From: an uncultured Maricaulis sp.
Lineage (GTDB): Bacteria > Pseudomonadota > Alphaproteobacteria > Caulobacterales > Maricaulaceae
Assembly: GCF_963975345.1 (NCBI RefSeq)
Contig: NZ_CAXBGE010000012.1
Coordinates: forward strand, 8,210 to 72,209
Length of the DNA: 64,000 bases
Direction: 5' to 3'
The notes beneath the pieces were generated by a model. That model was given only the letters and a program-made list of their open reading frames with translations, was not told the DNA's origin and made no database searches. The translations under genes and the position numbers were made by a program. Shown here piece after piece: positions 1 to 64,000 of the stretch; the stretch's first letter is position 1; each line of letters begins with the position of its first letter.

Positions 1-221
1 TCACGAATTTTTTCGCGTTTGGCCGCGCCCATCGCGCGCCACTCACCGGCCCGCGCATTGACCCGCGACACCGACACCTCCATCAGCGCCGCAACCACCG
101 CCGCCGTCTTCCCGCCCTCACGCAGCAGAAGGTAGGGATACCAGTCCGGCAGATCGCGGCGCCTCTGTGGGGCCTTTTCCGTCGGTTCGTCTGGCTCGGT
201 TTTTTCGGGTTCTTGGGTCAT
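1..221 (-). CDS. partial CDS: N-terminus only, gene runs off the left edge; small hypothetical protein, possibly HTH-like
   Basis: The reverse complement from ATG (219-221) reads MTQEPEKTEPDEPTEKAPQRRRDLPDWYPYLLLREGGKTAAVVAALMEVSVSRVNARAGEW... with no stop before position 1. GC3-rich. It is absent from the ORF track because no stop lies in the window. Confidence 0.3.
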   Translation of the reverse strand, partial: MTQEPEKTEPDEPTEKAPQRRRDLPDWYPYLLLREGGKTAAVVAALMEVSVSRVNARAGEWRAMGAAKREKIR

Positions 222-419
222 GCCGAATATTAGGCGGCTGACTGTTCCGGTCGGATTGTTTGTGGGTTTGGCGGCGTTAGCGCCTGCCGGCATTGGGGAA
301 ATTATTCGCGGCGGCGTGGATAGGCGGGAGGTTATCCCCGCAATTGGGGTGGTTTCGGCGGTGGCGGGTGGGAAATGGCGACGTTTCTTGGCCAATACCC
401 CCCACAACCCACACAACAT

Positions 420-521
420 CTTCCCCCGGAGGAGCGCGTAGCGCGAATTCCGGGGTCTGCTGTGGGTGAGGGCGCGAGCTCGATTCCTCTCCGGCAGACC
501 CCGGAATGAATCCGGGGGAAG
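420..521 (+). repeat. nested-palindrome REP/MITE-like element, copy 1
   Basis: Outer stem CTTCCCCCGGA...TCCGGGGGAAG and inner stem ATTCCGGGGTCTGC...GCAGACCCCGGAAT. A 16-nt insert GGAGCGCGTAGCGCGA sits in the left arm. Confidence 0.85.
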
Positions 522-623
522 ATGTAATGATGGTTGGGCGTGCATTTTCTCCCAGTGGGGGAAATCACGCATTTCAATAAAGTTGAGCGTGAAACAAATC
601 ACAACCTGTGATACTATTCTCGC

Positions 624-953
624 ATGCAAACACCGGAAGCCGTTTACATCATGGCCAGCCGCCCGCGCGGCGCGCTCTATGTCGGGCGCAGCAAGAATCT
701 GGTCTGGCGCGTCTGGCAGCACCGCACCGGCGCCATCCCCGGCCACACCCGCCGCTACAACATCAAACAGCTGGTCTATTTCGAATACCAGGACAATTGG
801 GAAGCCGCCTGGGCGCGCGAGCATCAACTCAAGCGTTATCGTCGCGAGTGGAAATTCAATCTGATCGAAGCCGGCAATCCCGGCTGGAAAGATTTATGGT
901 TCCAGATCACCGAAGATGAAGCGATACCATTGCCGCCGCCTTATGGGGTGTGA
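624..953 (+). CDS. GIY-YIG nuclease superfamily protein (COG2827/UPF0213-like)
   Basis: 109 aa. The N-terminus has AVYIMASRPRGALYVG (GIY...YVG) followed by a conserved R, and E in REHQLK, typical of the small URI-domain family. Confidence 0.8.
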   Translation: MQTPEAVYIMASRPRGALYVGRSKNLVWRVWQHRTGAIPGHTRRYNIKQLVYFEYQDNWEAAWAREHQLKRYRREWKFNLIEAGNPGWKDLWFQITEDEAIPLPPPYGV

Positions 954-1022
954 GCGATGCGCACGATTTCGGCGTCTGAAAGCTCCCGCCTTCTCCACAA
1001 CACCTCTTCCCCAACAACACCT

Positions 1023-1124
1023 CTTCCCCCGGATTTATTCCGGGGCCTGCCAGAGGGAAATCCAGCCAGACTCCCTAACGATGGCAGACCCCGGAAGTCG
1101 CGCTGCGCGCTCCTCCGGGGGAAG
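1023..1124 (-). repeat. nested-palindrome REP/MITE-like element, copy 2 (inverted relative to copy 1)
   Basis: Same outer and inner stems as copy 1. The insert GTCGCGCTGCGCGCTCC lies in the right arm and is the reverse complement of the copy 1 insert. Confidence 0.85.
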
Positions 1125-1231
1125 ATACTGTGTGTTTTTGGGAGATAGGCGGACGTTGTTTTGGTTGGGATATGGAAACCGACGACTCAGCGCGACGCCC
1201 GCAAGAAAATCCATCCCCACCAACAACACCT

Positions 1232-1320
1232 CTTCCCCCGGACTTGTTCCGGGGCCTGCTGAGGTTCCCAGTGCAAGCTCATTTCCCCTCCGGCAGGCCC
1301 CGGAATAAATCCGGGGGAAG
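1232..1320 (+). repeat. nested-palindrome REP/MITE-like element, copy 3 (no arm insert)
   Basis: CTTCCCCCGGActtGTTCCGGGGCCTGC...GCAGGCCCCGGAATaaaTCCGGGGGAAG. The central loop is homologous to the copy 1 loop. Confidence 0.85.
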
Positions 1321-1366
1321 AGGAAACTATTTTGGAAAGGTGATGAGAGAGTGAGAAGAGCAGAAC

Positions 1367-1849
1367 CTACTCCTCCTCATCCCCCTCACCCGGCCATTCC
1401 ACAATCCGGTCTTCCCAGTCCTCCGGATCGACATCATCCTCGGAGATCACCTGGTTCCTGATCGACATGCCAGCCTTGTGGACGCTCATCGGGTCGCCGG
1501 AGACCAGGGGGTGCCAGTCATAGAGGTCCTTGCCTTCGCCGATCAGGCGGTAGGCGCAGGTTTGGGGCATCCATTCCAATTCGGTGACGTTTTTCGGGGT
1601 GAGGATGACGCAGTCGGGGACGCGGGCTTTGCGGTTGGTGTAGTCGCCGCAGCGGCAGGTGTCGGCGTTGAACAGGCGGCAGGTGACGTCGGTGTGCAGG
1701 CGCAGGCCTGAGTCTTCGTCTTCGAGCTGGATCAGGCAGCATTTGCCGCAGCCATCGCAGAGCGACTCCCATTCGGGCTTGCTCAATTGCGACAATGTTT
1801 TCGTTTTCCAGAAGGGCTGTGTCATGTCTGTCGCCTGAATTTGGCCCAT
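1367..1849 (-). CDS. ycgN: YcgN/UPF0260 family cysteine-cluster protein
   Basis: [10 protein letters not shown] motif, then CRLF...TCRCGDY and PxCxxL, characteristic of the YcgN family. The start could be the internal ATG at 1825. Confidence 0.75.
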
Positions 1850-1917
1850 TTGTGCGGGCCTAGAGTTTGCTGCGGACCTGCGCGTTACGGCGGGTCCGGA
1901 TTTCGGGTGGCTATAGC

Positions 1918-3903
1918 ATGTTCAACGAGCCGTATCGCGCCGATCACATGATGGAGCGCCAGCAGCGACAGCGGCGCACGCTCATCATCGGTGCCAGCGT
2001 GACTGTTGTCAGCCTGCTCGGCATGCTGATCGCGGCGGCATTGGTGTGGAATTGGGCGTTTCACGACCTGCCACCGGCGCCGGGCTCGGCGGCGGAGCTG
2101 TGGTCGGTGCGGCTGGAGCCTTCGGTGACCGTGCTGGACACCCATGGCGATGTCCTCGCCGTGCGGGGGCCGCTTTATGCGCGCGCCGTGTCGCTCGATG
2201 CCTTGCCAGCTTACGTGCCGCAGGCCTTCCTGGCGATCGAGGATCAACGCTTTTACGAGCATGACGGTGTCGATTATCGCGGCGTGGTGCGAGCCCTGTC
2301 GGTCAATCTTCGCGCCGGACATTCGGTGCAGGGTGGCTCGACGATCACCATGCAGCTGGTCAAGAATCTGATCCTGACCCCGGAGCGGACCTTGCGGCGC
2401 AAGCTGCAGGAAATCCGCCTCGCCTGGTCGCTGGAAGAAAACCTCACCAAGACCGAGATCCTCGAGCTCTATCTCAACCGGATCTATCTCGGCGCCCGTG
2501 CCTTCGGCGTCGAAGCGGCGGCGCATCGCTATTTCTCCAAACCGGCGACTGATCTGACCCTGGCCGAAGCGGCGATGCTGGCGGCCTTGCCCAAGGCGCC
2601 GTCGCGGCTTGATCCGACCGTCAATCTGGTCGCCGCCCAAGCGCGCGCCGAACAGGTGCTGGCCGCGATGCTCGAGGCCGGTTTCATCACCGAGGAAGAA
2701 CGCGCCGAGGCGGTCGCCAATCCGGGCGTGCCGGTGCCGGCCAGTCTCGATCCGCAGGCCGGTGTGACCTGGGGCTATGTGTTTGATTATGCGGTGCTGG
2801 AAGCGGCCCGGCTCTTGCCCGACGATGTACCCGATCTGGTGATCCGCACCACGATCGATCCGGCGCTGACCCTGGCGGCCCGCGACGCTATTGCCGGCGT
2901 GCTCGATAGCGATGGCGCCGCGGTCAATGCCAGCGAGGCGGCGATTGTTTTGCTGGCACCGGATGGGGCGATCCGTGCCTTTGCCGGCGGGCGCGACTAT
3001 CTGGTCAGCCAGTTCAACCGCGCCATCCAGGCCCAGCGCCAGCCCGGCTCGGCCTTCAAACCGGTCGTGTTCACGGCAGCGCTCGAAGCGGGCTACGACC
3101 CCTCATCGGCGGTATGGGACGAGCCGGTCGATCTGGACGGCTGGGAGCCCGAGAATTTCTCCGGCGGCTATCGCGGTCTGGTGACGCTGCAGGAAGCACT
3201 GCGCCGCTCGATCAATACCGTCGCGGTTCAGGTCGCCGATGATGTTGGCCTGCCCCATATTGTCGAGACCGGTCACCGGCTTGGCATCGCCTCGCCGCTG
3301 CCGGAACTGCCCGCCATCGCGCTCGGGGCGGCCGAGGTCAATTTGCTGGAATTAACGGCGGTCTATTCGGTGTTTCCGCGCGATGGCCAGCGCTTCGATC
3401 CCTGGTTCATCGAGAGCATCGCCAATTCACGCGGCGAGGTCTTGTATGAGCACCCCGCCATCGCCGCGCCGCAGGTCATCACCCCGGCGATTGCGCGCTC
3501 GATGTCCACGATGCTGCAGGATGTGGTAATATCCGGCACCGGTCACCGCGCCGCCCTGGCCGGCGGCCGCCGCGCCGGTGGCAAGACCGGCACCAGCCAG
3601 TCCTTCCGCGACGCCTGGTTCATCGGTTTCACCGCCGACTACACCGCCGGCGTCTGGGTCGGCAATGATGATGACAGCCCGATGCGCAATGTCACCGGCG
3701 GCGGCCTGCCGGCGACAATCTGGCAGCACTACATGACACAGGTGCATCAAGGCATCCCGGTCCACGCGCTCAGCGCTCCGGCACCACGCGCGCGCTCGGA
3801 ACGTGAAGAGCGGCTGGCGGCGTTTTATTCCGAACTGTCGGGCGCTTTCGACGATCTGCTCGCCGACGCATCATCCGGCGGCGGCGCTTCCAGGGATCGC
3901 TGA
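1918..3903 (+). CDS. class A penicillin-binding protein (glycosyltransferase plus transpeptidase)
   Basis: GT51 motifs [24 protein letters not shown] and RKLQE. Transpeptidase motifs SAFKP (SxxK) and KTGT. N-terminal TM helix. The start is taken at ATG 1918 inside the longer ORF. Confidence 0.9.
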
Positions 3904-4706
3904 ACCAGCGCCGTCAGCGCCGCAATCTCACCGCGCAGGCCCGCGATCTCGCTTTGCAGCTCGACCACGTCCTCACCGACCTCAACATCACGTTGTTCGT
4001 CCGCGTCGAAGTGTTTTGACTGTAAACTGTCGACGATGATGGCGATGAAGAGGTTGAGGATGGCGAAACTGGTCAGCACGATGAAGACAAGGAAAAACGC
4101 CCAAGCCCAGGGATGGAATTCCATCACCGGCAAAGCGAGATCCGCCGCCCAGCCCTCCAGCGTCATCACCTGGAACAGCGAAAACGCGCTATCGCCCAAC
4201 GTGCCGAACCGGTCCGGATTGGTCACGGCGAACAGCTTGGTCGCCATCACGGAGGAGACGTAGAACATCAGGGCGAGCACCGCGATCACCGCGCCCATGC
4301 CGGGAATTGCGTTGAGCAGGGCTTCGACCACCTTGCGCATTTGCGGCATCACCGAGAACAGGCGGAAAGCGCGCAAAATGCGCAGCGAGCGCAAAACCGA
4401 AAAACTGCCCGCCATCGGCACGACCGAGACGAGGATCACGATCAGGTCGAACCAGTTCCAGCCGGAGGTGAAAAAACGCAAACGATAGGCGATCAGCTTC
4501 AACGCCAGCTCAATGAGGAAGATCGCGATCACGATCTGGTCGATCAGCGGCAGGATATCGGTAAACCAGGGCGGATCGAACGGCAGGGTAACGAGACCCA
4601 GCGCGAGCGCATTGATCAGGATCACCGCCATGATCGAATTGCGAAACGCCGCGCTCTCGACAAAGGCGGTCAACCGCGCCGTTATCCCGTTTTCTGTACT
4701 TGTCAT
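3825..4706 (-). CDS. bacterial voltage-gated cation channel (BacNav/NaChBac family)
   Basis: 6-TM layout. S4 has a repeating Arg pattern (VLRSLRILRAFRLF). Pore motif FQVMTLEGWA. C-terminal heptad stretch [16 protein letters not shown]. Confidence 0.85.
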   Translation of the reverse strand: MTSTENGITARLTAFVESAAFRNSIMAVILINALALGLVTLPFDPPWFTDILPLIDQIVIAIFLIELALKLIAYRLRFFTSGWNWFDLIVILVSVVPMAGSFSVLRSLRILRAFRLFSVMPQMRKVVEALLNAIPGMGAVIAVLALMFYVSSVMATKLFAVTNPDRFGTLGDSAFSLFQVMTLEGWAADLALPVMEFHPWAWAFFLVFIVLTSFAILNLFIAIIVDSLQSKHFDADEQRDVEVGEDVVELQSEIAGLRGEIAALTALVQRSLEAPPPDDASASRSSKAPDSSE

Positions 4707-5074
4707 GGGGCCCCCGTCACCGCCTGCTTCCTAACCCCAGAGAGCAGCAAGTCAACGTCGATTTGAGCCGCTTGGCGCTGCGGCTGCATCACGCCAAGCG
4801 GTGTATTACACACGAAAATACGGTCGGCGCATAAAAAATGAGCGCCGCCGATTGCGAAACCGGGCCACGTCAATCTGGTTGTCCCGGCGCACCAAAATCT
4901 CACAACTCACTCTTTTCACTGCGCTTTTATTGCCAACCCCCAGCGCAGCCGATTTTTCTGCACACGAGACCCGGCGACATCCCGCCGCAGCCCGAGCGGA
5001 AAAAAGCCCAGCTTTAGCCGGACCTTAAGGACGAGCTGCGCCCACTGGACGCTCTTGAGTAGCAGGAAATTTTT

Positions 5075-7096
5075 ATGCCCATTGAACGGTTGCATTACCC
5101 AGACCGTCGGTCCGCCAAACTTTTGACGGTGACCGGGGATATCGACCGTGAATTGGCGATCGCCTTCCGGCCCGTCGTGCGGGGATTCCTGCTGGCGATG
5201 TCATTGTATTATACGTTGCTCAGCTTGTCCTATATTGTCTTTCCACCGCACCACTATCCGTTTTGGGAACATTCCACCATGCTGGGCCTGATCGGGTCCT
5301 CAGCGGTGTCCGGCTGGATAATGTACCGGGCCAGCCGTCACACCTGCCGCAAGCTGTCGATCGAGTTGTACACCATCGCCGCCAGCGCGATCGTGCTGAC
5401 CAATATTGCCGTGCATATGTCTTTCCGTTTCCAGCCGGAAAACCTGATCTACTTCATCCTGGCGATGCCGACTTTCGCCGCCTCCTGCATCAGCATGCGG
5501 ACCATGATTCCCATCGTCGCGATCACGCTCGCAACGATGATGGGCTTCATCGCCACCTATGCTCCTGACATGCTGGTCCAGTATCTGTTCCTCGCCGTTG
5601 CGGCCGGCATCGCCGCGACCGGCATGGCAAACCTGATGCGCGGAACCGTGTTTCGCGCCGTCCAGGCCCGTATGGAGTCAGACCAACACCGGGCGAAGGC
5701 CGAGAGCTTGGCGGCCAAGGCCGAAGAGCTGACGCGCCAGACTCGCGAACTTGCCGAACGCGATCACCTGACAGGGCTGGCCAACAGATTTAGCTTTTTC
5801 AACAGTTTCGGAACCGCACTTGCCAGGCGGCGGTCGACCGATTCGGAAAGTGTGCTCGCCTTGATCGATCTGGACGGGTTCAAGCCGGTCAATGATGCCT
5901 ATGGTCATTCCGTTGGCGATCAGTTGCTGGGCGAAGTCGGTCGGCGGCTCACCGCCATTGCCCCGCGTCAGAGCATACTCGCCCGCCTCGGCGGCGATGA
6001 ATTTGCCATCCTGGTTCGCCGCAACCGCCTCACAACCAGCGTCGAGTCCTTCGGCCAGAGCCTGTGTAAAAATCTCAGCGAGCCCTACGCCATCAATGCC
6101 ATCCGGGCCAATATTACCGCCTCGATCGGGCTGGTCGTCTGCGACCGCCCCGACCTCTCGATCCGGCAATTGATGGAACGCGGCGATTTCGCCCTGACCT
6201 CGGCCAAGCAGACAACGCGCGGCGAGGCTGTCGTATTCGGCTCACACCATGAGACCGACATGCTCAGCGCCGGGCGGATCGACCAAGCCCTGCGCGCCTG
6301 CCCGCTCGAGTCCGAACTGCGGGTCGTTTTCCAGCCGCAATACGATCTGGAGCTGGGCCGCACCTACGGGTTTGAGGCGCTCGGCCGCTGGAACAGCTCG
6401 GTTCTTGGCCCGGTCAGTCCAGACTCTTTCATCAAAGCCGCCGAAGCGTCCGGACTGATCCGGAAAATCACCCAAATTCTGCTTCGCAAAACACTGGACG
6501 CCTTCAAGGCTTGGCCCGGCGAACTGAGTGTATCGTTTAACCTGTCCGGTCATGATTTAATGTCGCCGGTCGCGGTCGACGAAATTCTGGATTTGGTAAA
6601 GCGGAGCGGGATCGAGCCGGCGCGGATCGAATTCGAGATCACAGAGACGGTCATGATGACCGATATCGACCAAGCGCGCCGCTCGATCGAGCGCATTTCG
6701 GCGCTCGGCTGCAAGCTGGCGCTCGATGATTTCGGCTCCGGCCATTCCAGTTTCAGCTATCTGCACCAGCTGCCGGTCAGCAAAATCAAAATCGACCGAT
6801 CCTTTGTCACTCCCCTGCTGAAGGACGCCTCGGCGAGCAAGATCGTCAGGACAATCATCAATCTCGGTCACTCTCTCGATCTGGATTGTGTTGTTGAGGG
6901 CGTCGAAACCCAAGCCGAACTCAATCTACTCAAGGACATGCAGGCACGGTATATTCAGGGTTATATTTTCGGCAAGCCGATGGAGGCCGATCTTGTGGCG
7001 CCTTATCTGGACGCCGAAGCGCGCGGCGTGGAAAAATTCGACCCGGTCCGGCCAGCAAGCTCGACGATAGCAAAATTTCCGGCCCGCCGTCGCTGA
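5075..7096 (+). CDS. membrane-anchored GGDEF-EAL protein (c-di-GMP turnover)
   Basis: Multi-TM N-terminus and a coiled linker. GGDEF motif (RLGGDEFAIL). EAL domain (FEALGRW, EITE, DDFGSG, KIDRSF, EGVE). Confidence 0.9.
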   Translation: MPIERLHYPDRRSAKLLTVTGDIDRELAIAFRPVVRGFLLAMSLYYTLLSLSYIVFPPHHYPFWEHSTMLGLIGSSAVSGWIMYRASRHTCRKLSIELYTIAASAIVLTNIAVHMSFRFQPENLIYFILAMPTFAASCISMRTMIPIVAITLATMMGFIATYAPDMLVQYLFLAVAAGIAATGMANLMRGTVFRAVQARMESDQHRAKAESLAAKAEELTRQTRELAERDHLTGLANRFSFFNSFGTALARRRSTDSESVLALIDLDGFKPVNDAYGHSVGDQLLGEVGRRLTAIAPRQSILARLGGDEFAILVRRNRLTTSVESFGQSLCKNLSEPYAINAIRANITASIGLVVCDRPDLSIRQLMERGDFALTSAKQTTRGEAVVFGSHHETDMLSAGRIDQALRACPLESELRVVFQPQYDLELGRTYGFEALGRWNSSVLGPVSPDSFIKAAEASGLIRKITQILLRKTLDAFKAWPGELSVSFNLSGHDLMSPVAVDEILDLVKRSGIEPARIEFEITETVMMTDIDQARRSIERISALGCKLALDDFGSGHSSFSYLHQLPVSKIKIDRSFVTPLLKDASASKIVRTIINLGHSLDLDCVVEGVETQAELNLLKDMQARYIQGYIFGKPMEADLVAPYLDAEARGVEKFDPVRPASSTIAKFPARRR

Positions 7097-7169
7097 GCCG
7101 AACATCGGCACGGGTCGCGGCCCGCTGGACAGCAAGCATTTGTTAGCCCGTCGGCCGCACACTCCAGTC

Positions 7170-7556
7170 ATGCTGACCCGTCTCGCCTTCGCTGGATTTC
7201 TCGCCCTTTGCATCCCCGCCACAGCACCGGCGCAGAGCGGTGACGTCTTGACCGGCTGGACGCGCACCGGCTCGGTATATCAACGCATCAGCCTGATCCA
7301 GGGAACGCCGGCCATGTGTGCCGCGCTCTGCGATGAAGACGGCCAATGCCGGTCCTGGGCCTTCACGCCGGCCGGGCTGGACGATGTCGATAGCCGCTGC
7401 GCCCTGCTGGCCTCGACACCGACGCCCAGACCCGCCCCACAACGCGTAACTGGCCTGGCGAGCGATATCGCAACCCGGATCGAGGCCGCGGCCGAACGCC
7501 CTCCAAGCCCGCGCGAAATTACCGCGCTGCGAGCGACATTGCCCGGACCTCACTGA
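7170..7556 (+). CDS. secreted PAN/Apple-like domain protein
   Basis: Signal peptide MLTRLAFAGFLALCIPATAPAQ. Cys pattern C..LC...G.C..W.F...........C resembles PAN domains. Confidence 0.4.
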   Translation: MLTRLAFAGFLALCIPATAPAQSGDVLTGWTRTGSVYQRISLIQGTPAMCAALCDEDGQCRSWAFTPAGLDDVDSRCALLASTPTPRPAPQRVTGLASDIATRIEAAAERPPSPREITALRATLPGPH

Positions 7557-7667
7557 GTTTCACCGCCGACCCGGCGCAATTTGATCAGTCTCGGACAGGA
7601 AATTTTTACCTGCCGCTGGCATGATCGCCTCTGACCACCCGCCAACGAGACCTTGGGGAATGCCTTC

Positions 7668-8750
7668 ATGGCCGTAATCAGCAAGCTGAGCAGCCTCCTC
7701 GACCTGGCCAAGGAGCGGTCGAGCGATCGCCGGCGGACCCTGTTGCGCGAAGTCACGGACATGTTTTTCGACGAAGCTCCGGAGCGCGAAAGCGCGTTGT
7801 CGCAGGAATTCGATTGCGTTCTCAGCACCCTTGCCGAGCAAACGGCGCAGGGCGCCCGCGCCGAACTCGCCGAACGTTTCGCCGATGCCCCGCACGCACC
7901 CGCCGGCATGCTGCTCCAGCTGGCACGCGATGCGATTGAGGTCGCCGCGCCGATCCTCGCGCGCTCGACCGCGCTGAGTGAGGCCGACCTGCTATCGATT
8001 GCCGAACTGGGTGCCCAACCTCAACTCAAGGCGATCTCGCGGCGCGAACTGGTTTCCGAACGCCTGTCCGATACGATCGTGCGTCGCGGCGATGACGAGA
8101 CAATCGCGGTGCTGATCCGCAATGATGGTGCCCAGCTATCGCGCAAAACTTTCGAGACCGTCACAGAACGCGCCGAACAATCCAAAGTCCTGCGAGCCCC
8201 GATCGTCAAACGCAAGGACACGCCAGCCGATCTGCTCGGCGATCTGATGTTGACGGTCGAGAACCATTTGCGCGACCATATTCTGGAACGGTTCGAAGGC
8301 ATGGAGCCCGCCCTGGTGGAGCAGGCCCTGGCGGCCTCACACGCGCGCCTGGGCGAGCGTATAAGTCAGGACAAGGACCTTGAGGAGGCGCGAAAATACG
8401 TCCGCGCCATGGCCGTCCGCAAGTTACTCGACGGCGCTCTGCTGGCCCGCTTGCTGCGCGAACGCGCGATGACCAAGTTCCAAGTCGCCTTCGCCGAACT
8501 GACCAATGTTGACCTGGTGGCAGCACGCCGCGCCATCGAACAGGACTGCATCGACCCGCTGGCCCTGATCTGCCGCTCGGCCGGGTTCGACAAGGCCCTG
8601 TTCGTCACCCTCGCCGTTCTCCGCAGCACTGCCACCGAGGACGCGTTCCGCGACGCCAAGGATCTGGGTCTGCTCTATGACCGCATCACGGTCGAAGACG
8701 CCGCCCGCGCGATGCGCTTTTGGCGCATGCGCCGTGATGTCGCCGCCTGA
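7668..8750 (+). CDS. DUF2336 domain protein
   Basis: N-terminus LLDLAKERSSDRRRTLLREVTDMFF plus helical repeat architecture typical of alphaproteobacterial DUF2336. A paralog lies at 29103-30227. Confidence 0.6.
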   Translation: MAVISKLSSLLDLAKERSSDRRRTLLREVTDMFFDEAPERESALSQEFDCVLSTLAEQTAQGARAELAERFADAPHAPAGMLLQLARDAIEVAAPILARSTALSEADLLSIAELGAQPQLKAISRRELVSERLSDTIVRRGDDETIAVLIRNDGAQLSRKTFETVTERAEQSKVLRAPIVKRKDTPADLLGDLMLTVENHLRDHILERFEGMEPALVEQALAASHARLGERISQDKDLEEARKYVRAMAVRKLLDGALLARLLRERAMTKFQVAFAELTNVDLVAARRAIEQDCIDPLALICRSAGFDKALFVTLAVLRSTATEDAFRDAKDLGLLYDRITVEDAARAMRFWRMRRDVAA

Positions 8751-8819
8751 GAGCGGGACGCCGGCGCAGCCTGTCCCTGCAGGAGCAATTCCCGTCACGT
8801 GCTAGGCTGATGCCTTACA

Positions 8820-9782
8820 GTGAAAGGACTTGCCCGCATGACACAATCCCTCGACCGGTTTTTCGCTCTCAATGACGCCTTGCGCACCAGCACACCGCGC
8901 CCCGACCGTCAGGCTGCCGCCTTCGCGGCCGTCGTGCACGCCCATGGGTCCGGTGATGTCGGCTCGCTCGTCGCCGCGACGAAGGCGCGCCATGAGGCTT
9001 TGAAATCGGCACTGGGCGGCTTTCAGGCACCCAGCGGAGCGATGCGCTGGGTCTATGCCGCGATGCTGGCGGCCCACACTGTCGAGGTCAGCCATTTTAT
9101 GGGCGCCCGCGCAGCCTTGCGCGACGAGCGTGCGGCATCGAAGACCGGCGCTTTGCATGCCGGCGGATCGCGCGCCGCCCTTCTCCTCAGCCTCGGCGAG
9201 GCTGGCCCACAAACAGTGCGGGCTTTCTTCGAGATGAAACGGGCCTTGCGGCCACCTTGGTGGCGTTCAGACGATGCGATCACGGACACTTTCGCCGCCG
9301 CTCAGGTCCTTGCCGGCACCCGTCCTGACGCGGTCAGGGCCGCACGTGAGCACGCCGAAGCCATTTTCGCGTCCGACCGCCGCGCCCGTGACCATCGCCG
9401 CGAGGGCGCCCGGCAGTGCGTCCTGCTCGAACAGGCACCGGAAATGGTCTTGGCCCGCTTCAACGCACTTGAGGACGCTCGCCGCGCCGACCGCTATTTG
9501 CGCAGGCGCAGTGATCGCTCACTGACGATGGAATGGGCCGCCTCCGGCCGGTCTCCTGCCGATCTGGCCGAGATTGGCCAGATCGAGAAGACGATGCCGA
9601 ACCATCTGACATCGATGGGCTTTTGCCGCACCCGGCTGGCAAGCCTGATCGCTTTCGACGATTATGGCCAGGACCCTGCCCGCAGCGCCAGCGCGCTCGC
9701 CGCAGTGATCGCCGCCCAAGCCGCCATGATGGCCGCGATCGCGGCCAGTACGGTCGCAACCACCTCGGCGGTCAGCAGTTAG
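8820..9782 (+). CDS. hypothetical protein
   Basis: Long GC3-rich ORF, Ala-rich with a hydrophobic C-terminal tail. No motif recognised. GTG start at 8820 or ATG at 8838. Confidence 0.5.
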   Translation: MKGLARMTQSLDRFFALNDALRTSTPRPDRQAAAFAAVVHAHGSGDVGSLVAATKARHEALKSALGGFQAPSGAMRWVYAAMLAAHTVEVSHFMGARAALRDERAASKTGALHAGGSRAALLLSLGEAGPQTVRAFFEMKRALRPPWWRSDDAITDTFAAAQVLAGTRPDAVRAAREHAEAIFASDRRARDHRREGARQCVLLEQAPEMVLARFNALEDARRADRYLRRRSDRSLTMEWAASGRSPADLAEIGQIEKTMPNHLTSMGFCRTRLASLIAFDDYGQDPARSASALAAVIAAQAAMMAAIAASTVATTSAVSS

Positions 9783-9795
9783 GCGGGGTCCGCCG

Positions 9796-10959
9796 TCAGC
9801 TCTGATCAGTGGCTGTCGGCGGCGAAAACAGCTCGGCGCCCTGCTCGAGATAGATTGAGCTGGACGGGAAGGCGAAGCCGCTTCCGGCCTCCTCAACGAT
9901 CTGCTTGATCGTGAAGGCGAGATCTTCCTTCAGCGCCAGCCATTCGCCCCAATTGGTGGTCTTGGTGAAGCAATACAGCATGAAATCAATCGAGGACGGG
10001 CCGAAGCTGTCGACGCGCATGAAGGTCGAGACCTCGGGCGCCTGGGCATAATCGGGATGGGTGGTGACATAATCCAGCACGCGGTCGCGTATGGTCTTGA
10101 GCTGCTCGACCGTGGTGTCGTAGCGCACGCCGATAATCCAATAGGTGCGGCGATGGGACATGCGGGAAAAATTCGTCACCGCTTGGTCGGACAATTTTGA
10201 ATTGGGCACATAGACCGGCCCCTTGTCGAAGCGGCGCACCACGGTTGAGCGGAAATTGATCTCCTCGACCGTCCCTTCGACGACACCATCGACCTTGATC
10301 CAGTCGCCGGGCAGAAAGCGCTTCTCCGCCAGGATCAGGAGGCCGGCGATCAGATTTTTGAACAGGTCCTGCGCCCCCAATCCGACCGCGACGCCGAACA
10401 GGCCAAGTCCGGCAATAATGCCACCAACCGGGATATCCCAGATCTGCAGCACAGCCGCTGCGCCGATGATGATGAACAGGATCCGCATCGCCTTCGACAG
10501 CCAGTCGAGCATCACCGGGGTCAACGCATTTTCCAGCGCTCGCATCAAATGAATGACGGGATCGACGGCATTATGCAGAGTCCAGAAAATCCCGATCGCG
10601 ACCAGAGAGGGGATGATCCGGTCGGCCTCGGACAGGGCGGTGCCGCCGGTTCCGGCCTCAAGGATTTGAATTGCAAAGAAAAGCGAGACGATGATTGGCA
10701 AAAGCTTCATCGGCCCGGCGAGCGCTTCAATAACGGCATCATCGATGCCGTTTTTCGTCTTGAGCGCCATGCGCTTGAGCACGGCAAGGAGTGTCCTCGC
10801 GAGCACAGAGCGCAGTGTAATCCCGAGCAGGATGATGATCGTGGCGCTCACACCATGCCCAACGCTGACGCCAAGGAAGGAGGTCTGCCAGACCGTGACA
10901 GCCTGCGCCCATAATTCGCCGGACTGGGCGAGAAATCCGTTATCGGCCTGGATGATCAT
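9796..10959 (-). CDS. mechanosensitive ion channel family protein (MscS-like)
   Basis: GLGAQDLFKNLIAGLLILAEKRFLPGDWIKVDG..EGTVEEINFRST is the MscS pore-helix/beta-domain signature. The start at 10959 overlaps the prfC stop by 1 nt. Confidence 0.85.
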   Translation of the reverse strand: MIIQADNGFLAQSGELWAQAVTVWQTSFLGVSVGHGVSATIIILLGITLRSVLARTLLAVLKRMALKTKNGIDDAVIEALAGPMKLLPIIVSLFFAIQILEAGTGGTALSEADRIIPSLVAIGIFWTLHNAVDPVIHLMRALENALTPVMLDWLSKAMRILFIIIGAAAVLQIWDIPVGGIIAGLGLFGVAVGLGAQDLFKNLIAGLLILAEKRFLPGDWIKVDGVVEGTVEEINFRSTVVRRFDKGPVYVPNSKLSDQAVTNFSRMSHRRTYWIIGVRYDTTVEQLKTIRDRVLDYVTTHPDYAQAPEVSTFMRVDSFGPSSIDFMLYCFTKTTNWGEWLALKEDLAFTIKQIVEEAGSGFAFPSSSIYLEQGAELFSPPTATDQS

Positions 10960-12566
10960 CACGAAGCCCGCTCCCTGACGCGATGGAATTTCAGCTCGGG
11001 AAACTTCTCCTCCGAGTAAGAGACTTCCCAATTGCTCTTCGCCAAAAAGACCGGATTGCCGTCGATATCGACCGCCATGGCGGATTTGTGCCGGTCAGCG
11101 AAGGCTTCCAGTGCTTCTTCAGTGCCGCCCAGCCAGCGCGCGGTCTCATAGGGAGCCGCCTCGAAAGCGACCTCGAGCCCATATTCCGCCGCGACACGTT
11201 CACGCATCACGTCGATCTGCAGCGACCCGACCGCGCCGACGATAAAATCGCCGCCGAGTACAGGGCGGAACAGTTGGGTGACGCCCTCCTCAGCCAAGCT
11301 CTCGAGCGCTTTCTTGAGATGTTTCGCCTTGAGCGGATCGGCCAAACGGGCCCGGCGCAGGATTTCCGGCGCGAAATTCGGGATGCCGGAAAACCGCATC
11401 CGGCCACTCTCGGACAGGCTGTCGCCGACGCGCAATGTGCCGTGATTGGGAACGCCCATCACATCGCCGGCGAAGGCTTCATCGGCGATCTCGCGGTCCT
11501 GGGCGAAGAACAGGATCGGCGAGGAGACGGTCAGCTGTTTGCCGGCTTCCGTCTTCAACTTCATGCCGCGGCGGAACTTGCCCGAACACAGGCGTACGAA
11601 GGCGACGCGGTCGCGGTGATTGGCGTCCATATTCGCCTGCACCTTGAACACAAAGCCGGCAACTTCCTTGTCGCCGGGCTGGACGAAGGTCTGCTCGCCA
11701 TTGATCTGCACCTTCATCGGAGCGGGTCCGGGGATCTTGTCGGCCAGCCCGTCGAGCAATTCGCGCACGCCGAAGCCGCGCAGCGCCGAGCCGAAGAAAA
11801 CCGGTGTCATATGCCCTTCCAGAAAACTCTGCGGATTGAAGGCCGGGCAAAGTTCGCGCGCCACTTCAGCGCCATCTCGGGCCTCCTCGATTTCCGCCTC
11901 GGACAGGAGTTCCCGGATCTCGGGACCATCCAGCGCCAGACGTTCGGACGCCGCTTCGCGGTCATGCTCGACGCCGGGGCGCTGATACAGCACCAATTCA
12001 TCCGTGCTCAGATCGACCACGCCCTTGAAACGCTGGCCCGAACCGACGGGCCATTGCATTGGCACCGCATCGAGCGCCAGCTTGTCCTGGATGTCCTGCA
12101 GCAGATCGATCGGATCGAGCGCTTCGCGGTCCATCTTGTTGATCAGGGTGACGATCGGAATGTCGCGCAGGCGGCATACCTCGACCAGTTTCAGCGTGCG
12201 CGGCTCAACACCCTTGGCAGCATCGAGCACCATGATGGCGCTGTCGGCAGCGGTTAGCGTGCGATAGGTATCCTCGGAGAAATCTTCGTGGCCAGGCGTA
12301 TCGAGCAGATTGAACAACAGGCCGCGATGTTCAAACGTCATCACCGAAGCGGAGACGGAAATACCGCGCTCCTGTTCGATCTTCATCCAGTCCGAACGTG
12401 TGCGACGGTTCTCACCGCGCGCCCGCACCTGCCCGGCCATGCGGATCGCGCCAGCGGCCAACAGCATGGTCTCGGTCAGCGTGGTCTTGCCGGCATCGGG
12501 ATGTGAGATAATGGCGAAGCTGCGGCGACGCGCCCATTCCGGCGCATCAGTCGTCGGAGAAGTCAT
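10959..12566 (-). CDS. prfC: peptide chain release factor 3
   Basis: G1 motif AIISHPDAGKTTLTE, DTPGHEDF, NKMD. Length 535 aa. Confidence 0.95.
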   Translation of the reverse strand: MTSPTTDAPEWARRRSFAIISHPDAGKTTLTETMLLAAGAIRMAGQVRARGENRRTRSDWMKIEQERGISVSASVMTFEHRGLLFNLLDTPGHEDFSEDTYRTLTAADSAIMVLDAAKGVEPRTLKLVEVCRLRDIPIVTLINKMDREALDPIDLLQDIQDKLALDAVPMQWPVGSGQRFKGVVDLSTDELVLYQRPGVEHDREAASERLALDGPEIRELLSEAEIEEARDGAEVARELCPAFNPQSFLEGHMTPVFFGSALRGFGVRELLDGLADKIPGPAPMKVQINGEQTFVQPGDKEVAGFVFKVQANMDANHRDRVAFVRLCSGKFRRGMKLKTEAGKQLTVSSPILFFAQDREIADEAFAGDVMGVPNHGTLRVGDSLSESGRMRFSGIPNFAPEILRRARLADPLKAKHLKKALESLAEEGVTQLFRPVLGGDFIVGAVGSLQIDVMRERVAAEYGLEVAFEAAPYETARWLGGTEEALEAFADRHKSAMAVDIDGNPVFLAKSNWEVSYSEEKFPELKFHRVRERAS

Positions 12567-12606
12567 GAACTGGCCCGCTGAGGATGCAAGCCCCGAATTA
12601 GCGCGA

Positions 12607-13020
12607 TCAGTAGGCGCTGTGCAAGTTTTCCGTCACCCGGTTCCAGACTTCCTCATTGATCGTGCCCGGTTCCAGAACTCCCGCATTCTGGTGTTTCCAT
12701 AGATAGGTCAGAATGAGCAGCGGCACATTGGCGAATCTCAACCCGACATCGTCCGGGCCGTCAGCCCCGTCGGGACGCACCCCAAGCAGGGCGTTGGCAC
12801 CCGGCGCGCGGTAGGCGATCAGGGCGGCGAGGTGTTTGGTCCGGTCGGGCTTGTTGGTCGCCATCATGGGATCAACATACAGGGCTTCGCGCAGCAGCAA
12901 GGTCAGATGGCCGGTGGTCAGGGTCTCGAATTGGGCAGCAGGCAGCGGAATCGTGCCGTCCTTGAGGACAGAGACAATGTCTCCCAGGTCGAAAACGGCT
13001 TCGTTGAACAAGAACAACAT
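12607..13020 (-). CDS. hypothetical protein
   Basis: GC3-rich ORF. ATG at 13020 is preceded by a GGGGA-type RBS. No recognisable motif. Confidence 0.45.
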   Translation of the reverse strand: MLFLFNEAVFDLGDIVSVLKDGTIPLPAAQFETLTTGHLTLLLREALYVDPMMATNKPDRTKHLAALIAYRAPGANALLGVRPDGADGPDDVGLRFANVPLLILTYLWKHQNAGVLEPGTINEEVWNRVTENLHSAY

Positions 13021-13074
13021 CGAAGGTCCCCGCAAGTCTCCATAAACCCAATACCCCATCCTGGACGAGGGTCG

Positions 13075-13416
13075 TTAAGAATCCGCCACCGGTTCAGTTA
13101 AAAAGTTGCGCCCTTTCCGGTCTTCGATCTCGACAACCCAGATGTCAGGATCGCCATCGGCGCGGCGTCGGCAATAGGTATCGACCTCCGCCTCGGCGAC
13201 CCAATCATCGCGAAAGCGGGTCCAGATCCGGTCCCCATTTTCGTCCCGTGCCGGGACAAATAGAGCCGCCTGCCCCGTCAGGTTTGCGACCTTAAGCAGT
13301 ACGGCGCCCGCATCTTCGTCTCCATGGCGAATCACATAGGCGGACGCCAAGCCTATTTCAGCCCTGCGCAACAAGGCATCGACCCACAATTTCGTCTTCA
13401 ATTGAATCATTTTCAT
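13075..13416 (-). CDS. DUF1491 family protein
   Basis: LKTKLWVDALLRRAE...YVIRHGDEDAGAVLLKV matches the conserved alphaproteobacterial DUF1491 pattern. Confidence 0.6.
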   Translation of the reverse strand: MKMIQLKTKLWVDALLRRAEIGLASAYVIRHGDEDAGAVLLKVANLTGQAALFVPARDENGDRIWTRFRDDWVAEAEVDTYCRRRADGDPDIWVVEIEDRKGRNFLTEPVADS

Positions 13417-13434
13417 TGCTGGCCGCTGAATTGC

Positions 13435-13450
13435 TTAATAACCTGTTAAC
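13435..13450. promoter_or_regulatory. candidate CtrA-binding box TTAA-N7-TTAAC
   Basis: Exact TTAATAACCTGTTAAC in the 52-bp divergent intergenic region between the DUF1491 gene and the BcsB-like gene. Confidence 0.4.
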
Positions 13451-13468
13451 CGGGTGAGGGAGCGTTCC

Positions 13469-15154
13469 ATGTTAGTAAGAGTTGCGTTAGTTGCGATGGC
13501 ACTTTGTGCGTCGGCGACGGGTCAGGTGTGGGGTCAGGGGAATCAGGGCGATCCGTCTGACGCCATTGTGGACCAGAATGCTGCAGAAGCCAGCCGGATC
13601 GAGGAGCGCACGCTCGCCGATCTCGAAACCGGGATGGACGCCTTCGTCCTCTCGCCCAGCCAGGCTCGAACCCGCATCCGTTTTTACCTTCCGCCCAACA
13701 CCTACAGCCCGGAAGCCTGGCTCAAACTGGCCGCCCGGCCCGCCAGCGGTAGCTCCAGCGGTCGCATCCAGGTCTCGATCAATGGCGGCGAGGCCATCAT
13801 CATCCGGCCGCAGCCGCGTTCGCTGGAAGCCCGCTTTGCTCTTTTCTCCGCCGATATCCATCCCGGCGAAAATGTGTTGGAAGTCTCCTATAGTGCCGAT
13901 AGCGCCACGACAGGCTGGATCGTCGATGCCCGCCGGTCGCAATTGCGCCTGACGCTGGAGCAGGACAGCCCGATCGCCACGCTCGACGAGCTGGAACTCG
14001 CGCTCGCCGCCGATTTTGCTGCGCCGCGCCGCATCGCCCTGATCACCGATATCAGCCGCGAGCGGGCAACGCTGGAAAGCCTGGTGGCGCAGGGCGTCGC
14101 CCTGAGAGCCGGCAGCGTACCGCTGTTCGGTGGCGATGAAGCCAATGCCGATCTGGTGATCCGGATGGCCGATAATGACCGCCTCAGCGCCAGCGACCGC
14201 GCCATATTGCGTTCCGGAGATCGCAGCCAAGGGCCGGAAATCGCCTATGTCACTGGCGATATCCCACGCTTGATCATCACCGGCCGCAATATCGATGAGA
14301 CCGCCGCCGCCGCCCGCCTGTTCGCCGCGCGCTCGTTTGAAGGTTATGGCCACAGCTTCGTCGCCGCCGACGCGATTACCGCCCAGCGTCTGGGCCGGGC
14401 CCAGGTCCGCGATGCGCGCCTGCTCAGCGGCAATGCCGATTTGCGAACCTTTGCCGCTTCCGGCCTCCCCTTTAGCGCCGACCAGGGCTCGCGCACTGCC
14501 GTACAATTCACCACCCGCACCCAGGCCGACCGCTATGGCGCCCTCTCCGTGCTCGCGCGCGGCGCGCTCGTCAGCGGCGATGCCTGGCTTTATGCTTGGT
14601 ATGGCGAAGCCCATGATCAGGCCCCGGCCAATCATAATCTGCTTATCATCGGACCGGGCAGCACCAGTATTGCTGCGCTCAACCGCAATGCGCCGGCCGA
14701 ATTTAGCGCCGCCATGCGCGCCGCCGAACGCAATCGCGGCCAACGCGGACTGATGCGTCTGGCCGCCGCTGCCTATGCCGAGGACGGCAACCAGCCCGCT
14801 GCTCCGAGTGCAGAAGACGGTGCCGGTATCGGCGTTGCCTCGCTATTCCGCGACCCCGACCAGCCAGGCCGCTGGATTGGCGCCCTGACCTCGCCGAACA
14901 TGGCCTCGTTCGAATTGGCCAGCCGCAGCTTGGCCCGCTCTGACCTCTGGCGTGCGCTGGAAGGCCGCGCGGCGGTCTGGAGTGTTCGCGGCGTCACGGC
15001 ACTGGACTACAGCGTCTCTGCCCCCAGCCTGCGCGAGCGCGGTCAGGAATTCGCCCTCGACCACACCCGCGATGCCGCCTTCATGCTGTTCGGCATCGCT
15101 TTCATCATGTTGATCCGTGGCATCTGGCGCCGCCGTCGCGTTCACGCGTCGTAA
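13469..15154 (+). CDS. secreted protein with C-terminal TM anchor, BcsB-like (tentative)
   Basis: Signal peptide MLVRVALVAMALCASATG. The segment RIQVSINGGEAIIIRP...FSADIHPGENVLEVSY recalls the BcsB carbohydrate-binding domain. C-terminal helix AAFMLFGIAFIMLIRGIWRRRR. RBS GAGGGAG lies upstream of ATG 13469. Confidence 0.4.
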   Translation: MLVRVALVAMALCASATGQVWGQGNQGDPSDAIVDQNAAEASRIEERTLADLETGMDAFVLSPSQARTRIRFYLPPNTYSPEAWLKLAARPASGSSSGRIQVSINGGEAIIIRPQPRSLEARFALFSADIHPGENVLEVSYSADSATTGWIVDARRSQLRLTLEQDSPIATLDELELALAADFAAPRRIALITDISRERATLESLVAQGVALRAGSVPLFGGDEANADLVIRMADNDRLSASDRAILRSGDRSQGPEIAYVTGDIPRLIITGRNIDETAAAARLFAARSFEGYGHSFVAADAITAQRLGRAQVRDARLLSGNADLRTFAASGLPFSADQGSRTAVQFTTRTQADRYGALSVLARGALVSGDAWLYAWYGEAHDQAPANHNLLIIGPGSTSIAALNRNAPAEFSAAMRAAERNRGQRGLMRLAAAAYAEDGNQPAAPSAEDGAGIGVASLFRDPDQPGRWIGALTSPNMASFELASRSLARSDLWRALEGRAAVWSVRGVTALDYSVSAPSLRERGQEFALDHTRDAAFMLFGIAFIMLIRGIWRRRRVHAS

Positions 15155-15200
15155 AACTTGCCGTGCTAGCCTCATATCCTCTGAAGATCGGGGAATTGAG

Positions 15201-16103
15201 ATGCGTCGTGCCATCCAGGCCATGGCCATGGGCCTGTTTGCCCTTGCCGGAAATGCCCAAGCCCAGAATGCCGATCTGATCTTCGGTGAACGCACGGCAG
15301 CGCTGGCGATGGACCAGCATTGCGCCCTGTTCACCGACCGCCAGCGCGCCGCCCTCGAAGCCGCAAGACTGCAAGCGCGCGGGGCGCTACTGCGCAGCGG
15401 TATCAGCCCGGCCCAACTGCAAGCCTATGGCGATGAGTTTGCCAATGATGCCGGCGCCCGCGCCTGCGATGCCGAAGAGACACTGGCAATGCGCGCCCGC
15501 GTCCTGACCGCCTTTGAAGGCTATTTGCGCGTTCCCAACATGGCCTTTCCGGGCGAGACCTACTCCTGGACCGCCGACCGACAGATCATCACCGACGAGC
15601 CAGTCTGGGCTCTGCTCGAAGATACGGGCCGTATCCGCACCGGGATCAGCTCGGTCGATGGCGAACTCCGCTTCACCGTCGCCCTGCCGCGCGGCGGCAA
15701 CTATATCTCCGCAATCCTGGTGATGCGTGACATCGCGCGCGCACCAAGGCTGTACGATCCGACCATGGGCGGCATGTTTGCCGGTCCCGCCAACGCATCA
15801 TGGGCCCGCTGGACGCCACCTGACTATGCGCGCAAGCTTGTCTGGGCCAGCGATCAGATGAACGGACCAGCGGCAGACGCCCTCGCCGGCGTGGCACAAG
15901 GCCATGTGTTCCGTTTTCCGGTTTCTGTCGTGCAGCAGCTGGCTGCGCTCGACCCGCGCGAAACGGCGCATATCGATTTGATGGACCGCAATGGCGAGCG
16001 CATTGCTTCCGAATATTTCGAGATTGGTGATTTTGCCGCGGCGATCGCATTCCTGCGCGCGGCAATCCCGGACGATTCCGAGATTGATCTGCCGGAGAGC
16101 TGA
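15201..16103 (+). CDS. secreted hypothetical protein
   Basis: Signal peptide MRRAIQAMAMGLFALAGNAQAQ. GC3-rich ORF. Confidence 0.55.
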   Translation: MRRAIQAMAMGLFALAGNAQAQNADLIFGERTAALAMDQHCALFTDRQRAALEAARLQARGALLRSGISPAQLQAYGDEFANDAGARACDAEETLAMRARVLTAFEGYLRVPNMAFPGETYSWTADRQIITDEPVWALLEDTGRIRTGISSVDGELRFTVALPRGGNYISAILVMRDIARAPRLYDPTMGGMFAGPANASWARWTPPDYARKLVWASDQMNGPAADALAGVAQGHVFRFPVSVVQQLAALDPRETAHIDLMDRNGERIASEYFEIGDFAAAIAFLRAAIPDDSEIDLPES

Positions 16104-16114
16104 GGCGTCGCGCC

Positions 16115-17845
16115 TCAGGCCGCGCCGGCAGCCAGCGACTGGGAGGCTTCCTGAGCGCGTTCGATTTGCTGGTGCACATCGAGCCGTCGCAGCGTGTCGA
16201 CCTGGCCCCGGGCCTGTTCCAGCACGGGCAACGTCACGGTGATCGTGGTGCCGACGCCCTTGGCACTGGCAATCGACATTGTGCCCCCATGCAGCCCCGC
16301 CAAGGCCCTCACCAGCGACAGACCGAGCCCGGTGCCGCGATTATCAACTTCGCGCGCGCTGGCAGCCTGGCGATAGGGTTGGCCCAACCGTGCGGCTTCC
16401 TGCGGATCGATGCCGATACCGCTATCGCCGACGGCGAGGACCAGATCCGGACCGGAGACCCGCACCATCACAACGACGGCGCCGCCCTCTGGCGTGAATT
16501 TGACGGCATTCGAGAGCAGGTTGAGCATGATCTGGCGCAAGGCCTTGCGGTCCGCATTGACCAGGATCGGTTGGTCACCTGGTTCGACCGTCAGGCTCAG
16601 GCCGGCTTCCTCGGCCTGCAGCCGCATCATCTTGACGCTGAGCCCGACCACTTCGGAAATATCAAAACTCTCGCGCGACAGATCATAGCTGTCGGCCTCG
16701 ATCTTCGACATGTCGAGCACGTCGCCGATCAATTCCATCAAATGCTGGCCGCTCTCATGGATCAGATCGGCATATTCGGCATAACGCGCCGGCATCGGAC
16801 CAAACAGGCGCGCCTTCATGACATCGGAAAAACCGATGATCGCATTGAGCGGGGTGCGCAATTCATGACTGACCGAAGCGAGGAATTGCGATTTGGCCCG
16901 CGCTTCCTCGAGTGCGCCAGCGCGCGCTTCTTCGGCCTCACGCAGCGCGTCCTCGGTCTCGACGGTGCGATCCCGGGCGATCACTGACACTGAGCCGCCC
17001 GTGATCGGACGCGCATCCAGACGGACCCGTTCGGCAATGCCGCGCTCACCACGCACGCTCAATAATTCGCTCAGCGGCCGGGCGGCGGCACGTTTGGCGG
17101 CATGCAACAGCTCGGCGCGATCCTCGTCTTCAAAGCCCAGATCGGCCAATGGCAGATTACCCAGGTCACGCGGCAGGCCGGGCGAGAGCTCGCGAACGCC
17201 TTGCGAGACGGCCAGAATATTGCCCTCGCCATCGCACGCCAGCAGCGCCGCCGGGGCCGCATCGAAAGCACGGCTGCGGACACGGCCATGTTCGGCCTCG
17301 CGGCTCGCCAGATCATTGGCGCGGATCGAACGGATCGCGGCGCAGGCAAATCCGTAGGCGATCACGAGCACTGTACCGAGCACGAAGGGAAGATGATAAT
17401 CCACCGCCGCTGGCTGTGGCTGGATAAAATCGGTGAGCTGCAGGCCCGCAATGGTCAGAGCGGCAAGCCCGGACATCGCACCAGCCTTCACGATGGCCTC
17501 GCGATCACCGTTGGCCGCAGCCATCGCCGGCGCGAGCAGGAAGGCCAGCACGCCCATACCGGTCACACCGCCACCAGAAACCGCAACTGCCGCTGCGAGC
17601 GAAGTCCACAGCATCGCCAACACGAAGCGTTCGAACGCGCGATCGAGCCTCGGCTTGAGCACCAGACCGGCAATCGCCGGAAAGGCGACGGCCAGCAGGC
17701 CCGCGCTTTTGAGCCAGAGTGGACCGTCCAGGATGGGCCACAGCACAGGGACGGCGGCAGCGACCGTGCCAATCCAGATCAGATTGGCGACAGGGCTGGC
17801 CCGATGGGCGATCCAAGCAGCAATATCTCGTTTTGGCGTTTGCAT
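16115..17845 (-). CDS. membrane sensor histidine kinase
   Basis: Multi-TM N-terminus. H-box FLASVSHELRTPLNAIIGFS. N-box LLSNAVKFT. G-boxes DSGIGI and GTGLGLS. Confidence 0.9.
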   Translation of the reverse strand: MQTPKRDIAAWIAHRASPVANLIWIGTVAAAVPVLWPILDGPLWLKSAGLLAVAFPAIAGLVLKPRLDRAFERFVLAMLWTSLAAAVAVSGGGVTGMGVLAFLLAPAMAAANGDREAIVKAGAMSGLAALTIAGLQLTDFIQPQPAAVDYHLPFVLGTVLVIAYGFACAAIRSIRANDLASREAEHGRVRSRAFDAAPAALLACDGEGNILAVSQGVRELSPGLPRDLGNLPLADLGFEDEDRAELLHAAKRAAARPLSELLSVRGERGIAERVRLDARPITGGSVSVIARDRTVETEDALREAEEARAGALEEARAKSQFLASVSHELRTPLNAIIGFSDVMKARLFGPMPARYAEYADLIHESGQHLMELIGDVLDMSKIEADSYDLSRESFDISEVVGLSVKMMRLQAEEAGLSLTVEPGDQPILVNADRKALRQIMLNLLSNAVKFTPEGGAVVVMVRVSGPDLVLAVGDSGIGIDPQEAARLGQPYRQAASAREVDNRGTGLGLSLVRALAGLHGGTMSIASAKGVGTTITVTLPVLEQARGQVDTLRRLDVHQQIERAQEASQSLAAGAA

Positions 17846-18041
17846 ATTTTCCCGTTGCGACTCAGCGCAAACCTCATCTCGCAATCTTTGCCTCGGATGT
17901 TAACAAATACTGAATCTTAAACTTTTGTCATTTACGCTTTCGGCTTGGAAAGTCTGCCGCCAATCGATGTATTTCTCCGCTTGGAGACGGGTCACGTCCG
18001 GGGCACACTACCCGTTCACAGGGTTACGGAGGCAAAACCCG

Positions 18042-19067
18042 ATGTTGATATCCATTCTTGCTGCGCTGGCATTAACGACGACGCTCGGCAGTGACGATCA
18101 GGATGTGGCGGCAGACCAGCCCCCGGTCTTGCAGCTCGAGGCCATTGATGTAGCGCCTGCTGACCCGCTCCGCAGCACCGCCGGCGACTACGCCGCCTAT
18201 CATGGTGTAGTCGCCGACCTGCGCTCGGCTCCGATCGGGTCCGGCGAAGACCTTGATTCCGCGATGGACCGCTTGACGGCCTTCTATGTCCACGACCGGC
18301 TGGTGAGGGCCTGGATCGCCTATACGTCACTGATTGCCGCCCAGCATCCCGAATATCTCGACGATGTCCGTGAACTGGCCGATTATTACGGGGCGCAGGC
18401 GGCAATGTCCGGCCTGCTCTACGACCCGACCTATGCGATCAGTTTTACCCACGCCGACACCGCCGAGGCTTCAGTGGTCGATGCGCTCGAGCGCGACAGC
18501 GCTGAAATCCGTGAAGTCAGCGATCGCTACCGCGCCGCCGCCTATGATCTGCAATCGACCCGCTGGGCCCTGGCGCGGTCCGGGGATCGCACCGACCGGC
18601 TCTCGGCGCTACAACATGCCGGTTCCGGCCCGAGCGTGCCCCTGAGCGACGACTTCCTGCTCTCACTCGATTCCCGGCTGCAGGGCGTCGTGCCCGCCTC
18701 AGCACTTTATGATCACCCCGAGATCGCACGCATCGGTGCTTACACCACGCCGCAATTATCCCTCACGATTGGCCAAGCCGCGATCGATCCCGACCGCGAC
18801 CGCATCGGGCGCATTCTTTCGGTCGCCGCCCTGCAGGCCATCTCCAATGATCCGAGCCAATCGACCGAGCTGATTGACGCCCTGCTCTCCGATCCCGTCG
18901 TGGAGCGTTGCCTGACCTGGGCCCGTCTCGATCTGCAGCAATGCGTCGCGGCCGGTCATTTCAAATATGAGGACAGCTTCTGTATCGCTGAACATGCTCT
19001 GCTCGATGTCAGCCGTTGCCTTGGCGTCACGGCAGCAACAGGAACGGATTCGGGCGATGGCGGTTAG
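18042..19067 (+). CDS. secreted hypothetical protein
   Basis: ATG 18042 is preceded by ACGGAGG. Signal-like MLISILAALALTTTLG. Confidence 0.5.
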   Translation: MLISILAALALTTTLGSDDQDVAADQPPVLQLEAIDVAPADPLRSTAGDYAAYHGVVADLRSAPIGSGEDLDSAMDRLTAFYVHDRLVRAWIAYTSLIAAQHPEYLDDVRELADYYGAQAAMSGLLYDPTYAISFTHADTAEASVVDALERDSAEIREVSDRYRAAAYDLQSTRWALARSGDRTDRLSALQHAGSGPSVPLSDDFLLSLDSRLQGVVPASALYDHPEIARIGAYTTPQLSLTIGQAAIDPDRDRIGRILSVAALQAISNDPSQSTELIDALLSDPVVERCLTWARLDLQQCVAAGHFKYEDSFCIAEHALLDVSRCLGVTAATGTDSGDGG

Positions 19068-19254
19068 CGGGCTTCAAACCTTAATGAAAAGTGTATCGAT
19101 CAGGGACAAGTTCAAATTTTAAACAAAAACCCTGCTCCAGTTTTGCACGCCGTTTCCGCTAATGTCCGGAATCGCGTGCAATAGCTGAAAACCTGACCTA
19201 GCCTCAATCCTGCAACTGATGTCGGTACGCCCCGACGGAAGTCAGGTGTGAGGT

Positions 19255-19530
19255 GTGTTGATGATGTTCTTTTTACGAGCTGCGTTCTGGCTGGCGATTG
19301 TGTCGGTCTTCGTCCCGCAAGATTTTGCGGGCGACGCCCTGAATATGCACTTCGATACCAATAATGCGCGGCAGATTGACGCCAACCTGGCCGTCGATGA
19401 CTGGTGCGTCGAGCGTACAGCTCTGTGTGAAACCGGAGCCGAAGCAGTGCATTTCGGTGGGCTGATTGCTGAATTCGCGATGGTGAAGATCGGCTCGGCC
19501 ATCGAGCAACACCAAGCCGAGAACTCCTGA
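19255..19530 (+). CDS. small membrane protein (hypothetical)
   Basis: N-terminal TM segment FFLRAAFWLAIVSVFV. Lies immediately upstream of sufE. Confidence 0.4.
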   Translation: MLMMFFLRAAFWLAIVSVFVPQDFAGDALNMHFDTNNARQIDANLAVDDWCVERTALCETGAEAVHFGGLIAEFAMVKIGSAIEQHQAENS

Positions 19531-19589
19531 GCCTGACGGTCAGACGACCGCATCTACACCTTGATCGATTCCGCAGCGCGCCTTAACTC

Positions 19590-20018
19590 GTGCCTGTGAT
19601 GACCCAGACCCCCATTCAAGCTGAAATCGAAGATCTGGTCGAAGAGTTCGACCTGCTGGACGATTGGGAACAGCGCTATCGCTATCTGATCGATATGGGC
19701 AAGGCCTTGCCGCCTTTGCCCGAGGCCGACCGCAACGAGGCGACCCGTGTCCAGGGCTGCGTCAGCCAGGTCTGGCTGGTGGTCGAACCGGGCGAGGATG
19801 ACCGCCTGATTTTTCACGCCGATAGTGATGCCCACATCGTGCGCGGCCTCGCTGCCCTGTTGTTGCGGCTCTATTCCGACCGTAGCCGCGAGGATATTCT
19901 CTCGGTCGATGCGCGTGATGTGCTTGGCCGGATTGGCCTGTCAGAGCATCTTTCACCACAGCGCTCCAACGGGCTGACCTCGATGATCGGTCGGATCCGC
20001 GGCGCGGCAGGCGTCTAA
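19590..20018 (+). CDS. sufE: SufE-like cysteine desulfuration protein
   Basis: VQGCVSQVWL active-site Cys motif. Length about 140 aa. C-terminal RSNGL. Confidence 0.85.
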   Translation: MPVMTQTPIQAEIEDLVEEFDLLDDWEQRYRYLIDMGKALPPLPEADRNEATRVQGCVSQVWLVVEPGEDDRLIFHADSDAHIVRGLAALLLRLYSDRSREDILSVDARDVLGRIGLSEHLSPQRSNGLTSMIGRIRGAAGV

Positions 20019-20746
20019 ATCCGCATTCCATAGTGCCGGGCCAATTGCTGCAGCGCCAGTTTCAGCACCGTCTTGCCGGAGCGCTGGGCCCAGCCAAAGC
20101 GGCGTTCGACAGCGCCGATACCCTCACCGCGAATACACACCGCCATCAAAAGCTGATCCATCCCCGCCCCAACCGCGGCCAGCGCGTTCATCACCCGGTC
20201 CTTGGCCGCAATGGCCGCCAGCGTCGCCGCCTCCGGTCCGCCGCGCCAGCCCTGCGCCCGGCCACTCGCCGTCAGGGACCAGTTGCGCGTCGTATGCTGG
20301 TGCAGGCTTGATTGCGCGTGATCGACACAAAATCGCTCGCCGGCCGCGCGTTCAAGCGGATCGAGCTGCGCGGCCCAGGGCCCGAGCGTGCCTTCACGCC
20401 GATTGGTTTTGACGCGGTGCATTTGCCCGCCTCTGGAGAGAATCTGCGTGTCGACCATCTCGCGGTGCTGGGCGGCGAAGTCGGCGCCCTCTCCACTCTG
20501 ACCGCCCGCCTCGCGTTGCAATGCCGCCTGCCCGTCGGCACCAAGCTCGATGCCGTCGTCGGTTTCGCTAAGCAGACCCCGGGCCAGCGCCTCGCGCAAT
20601 TGGGCCGTGTCGAGCCGGGCCAAGGGCCGGCGCCGGCGATCACCGGCGGGATAGACCGCGAACCGGCCGCTGCCATCACTGCACGGCTTGAGCACGGCGC
20701 CCGCGCGTGACAGATGGCGCAGCCAGCGTGGCAGGGGCGCGGGCAT
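20015..20746 (-). CDS. DUF6456-like protein
   Basis: The C-terminus GWAQRSGKTVLKLALQQLARHYG resembles the DUF6456 helix-turn-helix end. The start shares 1 nt with the upstream stop (TGATG). Confidence 0.5.
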   Translation of the reverse strand: MPAPLPRWLRHLSRAGAVLKPCSDGSGRFAVYPAGDRRRRPLARLDTAQLREALARGLLSETDDGIELGADGQAALQREAGGQSGEGADFAAQHREMVDTQILSRGGQMHRVKTNRREGTLGPWAAQLDPLERAAGERFCVDHAQSSLHQHTTRNWSLTASGRAQGWRGGPEAATLAAIAAKDRVMNALAAVGAGMDQLLMAVCIRGEGIGAVERRFGWAQRSGKTVLKLALQQLARHYGMRI

Positions 20747-21087
20747 CAGGCGGGATCCCCAGGCTGCGGTGCGGCGCGCAGGCAGGCCTCCAGCGCGTCC
20801 ATCGAGGCATCAAAGCCGCGATCATCACGCTGATCCTCGATGCGGTGACAGGCATGGGCCGCCGTCGAGCGATCACGCCCGAAGGCTTGGGCGACCCGCG
20901 TCAAGGACAGCTCGAAGGCGATATGGGCGAGATACATTGCCACCTGGCGAGCGAAGGCCGCCTCGCGCGAGCGGCGGGTTGGGGCCTCCAGGTCGTCCTG
21001 CGATACACCAAAGGCGTAGGCGACGGCACTTTGGGCCAATCGGGCGCGGGCAACATCGTCGCGCGCCAGGAATAATGATTGTGTCAT
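20746..21087 (-). CDS. DnaA domain IV-only (Bac_DnaA_C-like) HTH protein
   Basis: 113 aa. FGVSQDDLEAPTRRSREAAFARQVAMYLAH...SLTRVAQAFGRDRSTAAHACHRIE mirrors the DnaA C-terminal DNA-binding domain. Confidence 0.65.
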   Translation of the reverse strand: MTQSLFLARDDVARARLAQSAVAYAFGVSQDDLEAPTRRSREAAFARQVAMYLAHIAFELSLTRVAQAFGRDRSTAAHACHRIEDQRDDRGFDASMDALEACLRAAPQPGDPA

Positions 21088-21256
21088 TTTGCACTCCCGG
21101 ACTTGGCAGACCGGAATGCCCTTGCGGCGGTCCCGGCAGACCCATTTTAGGAGGGCTACACCCAGGCGGGGATAATATTCCTATTTGATAGGTAAAGAAA
21201 GGCCGCGCAACCCCTACGTGTCACGCGGCCAGAACTCTCAATACCCCACTGAAATA

Positions 21257-22969
21257 TCAGGGAGAAAAATAGGCGATAATCAACACGATGGCGAGCAATG
21301 CGCTGGTCCAAATCGCCAACATCCCACTGGGGATATCCCGGCTCAGCGTGCCCATAGGACTGAATACCTGATACAGCCGACCGCCAATTCCGCGCATCGC
21401 CCGATCCCAGGCATTGCCTGCCGCCGCCGACATCCGGTCGAGCATCAGCCACACCCAACGGGCGAGACTGTCGCCAAAGCGGCGATAGACCCAGTCGAAG
21501 TCGAGATTGACCGAGCGCTTCTCTGACGGATAGGCCCCGATCCGCATCAGCAGCGCAAAAGCGAAGATCGCGCCCAGCAAGAGCTGCATCTGTCCGACGA
21601 TATGGTCGAAGGTATAAGGCGCGTAGATCGCATCCTGGAACGGCAGAAGATCGTAGAGCTTGCCGTAATTGATGCCGAGATAGACGCACATCAGCGCCGC
21701 CAGCCCCATCGCCATCAGCATGTTGACCGGCGCTTCGCGGACACGCCGGCCACTATCATGGCCGAAGAAGGCGAAATACGGGATCTTGATGCCCGAGTGC
21801 TCGAGCACACCGGCGGACGCAAACAGCAGCATGATCCACACCACCCAATGCCCGTCCTCGGCCACAGCGGCGAGGATCATGGATTTGGTGACGAAGGCCG
21901 AAAACAGCGGGAAGGCCGAAATCGTCATCGCGCCGATGATGCAGAAGAAGGCCGTCAGCGGCATGGATTTGAACAATCCACCCAGCTCGGATGCCTTGGT
22001 GGTGCCGACGCGGTGCAGCACGGCCCCCATGCTCATGAACAACAGGCCCTTGAAGATGATGTCGGCGAAGGCGTGCGCGGCGGTACCGTTGAGCGCCAGA
22101 TTCGAACCAATACCAATGCCGACGACCATGAAGCCCAGCTGGTTATTGACCGAATAGGACAACACCTTGCGCAGATCATTCTCGACCACCGCGAAGAAGA
22201 CCGGGAAGACGGTCATGATCGCGCCGATATAGATCAGGCTCTCTTCGCCGGAAAAACCACGCAACAAGGCGTAAATCGCCATCTTGGTGGTGAAGGCAGA
22301 GAGGATGACGGTGCCAACCACCGTCGCCTTGGGATAGGCGTCCTGCAGCCAGTTGTGCAGGAAGGGGAAGGCGCATTTGATGCCGAAGGCGATGAAGATC
22401 AGGAAGCCGCCCGGCGAATCCAGACCAATATGATCGAAGGCCCAGCTACCCGTTTCACCGGCATGGATAATGGCGCCCACCAGCAACAAGACACCCGACA
22501 GGACATGAATCGCCAGATAGCGTAGGCCGGCCTTGGTCGCTGCCTTGTTGCGCGCGCTCCAGATCAGGAAAACTGAAGAGATCGCCGTCAGCTCCCAGAA
22601 CATGAACAACGTGATCAGATCGCCGGCAAAGACCGCACCCAGTGCACCGCCGGCATAAATCAGCCCGGCCGCATCGGTGACGCGGTCTTTCTCGTGCAGG
22701 CCATAGAGCCCGTTGAGGAAGGCGGCGATGATGAAGATCAGGCTCCAAATACGGCTGATCGCGTCATAACGCAGGGTTTCGAGGGTGAAACCGCCAAACT
22801 CCACGACGCCATAGGTCCCCAACTCCAGCGAGTACCAGCACCAGCCGGCCAGGATCGGCGCCAGCAGGGCCAAGACCTTGCGGACATTATTGTTGGGGAC
22901 GATAGCGGCAATCAAGCCGCCAAAAATAATCGGCCAAGCCGGAGAGATATGGGTGAAGAGCTCACTCAT
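21257..22969 (-). CDS. mrpD: MrpD/NuoL-like proton-pumping antiporter subunit (third D paralog)
   Basis: More than 14 TM helices. FMFWELTAISS and conserved Lys/His-containing helices of the complex I antiporter-like family. Confidence 0.85.
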   Translation of the reverse strand: MSELFTHISPAWPIIFGGLIAAIVPNNNVRKVLALLAPILAGWCWYSLELGTYGVVEFGGFTLETLRYDAISRIWSLIFIIAAFLNGLYGLHEKDRVTDAAGLIYAGGALGAVFAGDLITLFMFWELTAISSVFLIWSARNKAATKAGLRYLAIHVLSGVLLLVGAIIHAGETGSWAFDHIGLDSPGGFLIFIAFGIKCAFPFLHNWLQDAYPKATVVGTVILSAFTTKMAIYALLRGFSGEESLIYIGAIMTVFPVFFAVVENDLRKVLSYSVNNQLGFMVVGIGIGSNLALNGTAAHAFADIIFKGLLFMSMGAVLHRVGTTKASELGGLFKSMPLTAFFCIIGAMTISAFPLFSAFVTKSMILAAVAEDGHWVVWIMLLFASAGVLEHSGIKIPYFAFFGHDSGRRVREAPVNMLMAMGLAALMCVYLGINYGKLYDLLPFQDAIYAPYTFDHIVGQMQLLLGAIFAFALLMRIGAYPSEKRSVNLDFDWVYRRFGDSLARWVWLMLDRMSAAAGNAWDRAMRGIGGRLYQVFSPMGTLSRDIPSGMLAIWTSALLAIVLIIAYFSP

Positions 22970-23267
22970 CGCCGGCCTCCCCATCCCAATAATTCTCCTC
23001 GCGGCCGAGGAAACGGCGGATCACGAACCAGCCCCCCATCACAGCCAGCACGAAAGCGCCAAACCCCGCCAGGGCGTAGAAGCCCGGCATTTGCGCGAAT
23101 TCCAGATAATCATGGCGATGATGGACGAAATCGATGGCGCCGAGCCCGATGGCCAAGGCGCCGAGCACCCAAACCAGGCTGGCGGTGAACCATTTCGACT
23201 CGAGCCACAAAAACGGCCGCGCGATCGGATGGACCGGATCGTCTTTTTTGCTGGGTTTCAGACTCAT
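22962..23267 (-). CDS. small 2-TM membrane protein embedded in the mrp cluster
   Basis: MSLKPSKKDDPVHPI... with two hydrophobic helices. ATGA overlap with the upstream mrpD stop at 23264-23267. Confidence 0.5.
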   Translation of the reverse strand: MSLKPSKKDDPVHPIARPFLWLESKWFTASLVWVLGALAIGLGAIDFVHHRHDYLEFAQMPGFYALAGFGAFVLAVMGGWFVIRRFLGREENYWDGEAGDE

Positions 23268-24742
23268 AGCGCTGACTCGACAATCGCGACCGGCTCGAAC
23301 ACGGGCAGGAGATAATCCCGCAAGGGTCCGATCAGGAAGAACAGGACGATGACGCCAGCGGCTGTAATCACCGGCGGCAGGATCACCAGCATCGGTGCCG
23401 GCTTCTTCAGCTTGGCCTCTTCCGGCGGTTCGAAAAAGCCGCGGACCGAAGGCGGTAGCAGATAGGCGATATTGAGGATGGAGGATGCAACCAGCGCCAC
23501 CGCCAGGATTATATGTCCGGACTCGAACGTGCCTTGCAGCAGGAACAGCTTCGGCCACATCCCGGCCAGTGGTGGCAGGCCGATGATCGACAGCGCCCCG
23601 ATCGTATAGGCGCCAAACAGCCACGGCATGTGACGGCCAAGCCCGTTGAGCTGCGAGACATTGGTCTTCTTGGTCGCGGTATAGATCGCACCCGCGCTCA
23701 TGAAGAGCGTGATCTTGCCCCAAGCGTGCATCACGATCTGAAGCGCCCCGCCCAGCATGGCCAGCGGCGAGCCGAGCATCACGGCCAGTGTGACATAGGA
23801 CAGCTGGCTGATCGTCGAATAGGCCAGCCGCGCCTTGAGATTATCCTTGGTCAGCGCGATCAGCGAGGCCAGAACGATTGTGCCTGCGGCGATCCAGGCC
23901 AGCGGCAGCGCCGTCGGTGTCATCGCGATCAGGGCCGGTCCGAAGATATAAGTGCCGATCTTGAGCATGGCGAACACACCCGCCTTGACGACGGCGACCG
24001 CGTGCAGGAAAGCGGACACCGGCGTCGGTGCAACCATCGCATTGGGCAGCCAGGCATGCACCGGCATCAGCGCCGCCTTGCCGATACCAAACGCGAACAT
24101 CACCAGCAAAATACCGGAAATCAGCGGCGTCGCATTATTGATCGCCAGCAGGCCACCGGCGACGAAATCGGTCGAACCGGCGAGGAATTGTGTCGCGATC
24201 ACCGCCGGCAAAAGCAGACCGATCGAAGTGCCTAGCAGCAGGGTCAGATAGATCCGGCCACCACGCCGCGCCGCCGCATCGCCCTTATGGGTGACCAGCG
24301 GATAGGTCGAGAGCGTCAGCACTTCATAGAAGACGAACATCGTCAGCAAATTGCCCGACAGGGCCACGCCCATCGCTGCCGCGATCGCGATGCAGAAATA
24401 GACATAGAAACGGGTCTGATGCTTCTCATTATTTCCGCGCATATAGCCGATGGAATACAATGAGTTGACTAACCAAAGCCCGCTCGCCACGGCGGCGAAC
24501 AGCGCCCCCAGCGGCTCGAGCGTGAACGTCAGCTCCAGCCCGGGTGCGATCGAGGCGAGAACCAGGGTCGGATTGCTCGGCGCGATCTCGACCAGATAGG
24601 CGACATTGAGCGCCAGCAGCACGCCGGCGACGAGGGTCGCGCCCTCCCGGAAATTCGGACGATTGCCAAGCAGAGCGACCATGACGCCGCCAAGCGACGG
24701 AATGGCCAGCGCCAGGGCCAGAGCCAGTTCGGGAGTCCACAT
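23264..24742 (-). CDS. mrpD: MrpD/NuoN-like antiporter subunit (second D paralog)
   Basis: 492 aa polytopic protein. FVFYEVLTLSTYPLV and AALMPVHAWLP motifs. Confidence 0.85.
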   Translation of the reverse strand: MWTPELALALALAIPSLGGVMVALLGNRPNFREGATLVAGVLLALNVAYLVEIAPSNPTLVLASIAPGLELTFTLEPLGALFAAVASGLWLVNSLYSIGYMRGNNEKHQTRFYVYFCIAIAAAMGVALSGNLLTMFVFYEVLTLSTYPLVTHKGDAAARRGGRIYLTLLLGTSIGLLLPAVIATQFLAGSTDFVAGGLLAINNATPLISGILLVMFAFGIGKAALMPVHAWLPNAMVAPTPVSAFLHAVAVVKAGVFAMLKIGTYIFGPALIAMTPTALPLAWIAAGTIVLASLIALTKDNLKARLAYSTISQLSYVTLAVMLGSPLAMLGGALQIVMHAWGKITLFMSAGAIYTATKKTNVSQLNGLGRHMPWLFGAYTIGALSIIGLPPLAGMWPKLFLLQGTFESGHIILAVALVASSILNIAYLLPPSVRGFFEPPEEAKLKKPAPMLVILPPVITAAGVIVLFFLIGPLRDYLLPVFEPVAIVESAL

Positions 24743-24745
24743 CGG

Positions 24746-26269
24746 CTAGCGCCCTCCCATCATGGCTTCGGCCGCCGCCTGCGCCAGATTCACCAGCGGG
24801 GCGGAGTCGAAGAAGAAATACACATTGGCAAAGGCCAGGATCAGCAGTGGCACGGTCATCGTCCAAGGCGCCATCGTCTCCGCCACGACCTTGCCGTGAT
24901 GGGTCGGCGGCTCTTCCATCCAGATCGCCATCAGCATCCGGCCAACATAGACCAGCGCCAGCAGGGACGAGAAAATCAACGCCGCGACGGCCCACCACCA
25001 GCCCTTTTCGAGCGCCGCGATGATGAGATACCATTTCGAGGTGAAACCGACCGTCAGCGGCACGCCAACCAGCGACATTCCGCCAACCGTGAAGGCACTG
25101 GCCGTGACCGGCATGGTGCGTCCCAGACCGGCCAGGCCGGCAACACTGCGAACACCGAATTTCAGCGCGAAGGCGCCGAGTGCCATGAACAGGACACCCT
25201 TCATCATCGCGTGGTTCATCAGGTGCAACAGGCCAGCCGACAGGCCCGCTTTCGTGCCCATGCCGAGGCCGAGCATCATATAGCCCACTTGGGCGATCGA
25301 GGAGTAGGCGAGCACGCGGCGCGGATCCATCTGGAAGATCGCCTGTGCCGAGGCGACGATCATGCCGACCGTGCCGAGCACGGCAAATATCCAGGTAAAG
25401 GCAATCGCCACGAAGCTGACTTCCGGATGGAAGACCGAGAACAAAAAGCGGATCAGGACGTAGAAGGCCACTTTCGTCGCCGTCGAGGCGAGGAAGGCGG
25501 AAAAGAAGCTCGGCGCAAAGGTATAGGCGTTGGGCAGCCAGACATGCAGCGGGAACATCGCCGCCTTCAAGCCCAGTCCGACCACGATGAAGGCAAAGGC
25601 CGCCTCGGTCACCCGGGTGTGGCCATTCTCCGCCAGCACACGCGCGATATCAGCCATGTTGAGCGTGCCGGTCGCCATGTAGAGGAAGCCAACGCCGATC
25701 ACGAAGAAAGTCGCGCCGATCGTGCCGAGGATCAGGTAGTTATACGACGCCGTCAGCGCCCGCCGATCCTTGCCGCCGCCCATGCCGACCAGGGCATAGG
25801 TCGAAAGCGAGGACACTTCCATGAAGACGAAGACGTTGAAGGCATCGCCCGTGATGGTCACGCCGAGCAGGCCGGTAAAACAGATCAGGAAAGCCGAATA
25901 GAACATCGGCTGCTTGGACGGTTCGATCTCGTCAGCCACGGAAGGCAAGGCGTAGATCGCGCACAACAGGCCGATCAGGCCCACCAGAACCAGGATCGGG
26001 ACATTCAGTGCATCGACGCGATATTCGATACCCAGCGGCGGCGCCCAGCCACCGAGATGATAACTGACCACCCCGGCCGACGAGACTTCGCCCAGCAGGA
26101 CGAGGGCGAGCACTGCGGCGACAATCGCGGCGAGCAAGGCAACGCCCCAAGCCAGCCGGCCATTGGGCATCAGGGCGGCAATCGGTGCGAGGATCAGCGG
26201 GATCACAACCAGCAGCACAGGCGCATGCGCGGCGATCGCCGCCGGCAGAAGATGGGCCAGAATATCCAT
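24746..26269 (-). CDS. mrpD: MrpD/NuoN-like antiporter subunit (first D paralog)
   Basis: 507 aa polytopic protein. FVFMEVSSLSTYALV and AAMFPLHVWLP motifs. Confidence 0.85.
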   Translation of the reverse strand: MDILAHLLPAAIAAHAPVLLVVIPLILAPIAALMPNGRLAWGVALLAAIVAAVLALVLLGEVSSAGVVSYHLGGWAPPLGIEYRVDALNVPILVLVGLIGLLCAIYALPSVADEIEPSKQPMFYSAFLICFTGLLGVTITGDAFNVFVFMEVSSLSTYALVGMGGGKDRRALTASYNYLILGTIGATFFVIGVGFLYMATGTLNMADIARVLAENGHTRVTEAAFAFIVVGLGLKAAMFPLHVWLPNAYTFAPSFFSAFLASTATKVAFYVLIRFLFSVFHPEVSFVAIAFTWIFAVLGTVGMIVASAQAIFQMDPRRVLAYSSIAQVGYMMLGLGMGTKAGLSAGLLHLMNHAMMKGVLFMALGAFALKFGVRSVAGLAGLGRTMPVTASAFTVGGMSLVGVPLTVGFTSKWYLIIAALEKGWWWAVAALIFSSLLALVYVGRMLMAIWMEEPPTHHGKVVAETMAPWTMTVPLLILAFANVYFFFDSAPLVNLAQAAAEAMMGGR

Positions 26270-26700
26270 TACCCGGCAGCTCCCGTCTCATCCGAATAAT
26301 CGGCCGCTTTCAACGCGTCGTCTTCAAGCACGCCATAGGCTTCCCGGATGCGCACCACCAGAGCCAGTCCGACCGCCAGTGTCGCGACACCGACGACGAT
26401 GGCCGTCAGGATCAACACATGGGGCAAGGGGTTGGAATACAGCGCCGCCTCGGCGACATGGCCTGCGGCAGCGGCCGCATGGTCACCGGCAGGGGCAGCA
26501 TGACCCTCCGGCAGGATCGGCGGCTGACCGCCAAACACCTTGGCCATATTGATATAAAACAGGCCGACCGAGGTTTGGAACAGCGACAGCCCGACCATGC
26601 GCTTGACCAGGTTGCCGGTCGCGAACACCACATACAGACCCGTCATCATCAGGATAAGGATCGGGATGTAATTGAACCGTTCGAGCAGGATATCGAGCAT
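26269..26700 (-). CDS. mrpC: MrpC/NuoK-like subunit with extended C-terminus
   Basis: MLDILLERFNYIPILILMMTGLYVVFATGNLVKRMVGLSLFQTSV is the MnhC signature. Confidence 0.8.
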   Translation of the reverse strand: MLDILLERFNYIPILILMMTGLYVVFATGNLVKRMVGLSLFQTSVGLFYINMAKVFGGQPPILPEGHAAPAGDHAAAAAGHVAEAALYSNPLPHVLILTAIVVGVATLAVGLALVVRIREAYGVLEDDALKAADYSDETGAAG

Positions 26701-26701
26701 C

Positions 26702-27160
26702 TTACCAGTCCTCGTCCGGAATATCGGGGATCCGCCCGGCAAAGGCGTAGAACACCGACAACATCACCGAAGCGACCGTGCACAGCACGCCAATCTCGAT
26801 CAGCATGATGCCGTAATGCTGACCGGTATGGTGAGCCTGGTCGGGATGAAGCGCGTCGTAATCGAGATAGTTCAGGTGCTCGCCAGCCCCCATCATCAAC
26901 ATCGCCGCGATGCCGACACCGGCATAGAGCAGCAGGCCGAAAGCGGCGCCAAAGCGCAGTGCGACCGGTGGCACGGCGCGGCGCGCCTCTTCGATCCCGA
27001 AGATCAATGCGTAAAGGATGACGGCGACGGCGACGATGACACCGGCCTGAAACCCGCCGCCCGGACCGAAATCGCCATGGAATTGCACGTAGAGACCAAA
27101 CAGCACGATCATCGGGATCAGCAGCTTGGAGACGACTCGCAGGATCAGGTGAGGATTCAT
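26702..27160 (-). CDS. mrpB: MrpB-domain subunit
   Basis: LFGLYVQFHGDFGPGGGFQAGVI is the MnhB-domain signature. Confidence 0.8.
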   Translation of the reverse strand: MNPHLILRVVSKLLIPMIVLFGLYVQFHGDFGPGGGFQAGVIVAVAVILYALIFGIEEARRAVPPVALRFGAAFGLLLYAGVGIAAMLMMGAGEHLNYLDYDALHPDQAHHTGQHYGIMLIEIGVLCTVASVMLSVFYAFAGRIPDIPDEDW

Positions 27161-27744
27161 CGCGCCGCCTTCCCCTTTTTTGGTTTTGTTTTTGTTTTCG
27201 GGTCACGCCGCTTGGTCCCAAAACCGAGCAGCAGGATCACACCCAGGCCAGCGGTGAAGATCACGCTGGTCTCGCCGAGCGTGTCATAGCCGCGATAGCT
27301 GGACAGCACGGCGGTGACGACATTCGGCACGGCGATATCTTCAGGTGTCCGCTCCAGATATTGGAGCCCGACATAGGCATTGGCCGGCGAATTAGGATCA
27401 CCATAGATGGGCATATCGGGCACGGCATAGAGCAAGGCTGCCCCTGCTGCGACCACGACAGCGAGCGCGGCCCAATGGCGCGATGGCTTGGTCGGCTCGC
27501 TCTCACGAGCGGTCAGCAGCATCGCGGCGAGCAGCAGGACGGTTGAGATCCCGGCGCCAACAGCGGCTTCGGTAAAGGCGACATCGACCGCGTCGAGCGA
27601 GACGAACCAGGCCGCCGAAAGCAGGCTGTAGACGCCCATCAACATCACGACGGCAAACAGATTGCGCAGCCTCACAATGGCGAGACCGACCGCAAGCAGC
27701 ATCGCGATCAGGGCATAGTCGAGATATTGCGTCAGATCGCTCAT
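27157..27744 (-). CDS. DUF4040 / MbhD-like subunit (MrpA C-terminal-domain equivalent)
   Basis: LLAVGLAIVRLRNLFAVVMLMGVYSLLSAAWFVSLDAVDVAFTEAAVGAGIST matches the DUF4040 pattern. Confidence 0.7.
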   Translation of the reverse strand: MSDLTQYLDYALIAMLLAVGLAIVRLRNLFAVVMLMGVYSLLSAAWFVSLDAVDVAFTEAAVGAGISTVLLLAAMLLTARESEPTKPSRHWAALAVVVAAGAALLYAVPDMPIYGDPNSPANAYVGLQYLERTPEDIAVPNVVTAVLSSYRGYDTLGETSVIFTAGLGVILLLGFGTKRRDPKTKTKPKKGKAAR

Positions 27745-28115
27745 GCCTTGCCGTCCTCTTGCTCAAGCTCGCGCGGGTGCGCCGGCTTGAAACGCGCCAG
27801 GTCCGGCTTGAGGCCGGCGCGGTGAGCGGCATTGGCCACGGCATGGGTCGCCGTCGGGCTGGTCAGAAAGAGCAGCAGCGCCACAAGGCCCAGCTTGGCC
27901 ATGGTCTGCCAGTCGCCCGCCTGCAGGACGAGGCCGAGAATCACCAATTCGGCGCCCAACGTATCGGTCAGACCGGCCGCATGCATCCGGGTGTAGAAAT
28001 CGGGCAGACGGATAACGCCGATCGCGCCGGCCAGCACAAAGATCAGGCCCACCGACATCGAGGCGACACTCAGGGCAAACATCAGATGATGTACAAGCTC
28101 TGCCAGGGTCATCAC
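27741..28115 (-). CDS. mrpG: MrpG subunit
   Basis: GAIGVIRLPDFYTRMHAAGLTDTLGA is the MnhG signature. Confidence 0.8.
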   Translation of the reverse strand: MMTLAELVHHLMFALSVASMSVGLIFVLAGAIGVIRLPDFYTRMHAAGLTDTLGAELVILGLVLQAGDWQTMAKLGLVALLLFLTSPTATHAVANAAHRAGLKPDLARFKPAHPRELEQEDGKA

Positions 28116-28429
28116 GCATCCTCCCCGTCAGCGGCACGTCGCATCGACATCTGGGCCAGGGACACATCGAGTGAGCGGTAGCGGAAGAATTTCAGGATCG
28201 CGATTGTCGCGACGAAATTGATCAGGGCATACAGCATGGCGATATCGATCGCGTCCTGCCGCCCGGACAGCGCACTGAAAACCAGCAGGAAAAGAATCGT
28301 TTTGGTGCCGAAGGAATTGGCCGCCAATATCTGGTCATACAGGGTCGGCCCGGCAAACAGGCGCGCCAGCATGATCGCCATCGCACCGGCCATGCCGAGC
28401 GCGATCACAAAATTGAACACGCCCATCAC
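28112..28429 (-). CDS. mrpF: MrpF subunit
   Basis: 3-TM, 105 aa. ARLFAGPTLYDQILAANSFGT is typical of MnhF. Confidence 0.75.
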   Translation of the reverse strand: MMGVFNFVIALGMAGAMAIMLARLFAGPTLYDQILAANSFGTKTILFLLVFSALSGRQDAIDIAMLYALINFVATIAILKFFRYRSLDVSLAQMSMRRAADGEDA

Positions 28430-28929
28430 GAGACCTTCCGCTTGCCGTCGGATGCGACATCCGAGCGGGCGCCCATTTCTGCGAAACCGAGCGGATCGGT
28501 AAAGCTGGTGTCGAGAGCATGGACCAGGAAGCCGTCCTCCTCGACATCAACCGTCACTGTACCGGGCGTCAGTGTGATCGAATTGGCGAACACGGCGTGT
28601 CCCAGTCCGGAGCGCTGCTCGGCCGGCACCCGAACCAGACGCGGCTCGACATCGATCTCTGGACGCATCACCAGTTTCAAGACAGCCAGATTGGCGTTGA
28701 GGATTTCGCGGCCCAGCCACAGCCAATAGATCATCAGCGGCAGGCTCGGCAGGATCGGCACGGTCTCACGGTCAACAATGCGCATCCGGAAGGCCAGAGC
28801 GACCGTGCCGATGACACTCAGCACGCCGAAGCCGATCACCAGCGGATACTCGCCCGACAGTGTGTATTGGCCCGACAGGGTAAGCCAAAGCAGGGTCAGA
28901 ATAACCGTCAAACCGGCGCCGTAAGCCAT
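28426..28929 (-). CDS. mrpE: MrpE subunit
   Basis: FANSITLTPGTVTVDV motif. GGGGAG RBS before ATG 28929. Confidence 0.75.
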   Translation of the reverse strand: MAYGAGLTVILTLLWLTLSGQYTLSGEYPLVIGFGVLSVIGTVALAFRMRIVDRETVPILPSLPLMIYWLWLGREILNANLAVLKLVMRPEIDVEPRLVRVPAEQRSGLGHAVFANSITLTPGTVTVDVEEDGFLVHALDTSFTDPLGFAEMGARSDVASDGKRKVS

Positions 28930-29102
28930 GGAAACTCCCCGCACACATCCTCGCTTGCTTGGGCTTTTAACCCGAGATTTAGGGCTTGACCAGACAAGCG
29001 CAGCGATAATCGCAGATAGCCTGTTGGGCGAGGATCAGCGGGGCGTTTCGCGTCAGGGGCGAGCGAGCGTCATCGATGCGAGCCACAGCGCGGCTGGCCA
29101 GT

Positions 29103-30227
29103 TCAGCGCTTGTCGCCATCCTCAACGGACAGGTTCCAATAACGCAGAACGGTCTGTGCTTTTTCGACCGACAGGCTGTCATAGACCTTGCGCGCCTGCT
29201 CGACGGTTTCATGCTGCGCCGAACGCCCCAAACCGGTCCAGAAGCCCGCGAAAGCCGGCCATTTCAGCCCCGTCGCCTTGCACAGGATCGCCAGGGCTTC
29301 ACCGGCCATGTCGTCGAGCATCCGGGTCAGCAATCGTTTGTGGATCCCGGCCAGAATCGCGATCTCCGAAACCAGTTCCGGCTGCGCACCCTCAAGACAA
29401 AACGTATCGATGACGCCCTCGAGCGACCCGTAAGGGCTCAGGTCGGAGGCCTCACGATTGCGCTGGCGGCGATCAATATAGCGCAGCACCCGTGAGACCA
29501 GCGGATCGTCCCAGCCTTCGACCGACACCATCGGGAAAATATCTTCGGTCGAATCGATCAGGATCGTGCGATCGACGGCAAAGCGTTCGAGGATCTGGAA
29601 GCGCTCGCGGTGTTCGCAGCCCCAGAACAGGCGGAAAGCCTGGGCCGGGCGCAATTCCGGGCGCCGGATCAGAAGCGTCGCATAGCGCAGCTCATCCTGG
29701 GCCGCGCCGACCAAGCGGTCGACCGTGGGGGCCGCCAGCGCGGTGGTCATGTTCTTCAAAACGCATTCGATCACCGGCGGTTCGCTGCTGGCCACCAGCG
29801 CGGCGGAGATGATCTCGCTGATCGCCTCACGGCGCGCAACGGCCATCCGGTGCTGCAGGCTGCCCGTTTGGACAATTTCGAGCAGGTCAAAATCGGTCAA
29901 TGCCCGGCAATCTTCGAGGATGGGCTGGGCGATCTCAAACTCGTCGCAGGCGAGGACGCGCAATAGTCGCGGCGGCGCCTCCATCAGACCGGCCAAGCGG
30001 CGGGCGCAACGCTGCCGGATTGAGGCATCGCTGGCGCGCAGGATATCATACAGAAGATCGGCCACGATCCAGCGCTCACCGGGCGTCAGCCGGCTCGATG
30101 GCAGACCGACAATATCGGCCAGCCGCCGTGCCAACACATCGCGCGCACGCTGGGGCGCCGGCTGATTCAGCTCATATGACTCGGCATTCGCCATTGCGAC
30201 CCGTCTGCTCCGTTTCATCTGCGCCAA
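29103..30227 (-). CDS. DUF2336 domain protein (second paralog)
   Basis: Helical repeats. ERWIVADLLYDILR and EIAQPILEDCRALTDFDLLEIV parallel the protein at 7668-8750. Confidence 0.6.
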   Translation of the reverse strand: MAQMKRSRRVAMANAESYELNQPAPQRARDVLARRLADIVGLPSSRLTPGERWIVADLLYDILRASDASIRQRCARRLAGLMEAPPRLLRVLACDEFEIAQPILEDCRALTDFDLLEIVQTGSLQHRMAVARREAISEIISAALVASSEPPVIECVLKNMTTALAAPTVDRLVGAAQDELRYATLLIRRPELRPAQAFRLFWGCEHRERFQILERFAVDRTILIDSTEDIFPMVSVEGWDDPLVSRVLRYIDRRQRNREASDLSPYGSLEGVIDTFCLEGAQPELVSEIAILAGIHKRLLTRMLDDMAGEALAILCKATGLKWPAFAGFWTGLGRSAQHETVEQARKVYDSLSVEKAQTVLRYWNLSVEDGDKR

Positions 30228-30590
30228 CAGAATGGCCGGGTCTTGTTAATGAATGGTACGCGCGGCGTGCAGGCGCACTGCTGCGAGAGCAAAACGGGGT
30301 AGGCTGATCCGCTTGACATTGGCCTTGCGCAGGCTACAGCTTGAAGCCATGAACGCGACCCAACGACGGCTTTCGACTTCTTCACGGGTGTGTCCGATCG
30401 CGGGCATCTGACCCTCGGCCCGGTCGCGTCGCGCCCCGGTCGGGGGCGCATAGGCTGGCGTTTCACAATGCGGTTCACGCATCGCTGACAAGCCGGCCCG
30501 ATACGCGGCACAGTTTCCAGATTTCACAGTTTGACCGTCGCGATGCCCCAGGCACGCGTGCGGCTCCAGTTCTTATGAGGAGGTCAGCCC

Positions 30591-31034
30591 ATGGCTGCCG
30601 CAACCAAACGCAAACTCAAGCCCGCCATCACGATGACCCGCTCCGATCATGAACGATTGTGGAGCCTCGCCGACTCCCTGCCCGACAGCGCCGCCAATGT
30701 CGCCGAACCCCTGCTCGTCGAACTCGACCGGGCCCGCATCGTTGCCGATGGCAAGATCGCGTCGAAAATCATCCGCATGGGGTCCAGCCTCTGCTTCACC
30801 AGCGATCTGGGCGATGACAAGCATGTCACCCTGGTCTTCCCGGGCGAAGCCGATATCGAAGCCAACAGGATCTCGATCCTCACCCCGATCGGTGCCGCCC
30901 TGATCGGGCTCTCCGCCGGCCAGACGATCGACTGGACCTCGCGCGACGGCCGTGTCCACCGCCTGACCGTCAAAAGCGTCACCCAACCCGGCGACGCCGC
31001 CAAAGCCCCGGCTGCCGGTGAATTGCAAACTTGA
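30591..31034 (+). CDS. rnk: regulator of nucleoside diphosphate kinase (GreA/GreB C-terminal domain family)
   Basis: ITMTRSDHERL...VTLVFPGEADIEANRISILTPIGAALIGLSAGQTIDW is the Rnk signature. Confidence 0.8.
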   Translation: MAAATKRKLKPAITMTRSDHERLWSLADSLPDSAANVAEPLLVELDRARIVADGKIASKIIRMGSSLCFTSDLGDDKHVTLVFPGEADIEANRISILTPIGAALIGLSAGQTIDWTSRDGRVHRLTVKSVTQPGDAAKAPAAGELQT

Positions 31035-31093
31035 GGGCACGGTAAAAGGGGACAGGAATAATTAACGCGCCACCGTGCGGGTTCGCCCCTGCC

Positions 31094-31183
31094 AAAAACG
31101 GGGACACTCACCATATTTAAGTTTCTAAGCGCCTGAATTAACGGGCGTATCATCAAATTTATTGGTGAGTGTCCCCGTTTTTT
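31094..31183. repeat. perfect 20-bp inverted repeat with 49-nt spacer (MITE-like or hairpin)
   Basis: AAAAACGGGGACACTCACCA (31094-31113) and TGGTGAGTGTCCCCGTTTTT (31163-31182). The same GGGGACAC(T)CAC terminus recurs at 51821-51840 and 52518-52537. Confidence 0.85.
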
Positions 31184-31245
31184 ATGTCGCTCTCACCACC
31201 TAGCGACACCTTGAGACAGGCTTAGATTATTACGATCGCTCGCGG

Positions 31246-31932
31246 TTAGGACACAATGATAACGGAGAAAATTCCGCGACCATCAAGGGTTTGGATGATC
31301 CGAGAAACTCCACCAGCACTAGCATTTACTGCATAAGTCCATCGGGTCTCCAAAACGCGTCCATCGACATCGATGACATTAAAATCAAATTGGTACCGAA
31401 ATACGCCGACCTCGCTTGTCGCAGCGACCTGCATAGATATTGAGATTGCCTTGTCGACTGACTGTTCATCACCCATCAGCGCATCAACGGTGTCAGTTGA
31501 AAGCTGTCCGAGAATGGTCTCCTCGTTCAATATTGTGGCAAGTTGAAACGAGTTACCTAATCCGGTGGTTGTCGAAACATCGGCTGCAGGAACAACCATC
31601 ATCTCAATTCGCCACGCCGTGCTTTCTACTCCAACCGCAACGACGGGAGATGCGAACACGTTTCCCAAACCCAAAACGGTTATCGCAAATAATGCGATCA
31701 GAATGCTAGTCGCTGCTACCAGCGGCAACCAAACCCAGTGAACATAAAACCTGCCGCTGGAGTATCGAGAGATTGCCGCTCTCATCACCGAGCTGGCGGT
31801 CGTGTTACGCCGTGTAGCCGCATCCAAGAAATTGTCTTTTTCGCGCTTTGATAATCGTACTTCCAATGAGTCTGTTTTTTTCATATCGGCGTGATCGTTC
31901 ATTTGGTTCCCCTTAATCGAAGAAAACGACAT
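31246..31932 (-). CDS. MobC-like ribbon-helix-helix domain fused to a TM helix and an extracytoplasmic domain
   Basis: LEVRLSKREKDNFLDAATRRNTTASSVMRAAI (RHH strand-helix-helix), then the hydrophobic helix VWLPLVAATSILIALFAITVLGL, then about 150 aa of beta-rich sequence. The gene is visibly AT-richer than its surroundings. Confidence 0.55.
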   Translation of the reverse strand: MSFSSIKGNQMNDHADMKKTDSLEVRLSKREKDNFLDAATRRNTTASSVMRAAISRYSSGRFYVHWVWLPLVAATSILIALFAITVLGLGNVFASPVVAVGVESTAWRIEMMVVPAADVSTTTGLGNSFQLATILNEETILGQLSTDTVDALMGDEQSVDKAISISMQVAATSEVGVFRYQFDFNVIDVDGRVLETRWTYAVNASAGGVSRIIQTLDGRGIFSVIIVS

Positions 31933-32174
31933 TCGGTGCTGTCGATCTAGAGGTTTCGTGTCATGACGTTGTAGTATTTTGGTCCAGACACGGCCCAGCC
32001 CTTTCGCGCCATTCAGGTGTCGGCTTCACGACAGTCGACGATATTCAGTCAATTCGCGTCGTGAAACCCGTGTGGAAATGTCATTCGCCATAAATCCCTC
32101 AATAACGTTATTGCGACGTTCCAGAATGGTGCGATGCGGTGATATTTCGGCACATTCCGATGGCATGAAGGACG

Positions 32175-32450
32175 AGTGTTCAGATGGCGCGAAAATCGAA
32201 GCTTGGCGATAAATCAGCGCGGCTCGAGGCCAATGCCAAGGAAGTTCAAGAGCGGGGCTTGTCAGCTTGAAACCGCTTGAGTGCGCGGTCAGCGCTCCCT
32301 AGCTTCGCTCGAAGCGCAATCCATTCAAATATTTCAAGCGTCGCTCGAAATCATCCGCGTAGCGGTGATGATGTACATCCGCTTTCCGCTCTCGCTGCGA
32401 AACGTCGACGACCTGCTCCACGAGTGCGGGATCGATATCTCTCACACACA
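32175..32450 (+). pseudogene. IS6-family insertion sequence remnant (5' end and truncated transposase N-terminus)
   Basis: The translated stretch EIIRVAVMMYIRFPLSLRNVDDLLHECGIDISH matches the conserved IS6 (IS26/IS6100-type) transposase N-terminus. GCGAAAATCGAAGCTTGG resembles the IS6100 left-end sequence. The reading frame degenerates after about 32445. Confidence 0.6.
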
Positions 32451-32548
32451 TTTACTTCCAGACTTAACTATCTCCCCCCCTTGCGAGGGGAACCACTTAA
32501 ACCTCCAGCCGCTCGCGGCGTGGAGATTTTGCTGTGTCCTTTAATATC

Positions 32549-32980
32549 TCACCGCCCGAGCAGCTTGCGCAACGCATCCCGGTCCAGCCAGACCAGCACC
32601 AGCGATAGCACAAAGAACGGCACCGCCATCATGAACAGCATCGGGCTGAACTCATAGCCACCGCCCGGTGCGAAGGCGACCGGGGCGTTGATGCCGAGCC
32701 AGGGGGAGAGATGGAAGCCGAGCGCGCCGCCCGTTACACCAGCGGCAAGCAGCGCTCCCACGCCGCGCAGGCGTCCGGTGAATGTGGCGAGCAGGATCAG
32801 CGCTGCGGCGGTGAGTTCGCCGACACCGACCATCAGACGGATCACCGGCTCGAACAATTCGATCCCCGAGGTCGCGGCGATATAGGCAAAGACCGGATTG
32901 GCGGCGCCGAATTTTTGCGCGCCCATAAAGACCAGGAAGGCGGCGACAAGAATACCAAGGCCGATACGGAAATATTTCAT
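32549..32980 (-). CDS. DoxX family membrane protein
   Basis: MKYFRIGLGILVAAFLVFMGAQKF...VGVGELTAAALILL, 4-TM DoxX pattern. The start is taken at ATG 32980. Confidence 0.7.
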   Translation of the reverse strand: MKYFRIGLGILVAAFLVFMGAQKFGAANPVFAYIAATSGIELFEPVIRLMVGVGELTAAALILLATFTGRLRGVGALLAAGVTGGALGFHLSPWLGINAPVAFAPGGGYEFSPMLFMMAVPFFVLSLVLVWLDRDALRKLLGR

Positions 32981-33141
32981 GGCAATCGCTCCAGGCGTTG
33001 AGGAAGAGTTTTCCATTGCGGATCGAGAAAACTTGCTTGGCGCCAACATGTTGCTAGACAGTCCATGACGCCAGTCACATTCACTCACGATCACAGTGAT
33101 ATATTCGTGATGAACTTCGAAACTCGATCAATGTTGAGCCC

Positions 33142-34455
33142 TTGCCCCTGTTCGATACCCTCGCCCGCAACCGGAAGTTCCGGCTTCCGCCCTTCGGTGC
33201 CTATCTGGCGCTGGTGGCCTGCTGGTTCTTCAGTTTCGGGCTGCAGACGACCCTGTTTCCCGGCGTCATCACCTTCACCCTTGGCGAAAGCCCCGAGCGG
33301 CTCGGCATCGCCCAAGCGGCGCTGACCGCGCCGATGATGTTGCTGCTGCCGCTGGCCGGTGTGTTGGCCGAGCGCCGCGACCGGCGCGGCATCCTGTTCT
33401 ATTTCTACATTTTCGCTGGCCTGAGCGCGCTGGCCCTCGCCGGCCTGCTGTTCACGGACCGGCTCTCCTATTGGACGATGGTCGGCTTTGCGCTGCTGAT
33501 CGGCGTCGCCGGTGGCTTCGTGATGCCGGCCCGCGACAGCGCCATCAACCCGATCGTCCGCATCGCCGCCAGGACGCGTCATGGCGGGATCGATCTGCAA
33601 CGCGCTATCGTATTGACCTCGACGGTGCAATTCGCCTCCCAGATCGCCGGCATGGGGGTCGGCTATTTCGCGGCCTGGACGGGACCGGCAGCCCTGTTCG
33701 CGCTACAAGGGGCCGGCTTGATCCTGGGCGGGCTGGCGGCGGCCTTCATCCCGCGCCTGGCCTCAAATCGTGGCCGCTCCACCGCCCACCCGATGGCCGA
33801 TCTGGTCGATGGCTGGCGCGCCGTGATCCATTCACCGGTCCTGATGCCGATGACGGCGATCATGGTCGCGATCGGCTTTCTCGTCGTCGGCGGCGGCTTT
33901 CTGGTGCTCATTCCCCTGTTGATCCGCGAGACCTATGGCGGCGGCTTCCAGGAGATCGCCAGCTTGATGGTGTGTTTCTGGCTCGGCGCGCTGGCGGCCA
34001 ATCTCGCTTTGGCGAATCTGCGCCAGATCGAGCGGCCGGGCCGCGCCGTCATCCTGGCGCAATGCGTCACCGTTGCGGCCTTGGGCGCATTCGCACTGCC
34101 GATGCCGCTCTGGGCGCTCTATGTGCTGGTGTTTTTCTGGGGCCTCGGAGCCGGTGTCGCGATCTCGCTGAGCCGGTCTGTCGTGCAGGAACAGGCGCCG
34201 CCCGCCAAGCTGGCGCGGGTGATGTCGGTCTATCAGCTCGGCCTGTTTGGCGGCATGCCGGCCGGCGCCGTCATCATGGGTTTCCTGATCGGCGCCACCG
34301 GCCCACACATCGCCGCCCTGATCCCGATGGCCGGGCTTGCAGTTGTGCTGGTGTTGATCTGCCTCACAACGCCTATATGGTCCATCAAGCGCGGCCAACC
34401 GGTCGCCCCCATCACCGCATCCGAGGAGAGCGCTCATGCCAAGGCTGACCGATAG
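33142..34455 (+). CDS. MFS transporter
   Basis: 12 predicted TM helices. LAGVLAERRDRR loop 2-3 motif. Apparent TTG start. Confidence 0.8.
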   Translation: MPLFDTLARNRKFRLPPFGAYLALVACWFFSFGLQTTLFPGVITFTLGESPERLGIAQAALTAPMMLLLPLAGVLAERRDRRGILFYFYIFAGLSALALAGLLFTDRLSYWTMVGFALLIGVAGGFVMPARDSAINPIVRIAARTRHGGIDLQRAIVLTSTVQFASQIAGMGVGYFAAWTGPAALFALQGAGLILGGLAAAFIPRLASNRGRSTAHPMADLVDGWRAVIHSPVLMPMTAIMVAIGFLVVGGGFLVLIPLLIRETYGGGFQEIASLMVCFWLGALAANLALANLRQIERPGRAVILAQCVTVAALGAFALPMPLWALYVLVFFWGLGAGVAISLSRSVVQEQAPPAKLARVMSVYQLGLFGGMPAGAVIMGFLIGATGPHIAALIPMAGLAVVLVLICLTTPIWSIKRGQPVAPITASEESAHAKADR

Positions 34456-34843
34456 CGAAATTGCGCGCCTGCGCGCCGCCCTCGACCCCGCTACCGAGGC
34501 GATTGCATTCGCCGAAGGCACCGAGCCGCCCTTCTCTCACCCGCTCAATAACGAGAAACGCGCCGGAAGCTTTCACTGCGCCGTCTGCGGCGAGCGCGCT
34601 TTTGCCTCGGCGCATAAATACGAGTCCGGGTCGGGCTGGCCCTCCTTCTGGCAGCCCGCCGAACCGGACGCGATCTCGACCAGCACGGATTACAAACTGC
34701 GCTATCCGCGCGTTGAGATTCACTGCGCCAATTGCGGCGCCCACATGGGTCATGTCTTCACTGACGGACCGCCGCCGACCGGTCAGCGCTATTGCACCAA
34801 TGGCGGCGTGCTCGACTTTCACGCCGATGCCGGGCAGGACTGA
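34436..34843 (+). CDS. msrB: peptide-methionine (R)-S-oxide reductase
   Basis: CAVCG...GSGWPSF...HCANCGAHMGHVF...RYCTNG: Zn-binding CxxC pairs and the catalytic Cys. Confidence 0.95.
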   Translation: MPRLTDSEIARLRAALDPATEAIAFAEGTEPPFSHPLNNEKRAGSFHCAVCGERAFASAHKYESGSGWPSFWQPAEPDAISTSTDYKLRYPRVEIHCANCGAHMGHVFTDGPPPTGQRYCTNGGVLDFHADAGQD

Positions 34844-34881
34844 CACTTAACAGCAGTCTAATGGCTAGCCAGGGGGCAATT

Positions 34882-37164
34882 ATGAAGCGACTAACAGCCA
34901 ACCAACGGGTGATTAAAATGGGTGCCGGGCTTGCCGCCCTGTTCGCCGCCGCCTGCAGCCCGGAGAGCAATATGACGACTGAGACCACATCTGCCGCAAC
35001 CCACTCTGCCCTGATCGATCGCGCGCGCACGATCGAAGCGCCGATGGCCGAGCAACGCCCCGTAGAGATTGAACAACTCGGCTTCACCCGGATCGATGAA
35101 TACCAGTGGATCAAGGATGAGAACTGGCAGCAGGTCATGCGTGAGCCGGAAGTGCTCGACCCCGATGTCCGCGCCCTGCTCGATGCCGAAAACGCCTATC
35201 TAGACAACGTGATGGAACCAACTGCCGGCTTGCAGGAACGGATTTTCCAGGAGATCCGCGGCCGCATCAAGGAAGACGACAGCTCGGTGCCCGAGCGCGA
35301 TGGCGATTTCGAATATTTCAGCCGCTATCGCGAAGGCGGCCAATACCCGATCTATGCCCGCCGCCCGGTTGACCCGACCACGGGTGAAGCCATTGGCGAA
35401 GAAGAGATTTTGATCGATGGTGATGCCGAAGCGGCCGATTTCGACTATCTCGATTTCGGTGAAGTCGAGCACAGCCCCGACCATCGCTATCTCGCCTATG
35501 CCGTCGATATCCGAGGCTCGGAATATTACGAAGTCCGCATCAAGGACATCGCCACAGGCGCAATTATCTCAACCCTGACTGACGAATCCACCGGCGATTT
35601 CGTCTGGACCAATGACAGCGAAACCCTCTACTGGATCTGGCGCGACGATAATGGCCGCTCGGTCCGCGTCTATCGCCAGCCCCGCGACGGTGGCACCAGC
35701 GAACTGGTCTATGAAGAGCCCGATGCCGGCTTCTTCCTGTCGATCGGCCTGTCGGATGGCGAGAATTATGTCGTCATCAATGCCGGCGGCCACACCTCCA
35801 ACGAGATGCGCCTGATCGACGCCAATGATCCAACGGCCGAGCCGGTGCTGATCGCGCCGCGCGAAGACAATGTCGAATATTATCTGACAGAAGCCCCGGA
35901 CCGCTTCTATTTCCGCACCAATCTCGACGGTGCCGTCGACTTCAAGATCATGTCGGCTCCGCTCGATAATCCCGGCCGCGAAAACTGGGTCGATGTCATC
36001 CCGAGCCGTCCCGGCGTGCTCGTGCTCGACCTGGTCGGTTTCCGCGATTGGCAAGTGCGGATGGAGCGTGAAAATGCCCTGCCACGCATCGTCGTACGCG
36101 AATACGCCACCGGTGCCGAACATCAGATCGACTTCGCCGAAGACGCCTATTCGCTCGGCGTTTCAGCCGGTTACGAATACGCCGTAAACATGATCCGCTT
36201 CTCCTATGAGAGCCCCTCAACGCCTGAGGAGACATACGACTACGACATGCGCACCCGTGAACGCGTGCTGCGTAAGCGCCAGGAAGTGCCATCCGGGCAT
36301 GATCCAGCCGATTATGTCGTGCGCCGGATTATGGCACCGGCCGCTGACGGGGCCCAGATCCCGGTCACCATACTTTATCGTGCTGGCACACCATTGGACG
36401 GTTCAGCCCCGCTGATGCTGTATGGCTATGGTTCCTACGGCATCACCATCCCGGCCGCCTTCCGAGTCACACCGCTCTCGCTGGTGGATCGCGGCATGGT
36501 CTACGCCATCGCCCATATTCGCGGCGGCATGGCCGGGGGCTATCAATGGTATCTCGACGGAAAGCTGGAGAATAAGGAGAACACTTTCTCCGATTTCGTC
36601 GCCGCCGGTGAGGCCCTCGCCCGCGAAGGCTATACCTCCCGCGGTCATATCGTCGCCTATGGCGGCTCGGCTGGCGGCCTGCTGGTCGGCGCTGCGATTA
36701 ATCTCCAGCCTGACCTGTTTGCCGGTGCTATCGCGGCTGTGCCCTTTGTCGACGTCGTCAACACCATGTCAGACGCCGAATTGCCGCTCACCCCACCGGA
36801 ATGGCCCGAATGGGGCAATCCGATCGAGAGCGCTGAAGACTATCAAACGATGATCGCCTACAGCCCCTACGATCAGGTCGGCGAACATGCCTATCCGCAC
36901 GTGCTGGCCACGGGTGGCCTGACCGATCCACGCGTCACCTATTGGGAGCCGACCAAATGGGTCGCACGCCTGCGTGACCGCCGCACCGATGACGGTCTAA
37001 CACTGCTCAGAATGAATATGGGCGCCGGCCATGGCGGCGCTTCAGGCCGGTTTGACAGCCTGCGTGAGACTGCCATGAACTGGGCCTTCGCGCTGATGAC
37101 GGTCGGCCTCGCCGATGCCGAGGTCGACGCAATCGCGGCCGAGCCAGCTGCCGCTGCGGAATAA
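34882..37164 (+). CDS. ptrB: oligopeptidase B / S9A prolyl oligopeptidase family serine protease
   Basis: Lipoprotein-like signal (LFAAACS), beta-propeller region, and catalytic GGSAGGLL with downstream D and H (GAGHGG). Confidence 0.85.
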   Translation: MKRLTANQRVIKMGAGLAALFAAACSPESNMTTETTSAATHSALIDRARTIEAPMAEQRPVEIEQLGFTRIDEYQWIKDENWQQVMREPEVLDPDVRALLDAENAYLDNVMEPTAGLQERIFQEIRGRIKEDDSSVPERDGDFEYFSRYREGGQYPIYARRPVDPTTGEAIGEEEILIDGDAEAADFDYLDFGEVEHSPDHRYLAYAVDIRGSEYYEVRIKDIATGAIISTLTDESTGDFVWTNDSETLYWIWRDDNGRSVRVYRQPRDGGTSELVYEEPDAGFFLSIGLSDGENYVVINAGGHTSNEMRLIDANDPTAEPVLIAPREDNVEYYLTEAPDRFYFRTNLDGAVDFKIMSAPLDNPGRENWVDVIPSRPGVLVLDLVGFRDWQVRMERENALPRIVVREYATGAEHQIDFAEDAYSLGVSAGYEYAVNMIRFSYESPSTPEETYDYDMRTRERVLRKRQEVPSGHDPADYVVRRIMAPAADGAQIPVTILYRAGTPLDGSAPLMLYGYGSYGITIPAAFRVTPLSLVDRGMVYAIAHIRGGMAGGYQWYLDGKLENKENTFSDFVAAGEALAREGYTSRGHIVAYGGSAGGLLVGAAINLQPDLFAGAIAAVPFVDVVNTMSDAELPLTPPEWPEWGNPIESAEDYQTMIAYSPYDQVGEHAYPHVLATGGLTDPRVTYWEPTKWVARLRDRRTDDGLTLLRMNMGAGHGGASGRFDSLRETAMNWAFALMTVGLADAEVDAIAAEPAAAAE

Positions 37165-37198
37165 AATAGGCCCGCTGCGAGCAAGCTCGCAGCGGGCC
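37162..37198. terminator. 14-bp GC-rich hairpin between convergent ptrB and tonB
   Basis: GGCCCGCTGCGAGC..GCTCGCAGCGGGCC. The T-rich run lies on the minus-strand side (CTATTTTATTCC). Confidence 0.6.
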
Positions 37199-37240
37199 GG
37201 TTCCGGCCGGACGGGGCCATCCGCAGCGACCGGAAAGCGG

Positions 37241-37858
37241 TCATTCGTCGAGGCGAAAGACCAACTGGGTCGTCGCACCGCGAAACATCACGGGCTCACC
37301 ATCTTCGACCTGCGGGCTATAGCGCCAGCGCGACACCGCATTCACCGACGCACTCTCGAACAGCGAGCTGGAGCAATTCAGCGACCGCACATTGGTGGTC
37401 GTTCCCTGCGGCGTGATGTCGAACAGCATGGTGCACTGGCCTTCCAGCATCCGCTCGGCTGCGCGTATCGGATAGCTCGGCTGAACCCGCACGACCGGCA
37501 CCGGGTTACGCTCGGTGATCACGATGCTACCCGCACCGCTGATTTCGGCACGACCGATAGCCGGCAAGACAAGGGTGGAGATTGAAGTCCCCGGGTCAAG
37601 CGAGCTGGTTGCCGTGTCAATCACCGGCCGGATCGGTGGCGGCGCGACGGGGTCAACGAGGATCATGTCCGGTGTGCGGTCTGGCGGGGTATCGATCGGT
37701 TCGAATTTGATGACGACATCGGGCCTATCGACCTCGGCCGCCGGATGTACCGGTCCGATATCGATCAGTTGCCGCATCATCAGGAACAGGGCAACCGTGA
37801 TGACGGCCGCGACGGGCAGGATCAGCGAAATTCTTAGAGACTGAAAAGTGGCTGTCAT
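37241..37858 (-). CDS. tonB: energy transducer TonB (paralog A, 205 aa)
   Basis: N-terminal TM anchor. C-terminal domain VRVQPSYPIRAAERMLEGQCTMLFDITPQGTTTNV...AVSRWRYSP. Confidence 0.85.
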   Translation of the reverse strand: MTATFQSLRISLILPVAAVITVALFLMMRQLIDIGPVHPAAEVDRPDVVIKFEPIDTPPDRTPDMILVDPVAPPPIRPVIDTATSSLDPGTSISTLVLPAIGRAEISGAGSIVITERNPVPVVRVQPSYPIRAAERMLEGQCTMLFDITPQGTTTNVRSLNCSSSLFESASVNAVSRWRYSPQVEDGEPVMFRGATTQLVFRLDE

Positions 37859-38155
37859 CCGACAAACCTCCCCTTGGACAGTGTCTGCACGGCCCCGCCA
37901 GCGTCTGTCTCTCGACCCGCCGCTGCCCCGGGGCGTTAGCCGCACGCCGGGGTGGCGAGTGTGACGCAGAGCTACAACACAGCCCCGCGCCACAGCGATA
38001 ATCTGCTCTGAAGAGGCGGCGAAAGCGCGGCGGAACAAGGAGGGATTGTGGCCATTGCGGGGTAATTCTTCGGACACCCCCTCCGTTCAGGCCCGCTCAG
38101 ACCTGTTCGAATTGCTTCGGGAAGAGGTCGGTGGTGCCGGCACGTCCTGCCCAAG

Positions 38156-38186
38156 AAAAACGCCCCGGCCAGAAGCCGGGGCGTTT
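38156..38186. terminator. rho-independent terminator downstream of the TPR gene
   Basis: AAAAA-CGCCCCGGC-cagaa-GCCGGGGCG-TTTG. A U-tract is present on both strands. Confidence 0.7.
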
Positions 38187-38233
38187 GTCATTTCACGATA
38201 GCCACACCCGCAAAGCGGGAAGGGCAAAGCCGT

Positions 38234-39781
38234 TTAACCGGCCTCGTCAGGCGTTTCCGCGGGCGCTGCGGTCGGCGTGGCCGCAGCAACGCGGGCGATC
38301 GGATCGCCATACTGATTGTAGAGGTCGCTACACCGCTGCGGGACATTGACGACGATCCGTCCGGTCTCATCGACGGTGCCGAGCAGCACTGCCGTTTCCT
38401 TCAGATCCTCGACCCCAAACCGGCACTCGTCCTGACGAACGCGCTCGCGGATGCGGGTACGGTCGCCTTCAGAGCGGATCAAACCATTGATATATGTGGT
38501 ATAACCATTCGCCGTTGAACGCGAATACGGATAGCGGGCCGCCTCACGGAAAGCTGCCAGGGCAGATTGCCGACGATCAAGCTCGAGGCGCACCGTACCA
38601 AGTAATGCCCAAGCCGTCCCAGGACGATCGATTCCGCCCCGATTGAGCGCGTCCTCGAACGCCGTTTCGGATTCAGAAAGTTGACGGTCCTGATAGAGCG
38701 CTTCGGCAAGCTTGAGATAGTCATCACCTGCACCAGAGAGTTGGGCCACCTGCCGTAGAACCGGAATGGCACGCTCCCATTCGCGGGCCTGACGCCACAT
38801 ATTGGCAAGCAGGTTGAGATTGCGTTGCGTGCGCTCGACGGTTCCCGAATTTATCTCCCGCTCAAGAATCAGAGCGCCGCGATAGGGGTATTCGAAATAG
38901 CTGTAATACTGAGCCAGCGCTTCGATTTCACGCCCTAATGTGAGCATGCCGTTGATATACATGATCTTGTTGGCTTCGAACGCATCTTCTTCCCGACCAA
39001 CCTGAGCCAAGAGCGAAGCGTAGGACTGCCAGTTGCTTTTCTCGGTCGGCCAACGCTGCACCATCTCTTCGACGATGCTCATTTGCTGGGGAACCATTTC
39101 CAGCTGCTGGTAATAGAACAGCATCAGGCTGTAATCGCCGCGCTGGCGATCAGCCGCAGGGATCAGCGCCCAGAAGCGATTGGCCCAGGTCAGCCCCTCA
39201 CGATAGCGCTCCGCTTGGCCATAGGCCTGTGCCAGCATGCGCGCCAGCGGCGCATTGATGATCTCGGTACCGCCATCGGCAACGGCACGCTCCATCGACG
39301 CGATCCCGCGGGTGTAATCTTCAATCGTGATGTAGAGCTGGCCGATATTAATGCGATAGCTGACCACTTCGCTGGGAAGCATCGCACCGGTATCAATTGC
39401 GGCTGTCCAGTCCTGGATCGCCTGAGTCACCCTATCGGTCTCATAATAGGCCCGGCCGCGCAATTGCAGGGATACGGCGCGCTCATAAGGATTGATACTT
39501 GTTGTCGCCAGCGCCCGATTCAGCGTGGTGATCGAGTCGTTGTACAATTCGCTTTCCTGCTGCGCAAAGGCCTCTTGGACGATCTCACCGATCGCCGCAG
39601 AAAATACCCGGTCCGCCGCATTCTGTTCGGATTGCTCGTCAGAACGGCGCTCGCGCCTTTGGGCATCCGCTGTCGCGAAAGCACCACCGGTCAGCGACAC
39701 GGCAATCGCGAGCATGGCCAGCTTGCGGGTTACCCCAGTCAGATCGAAACCGCTAAAACGGATCATCGATGGCTCCTTCAT
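38234..39781 (-). CDS. secreted TPR-repeat protein (TtpD-like member of the TonB2-type cluster)
   Basis: Signal peptide and multiple 34-aa TPR-like units (AxxxYxxA patterns). Its position between two tonB genes matches TonB2 cluster layouts. Confidence 0.65.
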   Translation of the reverse strand: MKEPSMIRFSGFDLTGVTRKLAMLAIAVSLTGGAFATADAQRRERRSDEQSEQNAADRVFSAAIGEIVQEAFAQQESELYNDSITTLNRALATTSINPYERAVSLQLRGRAYYETDRVTQAIQDWTAAIDTGAMLPSEVVSYRINIGQLYITIEDYTRGIASMERAVADGGTEIINAPLARMLAQAYGQAERYREGLTWANRFWALIPAADRQRGDYSLMLFYYQQLEMVPQQMSIVEEMVQRWPTEKSNWQSYASLLAQVGREEDAFEANKIMYINGMLTLGREIEALAQYYSYFEYPYRGALILEREINSGTVERTQRNLNLLANMWRQAREWERAIPVLRQVAQLSGAGDDYLKLAEALYQDRQLSESETAFEDALNRGGIDRPGTAWALLGTVRLELDRRQSALAAFREAARYPYSRSTANGYTTYINGLIRSEGDRTRIRERVRQDECRFGVEDLKETAVLLGTVDETGRIVVNVPQRCSDLYNQYGDPIARVAAATPTAAPAETPDEAG

Positions 39782-39904
39782 ACCCGTCCCGCTCCCCTGG
39801 ACAGGCTTTCACAAACTTCAAGGGTGGCGCCTTTATGGCGAGCACCCGACCCCGCAGTCACCGCTGAATGAACGTGGTGGGCCACGCGCATTCAGCGGTG
39901 TTTT

Positions 39905-40522
39905 CTATTCTGACAGCCGGAAGTCGAAGCGTGTCTCCACGCCGCGGCGTGCTACCGGCACACCATTCTCGACCTTCGGGTTATAGCGCCATCTTTCAAC
40001 CGCGCGTTGGGCCGCCCGTTCGAACAGAGAACTGTCGCACCGGGTGATCTGGATATTCGTTGGCGTTCCGTCCGGTGAGACGTCGAAGCGCGCATAGCAC
40101 GTTCCTTCGATACCCCGTTCAGCCGCCCGCATTGGGTATTGCGGCTCAATCCGGACCAGTGGCTGCGCATCACGGTCAGAGACCGAGAAGCTGACGCTGT
40201 CACTGTTCAATTGCGGTGCCGCAAAATCAGGAATGGCACCCATAACCGTCGCCAAACCTTCAGTAGGCTGTTCGGCCCGCTGACGGTCGATTTGTGGCGG
40301 CGGTGGTGGTGGTTCAACCTGCTGCACATCTTCGATCGTGGTATCCCGGCGACGCGCCGCGATGTCCTGAACTTCATCATTGATGCTGAACGACAGATCG
40401 TCCTCGGCGGCCTTGGGCGGCTCGCCTTCAGTAAAGATCAGGCGTGTCATCAGAAGGAAGAGCGCGACCGTCACAATGGCGGCAATCGGAATTCCGCCGA
40501 TGAGGCGAATTATGCTTCCCAT
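39905..40522 (-). CDS. tonB: energy transducer TonB (paralog B, 205 aa)
   Basis: TM anchor, PPPPPQ linker. C-terminus VRIEPQYPMRAAERGIEGTCYARFDVSPDGTPTNI...AVERWRYNP. Confidence 0.85.
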   Translation of the reverse strand: MGSIIRLIGGIPIAAIVTVALFLLMTRLIFTEGEPPKAAEDDLSFSINDEVQDIAARRRDTTIEDVQQVEPPPPPPQIDRQRAEQPTEGLATVMGAIPDFAAPQLNSDSVSFSVSDRDAQPLVRIEPQYPMRAAERGIEGTCYARFDVSPDGTPTNIQITRCDSSLFERAAQRAVERWRYNPKVENGVPVARRGVETRFDFRLSE

Positions 40523-40534
40523 AATCTGTCCTCC

Positions 40535-40939
40535 CTAGTTCTGTAACGTCGAAATTTTGACGTCGACACCCATTTCCGTGAGCAGATCCTGGACGTCGAG
40601 AATAACACCGATATCGGCGGCCTCATCACCCTGGATCATCGCCCGGCCTTTGGGGTTCTCTTGCAAAAGCTGCTCGATAACGCCCCGCAATTCAGCCATC
40701 TCATAGACCCGGCGATTAACCCAGATCTCGTTATTGGCGGTCACTGCGACGAGCATGGACGGATTCTCATCCTGCTCGGTCACGGCATCTGGACGGACCA
40801 CCGTAATACCCGGCTCCTTGATGAAGACGGAGGTCACGATGAAAAAGATCAGCAGAATGAAAACGACATCCAACATGGGCGTCATGTTCAGTTCGACTTC
40901 TTCTTCTCCGGTACTTACGCGGCTAACACGGCGCGCCAT
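40535..40939 (-). CDS. exbD: biopolymer transporter ExbD/TolR
   Basis: ELNMTPMLDVVFILLIFFIVT signature. Confidence 0.9.
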   Translation of the reverse strand: MARRVSRVSTGEEEVELNMTPMLDVVFILLIFFIVTSVFIKEPGITVVRPDAVTEQDENPSMLVAVTANNEIWVNRRVYEMAELRGVIEQLLQENPKGRAMIQGDEAADIGVILDVQDLLTEMGVDVKISTLQN

Positions 40940-40956
40940 ATTGAACCTCCCCGGAC

Positions 40957-41367
40957 CTAACCGTTATCGTGGTTGCGCTGGAGCGAGACCGGAATGCCAT
41001 TGGCACCCATCTCATCCCAGATCTGAACAATGACGCCATGGTCGGCTTGATCTTCAACATCGACCAATACCGCGCTGCCCGGATCTTCCGAACGGAAACG
41101 GTTCACGGCCGCCAATACCCGGTCCACATCGGTCCGGACCTGGTTGACGAAGATATTATTATCTCCGTCCACCTGGACCAGGATCGGCGGGGATGCCGGC
41201 TGGTTGTCCTGTGGCGGTGTATCCGCCGGTGGCCGCATGTCGATCCCCTCTTCCGAGAGGAAGGTCGCAGTCACGATGAAGAAGATCAGCAGGATAAAGA
41301 CGATATCCAGCATCGGGGTCATATTGACCTCGGCCTGGTCGTCCGTGTGCTTGGCTCGACGTCTCAT
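40957..41367 (-). CDS. exbD: biopolymer transporter ExbD/TolR (second copy)
   Basis: EVNMTPMLDIVFILLIFFIVT signature. Confidence 0.9.
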   Translation of the reverse strand: MRRRAKHTDDQAEVNMTPMLDIVFILLIFFIVTATFLSEEGIDMRPPADTPPQDNQPASPPILVQVDGDNNIFVNQVRTDVDRVLAAVNRFRSEDPGSAVLVDVEDQADHGVIVQIWDEMGANGIPVSLQRNHDNG

Positions 41368-41900
41368 GACTGAACCCCTTCACCAATTTCGAGCTTGTCA
41401 GCCAGGCGCGCAACGCGGCGCTTGGCCAGAATCTCGATCTGGGTCGCGAAAATCAGTCCGGACAGGGATGCCACCATCCCTGCCATGGTCGGGATCGTGG
41501 CCCGGGACACGCCGGCCGACATGGCCTGTGCGTCCGAAGACCCTGAAATCGCCATGACGTCGAACACTGAGACCATGCCGGTCACTGTACCCAACAATCC
41601 AAAGAGCGGGGCGACCGCGACGAGGGTTTTCACCAACTCGACATTTTGATCGCAACGCTGCTTAACCTCCGAGATGAGCTGGTCGCGGATCGCATGGGCA
41701 TACCAAGACTGTCGGTCTGTCCGTGCTGACCACTCCCGCATCGCCGCACCTTCTTGTCCGCCAAAGGCGAAGTAGAAGTAGGCGAAGCGCTCGAGGATGA
41801 AAGCCCACATTACAAAGGTCGTTATCATAATAACAACCAGAACGGGGCCTCCGCGCTCGAGGAACTCCTGAAGGCCGATGCTTACGGCCTGGAAATCCAT
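41364..41900 (-). CDS. exbB: MotA/TolQ/ExbB proton channel protein
   Basis: APLFGLLGTVTGMVSVF motif. 3 TM helices. Confidence 0.9.
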   Translation of the reverse strand: MDFQAVSIGLQEFLERGGPVLVVIMITTFVMWAFILERFAYFYFAFGGQEGAAMREWSARTDRQSWYAHAIRDQLISEVKQRCDQNVELVKTLVAVAPLFGLLGTVTGMVSVFDVMAISGSSDAQAMSAGVSRATIPTMAGMVASLSGLIFATQIEILAKRRVARLADKLEIGEGVQS

Positions 41901-41914
41901 AACGCTTCCTCCAA

Positions 41915-43303
41915 TCAGCCCTGAGCGCGCTCTTCAGCGTGCCGCGCAACCATGCCAGCAGCCTGTTCTTCAAGCACTTGCTGCACACCGCGAGCGAAGC
42001 TCTGTGCGAAGCTGTGAATAAACAACAGCGGAATGGCGGCAATAAGGCCCAGCACCGTCGTCATGAGCGCTTCGGAAATACCGCCGGCCATGATTTTCGG
42101 ATCGCCTGTACCGAACAGCGTGATTTGGGTGAAGGTCTTGATCATCCCGGTCACGGTACCCAGCAGACCCAGCAGCGGTGCAATACCAGCCGCCAGTTTC
42201 AGGAAGTTGAGGCCGAATTCGAGCTTCGGCGATTCCTGGAGAATCGCTTCGTCGAGCTTCAATTCCATTGTCTCGACGTCTTTGTCCTTGGCGGCTTCAT
42301 AAGCCATCATGACACGACCGAGCGGGTTGGATTTGGAGGCTTTCGACTTGCGCTTCTGGCCATTGACGGCTGCCTGCGTGCTCAACAGTGAGAACATGCG
42401 GAACAGACCGAAGGAAGCCGAGATTGCCAACAGGCCAATGATCACCAAGCCGACCATGCCGGACTGATTGATACGCTCTTTCAGATCCGGAACGTCCTTG
42501 TAGATGTCCAGCAGCGCGCCGCGGGACGGATCAACAACGCCCATGACAATCTGATCCGGATCGGCATTGAACAGGGTCGAGGCAGCAGCAATCAGATTGC
42601 TTGGCGGCTGGGTTGGCAGATCCGACAGGGTCCACTGGGCAGTGGTGTCGTTTTCCTTCCAACGCGCGAAACGCTGATTATTATTGAAGCTGGTGAAGGC
42701 AATGAACGGCCCAACGCGAGTCACGGGGACCGGCTGACCATTGCCAATACCGGTGACGAGCGAGTTGAACGTCACGACATTTTGCTGACCGATCATTTCG
42801 TCGATCGCCCGGCGCCAGATGAAGTCCAGCTCCGCACGGGTCGGAAGCGTCCGGCTGGTCGCCAGGGCTTCGAGCGCATCGGCGCGGCCCGGGAATTGGG
42901 CAGACACCAGAGATGCATTGATGATGGCAGCAAATTCGCCGGCCGACTGACGGGCAGCACCGAACAGCTCACCAAACGCACCTTGGCGCTGGCGAAGTGT
43001 TTCGGCGAGCGTGTCGATCAAGCCCTGATTGGTTTCGAACTGGGCCGAAAGCGTCGCCGCTTGCCGTTCCAGTGCGGCCATCTCGCCGCGAGCCTGGGTC
43101 AACAGCGCTTGCTGCTGATTGGTGCTGCTTTGGAATTCACGCAGGCGAGCCTGGTTTTCCTGGCTGGCTTCGCGAGCGTCGTTACGCACACGAGTCAGAA
43201 GTTCGCTGATTGATCCAGCCGGTTGCGTTTGTGCAAAGCCCCCGGCAGTGAGCGCCACGCCCATCGAAACGGCGGCGGCGAATATCTTGAAAGTGGTCTT
43301 CAT
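41915..43303 (-). CDS. large MotA/TolQ/ExbB family protein with long periplasmic N-domain (TtpC-like)
   Basis: Signal peptide, about 280-aa coiled/periplasmic region, then APLLGLLGTVTGMIKTF and the ExbB TM core. Confidence 0.8.
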   Translation of the reverse strand: MKTTFKIFAAAVSMGVALTAGGFAQTQPAGSISELLTRVRNDAREASQENQARLREFQSSTNQQQALLTQARGEMAALERQAATLSAQFETNQGLIDTLAETLRQRQGAFGELFGAARQSAGEFAAIINASLVSAQFPGRADALEALATSRTLPTRAELDFIWRRAIDEMIGQQNVVTFNSLVTGIGNGQPVPVTRVGPFIAFTSFNNNQRFARWKENDTTAQWTLSDLPTQPPSNLIAAASTLFNADPDQIVMGVVDPSRGALLDIYKDVPDLKERINQSGMVGLVIIGLLAISASFGLFRMFSLLSTQAAVNGQKRKSKASKSNPLGRVMMAYEAAKDKDVETMELKLDEAILQESPKLEFGLNFLKLAAGIAPLLGLLGTVTGMIKTFTQITLFGTGDPKIMAGGISEALMTTVLGLIAAIPLLFIHSFAQSFARGVQQVLEEQAAGMVARHAEERAQG

Positions 43304-43327
43304 CGCTTAACTCTCCGTTCCAATCCG

Positions 43328-44110
43328 TTACTGCGCGACCGCCGGCCCCGGAAGAGGCGCGAGGAAGACAGACGGGGTGGTGACTTCTTGGGCGATCCGG
43401 ATTGCGCGGGTCACATTGGTTTCATAGCTGCCCGGCAGCGCAACCCAATCAGACGAATGGATATGACGCATCGTCATGCGGCCATCAGGATATTTGCGGA
43501 TCATGGCGATCCGGCCAATCTGGAGCACGGTGACGTTGACCGGGATGCCATCCTCGAGAACTTCTTCGTCATAAGAGTTCAACGAGCGACCGTAAGAGGC
43601 CTCGATGTCGTAAGCGTTCAGGATGACGCGATAACGTTCAGCCGGAGACACTTCCGGATCGTCGATCAGCTCATAAAGACGCTCGATACGACGCAGCCGG
43701 CCATTTTCGCCGTCGAGGCGGAATGGAAGGTCAAGATTTACGAATTGCTCCAGGTTCTGGACCATTTCACGCATCATCGGCGACAGGTCGCGCTGGATGT
43801 TTTCGACGCGATCGATCTGCGTTTGCAGAGATCCCTTCTCGGCCTCTTGCGACCGGATGAAAACCTGCTGCTGTTCAACGAACAGCCGCTGAGATTCAAT
43901 TTGGTCGAGCAAGGCACGATATTCGAGTTCGATATCCGTGCGTTGATCGTCCAGTTGGTCGATGCGCGATTGTGTTTGCGCACCTTCGGTCGTCCCCTGA
44001 CGTGCTGTCTGCAGCACGGGCGCGAGTTGCGCAGTGGCAACCCCCCCGACGGCGCTCGCCGCAACCGCCGCCATGAGCGACGCGCGAACCAATTTCTTCA
44101 AGTCCACCAT
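43328..44110 (-). CDS. DUF3450 family periplasmic coiled-coil protein (TtpB-like)
   Basis: Signal peptide MVDLKKLVRASLMAAVAASAV, a long heptad region, and LPFRLDGENGRLRRIERL typical of DUF3450. Confidence 0.65.
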   Translation of the reverse strand: MVDLKKLVRASLMAAVAASAVGGVATAQLAPVLQTARQGTTEGAQTQSRIDQLDDQRTDIELEYRALLDQIESQRLFVEQQQVFIRSQEAEKGSLQTQIDRVENIQRDLSPMMREMVQNLEQFVNLDLPFRLDGENGRLRRIERLYELIDDPEVSPAERYRVILNAYDIEASYGRSLNSYDEEVLEDGIPVNVTVLQIGRIAMIRKYPDGRMTMRHIHSSDWVALPGSYETNVTRAIRIAQEVTTPSVFLAPLPGPAVAQ

Positions 44111-44693
44111 TTCTCGCCTCACAATGGTAATCGCAGGTCGCCAACACGGCTCCCCGCCCACATTAATTCGATGCTAAACCGACAAAAAGCCTGCCGGATT
44201 GGCCCCCTACCCTAAACTCTAACGGCGCGCTGGCCGCAATCGGACGAACCGATTTAGCGTTCAATTCTGCACGGATGGTTACCGCAGCTGTTTGTTACAG
44301 CCCACCCAGATATTGCGGTGGTGGCCCCACCGTCTATTCGACGCATCCGCGCGCCATGAAGTCCGTTCGACGCTAACACTAGCCACACGTTACGATCAAT
44401 ACATCAATGTGGCTTGAATGCGGCCAATCCAGTGCTTAATGCAGCATTTTTCGCGTGAAACGCTTAAATAATTTATGCCATTCGCCTGCTGAAGGCAGTA
44501 ACGCATCGTCGGAGCAGAAGATTGACCCGCCTCGCGCAAACGCGTGGTCACGAAAAATTTACGGCAATAAGCTGGCAAGATGCCTGCGGGAATCCGCGAG
44601 CCACACACGCAAAGACCGGATCGCCGCACTGGTCGATGCTCATGCGTCCCCTGAGGGCGTGATTCGCTGCTTGCTTTGAAAGTTTGAAAAGGT

Positions 44694-44768
44694 TGGCTGG
44701 GGCGCCAGGATTCGAACCTGGGAATGCCGATACCAAAAACCGGTGCCTTACCACTTGGCGACGCCCCA
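44694..44768 (-). tRNA. tRNA-Gln (anticodon UUG)
   Basis: TGGGGCGTCGCCAAGTGGTAAGGCACCGGT-TTTTGGT-ATCGGCATTCCCAGGTTCGAATCCTGGCGCCCCAGCCA forms a cloverleaf with a GTTCGAATC T-loop. Very close to E. coli tRNA-Gln. Confidence 0.95.
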
Positions 44769-45037
44769 ACCGGGTCCGCCATCTGCGACGGAGCCGGCTA
44801 GATACCGAGTCGGGCGAGCGGATGCAACGGCGCAATGCGGTGACTGCGCGGCGCATTTGCAGCACGTCCCGCACCATTGCCATCATTCTCCCAATTTGCA
44901 GGTCGGGCTCACAGGCCCGCGACATACCGCCACGTTGAGCTGATGCCCTGATTGGAAGGTAGGGCGGGAGGTTGGATTGGGCTGAATTTCCCGCGTTGCA
45001 CGGCCTGCGTGAGTTGGATATAAGCCGCGCCTCGGTT

Positions 45038-45114
45038 CGGAGTATAGCTCAGCCTGGTAGAGCACCGTCTTCGGGAGGCGGGGGTCGCAAGTTCAAATCT
45101 TGCTACTCCGACCA
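45038..45114 (+). tRNA. tRNA-Pro (anticodon CGG)
   Basis: CGGAGTATAGCTCAGCCTGGTAGAGCACCGTC-TTCGGGA-GGCGGGGGTCGCAAGTTCAAATCTTGCTACTCCGACCA. Cloverleaf with encoded CCA. Confidence 0.95.
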
Positions 45115-45298
45115 TCTTCCCCGCCCCTGCCAACATGCCTCCTGCGACAGCTGTGCATCGCATTCAACGACCCGGGGACGTGCGCGCTGCCAATCCCTCA
45201 CCCCTGTCCCGTCGCGGCACTCTATCAAGGGTCTGGACAGGACCGCTTCTTGCACGGATTGTCCGGTCAACCGCATACCCGGTTTGGAAGGACCCTCG

Positions 45299-47083
45299 AT
45301 GAAACAGTTCTGGATTACATTTTTTGGTTCGATATTCGGCGTCGTCGTCGGCTCGGTCCTGGCCGTCATACTCGCCGCCTTCCTGATCGTCGGGATGCTG
45401 GCCTCGGCTGTTTCAGGGTCAACATCCCCGACCACCCTGCCCGGTAGCAGCACGGTGCTGGAACTGGACCTGCGCGCCGAGCGCCTCGATTCGCCGTCCC
45501 GCTCCCCCTTCGCCTTCAGCGAACCGCTCTCTGTGGTCGAGATTGTGCAGACCCTTGAACAGGCGGAATTCGATCCAGCTGTCCACGGCCTTTTCATTCG
45601 GGCCAATGAATTTGGCCTCTCGCCCGGCATGGCCGAGGAGATTCGCGATGCGATCGCCGATTTCCGCGCCTCCGGAAAATTCGTCATTACCCACGCTCAG
45701 GGATTCGAGGGCACATCGGTCACTGCCTATTTGGCGGTCGCGGGATCGGATGAGATCTGGCTGCAGGACACCGCCAGCTTCACACCCGCCGGCCTCGCGT
45801 CGGAAGTGCTCTTCCTCGGTGGCATGTTCGAACAGTTCAACGCCGAACCGCAATTCGAACAATTCTTCGAATTCAAGAATGCCGCCAATGTCTACACGCA
45901 GACCGGCTTCACCGACGCCCACCGCGAGGCGACGCTCTCCTACATGAATTCGATCTTCGATACGGCAATTGCCGATATTGCCAATGATCGCGACATCACG
46001 CCGGAAGCCTTGCGCAGCACGTTCGAAACAGCACCACATTCCGCCGAAGATGCCCTGGAACGCGGCCTGATCGACCATCTCGGCCATGTCATCGATGCGC
46101 GCGAGGCGGCACTGGCCCGCTCCGGCAGCGGATCGCAATTGCTTGCGATTGAAGCCTATCACTCGCTGCTCAACCCATCGAGCCGGGGACCGGCCATCGC
46201 CCTGATCGAAGGTCAGGGCGCGATCGTCACCGGCACCGCCAGCGCCAGTCCATTGGGCGGCGGTGGCGGCATCGGTAGCGACGCCATGTCCGAGGCCATT
46301 CTCGACGCAGCCAACGACACCTCGATCCGCGCGATCCTCATCCGGGTCGATTCGCCCGGAGGCTCGGCGATTGCTTCAGACCAGGTCTGGAATGCAATCG
46401 GGCGGGCCCGCGAGGCCGGCAAGCCGGTCATCATCTCGATGGCCTCGGTTGCCGCCTCGGGTGGATACTATCTGGCGGCACCAGCCGATTATATCCTCGC
46501 GCACGCCACGACCCTGACCGGTTCGATCGGGGTTCTTGGCGGCAAGGTCGCGCTGGAAGGCACGTTCGAGATGGCCGGCCTGCATTCGGAATCGGTCCAT
46601 GTCGGCGGCGATTACGCCACCGCCTTCTCCGGCCAGCAAAGCTGGACCGAAGCCCAAAGGGCGGCTTTCCGCGCCCAAATGGCCGATACCTATGACGACT
46701 TCACCCGCCGCGTCGCCGACGGCCGCGATCTGCCGCTCGAACGCGTGCTTGAAATCGCCCGTGGCCGGGTCTGGACCGGGGCGCAAGCGCTCGATCTGGG
46801 CCTGGTCGACGAGATTGGCGGTTTCCGCGATGCCGTCGATGCGACCAAACATCTGGCCGGCCTGGCGCCGGAGGACGATGTCCGCTTGGTCCGCTTCCCG
46901 CGTCAACAGACTCCGATCGAGGCTTTCTCGGCCCTGTTCGGCATGTCGGCCGAGACCGCCGAGACGGCAATCCGGGTGAATGCCGTGCTCGACCTGCCGG
47001 AGGTTCGGGCTGCGCTCGAAGCCCGCTCGCAAATCGGCTCGGGTCAGATTCAATTGCGCAGCACGGCACCACAGCCGGATTGA
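45299..47083 (+). CDS. sppA: signal peptide peptidase SppA, 67K type
   Basis: N-terminal TM helix and two ClpP/crotonase-like domains. SMASVAASGGYYLA (catalytic Ser) and GRVWTG. Confidence 0.85.
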   Translation: MKQFWITFFGSIFGVVVGSVLAVILAAFLIVGMLASAVSGSTSPTTLPGSSTVLELDLRAERLDSPSRSPFAFSEPLSVVEIVQTLEQAEFDPAVHGLFIRANEFGLSPGMAEEIRDAIADFRASGKFVITHAQGFEGTSVTAYLAVAGSDEIWLQDTASFTPAGLASEVLFLGGMFEQFNAEPQFEQFFEFKNAANVYTQTGFTDAHREATLSYMNSIFDTAIADIANDRDITPEALRSTFETAPHSAEDALERGLIDHLGHVIDAREAALARSGSGSQLLAIEAYHSLLNPSSRGPAIALIEGQGAIVTGTASASPLGGGGGIGSDAMSEAILDAANDTSIRAILIRVDSPGGSAIASDQVWNAIGRAREAGKPVIISMASVAASGGYYLAAPADYILAHATTLTGSIGVLGGKVALEGTFEMAGLHSESVHVGGDYATAFSGQQSWTEAQRAAFRAQMADTYDDFTRRVADGRDLPLERVLEIARGRVWTGAQALDLGLVDEIGGFRDAVDATKHLAGLAPEDDVRLVRFPRQQTPIEAFSALFGMSAETAETAIRVNAVLDLPEVRAALEARSQIGSGQIQLRSTAPQPD

Positions 47084-47109
47084 TCGCTTTTATCGACTGA
47101 CCAGAATCA

Positions 47110-47141
47110 GGGGCCCGGAGCACATGCTGCGGGCCCCTTTT
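47110..47141 (+). terminator. rho-independent terminator after sppA
   Basis: GGGGCCCG-gagcacatgctg-CGGGCCCC-TTTT. Confidence 0.7.
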
Positions 47142-47159
47142 CATATTCGGCAAGCGCCC

Positions 47160-48404
47160 TCAGGCCGTCACCAGGCCGATGATCAGCAGCACGAACATGC
47201 CGATCGCGAGAATGAAGCCGTAGACCATGTCCATGAAGATCGTGCGCAATAGCGACGAGAATCGGCCGTGCCGGTAAACCACGCGATGGATCCGGTAGAG
47301 ATAATAATTTGACCACAACATAAAGCCGATCACGGCCGGGCCCGTCCCGACGACTGCGCCCAGCGCGAAAATAATGATGAAGCCGAAAAACAGTACCGAG
47401 TGAAAGTGAAGTGACACAACGAGGTGGTCGTAAAAGAAATAGCCCCGCTTGTAGAAATGCGTGATGGCCAGCAAGAGGGCGTAGATCGGCAGCAGACCGA
47501 ACATCAGGCGCGGCGCCCAGACCTGCATCGCGGCCAGCACCGAGGCTCCACCATCGTCAATGATGCGGTCCGCCTGGTCGGCCAAACGTCCGCGCAATTC
47601 GAGCGGGATTTCATCGACACCGCTGACCGCCAACGCGTTTGGCACGTCCGAGGCCGAATCTCCCGCAGCCTCGCGCGCCGCCTCCGGTGCCTGTTCCTGT
47701 ACCTGTTCCGGCAAGAGCGCCCCGCGAATCGCCCGTTTGAGCTCCTCGGCGTCCGGAACGCCATCATCCGGCGGTGCTTGCGTCGTCCCGGCTGCATCAA
47801 TCACAGGGACAAGCGCTTCGACACCGCGGTTCACCTGGTCGGTTATCGCGGCGCGTTGATCCGATGACAGGCCGCCTTGCGCCAATTGCGCATCCAGCTC
47901 CCCGTTCTGGAGCTGCTCTGTTACGGCGCCTGCTGCGTCGCGCGCGCCCATCGTCAGCAGCGGGGTCTCGGGATTGTCCTGAAAACTGTTGATCGCGAAA
48001 ACCAGCAGGAAGAAAAGAACGCTGGCGCTCAGATACAGCCGGAAGGGTGTGACGTAGCGCGCGCGCGCGCCGGACAGATATCGCCGTGTCAGCTTGCCGG
48101 GTTGGAACAAGAGCGGCGGCAGGGTTCGCCACAACCGCCCTTCAAGTCCAAACAAGCCATCAAGGATATCGAGCAGCAAATCGCCAATCGGCCGATGGAA
48201 GCTCTCGGCGACTTGGCCGCAACTATGACAAACGGGGCCAATCAGCTTGCTGCCGCAATTGCTGCAAAGGCCCGCAGGATAGGCCGGCTCGAAAGCCGAT
48301 GGCCGCCGACGCTTCTTGCGCTTCGACGCGTTGATCGCATCGCCGATCTCGTCACCGGCCGCCCCGCCGATGATCGCGTCTGTAATGCTGTCGCTACCTG
48401 CCAT
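47160..48404 (-). CDS. DUF3667-like zinc-ribbon membrane protein
   Basis: CSNCGSKLIGPVCHSCGQ zinc ribbon, FQPGKLTRRYLSGARARYVTPFRLYL, and several C-terminal TM helices. Confidence 0.6.
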   Translation of the reverse strand: MAGSDSITDAIIGGAAGDEIGDAINASKRKKRRRPSAFEPAYPAGLCSNCGSKLIGPVCHSCGQVAESFHRPIGDLLLDILDGLFGLEGRLWRTLPPLLFQPGKLTRRYLSGARARYVTPFRLYLSASVLFFLLVFAINSFQDNPETPLLTMGARDAAGAVTEQLQNGELDAQLAQGGLSSDQRAAITDQVNRGVEALVPVIDAAGTTQAPPDDGVPDAEELKRAIRGALLPEQVQEQAPEAAREAAGDSASDVPNALAVSGVDEIPLELRGRLADQADRIIDDGGASVLAAMQVWAPRLMFGLLPIYALLLAITHFYKRGYFFYDHLVVSLHFHSVLFFGFIIIFALGAVVGTGPAVIGFMLWSNYYLYRIHRVVYRHGRFSSLLRTIFMDMVYGFILAIGMFVLLIIGLVTA

Positions 48405-48474
48405 GAGCGGACCCCCGACCTTGCTCGATTGGTTTCAAGCTAAGTCGGGAGGCCCGCACCTGACAAGTGTCCGA

Positions 48475-50109
48475 TTATTCGGCTGCAGGCGTGCTGCGGT
48501 CGACATCGGCGAAGCAAAGATAACGCGTGCGATGGATGTCGGTGAGATTGTCGACCCAACCGGTCACCCGCGGGTTGACCAGGTTCTTGTTGACATAGAA
48601 GACCAGCGGAATGATCGGCATATCGTTGACCAGCATCTGCTCGGCCTCGGCCAGCAAACCGCCGCGCACTTCCAGATCCTGCTCCTGGTTGGCGCGCTCG
48701 ACCAGCGCGTCATACTCCGGGTTATTGTAGCGGGCATAATTCATCGGCACCGAACGGTATTCGCCGAGGAACAGGAAGTTATACGGATCGTTATAGTCGG
48801 CAATCCAGCCGCCATCGGCAATCTGGAAATCTCCAGCCCGCAGATTGTCATAATGAATCTGCGTGTCATTGACGATCAGCTCGGGCTGAACCCAATCAGC
48901 AATCGCTGACCAGTCATTCTGCACCACCGGAGCGACGCGTGGATTATCCCCGGTCGCCCGATAGGTATATTCGAAGCGGAACGGGTTGTCCGGGCCGTAG
49001 CCGGCCGCGACAAGAATATCGCGTGCCATGACGCGGCGCTGTTCCACCGGAATGTGAGCCCAGCTGGCTTCGACACCGCCCGGGTAATTGTCGATCCCCG
49101 GCGGCACCAGCGAATAGGCTGGCAGCTGCCCGGCGCGCAGGATTTCATTGGCGATGAAGTCGCGGTCAATCGCCATCCCGAGCGCATTACGAACCGCCGG
49201 GTCGGCGAATTGCTCTTGCGTCGTGTTGATGGAGAAATACACCGTGCCCATGAAGGGGTGGACCCGCACATAGTCAGGGATTTCCCGACGCAGGAATTCC
49301 ATCTGCTGTCCGGGGAACTCCATATTCAAATCGAGTTCGCCATTGCGTACTCGCCGGCCAGCCGCGCTATTGTCGACGGTTGGGTAGAAATACACTTCGT
49401 CAACGCAGCTGTCGGCATCGTCGTAGAAAAGCGGGTTGCGGCTGAGATGGACGAAATTATTCGTGCGCCAATCAATCAGCTTGTAGGGGCCATTGACCTC
49501 AATGTTTTCGGGACGAACCCACTCATCGCCGAATTGCTCCACGATGTGCCGCGGCAGCGGGAAAGTGGTGTAATGCGTCAACAGGCCAGGCAGATAGGGC
49601 GCCGGGTTGACCAGCCGGATTTCCAGCGTGTGCTCGTCAAGGGCATGAACGCCAATGGATTCAGGCGGCGCTTCGCCGCGGCTGGCCTCGGCAACGCCAA
49701 CGATGGGGTAAAGCAGGGAGACATACTGGGCCCCGGTTTCAGGATTGGAGATCCGGCGCCAGGCGAAGACGAAATCGTCGGCCGTGACCGGCACGCCATC
49801 AGACCAGAGAGCGTCGCGCAGATGGAAGGTCCAGACCAGACCGTCCTCGCTGACTTCCCAGCTCTCCGCCATGCCCGGGATCGGGTGGGCATCCGGGTCG
49901 TCGGTGAACAGACCGATGAACATGTCACCGATAATATTATTCTCCCAGGTACCGCTGGCCTTGTGCGGGTCGAGCGTGAGCGGTTCCGCGTTATTGCCAC
50001 GGTTGAGGACAATCTCACCGGTTGGTTCCGACTGGTTGCCGCCACAATTAACGAGCGCCAATGCTGCCACTGACATCAATATGGCTGACAGAATTTTATT
50101 GCGGGTCAC
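48475..50109 (-). CDS. ABC transporter substrate-binding lipoprotein, family 5 (Opp/Dpp type)
   Basis: Lipobox LALVNCGG. LTLDPHKASG, WSDGVPVTADDF and YNPEYD are typical of SBP_bac_5. Confidence 0.85.
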   Translation of the reverse strand: MTRNKILSAILMSVAALALVNCGGNQSEPTGEIVLNRGNNAEPLTLDPHKASGTWENNIIGDMFIGLFTDDPDAHPIPGMAESWEVSEDGLVWTFHLRDALWSDGVPVTADDFVFAWRRISNPETGAQYVSLLYPIVGVAEASRGEAPPESIGVHALDEHTLEIRLVNPAPYLPGLLTHYTTFPLPRHIVEQFGDEWVRPENIEVNGPYKLIDWRTNNFVHLSRNPLFYDDADSCVDEVYFYPTVDNSAAGRRVRNGELDLNMEFPGQQMEFLRREIPDYVRVHPFMGTVYFSINTTQEQFADPAVRNALGMAIDRDFIANEILRAGQLPAYSLVPPGIDNYPGGVEASWAHIPVEQRRVMARDILVAAGYGPDNPFRFEYTYRATGDNPRVAPVVQNDWSAIADWVQPELIVNDTQIHYDNLRAGDFQIADGGWIADYNDPYNFLFLGEYRSVPMNYARYNNPEYDALVERANQEQDLEVRGGLLAEAEQMLVNDMPIIPLVFYVNKNLVNPRVTGWVDNLTDIHRTRYLCFADVDRSTPAAE

Positions 50110-50238
50110 GGTTTCGGTCTCCCCTCCGAGGTCTCCAAGCGATTCACTGCCGCACTGTCTAACGCAACATCATCTACCGGTCGACACTTGCCGAGCGGTC
50201 GCGCATAGTCCGGTCAGGTTCTAGATATACTGGTGAAC

Positions 50239-50847
50239 ATGAATACGCGATTACTGATTCTTGTCGTTGCAGCTGGCTGGCCCTCGACGGCGCTGGCGCA
50301 GCCCCCCACCGCGCCGCTTGACGGCCTGTTCGCGTGCGAATCGGTCGTCGATGATGCCGCACGCCTGTCCTGCCTGGACGCCGCGGTCGCGGCGCTGCAC
50401 AGCGAAACCGCGAGCGGCAATGTAATTGCCGTACAGCGCGGCGAGGTCGAGGCGGCCGAGGAAGCGACGTATGGCCTGAGAATCCCCGGCTTGCGGCTGC
50501 CATCCCTGCCCCGCTTCGCCATACCACGCAGTGAGGCGAGCGACCTGGCTGCCGCCGAACAGACCACCCAGACCTCCGGTACGCATACCGTGGAGCGGGA
50601 CTCCAACGGCCAGATCGAGCGGATTGATCATCTGGCAATCACGGATATCCGCTTCAACCGCTCGCGGCGCGTCGTTGTGACGCTGGCCAATGGCCAGATC
50701 TGGCAACAGCTCGATTCCGATTCGACCCATATCGCGCGCAGTATCGAGGCCGACACCGGTGCCAGCATTCGCAGCGCGGCACTGGACTCTTACATGGTGA
50801 AAATCGGCGATAACGGGCGTTGGTTCCGCGCCCGGCGTACACAATAA
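50239..50847 (+). CDS. secreted hypothetical protein (tandem paralog 1)
   Basis: Signal peptide. N-terminal C-x7-DDAARLSCLD motif. C-terminus LANGQIWQQLD. Confidence 0.6.
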   Translation: MNTRLLILVVAAGWPSTALAQPPTAPLDGLFACESVVDDAARLSCLDAAVAALHSETASGNVIAVQRGEVEAAEEATYGLRIPGLRLPSLPRFAIPRSEASDLAAAEQTTQTSGTHTVERDSNGQIERIDHLAITDIRFNRSRRVVVTLANGQIWQQLDSDSTHIARSIEADTGASIRSAALDSYMVKIGDNGRWFRARRTQ

Positions 50848-50863
50848 TTCATTCGGGAGTAGA

Positions 50864-51568
50864 TTGATGATGACGTCACGCCTTGCCCTTATCGCCGCTG
50901 TCGCCGGGATCGCCATCCTGGCGCCGACAGCGGCGCTGGCCGATGATCCGATCGCGGACATCCTGGCCTGCCGCGCCGTCGAGCCGGTCGATGCCCGCCT
51001 CGCCTGTTTCGACGCCGCTGCTGAGGCGCTGGACACGTCCCATTCGAGCGGTGCCATCGTTACGGTGATGCGCGAGGATGTCGAGGCCGTCGAGCGCGAC
51101 AGTTTCGGCTTCTCCATGCCCTCCCTGCCCCGCTTCCGCATCCCGCTACTGGCGGGACGGGCCGAGGCCAATGTCCGCGACGCCAACACCCTGATCGCGG
51201 CAGCAGAAGCCGGCGGCGAGACTGCAGACGCCACGCCAACCCCCAACGCCGCAGCCCCGGCCGCCAGCGCACCGGTCAATGATGCCGCCACCGCCGCCGC
51301 GACCGATGTCCAAATTCTCGATCGTGGTTCAGACGGGAATGTCGACCGGGTCATGATGCAGATCGCGCGCACCCGCGTTGTTGGCTACAACACGACGATT
51401 TTTTACATGGAAAACGGCCAGGTCTGGCGCCAAACCGATGATCTTGCCGTCCGCATGCCACGGAACCTCGAGGGCGTGACGGCCGAAATCCGTCGCGGGG
51501 CCATGAGCAGCTTCCTGCTGCGCGTCAATGGCCGCGGACGCGCCATCGCCGTCGAGCGTCAACGCTAA
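50864..51568 (+). CDS. secreted hypothetical protein (tandem paralog 2)
   Basis: Signal peptide. C-x7-VDARLACFD, SLPRF and MENGQVWRQTD are colinear with paralog 1. Confidence 0.6.
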   Translation: MMMTSRLALIAAVAGIAILAPTAALADDPIADILACRAVEPVDARLACFDAAAEALDTSHSSGAIVTVMREDVEAVERDSFGFSMPSLPRFRIPLLAGRAEANVRDANTLIAAAEAGGETADATPTPNAAAPAASAPVNDAATAAATDVQILDRGSDGNVDRVMMQIARTRVVGYNTTIFYMENGQVWRQTDDLAVRMPRNLEGVTAEIRRGAMSSFLLRVNGRGRAIAVERQR

Positions 51569-51600
51569 AGCAACGGCCTGAGACCGCATTCAAACATGCA

Positions 51601-51630
51601 AAAGGGCCGCCCTGCCAGGCGGCCCTTTTC
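51601..51630. terminator. bidirectional rho-independent terminator (copy 1 of the island-flanking hairpin)
   Basis: AAA-GGGCCGCC-ctgcca-GGCGGCCC-TTTT. Confidence 0.75.
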
Positions 51631-51710
51631 ATTGACATGATCCGCGACCGGCCGCGATTGCGACCATGCCCCCGTTTTTTGAGGGCTATTTCACACAGAC
51701 CGGCTATCCG

Positions 51711-51840
51711 ATGGGGGCGCAAGACGGGCTGACCGCGCAGGAGGCAGGCACAGGGCAAAGCCTGGTTCCAGGCCGCCGTGGCCGGCCCAGGCGGAACGCG
51801 CCAGGGTGAGGCGCGCTAATTAGTGAGTGTCCCCGTTTTT
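51711..51840 (-). repeat. ~130-bp repeat ending in a GGGGACACTCAC terminus (copy 1)
   Basis: Colinear with 52409-52537 at roughly three quarters identity by eye. Ends ...GGTGAGGCGCGCTAATTAGTGAGTGTCCCCGTTTTT. Confidence 0.75.
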
Positions 51841-52030
51841 CGCAGGCATAGGCATCATTGGAGACGTTGCGCGTGGCGATCTGACCGGCCGGATTATAGG
51901 TAAAGCTGGTGGTCAGATCGCTGGTCGTGCCGGGCAGGTTGTGCGCCAGCGTCTGCAAGCGCGTGACGCTGTTGAACGCATAGCTCGTGGTGACGCCAGT
52001 ACCGCGCGTGATCGAGGTGCGGCGGCCCTG
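51841..52030 (-). pseudogene. orphan rhs core fragment (YD-repeat region), truncated at both ends
   Basis: Translates to QGRRTSITRGTGVTTSYAFNSVTRLQTLAHNLPGTTSDLTTSFTYNPAGQIATRNVSNDAYA. This is about two-thirds identical by eye to residues encoded at about 54.35-54.55 kb of the intact rhs gene. It abuts repeat termini on both sides. Confidence 0.8.
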
Positions 52031-52037
52031 TTAATGC

Positions 52038-52236
52038 GTGCCTGTCACCATTTATTTATGGGAACTTTCCACAAAACCCCCAATCTGAGCATGCCTCAAG
52101 CTGCCGTTTCCGCGTCTGCGACCATCCACGCGCGTAAAGAGAGTCGCACCAGCTTGCACCAACCCTCCGGGCGCTGGAGCTCCGCAAGCGCCGATTGCTG
52201 CCGGAACGATTTCTTCGGGTAAATGGTGACAGGCAC
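52038..52236. repeat. MITE-like unit bounded by 17-bp inverted repeats GTGCCTGTCACCATTTA
   Basis: GTGCCTGTCACCATTTA at 52038-52054 and its reverse complement TAAATGGTGACAGGCAC at 52220-52236. Confidence 0.7.
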
Positions 52237-52306
52237 CATTTGTGGAAGGTCAGTCACCCAAAAGTAGAACCTGTATCAGGGTCACGGCTAATGCAGCGTT
52301 GAAATA

Positions 52307-52328
52307 GGTGCCTGTCACCATTTATTTT
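52307..52328 (+). repeat. solo copy of the GGTGCCTGTCACCATTTATT motif
   Basis: Exact GGTGCCTGTCACCATTTATTTT. Confidence 0.8.
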
Positions 52329-52380
52329 GGGGTGCGGAAATTGTGGATGTCCCCGGTTTACGTTTTTTCGTTTCATAGTG

Positions 52381-52400
52381 GGTGCCTGTCACCATTTATT
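52381..52400 (+). repeat. solo copy of the GGTGCCTGTCACCATTTATT motif
   Basis: Exact GGTGCCTGTCACCATTTATT, directly abutting the second 130-bp repeat. Confidence 0.8.
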
Positions 52401-52408
52401 ATTTATTC

Positions 52409-52537
52409 TTGGGGGCGCCGGACTGGTTGGACGCACTGGAGGCGAGCACGGGGCAAACCCCGACTCCGGGGCGCCGTGGCCGACCCAGGCGGGATGCGAA
52501 AGGGTGAGGCGCGCTAAATGGTGTGTCCCCGATTTTT
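52409..52537 (-). repeat. ~130-bp repeat ending in a GGGGACACACC terminus (copy 2)
   Basis: Colinear with 51711-51840. Ends ...GGTGAGGCGCGCTAAATGGTGTGTCCCCGATTTTT, 25 bp from the stop of the putative immunity gene. Confidence 0.75.
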
Positions 52538-52561
52538 CACCTTCTAATTCTTTACCAACCT

Positions 52562-53077
52562 TTACTGCGTCGATTCACTCAATTTTGCGGTCGCCTTCGT
52601 CCGAATATATATAAATGGATAGGTAATCGGTGCTACCATTACCATTACGAAACAAATGATCTGATCTATTAAAGGGTTAGTGAGCCTTACAATTTCATTT
52701 AACAATAGACGTCTACTGGAAATCCAAACCAAATAGAAAGTAACGAAGGGGCCGAAAATTTTTGCTTTCTCGTGGATATTTGTCGCCAAGCCACCATAGG
52801 AAACTGAGCTAAAGGCACCAACAAGGACGATAAATGTAAATGAGGCGAGGGACACAATTTCCAATAGCGAAATTATCGGCCCGAAATCGACCTTGGCCCT
52901 CCATCTAATCATCAAATATGGGATCAAAATTAATGTCGACGTCATGACCACTTTAGATGTGGCGCTAAGTGCCCGATCAAGAAGAACATCGCTGGACGTG
53001 CTGACATCCCCGCCAGCAAAGAAAGCTGCCACAATGAAAACATAGAAAGTTACAGGGTGCGTTAGCATTCTTCTCAT
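52562..53077 (-). CDS. polytopic membrane protein, putative cognate immunity protein of the Rhs C-terminal domain
   Basis: About 171 aa with about 5 hydrophobic helices (VTFYVFIVAAFFAGG, VVMTSTLILIPYLMI, IISLLEIVSLASFTFIVLVGAF, IFGPFVTFYLVWI, IICFVMVMVAPITYPFIYI). Strongly AT-rich compared with the flanks. ATG 53075-53077 overlaps the rhs stop 53074-53076 (ATGA). Confidence 0.65.
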   Translation of the reverse strand: MRRMLTHPVTFYVFIVAAFFAGGDVSTSSDVLLDRALSATSKVVMTSTLILIPYLMIRWRAKVDFGPIISLLEIVSLASFTFIVLVGAFSSVSYGGLATNIHEKAKIFGPFVTFYLVWISSRRLLLNEIVRLTNPLIDQIICFVMVMVAPITYPFIYIRTKATAKLSESTQ

Positions 53078-56000
53078 TCCGAGGCTCCACAATCATACGT
53101 TAGACTAACGCTAACACCGAAACCTAGCGCAGCGGCAAAACTAACATTTGGGGCAACGCTGTTTGAGGTTACCCACGGCGCGCCATCCAGTGGACCACGT
53201 GGCGCGAGCGCACTCGGTCCTGTGTACATCCTCTGCTCCATTGCAGGAACCCCAGCCCGCAGCAAGAAGTCCACGGCATCTGTTGGCATTGGTGCGCTAA
53301 CCGACCTGGAAGTTGTACGTGTGCCCAAGTCGAGAAAATCAACACCACTAATGCCGAACGACGCGGATGCTCCTTGCGTATATGAAGCAGTGCTCGAAGC
53401 CAAATCGGCCCGGTAAGTACCCGCGTCAAAAAGACCTCCAAGAGCGAGACCTTCATAATTTCCTTGGAGCGCAATTTGAGCCCCCAGCGAAAACTCGAAC
53501 TTGGTTTGGTAGCAATTGGTTTGATCGTCGCTATCTCGCGCCCCACGGCTGTTGCCATTATTCTCGCGAGGAAAGCTCCCACGATCACCTCGGCCAGATC
53601 TGACCCATAGACTACCCATAAACGAACCCCAACTCCAACGACCTCCTGTCACAGTGAAACAGCCGCCGATACCGTCGCATACATCGAGCCCCATCGGATC
53701 CACCAAATTCACAGGATCCCCACCCACATAAGCATAGATATTCATGCCCCCAGCCTGACCGATCGGATCGGTCTGCATGAACCGCCCAAGCCGGGGATTA
53801 TAGGCGCGGTTCTTGTAGTGATAAAGGCCGGTCTCTTCCAGCCAGACCTGGCCGGTATAGCCATAGCGGCCACTATTGGAGGCGCCGGGCATGCCGTATT
53901 CGTCATAGGTATTCGTATTGGCGGCGTCCCCGAACTGATTGGTGCGCGCCACAATTGACCCCCGCTCGTCGGCGATCAGCCAGAGCCGCATGCTGGTCCC
54001 GGAGCCGGCATATTCCACCAGCGGTTCGTCGGTGCCAGGGCCATGAACATAACGGCGTTGCAGCACGTGACTGCTATTGTATTCGGCGATCATATCGACG
54101 CCGTCATACTGAAAACGCACGTCCGGCGCCGTGCCGGTCAGCTGCACCAAACGGCCGAGCGGATCATAGCTCAGTGTCACCCCGCCGGAGACCGAGGTCA
54201 GCCGGTTGAGATAATCATAGCCGAAAGTGCGGACGCCATCGCCGGTCATATTGCCGCGACCGTCATAGGTCGGCGCGCTTTGGCCGGTAACGCTCGTGAT
54301 CTGATTGAGGCCATTGGTGCCGTAGAGTAGATCCAGATTGACATGCCCGGTCCAGGCGAAGGCGTCATTGGACGCGGTCCGGCTGGTGATCTGACCGGCC
54401 GGGTTATAGGCATAGGTCACCGTCAGATCGTCACTGGTTCCAGTCAGATTCTGTGTCAGGCTTGCGAGCCGCGAAGCGGAATCGAAAGTATAATTGGTGG
54501 TGACGCCATTGCCGCGCGTAATTGAAGTGCGACGGCCCTGATTGTCATAGCTGTAGGTCGCCAACACCCCATAGCCGGACGAGGCACCATTTTCACGGAC
54601 CGCCGTGACGGCGCCAGCCGTATTATGGTCGTATTTGACGTAGAAGCCGTCGGGCCAGGTGATCCGGGAGCGGTGTCCTGCTGCGTCATATTGATAGGAC
54701 ACCGCGCCATCACCGCCAGTCTGTTGAGTGAGGCGCCCCAGAGCATCATAGCTATTGCTGATCGATTGGGAGCTGGTAGCGACACTCAAAACCCGACCCA
54801 GCAGATCATAGGTGTAGTCCGTGTCGATCGTGGTACCGGGTGCGTTGACCTGGGTGACGCGGCCAAGATTGTCATAGGTGTAGAAGAATTGCTGGTCGCT
54901 CCGCACCCGCCGATTGGCGAGACGGCCATAGACATCATAGGTATAGATCTCGTCATCACTGCCCGTATTGGTGCCCGGCGTGGTCGGGCTGGGGTATTCA
55001 ATCGAGGCGAGCCGGTCGAAACCGTCGCGCAGATACTGGGTGCGATTGCCTTCGCCATCGGTCAGGCTGACCAGCTGGCCATTATTGCTGTAGGCGCGCG
55101 TTGCCTCAACGATGGCGCCCGCCGTGGCATAGCCGCTGGTCGTGGTCGCGACCCGACCAACCGCATCATAAGTGTTGCGGGTGATCCGGTCCGGCCCGTA
55201 GGAGCCGGTTGTGGCCAGTGTGCAGGCCGAGCTGGGCGGTGAGGCCCAGTTGGCGGCATTCATCCTTTGGGCGACGCAATCAATCCGTCCCGCATTGTCG
55301 TAAGAATACTGGATCATCGCCTGCACCGAACTGGCTCCGGTGATCAGCCGCGCCTGGGTGGCACGTCCGCCGGCGTTGTAAACGACCTCCTGCCGGTCGA
55401 TCAGGCTGAAGGCGGACCACGCCGCATCAGACTGGCTGGTCACCGTGCCAAACTCGACCTTGGTGGGCAGGCCATCGGAATTATAGGTGGTGCGCTGGGC
55501 GGGGTACAGCAAGGCGCCGGCGCCGTCCGGATCGGGCCCGACCTGGCCGATCAATTGACGCCCATTGTCATAGCGATAGCGCGTCGTATCGGCGGTGCCC
55601 GCAAGTGGGCCATCGACCGTCAGCAGATTGCTGACATGGTCATAGGTCATCGTCGTGGTTGTCACCAAAGTTGTGTTGCCAGCTTGGGCGGTTGCCGTGA
55701 CGGGCAGGAGATTATTGGCGACACCGGTCGCGCCATAGGTGACGATTGTGAGCTGCTCATTGGTCGTGCCGATACAGCCCGCCGTCGCCGTGCCACTGGA
55801 GCAGGTCGATGATTGGGTCGGCAGATAGACCGGGCTGGCCGCCTGGATGATGCTCGCGGAGGTGCGTTTGTACCAAGCGTAGAGCGCGGTGTAAGTGATC
55901 CGCGTCTGTGGCCGGCTGCCACTGCCGGACGGGGCCGGTGAGGTCGCGGTCAGCATGCCGCCATGGGTGGCATCATAGGTGAAATCGGTCACATTTCCGG

Positions 56001-57351
56001 CCGCATCGGTCACTGAGCTCGGCTGGTTGCAGGTGCGCACATTTGTGCAGCTCGCCGGATAGGCGGTGCTGGTGACAATATCGGCCAGGCCCGAGCCGGA
56101 CTTGGCGACCTGGCGCACCAGCGTGACATTGCTGCGGCTGTCATAGGTGTAATTGGTATAATTGCCTTCAGGCGCCGTCACCCGGGTTAGACGTCCACCG
56201 GTGTCATAGGTGTAAGTGGTGCGATTGCCGTAGCCATTCTGAGACGCCACGACGCGGCCGGTCGCAATCTCACTCTCGGTGATCGAGACGCGCGAGGTCG
56301 TGTCGGTAAACGTCGTCGTGCGGATACCCGCGGCATCGGCATAGGCATAGGTGCCGCCACCGCCACCGGCAATCCAGACCGAACTGACACCATAGGCGCC
56401 ATAACCAATCGAGACCTGCGGCGAGATATCGCCGGGGCCATAAACGGCGGTCAGACGGCCATATTGATCGCGCACATATTTGGTCGCCCGTGACAGCGTG
56501 TCGTAGAAGGTGCGCTCACTATAGGTCGAATAGATCGTTTCACCGATGATGAGGTTGGGCCAAGTCTGCGTTAAACCGGTGCATGAAATGGCGGTCGGCG
56601 CGCAATAATCAACGGCGTTATTGATCAGCCTCGCCTGGGTAACGCGGTACCAGGACGAAAAATCACCGACATCATTCATCGTATTGAGCGCATAATTGAG
56701 ATGCAGTTGATAGCCGGTATTGGTCGTGACCGATTGCAGCCGGTAATAAGGATCGGAGAGAACGTATTCTGGTTCATACCGGTTGAATCCAACCTGTATG
56801 AGATACGCGCCTTGCCGATAATGATACGTCAGTGTGAAGCCGTTCGGGCGCGTGACCGTGTGAAGCAAGGCCAAGCTGGCACCATAGGTGCGTGTCGTCG
56901 CCACATAGGACGCCAGAAACACCGCCACCGTCCCGTCGCCGAGCGTGTAGGTATAAGTGCCGAACGTTTTGGTGAGCGTCGATTGGCTGGCGTATTTTGG
57001 TGTATAAGTGCTGCCGCTCACCGTAAACAATTCGCTCGAACCACCGATGAATACCGTGATCTCATTGTTGAGCGGATTCTGATCGATGCCACCGACCACA
57101 CTGTGCCGCCAGGCATTGCCCACGAAGACCTGGGAATAGCTCAAACCACCCGAACCGGGATTACCGATCGTGATCACGGGTGAATTGTTCACCGAGGCTC
57201 CTGAGGGCAGGTTGACGCCGTTGGCATCGATGTTCGGATTGACGATCGGGACGGCCTGGTCGGGCGGCGTTTGCGCGACAGCGCTCGCGTTGAAGAAAAA
57301 TATGAGGCTGGCCGTTACAATTGCAGCAAACAAAGTCGACAAGGCGCGCAT
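53074..57351 (-). CDS. RHS repeat protein with Sec-type signal peptide and a variable C-terminal (toxin) domain
   Basis: ATG 57351 is preceded by GGAGGA. Signal MRALSTLFAAIVTASLIFFFNASAVAQ. Many YD repeats (YxYDxxGRL/V). RHS core end GRYGYTGQVWLEETGLYHYKNRAYNPRLGRFMQTDPIG...GGDPVNLVDPMGL, then a 203-aa tail. Confidence 0.9.
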   Translation of the reverse strand: MRALSTLFAAIVTASLIFFFNASAVAQTPPDQAVPIVNPNIDANGVNLPSGASVNNSPVITIGNPGSGGLSYSQVFVGNAWRHSVVGGIDQNPLNNEITVFIGGSSELFTVSGSTYTPKYASQSTLTKTFGTYTYTLGDGTVAVFLASYVATTRTYGASLALLHTVTRPNGFTLTYHYRQGAYLIQVGFNRYEPEYVLSDPYYRLQSVTTNTGYQLHLNYALNTMNDVGDFSSWYRVTQARLINNAVDYCAPTAISCTGLTQTWPNLIIGETIYSTYSERTFYDTLSRATKYVRDQYGRLTAVYGPGDISPQVSIGYGAYGVSSVWIAGGGGGTYAYADAAGIRTTTFTDTTSRVSITESEIATGRVVASQNGYGNRTTYTYDTGGRLTRVTAPEGNYTNYTYDSRSNVTLVRQVAKSGSGLADIVTSTAYPASCTNVRTCNQPSSVTDAAGNVTDFTYDATHGGMLTATSPAPSGSGSRPQTRITYTALYAWYKRTSASIIQAASPVYLPTQSSTCSSGTATAGCIGTTNEQLTIVTYGATGVANNLLPVTATAQAGNTTLVTTTTMTYDHVSNLLTVDGPLAGTADTTRYRYDNGRQLIGQVGPDPDGAGALLYPAQRTTYNSDGLPTKVEFGTVTSQSDAAWSAFSLIDRQEVVYNAGGRATQARLITGASSVQAMIQYSYDNAGRIDCVAQRMNAANWASPPSSACTLATTGSYGPDRITRNTYDAVGRVATTTSGYATAGAIVEATRAYSNNGQLVSLTDGEGNRTQYLRDGFDRLASIEYPSPTTPGTNTGSDDEIYTYDVYGRLANRRVRSDQQFFYTYDNLGRVTQVNAPGTTIDTDYTYDLLGRVLSVATSSQSISNSYDALGRLTQQTGGDGAVSYQYDAAGHRSRITWPDGFYVKYDHNTAGAVTAVRENGASSGYGVLATYSYDNQGRRTSITRGNGVTTNYTFDSASRLASLTQNLTGTSDDLTVTYAYNPAGQITSRTASNDAFAWTGHVNLDLLYGTNGLNQITSVTGQSAPTYDGRGNMTGDGVRTFGYDYLNRLTSVSGGVTLSYDPLGRLVQLTGTAPDVRFQYDGVDMIAEYNSSHVLQRRYVHGPGTDEPLVEYAGSGTSMRLWLIADERGSIVARTNQFGDAANTNTYDEYGMPGASNSGRYGYTGQVWLEETGLYHYKNRAYNPRLGRFMQTDPIGQAGGMNIYAYVGGDPVNLVDPMGLDVCDGIGGCFTVTGGRWSWGSFMGSLWVRSGRGDRGSFPRENNGNSRGARDSDDQTNCYQTKFEFSLGAQIALQGNYEGLALGGLFDAGTYRADLASSTASYTQGASASFGISGVDFLDLGTRTTSRSVSAPMPTDAVDFLLRAGVPAMEQRMYTGPSALAPRGPLDGAPWVTSNSVAPNVSFAAALGFGVSVSLTYDCGASE

Positions 57352-57406
57352 CGTAAGTCCTCCGGATTCAGCTCTGGATAGGTGACATTTCAGGAAGGAA
57401 CAGCGC

Positions 57407-57607
57407 TCAGGCGCCGGTCGTCTTCTTCTCGATGCGATTGCCGGCATCGTCATACGTATAATCCGTCGTGACGCCGTTATTGACCGAGCCGGAATGGACA
57501 ACCTTGATAACGCGGCCATGTGCGTCATAGGTATAAGTCACTGTCTCGGATGCGAAAGCAGGTGCGGACAACGTCAACGCCCCTGCCAGAACCAATAACA
57601 ATCTCAT
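57407..57607 (-). CDS. small secreted YD-repeat protein (66 aa)
   Basis: Signal MRLLLVLAGALTLSAPAFA, then TYTYDAHGRVIKV...DYTYDDAGNRIEK (two YD units). Lies 55 nt upstream of rhs on the same strand. Confidence 0.6.
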   Translation of the reverse strand: MRLLLVLAGALTLSAPAFASETVTYTYDAHGRVIKVVHSGSVNNGVTTDYTYDDAGNRIEKKTTGA

Positions 57608-57941
57608 GCGAGCCCCCTGCCCTATCGAGACCCACCGCCAAATTCTCGACGGGTGTGTCATCCAAAAACGTCACCAAAAGTTGCGCGAAACAACTCATCA
57701 ATGCACGCTAGGGGTGATCGTAAACACAATCGACAAATTCAATCAACACGGAAATTTTATCCAGGCCACCCGCTAAGCGTTTACCCTTGCGCAACCAAGA
57801 GAATCCTATCGCAAAAACTTGCATCTCACGCCTATCCAACTTGAAAATGTCGGGCGTAAACGGATGACAATGGCCCATCCCACCTGGCCAGCGGCGCCGT
57901 CAGTGCACTGCCCAAACCCGCAAGCCACCCCCGATTCGCAC

Positions 57942-57974
57942 AAAAAAAGGGCCGCCCTTCCAGGCAGCCCTTTT
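57942..57974. terminator. bidirectional rho-independent terminator after the oppC-like gene (copy 2 of the island-flanking hairpin)
   Basis: AAAAAAA-GGGCCGCC-cttcca-GGCAGCCC-TTTT. Near-identical to 51601-51630. Confidence 0.75.
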
Positions 57975-58001
57975 GATCTAGCGATGGAGTGTGTCTGCCC
58001 G

Positions 58002-58910
58002 TCAGCGATCCTTCGGGTCGATCGCGTCGCGCAGACCGTCACCGATGAAGTTGAGGCAAAACAGCGTCAGCATCATTGTCACGGCCGGCACGATCAGCGT
58101 CCACGGCGCGACTTCCATGTCCTGGGCACCAGCAGAGATCAGGCGGCCAAGCGATGTCAGCGGCTCCTGCACCCCAAGACCGAGAAAGCTCAAAAAGCTC
58201 TCGGCCAGAATGACGACCGGGATCATCAAGGTCACATAGACGACGACCGGACCGAGCACGTTGGGAATGATGTGACGCTGGATGATCATCCATTGCGACA
58301 CGCCGGCGGCTTCGGCCGCTTCAACGAATTCCATCCGTTTGAGGGCAATGGTCTGACCGCGCACGATCCGCGCCATCGTCAACCATTCCACGGCGCCGAT
58401 GGCGACGAAGATCAGGATGATATTACGCCCGAACACGACCATCAGGATGATGACGAAGAAAATGAAGGGCAGGGAATACATGATATCGACGAAGCGCATC
58501 ATCACCTGATCGACCCGGCCGCCGATAAAGCCGGCGGTCGCGCCCCAAGTGACGCCGATCACCAGTGAGACGATGGTGGCGACAATGCCGACCATCAAGG
58601 AGACGCCGAGCCCGACCAGGGTTCGCGCCACCATGTCACGGCCTTGCGCGTCAGTGCCGAAGAGGTGCCAGTTTTCAAACGTGGGCGGCACCCAGACTTC
58701 GTCACGATAAATCGTGTCGTAGTCATGCACCCAGACACCCATCTGGCCGAGGACTGCCAGCACGATCAGCGTCCCGAGCACGATCAGACTGACCAGCGCT
58801 GCCTTGTTGCGCAACAGACGCGCGCGCGCATCCTCCCAGAGCGAGCGGCCTTTGACTGCGGCCGTCTCGATCAGCGCAGCCTTGTCATCCGGTGTTGAAA
58901 TCGTTGACAT
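58002..58910 (-). CDS. ABC transporter permease (OppC/DppC type)
   Basis: 6 TM helices. Binding-protein-dependent EAA-type loop FVEAAEAAGVSQWMIIQRHIIPN. Confidence 0.85.
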   Translation of the reverse strand: MSTISTPDDKAALIETAAVKGRSLWEDARARLLRNKAALVSLIVLGTLIVLAVLGQMGVWVHDYDTIYRDEVWVPPTFENWHLFGTDAQGRDMVARTLVGLGVSLMVGIVATIVSLVIGVTWGATAGFIGGRVDQVMMRFVDIMYSLPFIFFVIILMVVFGRNIILIFVAIGAVEWLTMARIVRGQTIALKRMEFVEAAEAAGVSQWMIIQRHIIPNVLGPVVVYVTLMIPVVILAESFLSFLGLGVQEPLTSLGRLISAGAQDMEVAPWTLIVPAVTMMLTLFCLNFIGDGLRDAIDPKDR

Positions 58911-59842
58911 TATTCGTACTTCACCTTCGGATTGAGGACGCCATAGAGCAGGTCCGCGACCAGGTTAAGGACGATGATCAGGCTGGCGTAAATAATCACG
59001 ACGCCCATCACCAGCGTGTAGTCGCGCTGCAGCGCCGCATCGACGAAATGCTTGCCGATCCCGGGCAGTTGGAACACGACCTCGATCACCAGCGAACCGG
59101 AGATCAGCGCCGCGGACGCAGGTCCAAGATAGCTGACGAGCGGCAAAATCGCCGAGCGCAAGGCATGGCGCACGATCACCGCCGGCGGCGACAATCCCTT
59201 GGCCCGCGCGGTGCGGATATAATTGGAGCGCAGCACTTCGATCATGCTGGCGCGCATCAGGCGGGCAATAATCGCGATCTGCGGCAAAGCGAGCGTGATC
59301 ACAGGCAGGATCAAGCGGTCCACTGTCATCCCCAGCCTCGGATCGAGACCGCCAGTTGGCAGCCATCCCAGATAGAGACCGAAGAACAGCGCCAGGATTG
59401 GGCCCGACACGAAGGGCGGAATGGAAATCCCGACCATCGCGAACGTCATCACGGCAAAATCGCCGCTGGTGTTCTGCCGCAGGGCGGCAACCGAACCGAG
59501 GAAAGAGCCGGCGAATACGGCCAGGATCATCGAAGAAATGCCGATTGTGGCGCTGACCGGAAAGCCTTCGCTCAGGATCTCGGCAACGTCCTTGTCCCGG
59601 ACTTTCAGGGATGGTCCCAGATCGCCGTGGAACAGATTGCCCATGTAATCAAGGAATTGCCGCCAGACCGGCTGGTCCATGCCATAGCGCGAGAGCAGAA
59701 GCTGGCGCGTCTCGTCCGGCATGGGGCGTTCAAGGTCGAACGGCCCGCCTGGAGCGGCGTGCATCATGAAAAACGCGACCGCAATGATCACGAGAATCGT
59801 GGGGATGGCGATTAGAACTCGCCTGAAAATAAAACCAAACAT
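58910..59842 (-). CDS. ABC transporter permease (OppB/DppB type)
   Basis: MFGFIFRRVLIAIPTILVI N-terminus. YIRTARAKGLSPPAVIVRHALR EAA loop. Confidence 0.85.
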   Translation of the reverse strand: MFGFIFRRVLIAIPTILVIIAVAFFMMHAAPGGPFDLERPMPDETRQLLLSRYGMDQPVWRQFLDYMGNLFHGDLGPSLKVRDKDVAEILSEGFPVSATIGISSMILAVFAGSFLGSVAALRQNTSGDFAVMTFAMVGISIPPFVSGPILALFFGLYLGWLPTGGLDPRLGMTVDRLILPVITLALPQIAIIARLMRASMIEVLRSNYIRTARAKGLSPPAVIVRHALRSAILPLVSYLGPASAALISGSLVIEVVFQLPGIGKHFVDAALQRDYTLVMGVVIIYASLIIVLNLVADLLYGVLNPKVKYE

Positions 59843-60199
59843 ACTGAATAGGGCTCATTCCGGGTTTTGATGCAGTTTCAGTCTGGCGGTCGCGATGTCA
59901 ATGAAGCCTGTGTCGCTGCGATGCAGCATCGTCGACGGATAAGGGCGGAACAGCTGCAGTTCGCGACGGCGCCGGATGGACCACCATTAATGCACCGACA
60001 AGCTGACAGGCCGCAAGTAGCAGCAGCATCCATCCCATGCGCACAAGGCGCTTGCCTAGAAACCTGGCGACGTCCAAATTCAAACCCTCGATATCAGCGT
60101 TCCAAGTCGATCACGCAATTTCTGCGCCGTCTGTGAACGAGCGTGATTTGCGTGTGTTCTCCGTGCACTTAATATGCGCGGGGCAAACCCGGAGGAGCC

Positions 60200-61150
60200 A
60201 TGTCCATGCACCGTGCGCTTTGGTGGCAGGATTTTGAGTTCCAAGATGGCGTCGTCACCGTCAAGAAGACGGGCGCCCGCTTGCGACTCGAACCCGGTTT
60301 GATCGGCGAAGTCCTGTCCTGGTTCCCGTTTTATTTCGTGGTCGAAGCCTGGCGCTTGGGCCGATCGTCCCGTTCTGGGCCAAAAATCTGGTTCGCGCCT
60401 GACCGGCCGCGGCCCTGGTATCTGATCTGGTCTGTCCTGCACGCTGCGGGGGCGCGGATCGCAAAATCTGCGGACGAAGCCGATGCTGTGTTCTTTTTCG
60501 ACGATTCGACCAGTGGCAGCACAATGGAGTGGCCACCGGAGGCGCGGGCGATCAATCGCCATTGCCAGAGCATCGCCAAAAGCCATGTCGGCGCCGTGTT
60601 TGAGCAATGCTTCGGCTATTCGCTGAACGTCGACCCGGCCCAATTCAACGGCAAAATGGTTCGAAAATCGGAGGCCAATGGGGCCCATGACGGCCGGATC
60701 GTTGAAGGGCCGTGCGCAGCCGAACCGGGCTTTGTCTATCAAAGGGTGATCGACAATTCGATCGCGGGCGGCATGGTCGAGGACATCCGCTGCCCGACGG
60801 TTGGCGGCACGATCCCGCTCGTCATTCTCAAACAGCGACTGGCCTCGCACCGCTTCGCCAATACAAATGACAATGTGGAGCTCGTCGAGACCCACACCGT
60901 CCTGTCAGCATCCGAACAGGCACAATTGTCCGATTTTGCGCGCGCCATGCGACTCGATTGGGGTGGGCTGGACGTGCTGCGGGACAAGGCGGACGGCCGG
61001 CTCTACGTTGTCGATGTCAACAAGACCGATATGGGGCCACCCATTATCATGGCCATGGACGACAAGATCCGCATCACAAAGAGACTGGCCGCCGCATTTC
61101 TCGATTTCTTGCTTCAAAAACCTGTGTCGGAACAACAAGCTGTATCATGA
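60200..61150 (+). CDS. ATP-grasp-like protein (tentative)
   Basis: The C-terminal MRLDWGGLDVLRDKADGRLYVVDVNKTDMGP resembles the ATP-grasp Mg/ATP-binding end. The rest is not recognised. Confidence 0.4.
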   Translation: MSMHRALWWQDFEFQDGVVTVKKTGARLRLEPGLIGEVLSWFPFYFVVEAWRLGRSSRSGPKIWFAPDRPRPWYLIWSVLHAAGARIAKSADEADAVFFFDDSTSGSTMEWPPEARAINRHCQSIAKSHVGAVFEQCFGYSLNVDPAQFNGKMVRKSEANGAHDGRIVEGPCAAEPGFVYQRVIDNSIAGGMVEDIRCPTVGGTIPLVILKQRLASHRFANTNDNVELVETHTVLSASEQAQLSDFARAMRLDWGGLDVLRDKADGRLYVVDVNKTDMGPPIIMAMDDKIRITKRLAAAFLDFLLQKPVSEQQAVS

Positions 61151-62055
61151 CGAGTATTCCGTTTCTCAAAGATTTCGACTTTGAATATGGCCGCTGCGAA
61201 CAAATTTCGCCGGCCGTCCGACGTGTGATCGCCCCCAATCCGGGGCCGTTCACCTATACCGGCACCGGTGTCTATATTATCGGCCATGGCGATGTTGCCG
61301 TCATCGATCCGGGTCCGTTTGATCCCATCCATGAGGCCTCGCTTGACCAGGCACTGGCCGGCGAGCGCGTCACGCACGTCTTCGTGACCCACCATCATCT
61401 CGACCATTCGCCATTGGCCCACCCGCTCGCTGCCAAGCACGGGGCGCAAGTCTATGGCTTCGGCGCCCAGAGCGCCTCGCCGGCGGGCGGCGAGGTCCGG
61501 CTCGAGGCCGGCGATGATGTCGGTTTCCGGCCGGATGTCGAGATCGAGGACGGACAGGTTTTCTCCGGCCCCGGCTGGACACTCGAAGCTCTGCACACGC
61601 CCGGCCACACCTCCAACCATGTCTGCTACGCCCTGAAAGAAGAGAATATCCTGTTCAGCGGCGACCATGTCATGGCGTGGTCAACCAGCGTGATCAGCCC
61701 GCCGGACGGGCATATGGGCGATTATCTTCGGGAATTGGCGCGTGTGCGCGACCGCAATTTCACCCGGCTATGGCCAACGCACGGCCCGGCCGTGGAAAAA
61801 CCGGCCGAGTTCGTGCAGGCCTATATCGATCACCGGCTTGAGCGCGAGCACCAGATCCTCGATCAACTGGCCGCAGGCCCGCAATGCGTTCCGGAACTGG
61901 TGACGGCCATCTACACCCATATCGACAGACGCCTGCATCCTGCGGCCGCGCATTCAGTGCTCGCCCATATGATCCATCTGGTCGAAACTGGGCGCGTGGA
62001 GTGTGAGGGCGAGCCAAGCCTGACGTCAGTCTTCGCACTCGGCAGCCAGACCTAG
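61147..62055 (+). CDS. MBL-fold metallo-hydrolase
   Basis: VTHHHLDHSPLA (HxHxDH), downstream TPGHTSNH and GDHVM. ATGA overlap with the preceding gene. Confidence 0.85.
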   Translation: MTSIPFLKDFDFEYGRCEQISPAVRRVIAPNPGPFTYTGTGVYIIGHGDVAVIDPGPFDPIHEASLDQALAGERVTHVFVTHHHLDHSPLAHPLAAKHGAQVYGFGAQSASPAGGEVRLEAGDDVGFRPDVEIEDGQVFSGPGWTLEALHTPGHTSNHVCYALKEENILFSGDHVMAWSTSVISPPDGHMGDYLRELARVRDRNFTRLWPTHGPAVEKPAEFVQAYIDHRLEREHQILDQLAAGPQCVPELVTAIYTHIDRRLHPAAAHSVLAHMIHLVETGRVECEGEPSLTSVFALGSQT

Positions 62056-62852
62056 CCGGCGGCAAGGGCCTCCAGGAAGGTTTTCACCCGCCCCGCATTA
62101 CGACCCAGATCATGGACGGGTTGGCGCGCCAGCGAACGCATATCAACGATGCTGCCTCCCGCCTCGTCGGACCTGATCCGAACCGCCATATCGTCGCGAA
62201 ATCCGAACCAGAAGCCCTCAGCACCGGCTTCAAACATGCCCGCTTGCCTGGACGCTGTGCCAACCCGCCATCCACGATCCCGCGCCAGATCAAGCGCGCG
62301 ACCAAAGACGCTATCAGCGGGCTCCGCGAGCTGGAGCGAGGCGATTTCAGGATAATATTGTGCCTGCAAGACCGGGAGGTCTTGCCCGTCTGCGGCCGTC
62401 TTTCCGGCATAGGCCAGGTCTGAGTCGCTGGTCAGCCGACGCTCCAGAAACGCCGTCGAAAAGCCCGGCGGATCGGAAAAATCCGTCGTGATATCGAGCA
62501 GCGCCGGCTGGGCTTGCTGCAGCCGGTTGATATGGATCATCCAACCCATCCCCGTTGAAGCAATAAGCAGAATGGCGATGGCACTCGTCCAATTGCCGTG
62601 CGACCGCTTGGCGAAGGCGAGGTGGATCAGGATGAAACTCGCCGCCAACACCCCCGACACGAGACCGGCAAGCAGGAGTGCAAATCCCCAAGCATAAGTC
62701 ATCGTCTCGAGACCGGTGTGCCAGTCCCAGAATTCCCACTTGGTACCGAATGCCGCCACGACGAACCAAAGCGGAATCGTCAACGCAAGCAGCCCACAGA
62801 TCGCGGCTATAACGTCAATCGCCCGTCGCAAAATTTCGATGAACCGCGCCAT
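62052..62852 (-). CDS. DUF1499-like membrane-anchored protein
   Basis: Three N-terminal TM helices. The C-terminal FRDDMAVRIRSDEAGGSIVDMRSLARQPVHDLGRNAGRVKTFL resembles DUF1499. Confidence 0.5.
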   Translation of the reverse strand: MARFIEILRRAIDVIAAICGLLALTIPLWFVVAAFGTKWEFWDWHTGLETMTYAWGFALLLAGLVSGVLAASFILIHLAFAKRSHGNWTSAIAILLIASTGMGWMIHINRLQQAQPALLDITTDFSDPPGFSTAFLERRLTSDSDLAYAGKTAADGQDLPVLQAQYYPEIASLQLAEPADSVFGRALDLARDRGWRVGTASRQAGMFEAGAEGFWFGFRDDMAVRIRSDEAGGSIVDMRSLARQPVHDLGRNAGRVKTFLEALAAG

Positions 62853-62879
62853 TTCAGCCCCTCCGGCTGGTTCCGTCGA

Positions 62880-63551
62880 TCAAGGGTACAACCGATTGAC
62901 CGTCCAAGGCGAGGTTAAATCTGCCCTTTTAAACATCAACCGGTCATGCAGCCGAAATGGGCGGTCGCGCCAAAACTCGATCGCCGTCGGTCGCAAACGA
63001 AAGCCGGACCAGTGCGGCGGCCTTGGCACTTCGCCGAGACCAAAGCGCGCCGCTTCGCGCGCCACGGCCTTCTCCAGCGCAAAGCGGCTTTCGAGCGGTT
63101 GCGACTGGGTCGAGGCCCAGGCGCCGATCCGGCTGTCGCGAGCTCGCGACGCGAAATAGGCGTCGGCCTCGGCCGCATCGACCGGCTCGACTGCGCCGCG
63201 CACCCGCACCTGACGCCGCAGCGATTTCCAGTGAAAACACAGGGCGGCGCCGGGATTGAGTGTCAATTGGCGGCCCTTGGCGCTCCCCAGATTGGTGTAG
63301 AAGACAAACCCGCCGCGATCGACGTCCTTCAAAAGCACCATGCGCAGATCGGGGAAGCCCTCTGCATCGACTGTCGCCAAGGCCATCGCATTGGGATCAT
63401 TCGGTTCTTTCTTCTTTGCGTCGGCAAGCCATTCGGCGAACAATTCCAACGGCTCGTCGCGATCAAAGATCTCGACCGAATTGGCCTCATTGGTCCGGGC
63501 ATAGGCCGCCGCATCTGGACTGGGCGGAATCAGGTTTTTGTCACTCATCAA
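62880..63551 (-). CDS. pdxH: pyridoxamine 5'-phosphate oxidase
   Basis: [66 protein letters not shown]. Confidence 0.95.
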
Positions 63552-63699
63552 TCGATCTCCGGCGGCACCTCACTGTCCTAGTGCATTTTCCACAGCGGGG
63601 GGAACCGGTTTTGTGGTGCGACATCGGGATGCAGGACGGGATGAAGCTGTTGCGGGTCGCGTCAACCTTTCAGGAATCTTCTTGCGTTATCGATGCAGG

Positions 63700-64000
63700 A
63701 TGACATCGCGTGTTTTGACAGTAGTTGCGGCCTATGCCGCGTTCGGTCTGGAGCCGGGCGCCGGGCTGATCGCGGCCAAGCGTGCCTTCCGCGAGCGGGT
63801 CAAAACCCTGCATCCAGACACGACCGAACCGACGCCTGAAGCCCTGTCCAGACTGGCCGCCATTGTCGATGCGATCCGCTTTCTCGAGAAGACCCTGCCA
63901 GCCTGCATGGAAATCGGAATCAGCGCCCACCAGGCCCGGCAAGGCCTGACCCGATCACTGCGCTCAGGCGATCGGGCGATCATCGTGCGCATTCCGCCGG
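63700..64000 (+). CDS. J-domain protein, partial (runs off the right edge)
   Basis: MTSRVLTVVAAYAAFGLEPGAGLIAAKRAFRERVKTLHPD contains the HPD tripeptide in J-domain helix II/III context. No stop before position 64000. Confidence 0.6.
   Translation, partial: MTSRVLTVVAAYAAFGLEPGAGLIAAKRAFRERVKTLHPDTTEPTPEALSRLAAIVDAIRFLEKTLPACMEIGISAHQARQGLTRSLRSGDRAIIVRIPP

Follow-up and report, generated by a model that had tools for sequence, protein, structure and literature searches.

A Maricaulis rhs locus encodes a candidate toxin tip and a predicted membrane-embedded partner that match no described family

Introduction

In the Tse5 (RhsP1, PA2684)/Tsi5 pair of Pseudomonas aeruginosa, an Rhs shell holds a non-enzymatic-looking tail that is released after the core motif, and the partner is an integral inner-membrane protein. 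The combination of an integral-membrane immunity protein with the lack of an enzyme motif correctly predicted that Tse5-CT, which is hydrophobic and has predicted TM and amphipathic helices, is a pore former (PMC9637101). CDI ionophore toxins attack the inner membrane from its periplasmic side, and polytopic membrane immunity proteins block them within the bilayer (PMC11630599). The sole precedent for a beta-structured interbacterial ion-channel toxin is of the Tse4/Ntox25 type. Tse4 forms ion-selective channels (PMC12169545), and AlphaFold2 modelling suggested a beta-barrel resembling Ntox25 (PMC11630599). Ntox25 is described as 'mostly beta', is found in alpha-proteobacteria, bears the signature motif FGPY and is listed in carriers with filamentous haemagglutinin repeats, not RHS repeats (PMC3482391). 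Sec-dependent polymorphic toxins form the 'T2SS' class (PMC3482391).

The locus described here lies in a stretch of 64,000 nucleotides from an uncultured Maricaulis sp., referred to as the window. Its Rhs core is detectably related to that of Tse5 (8cp6, E 6e-20), while no sequence similarity to Tse5 was found beyond the core. As in the Tse5/Tsi5 pair, an Rhs shell precedes a non-enzymatic-looking tail that would be released after the core motif, and the partner is predicted from its sequence to be an integral inner-membrane protein. Major differences can also be observed. Unlike Tse5-CT, the Maricaulis tail has no TM-like segment and is predicted to be mostly beta; the partner has five predicted TM regions where Tsi5 has 2; and the Rhs protein has a Sec signal peptide, whereas Tse5 is PAAR/T6SS-delivered, which places the Maricaulis protein in the Sec-dependent ('T2SS') class and not in the T6SS class. 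Pore-forming colicins and pyocins, as well as CDI ionophores, are accompanied by small multi-pass immunity proteins, as the Maricaulis tail putatively is. Colicin-type toxins are, however, helical bundles with a hydrophobic hairpin and CDI ionophores are five-helix bundles, neither of which is seen in the Maricaulis tail, and searches found no sequence or profile relation of the tail to colicins, pyocins or CDI ionophores. As for Ntox25, neither the Maricaulis tail nor its single relative gave a Pfam match of any kind at E up to 10, a search that covers Ntox25 if Pfam-A includes a model for it, and FGPY is absent from the tail. Unlike described Rhs systems, neither the tip nor its partner can be assigned to a described family of toxins or immunity proteins.

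Results

The carrier is an Rhs protein with a predicted Sec signal peptide

The rhs gene is encoded on the minus strand, which was not stated in the first-pass annotation of this DNA (Table 1). Its reading frame is open upstream to position 57528 (ORF 53074..57528(-), 1484 aa), and the ATG at 57351, with the ribosome-binding site GGAGGA and a Sec signal peptide, is likely the true start. The product of this shorter frame is identical to WP_339748540.1 (uncultured Maricaulis sp.). Pfam detects RHS_repeat (E 8.5e-34, 10 stretches) and no other domain anywhere in the protein, and NCBIfam detects TIGR01643 (E 9e-24) and, at the end of the core, TIGR03696 Rhs_assc_core (E 4e-23, residues 1208-1281 of the 1484-aa ORF). 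The Rhs-associated core reads ...TDPIG...VDPMGL, and the C-terminal end of the translation runs ...GGDPVNLVDPMGL up to the junction, followed by DVCDG...CGASE and the stop codon. Rhs structures in the PDB align to the protein up to the DPMGL motif only.

The signal peptide contains no Cys, so the protein is not a lipoprotein. PAAR/prePAAR and VgrG domains are absent, the N-terminus being occupied by the signal peptide, and within the window no secretion or delivery machinery, vgrG or chaperone gene lies beside rhs; the genes scanned on either side encode an ABC transporter and unrelated proteins. In the Rhs core, all 12 Cys that the protein has there sit in close pairs. ENA (European Nucleotide Archive) metagenome contigs show 99.9% DNA identity, and a copy of the Rhs protein from Tara Oceans, a marine metagenome survey, differs from the window copy at 3 residues. 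Downstream of the cassette, a short relic of another rhs core points to a 3' module of rhs that has decayed or been displaced. Repeat elements are also present downstream of the cassette in the window. Promoter and terminator scans around the cassette gave results at chance level, and the window holds no further copies of the tail or of the putative immunity gene.

Table 1 Features of the rhs locus, in window coordinates
Feature	Position	Strand	Basis
Rhs/YD-repeat polymorphic toxin gene	53074..57351	-	1425 aa from ATG 57351
Predicted Sec signal peptide MRALSTLFAAIVTASLIFFFNASAVAQ	57271..57351	-	read from translation
DPMGL, end of Rhs-associated core; canonical autoproteolysis motif and cassette junction	53686..53700	-	translation, TIGR03696, GC3 step
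Rhs tail after DPMGL, 203 aa	53685..53077	-	translation
Tail residues 1-57, poorly conserved Gly/Arg/Trp-rich linker with conserved Cys-loop C3...C9	53515..53685	-	two-tail alignment
Tail residues 58-199, conserved putative toxin domain bracketed by conserved C58 and C199	53089..53514	-	39% identity to JGI homologue
Putative cognate immunity gene, 171 aa, five hydrophobic segments, GC 43%	52562..53077	-	ORF translation
Relic of a different rhs core, 63 aa, with 63% identity to residues 938-1000 of the intact Rhs	51842..52030	-	tblastn E 9e-19

The cassette begins at the DPMGL motif

The boundary of the cassette is visible in the base composition. GC3 steps from ~0.72 to ~0.45 exactly at codon ~1222, which is the DPMGL motif. 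The tail is less GC-rich than the core, as the first-pass annotation had noted (54.6% vs 59.2%; GC3 0.47 vs 0.70), and the GC3 of the cassette as a whole is 0.47, while that of the adjoining genes is 0.66-0.79. At the same motif, the identity to a homologue from JGI metagenomes drops from 90% to ~30%. This homologue shows a parallel GC gradient, with 58% in the core, 52% in the tail and 43% in the membrane ORF that follows. An Rhs protein on a Sphingomonas aerolata plasmid (core identity 43%) has another tail, with a 75-aa partner. The locus thus shows the architectural marks of an Rhs/YD polymorphic toxin system with an exchangeable C-terminal tip, namely YD repeats, a core that ends in DPxGL, a break in composition, a small coupled ORF downstream and, further on, an rhs relic.

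Composition of the tail

The tail contains 0 His, 1 Lys and 4 Cys and is rich in Gly (29), Ser (24) and Ala (22), confirming the earlier description; G+S+A make up 36.9% of it, 28.4% of the core and 26% of the neighbouring genes. While the lack of His was counted correctly, it reflects the composition of the whole protein. With 0.98% His and 0.65% Lys in the Rhs core, neither 0 His (P=0.13) nor <=1 Lys (P=0.62) stands out in the tail, and 0 His is unusual only when compared with the neighbouring genes (P=0.006). The absence of His was rejected as a hallmark of the tail, since the Rhs protein is His-poor throughout. The Cys residues, described earlier as lying near the two ends, occupy positions 3, 9, 58 and 199, so that the description holds for three of them and not for C58. 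The segments KFEFSLGAQIALQG, LALGGLFDAG, ASASFGISGV and NVSFAAALGFGVSVSLTY are all found in the tail. Its GRAVY is -0.16, and it has no TM-like segment. The maximal 19-residue Kyte-Doolittle mean is 1.52 in this tail and 1.43 in the homologue, so that neither reaches 1.6.

The tail has a single relative, on another Rhs protein

The view that the tail has no recognisable toxin motif stands: no known toxin domain was found in Pfam, NCBIfam or the PDB. With a cut-off of E 1, neither Pfam nor NCBIfam returned a match to the tail, both tails remained without a match in Pfam at E up to 10, and sequence and profile searches of the PDB were empty. A contradicting match to a known toxin domain was looked for with Pfam and, on a low-confidence AlphaFold2 model, with Foldseek, and was not found. 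PADLOC returned nothing for the tail, and PHROGs gave one chance-level match (E 0.32).

The first-pass annotation had called for a search for other carriers of the tail. One other Rhs protein was found, but none in plasmids, phages or species-representative genomes. The tail gave no hit by tblastn against plasmids and phages, in two scans of species-representative genomes or in a scan of viral contigs. JGI metagenome scans, both protein-guided and with the degenerate DNA pattern for EQxMYxGPxALAP, which matches every known tail copy, likewise gave none. A word-indexed collection of 5.8 billion proteins also yielded nothing, whether the query was the tail or the two-tail alignment; this result is unreliable because a cluster representative that carries the identical tail was missed. 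The one relative emerged when 1.84 billion cluster representatives were scanned exhaustively with HMMER (E 1.3e-23, 39% identity); it is the C-terminus of another Rhs protein in JGI metagenomes and matches tail residues 46-199 only. It is also present as an IS-truncated copy and as a fragment copy. One fragment of the homologue follows a VasI gene, and the core there has the same paired Cys.

The most conserved block is polar and Pro-rich

All four Cys (4/4) and 7 of the 9 Pro are conserved between the two tails, and half of the tail Asp residues are invariant despite an overall identity of 39%. These arguments from conservation are thin because only two lineages are known. The most conserved stretch comprises P134, D136, A137, D139, F140, R143, A144, P147, A148, E150, Q151, M153, Y154, G156 and P157, followed by ALAP, P165, G168 and PWV (W171); E64, D87, Y91, R92 and D94 are invariant elsewhere. 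The best-conserved block corresponds to a polar predicted helix and a Pro-rich loop (residues 148-178), with D136, D139, R143, E150, Q151, Y154, W171 and five Pro. To judge from the sequences, such a block suits an active or binding site no less than a pore, and it resembles a site of this kind more closely than a surface turned towards lipid.

No His or Lys is conserved, and the three His of the homologue align to non-His residues. The two-tail alignment contains no conserved catalytic His of the HNH, HExxH, deaminase (HxE/PCxxC), Cys-His, Ser-His-Asp hydrolase or colicin M types, so that enzymes depending on His are ruled out for the family, and the lack of conserved His and Lys excludes most nuclease, protease, amidase, lipase and deaminase chemistries. 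ADP-ribosyltransferases and NADases (R-S-E or H-Y-E triad in an ART fold) gave no profile match in Pfam, NCBIfam or the PDB and no fold match, the latter with a low-confidence model.

A five-segment membrane ORF is conserved with the tail

The start of the 171-aa ORF overlaps the rhs stop codon as ATGA. Its loops are all ~19 aa or shorter. A 166-aa ORF with five collinear hydrophobic segments always directly follows the related tail, as seen on four contigs, and the GRAVY values of the two partner ORFs are 0.80 and 0.93. A global alignment of the two gives z=5.8, with 0 of 1000 block shuffles scoring as well, indicating that they are homologous beyond composition. Neither ORF matched a family in Pfam (E up to 10), NCBIfam (E up to 1) or PADLOC, and PDB searches were empty; weak matches on the TM stretches (DUF3667 0.061, 60KD_IMP 0.032) are at chance level. 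We infer from its position, the ATGA coupling and its co-conservation with the tail that the 171-aa ORF encodes a putative immunity protein. Tail and membrane ORF together would make up a toxin-immunity cassette, for which no described family offers a match. The proposal of an exchangeable tip from an undescribed family is supported by the lack of a library or structure match, the junction at DPMGL and the divergent relative on another Rhs protein.

Fold predictions and the pore question

AlphaFold2 gave a pLDDT of 34 for the single tail sequence. With both tail sequences, the pLDDT was 52 and the pTM 0.39, still of low confidence. The model is mostly strand, with five long strands (residues 59-77, 80-94, 99-112, 119-130 and 180-197) and one helix (137-154). 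Foldseek found no fold match for it in the PDB and BFVD (best E 0.07 in the PDB, TM <=0.33), and its output consists of generic sheet-plus-helix chance matches.

The first-pass annotation had pointed to alternating hydrophobicity. A binary hydrophobic/polar test agrees, with runs of 23 and 18 residues in the window tail; only 0.2% of shuffles reach 23, and the 1222-aa all-beta core has no run longer than its maximum of 12. The Eisenberg beta-moment of the tail is, however, not beyond chance (p 0.13-0.5), and the runs of 10 and 8 in the homologue are not significant. The beta-barrel or pore reading is therefore not supported as it was stated, given the pLDDT of 52, the missing fold match, the mixed evidence for alternation and the polar nature of the conserved block. 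Neither tail contains a hydrophobic helical hairpin or the TM helices of helical pore formers. Two further candidates were rejected: GxxxGxxxG occurs once per tail, at non-aligned positions and in a polar context, which does not indicate a glycine-zipper, and neither tail ends in an aromatic residue as an OMP-like C-terminal beta-signal would.

Discussion

Our results suggest that the tail probably attacks the cell envelope. Targeting of the envelope or membrane, which had been proposed at the outset, is supported indirectly, because a polytopic membrane ORF with short loops is conserved with the tail in both lineages, and because all four Cys of the tail are conserved, in a protein that is Sec-exported and has paired Cys. 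We tentatively favour, at a probability slightly short of even, that the tail is a cargo toxin and the coupled 171-aa protein its immunity protein, that both are of a novel family, and that the toxin acts on the membrane from the periplasm without catalysis. Recombination at the conserved DPxGL junction would have joined the cassette to a native rhs core. The Rhs shell would hold the tail, and aspartyl autoproteolysis at DPMGL would free it. Folding may take place in the oxidising periplasm, with two putative disulfides, C3-C9 and C58-C199, the second clasping the domain; extracytoplasmic folding is suggested by the Sec signal peptide, the paired Cys of the core and the four invariant Cys of the tail. 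The tail may then approach the cytoplasmic membrane from the periplasm and act on it, most likely by inserting long amphipathic beta-hairpins that would dissipate the membrane potential. In the producer, the almost wholly embedded immunity protein would neutralise the tail inside the membrane, since it has no extramembrane stretch longer than ~19 residues. In its most specific form, a beta-structured pore or ionophore delivered by Rhs to the inner membrane, stapled by disulfides and blocked in the bilayer by a five-helix immunity protein, this proposal is doubtful.

Alternatively, the tail could be a periplasmic carboxylate (Asp/Glu) enzyme that acts on a membrane-anchored substrate, against which the 5-TM protein protects. 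We consider this unlikely, to much the same degree. Candidate substrates are lipid II, undecaprenyl-linked precursors, membrane-near peptidoglycan, and phospholipid or LPS intermediates, and the 5-TM protein might bind the toxin at the membrane surface or shield or alter the substrate. The most conserved stretch of the tail is polar and Pro-rich, half of its Asp are invariant, it is not hydrophobic (GRAVY -0.16) and lacks a TM-like segment, and its conserved Cys suit a folded periplasmic domain. Some colicin M-like bacteriocins that degrade lipid II also come with polytopic membrane immunity proteins. However, the colicin M motif, DxYDx5HR, is absent from the tail because the tail has no His; Pfam, NCBIfam and PDB searches with thresholds as loose as E 10 returned no enzyme family, and no fold was matched; and the immunity protein has almost no exposed surface with which to cap an active site.

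Action in the cytoplasm on nucleic acid, nucleotides or protein through a novel fold, with the membrane ORF either an unusual immunity protein or unrelated to protection, is improbable. While most characterised Rhs tails are cytoplasmic enzymes, among which novel folds are frequent, the partner, which is coupled to the tail and conserved with it, lies wholly in the membrane, the carrier has paired Cys and is Sec-exported, and none of the four Cys in the tail varies; most nucleases, deaminases and NTP-using enzymes are hard to reconcile with the lack of conserved His and Lys, and ART, NADase and nuclease profiles gave no match. About as improbable is a tail that is not a working toxin but a decaying or non-toxic cargo or a structural appendage, preserved by drift in an rhs locus that is seldom used: the extreme rarity of the tail (two lineages) and the decay nearby (rhs relic and repeat elements, IS-truncated and fragment copies of the homologue) would fit, but the ORF is intact over its full length, agrees completely with the NCBI record and is altered at just 3 residues in the Tara Oceans copy, and selection rather than drift is indicated because two lineages 39% identical retain the frame, length, all Cys, 7 of 9 Pro and the coupled partner ORF.

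Rhs tips constitute a reservoir of antibacterial activities. Any new tip whose immunity partner is embedded in the membrane is a candidate either for a novel route to breach the cytoplasmic membrane or for an attack on a membrane-bound step of envelope synthesis. The pair is small (a core domain of ~145 aa and 171 aa), has clear boundaries and has a divergent second member. It also illustrates how polymorphic toxin tips can be hidden by the clustering of protein databases: although the collection included the identical protein at full length, the tip query missed it. A beta-type inner-membrane pore, if true, would widen the structural repertoire of bacteriocin-like ionophores and would add a new structural class to the interbacterial membrane toxins, with no relation to the colicin-type, glycine-zipper or Ntox25 classes. 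If the tail is an enzyme, it would be a His-independent fold that targets the envelope. The carrier in this stalked marine alphaproteobacterium is a Sec-dependent Rhs protein with putative cell-to-cell delivery.

The Rhs carrier and its tip

The locus has the layout of a standard polymorphic Rhs toxin that acquired its cassette at the DPxGL junction. ATG 57351 is the earliest in-frame start of the gene that has a ribosome-binding site (GGAGGA); a Sec signal peptide of typical form, MRALSTLFAAIVTASLIFFFNASAVAQ, is predicted to begin there. Translation from this start gives 1425 aa that match NCBI WP_339748540.1, recorded as 'RHS repeat-associated core domain-containing protein [uncultured Maricaulis sp.]', at every residue. 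A Tara Oceans (marine metagenome survey) copy on a 1.23-Mb contig differs at three residues, and window 44716-54897 is 99.9% identical to two ENA (European Nucleotide Archive) metagenome contigs. The protein contains RHS repeats (Pfam, E 8.5e-34) and a Rhs-associated core domain (TIGR03696, E 4e-23) whose end reads ...TDPIG...GGDPVNLVDPMGL, the motif at which matches to solved Rhs structures stop.

All eight core cysteines lie in close pairs (250/257, 435/441, 517/526, 692/710), two of which are visibly kept in the homologue from JGI metagenomes. Together with the signal peptide, this pairing fits a disulfide-bonded exported protein and suggests a disulfide-stabilised, extracytoplasmic Rhs shell, in contrast to T6SS Rhs effectors, which are assembled in the cytoplasm. 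Zhang et al. list Rhs toxins of this Sec-dependent class as 'T2SS' (PMC3482391). The neighbouring genes scanned on either side of rhs include no T6SS families and encode ABC-transporter and other unrelated proteins.

The two ENA contigs, from two samples, both start at window position 54897. Both lack ~43 nt around 54591-54633, the aligned pieces overlapping by 9 nt, and on these contigs the gene caller reports just a 497-aa Rhs fragment. Either that population has a frameshifting deletion, or the assembly broke in repeat DNA covered ~2.9x.

The tail following DPMGL has the composition described in the first-pass annotation: no His, one Lys, four Cys and a richness in Gly, Ser and Ala, which make up 37% of it. 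The scarcity of His and Lys is nevertheless not unusual for this protein (P=0.13 and 0.62), since the whole Rhs is poor in both (0.98% and 0.65%). The cysteines, said to lie near the two ends, occupy positions 3, 9, 58 and 199. The tail is indeed less GC-rich than the core (54.6% vs 59.2%; GC3 0.47 vs 0.70). Measured in 40-codon windows, GC3 is ~0.72 up to the DPMGL motif (codon 1222) and drops precisely there to ~0.45; neighbouring genes have a GC3 of 0.66-0.79. The start of the downstream membrane ORF, the putative immunity gene, overlaps the Rhs stop codon (ATGA), and its product contains five hydrophobic segments, with no intervening loop longer than ~19 aa.

Features of the rhs island and its flanks (window coordinates)
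Feature	Position	Strand	Remarks
Rhs-encoding ORF	53074..57528	(-)	translation
Tail	53685..53077	(-)	203 aa
Downstream membrane ORF	53077..52562	(-)	171 aa, GC 43%
GC-rich direct repeat	51712-51839 and 52410-52537		~125 nt, 77% identity; two copies only in window
(G)GTGCCTGTCACCATTTA copies	52038+, 52220-, 52308+, 52382+		chance expectation 0.09 matches
rhs-core relic	51842-52030	(-)	63 aa, 63% identical to intact Rhs 938-1000, E 9e-19
opp-like ABC permease genes	58002-59842	(-)	one flank of rhs island (~51.6-57.5 kb)
Two ORFs without family matches	50233-51568	(+)	other flank of rhs island
Gene aligning to SBP_bac_5-called gene of ENA contig L001	48475-50109	(-)	same flank as the two ORFs
tRNA-Gln and tRNA-Pro	44694-45114		

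A single relative of the tail

The kind of system, a Rhs polymorphic toxin with its immunity gene, is already known, and both tip and partner fall outside any described family, as the first-pass annotation proposed for the tail. Neither has a match in Pfam (E up to 10 included), nor in NCBIfam, PADLOC or PDB sequence or profile searches; PHROGs gave a chance-level match alone (E 0.32). No match was obtained by tblastn against plasmids and phages, or in scans of 185,579 species-representative genomes, JGI metagenomes and viral contigs. When 1.84 billion cluster representatives were scanned exhaustively with HMMER, exactly one relative emerged, P0002 (E 1.3e-23, 39% identity across tail residues 46-199), which is also a Rhs C-terminus, immediately following DPLGL.

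These negative searches underestimate the spread of a polymorphic tip. The word-indexed protein search found nothing, though one cluster representative has an identical tail; the tail query missed both that representative (P0004) and an NCBI protein with the same tail (P0005), and the query's own protein was absent from the results of a 50%-identity library. Tips are thus masked by clustering on the long Rhs core, which makes 'two lineages' a minimum.

The P0002 tail is present on four JGI metagenome contigs (L003, L005, L006, L007). On L003 (3046-4908) only a ~530-aa rhs fragment is left, downstream of a gene for the T6SS-associated VasI and an HNH/RNase_T pair; on L005 (3801-4948) an IS3-family element (HTH_Tnp_1 and rve) truncates the 5' side of rhs. 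On one further contig the gene runs off the end at no less than 940 aa. This second family member is thus encountered chiefly as rearranged or orphan copies. Within one nucleotide of the end of every copy begins a 166-aa ORF whose five hydrophobic segments are collinear with those of the window ORF. It is 21% identical to the 171-aa ORF, a similarity that neither composition nor layout explains (global score z=5.8; 0/1000 block-preserving shuffles). The GC gradient also matches (core 58%, tail 52%, membrane ORF 43%). The two Rhs proteins share 57-90% identity in the core, with 90% over its last 40 residues, and 28-48% past the motif.

Tip exchange within this Rhs lineage is illustrated by a Sphingomonas aerolata plasmid Rhs (NZ_CP098765.1, 5762-6588), with 43% core identity to the window protein. 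Its different tail, Gly/Ala-rich and hydrophobic (...AGGLTAAGSAAMLNPAGVLIGGEIVAAGATLGAAGRLLTGVGGVTAIAGG...), looks like a glycine-zipper-type membrane toxin, and the 75-aa partner ORF that comes next overlaps it. The gene adjoins VirB2/3/4 conjugation genes.

Surroundings of the cassette

Four exact copies of the 17-18-nt sequence (G)GTGCCTGTCACCATTTA lie within 360 bp (52038-52398). They form perfect inverted pairs in an AT-richer spacer downstream of the immunity-like ORF; an array of protein-binding sites, or a miniature mobile element ending in these copies, could account for them. One copy of the ~125-nt repeat begins immediately past the 171-aa ORF stop and the other immediately past the rhs-core relic, a layout pointing to a 3' boundary element common to successive rhs-tip cassettes. 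The relic, truncated on both sides, derives from a different rhs core and appears to record an older, displaced rhs 3' module. Given the flanking permease and SBP_bac_5-aligned genes, the island may represent an insertion near an operon for oligopeptide transport.

Conservation and predicted structure

Aligning the window tail with P0002 defines a conserved domain from C58 to C199, preceded by a variable linker (residues 1 to ~57) with a conserved Cys-loop. All four Cys are invariant, as are 7 of 9 Pro, 7 of 14 Asp, and E64, Y91, R92, R127, R143, E150, Q151, Y154 and W171. We infer disulfides C3-C9 and C58-C199. Neither His nor Lys is conserved at any position; the three His of the homologue stand opposite other residues. 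The reported lack of His-dependent toxin motifs therefore extends from the window copy to the whole family, ruling out the His-dependent chemistries then named, as well as Cys-His and Ser-His-Asp hydrolases and the colicin M HR motif.

A beta-rich tail is plausible but weakly supported. AlphaFold2 failed on the single sequence (pLDDT 34). With the two-sequence alignment, residues 50-203 (pLDDT 52, pTM 0.39) are predicted to form five long strands (59-77, 80-94, 99-112, 119-130, 180-197) and a single helix (137-154). The loop 148-178 is modelled without confidence, yet is the best-conserved segment. Neither the PDB (best E 0.07, TM 0.29 or lower) nor BFVD (TM 0.33 or lower) yielded a Foldseek match. 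The alternating hydrophobicity held in one test of two: a binary hydrophobic/polar run test was significant (runs of 23 and 18 residues, the former reached by 0.2% of shuffles; longest run in the all-beta core, 12), but the Eisenberg beta-moment was not.

Possible function of the tip

An envelope or membrane target is argued by the partner ORF, which is co-inherited, translationally coupled and almost wholly membrane-buried, by the Sec-exported, Cys-paired carrier and by the conserved tail cysteines. The same reasoning, from the membrane immunity protein Tsi5, correctly foretold the pore-forming activity of Tse5-CT (PMC9637101). We favour, at slightly under an even chance, a tail that would act as a membrane-inserting, non-catalytic depolariser, a general envelope model included. 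The polar, Pro-rich conserved block speaks for a rival, a carboxylate-dependent periplasmic enzyme with a membrane-anchored substrate; we consider it possible, though rather unlikely. A cytoplasmic target and, marginally less likely still, non-functional cargo are both improbable.

Functionally, the nearest analogues are Tse5-CT/Tsi5, pore-forming colicins and CDI ionophores, with Tse4/Ntox25 providing a precedent of beta type. No stretch of the tail reaches the hydrophobicity of a TM helix, which sets the tail apart from Tse5-CT, colicin-type domains and five-helix CDI ionophores; membership tests by sequence or helical hydrophobic segments all failed. Uncharacterised Rhs tips are common, and demonstration of a beta-structured pore in the inner membrane would add to the weight of this finding.
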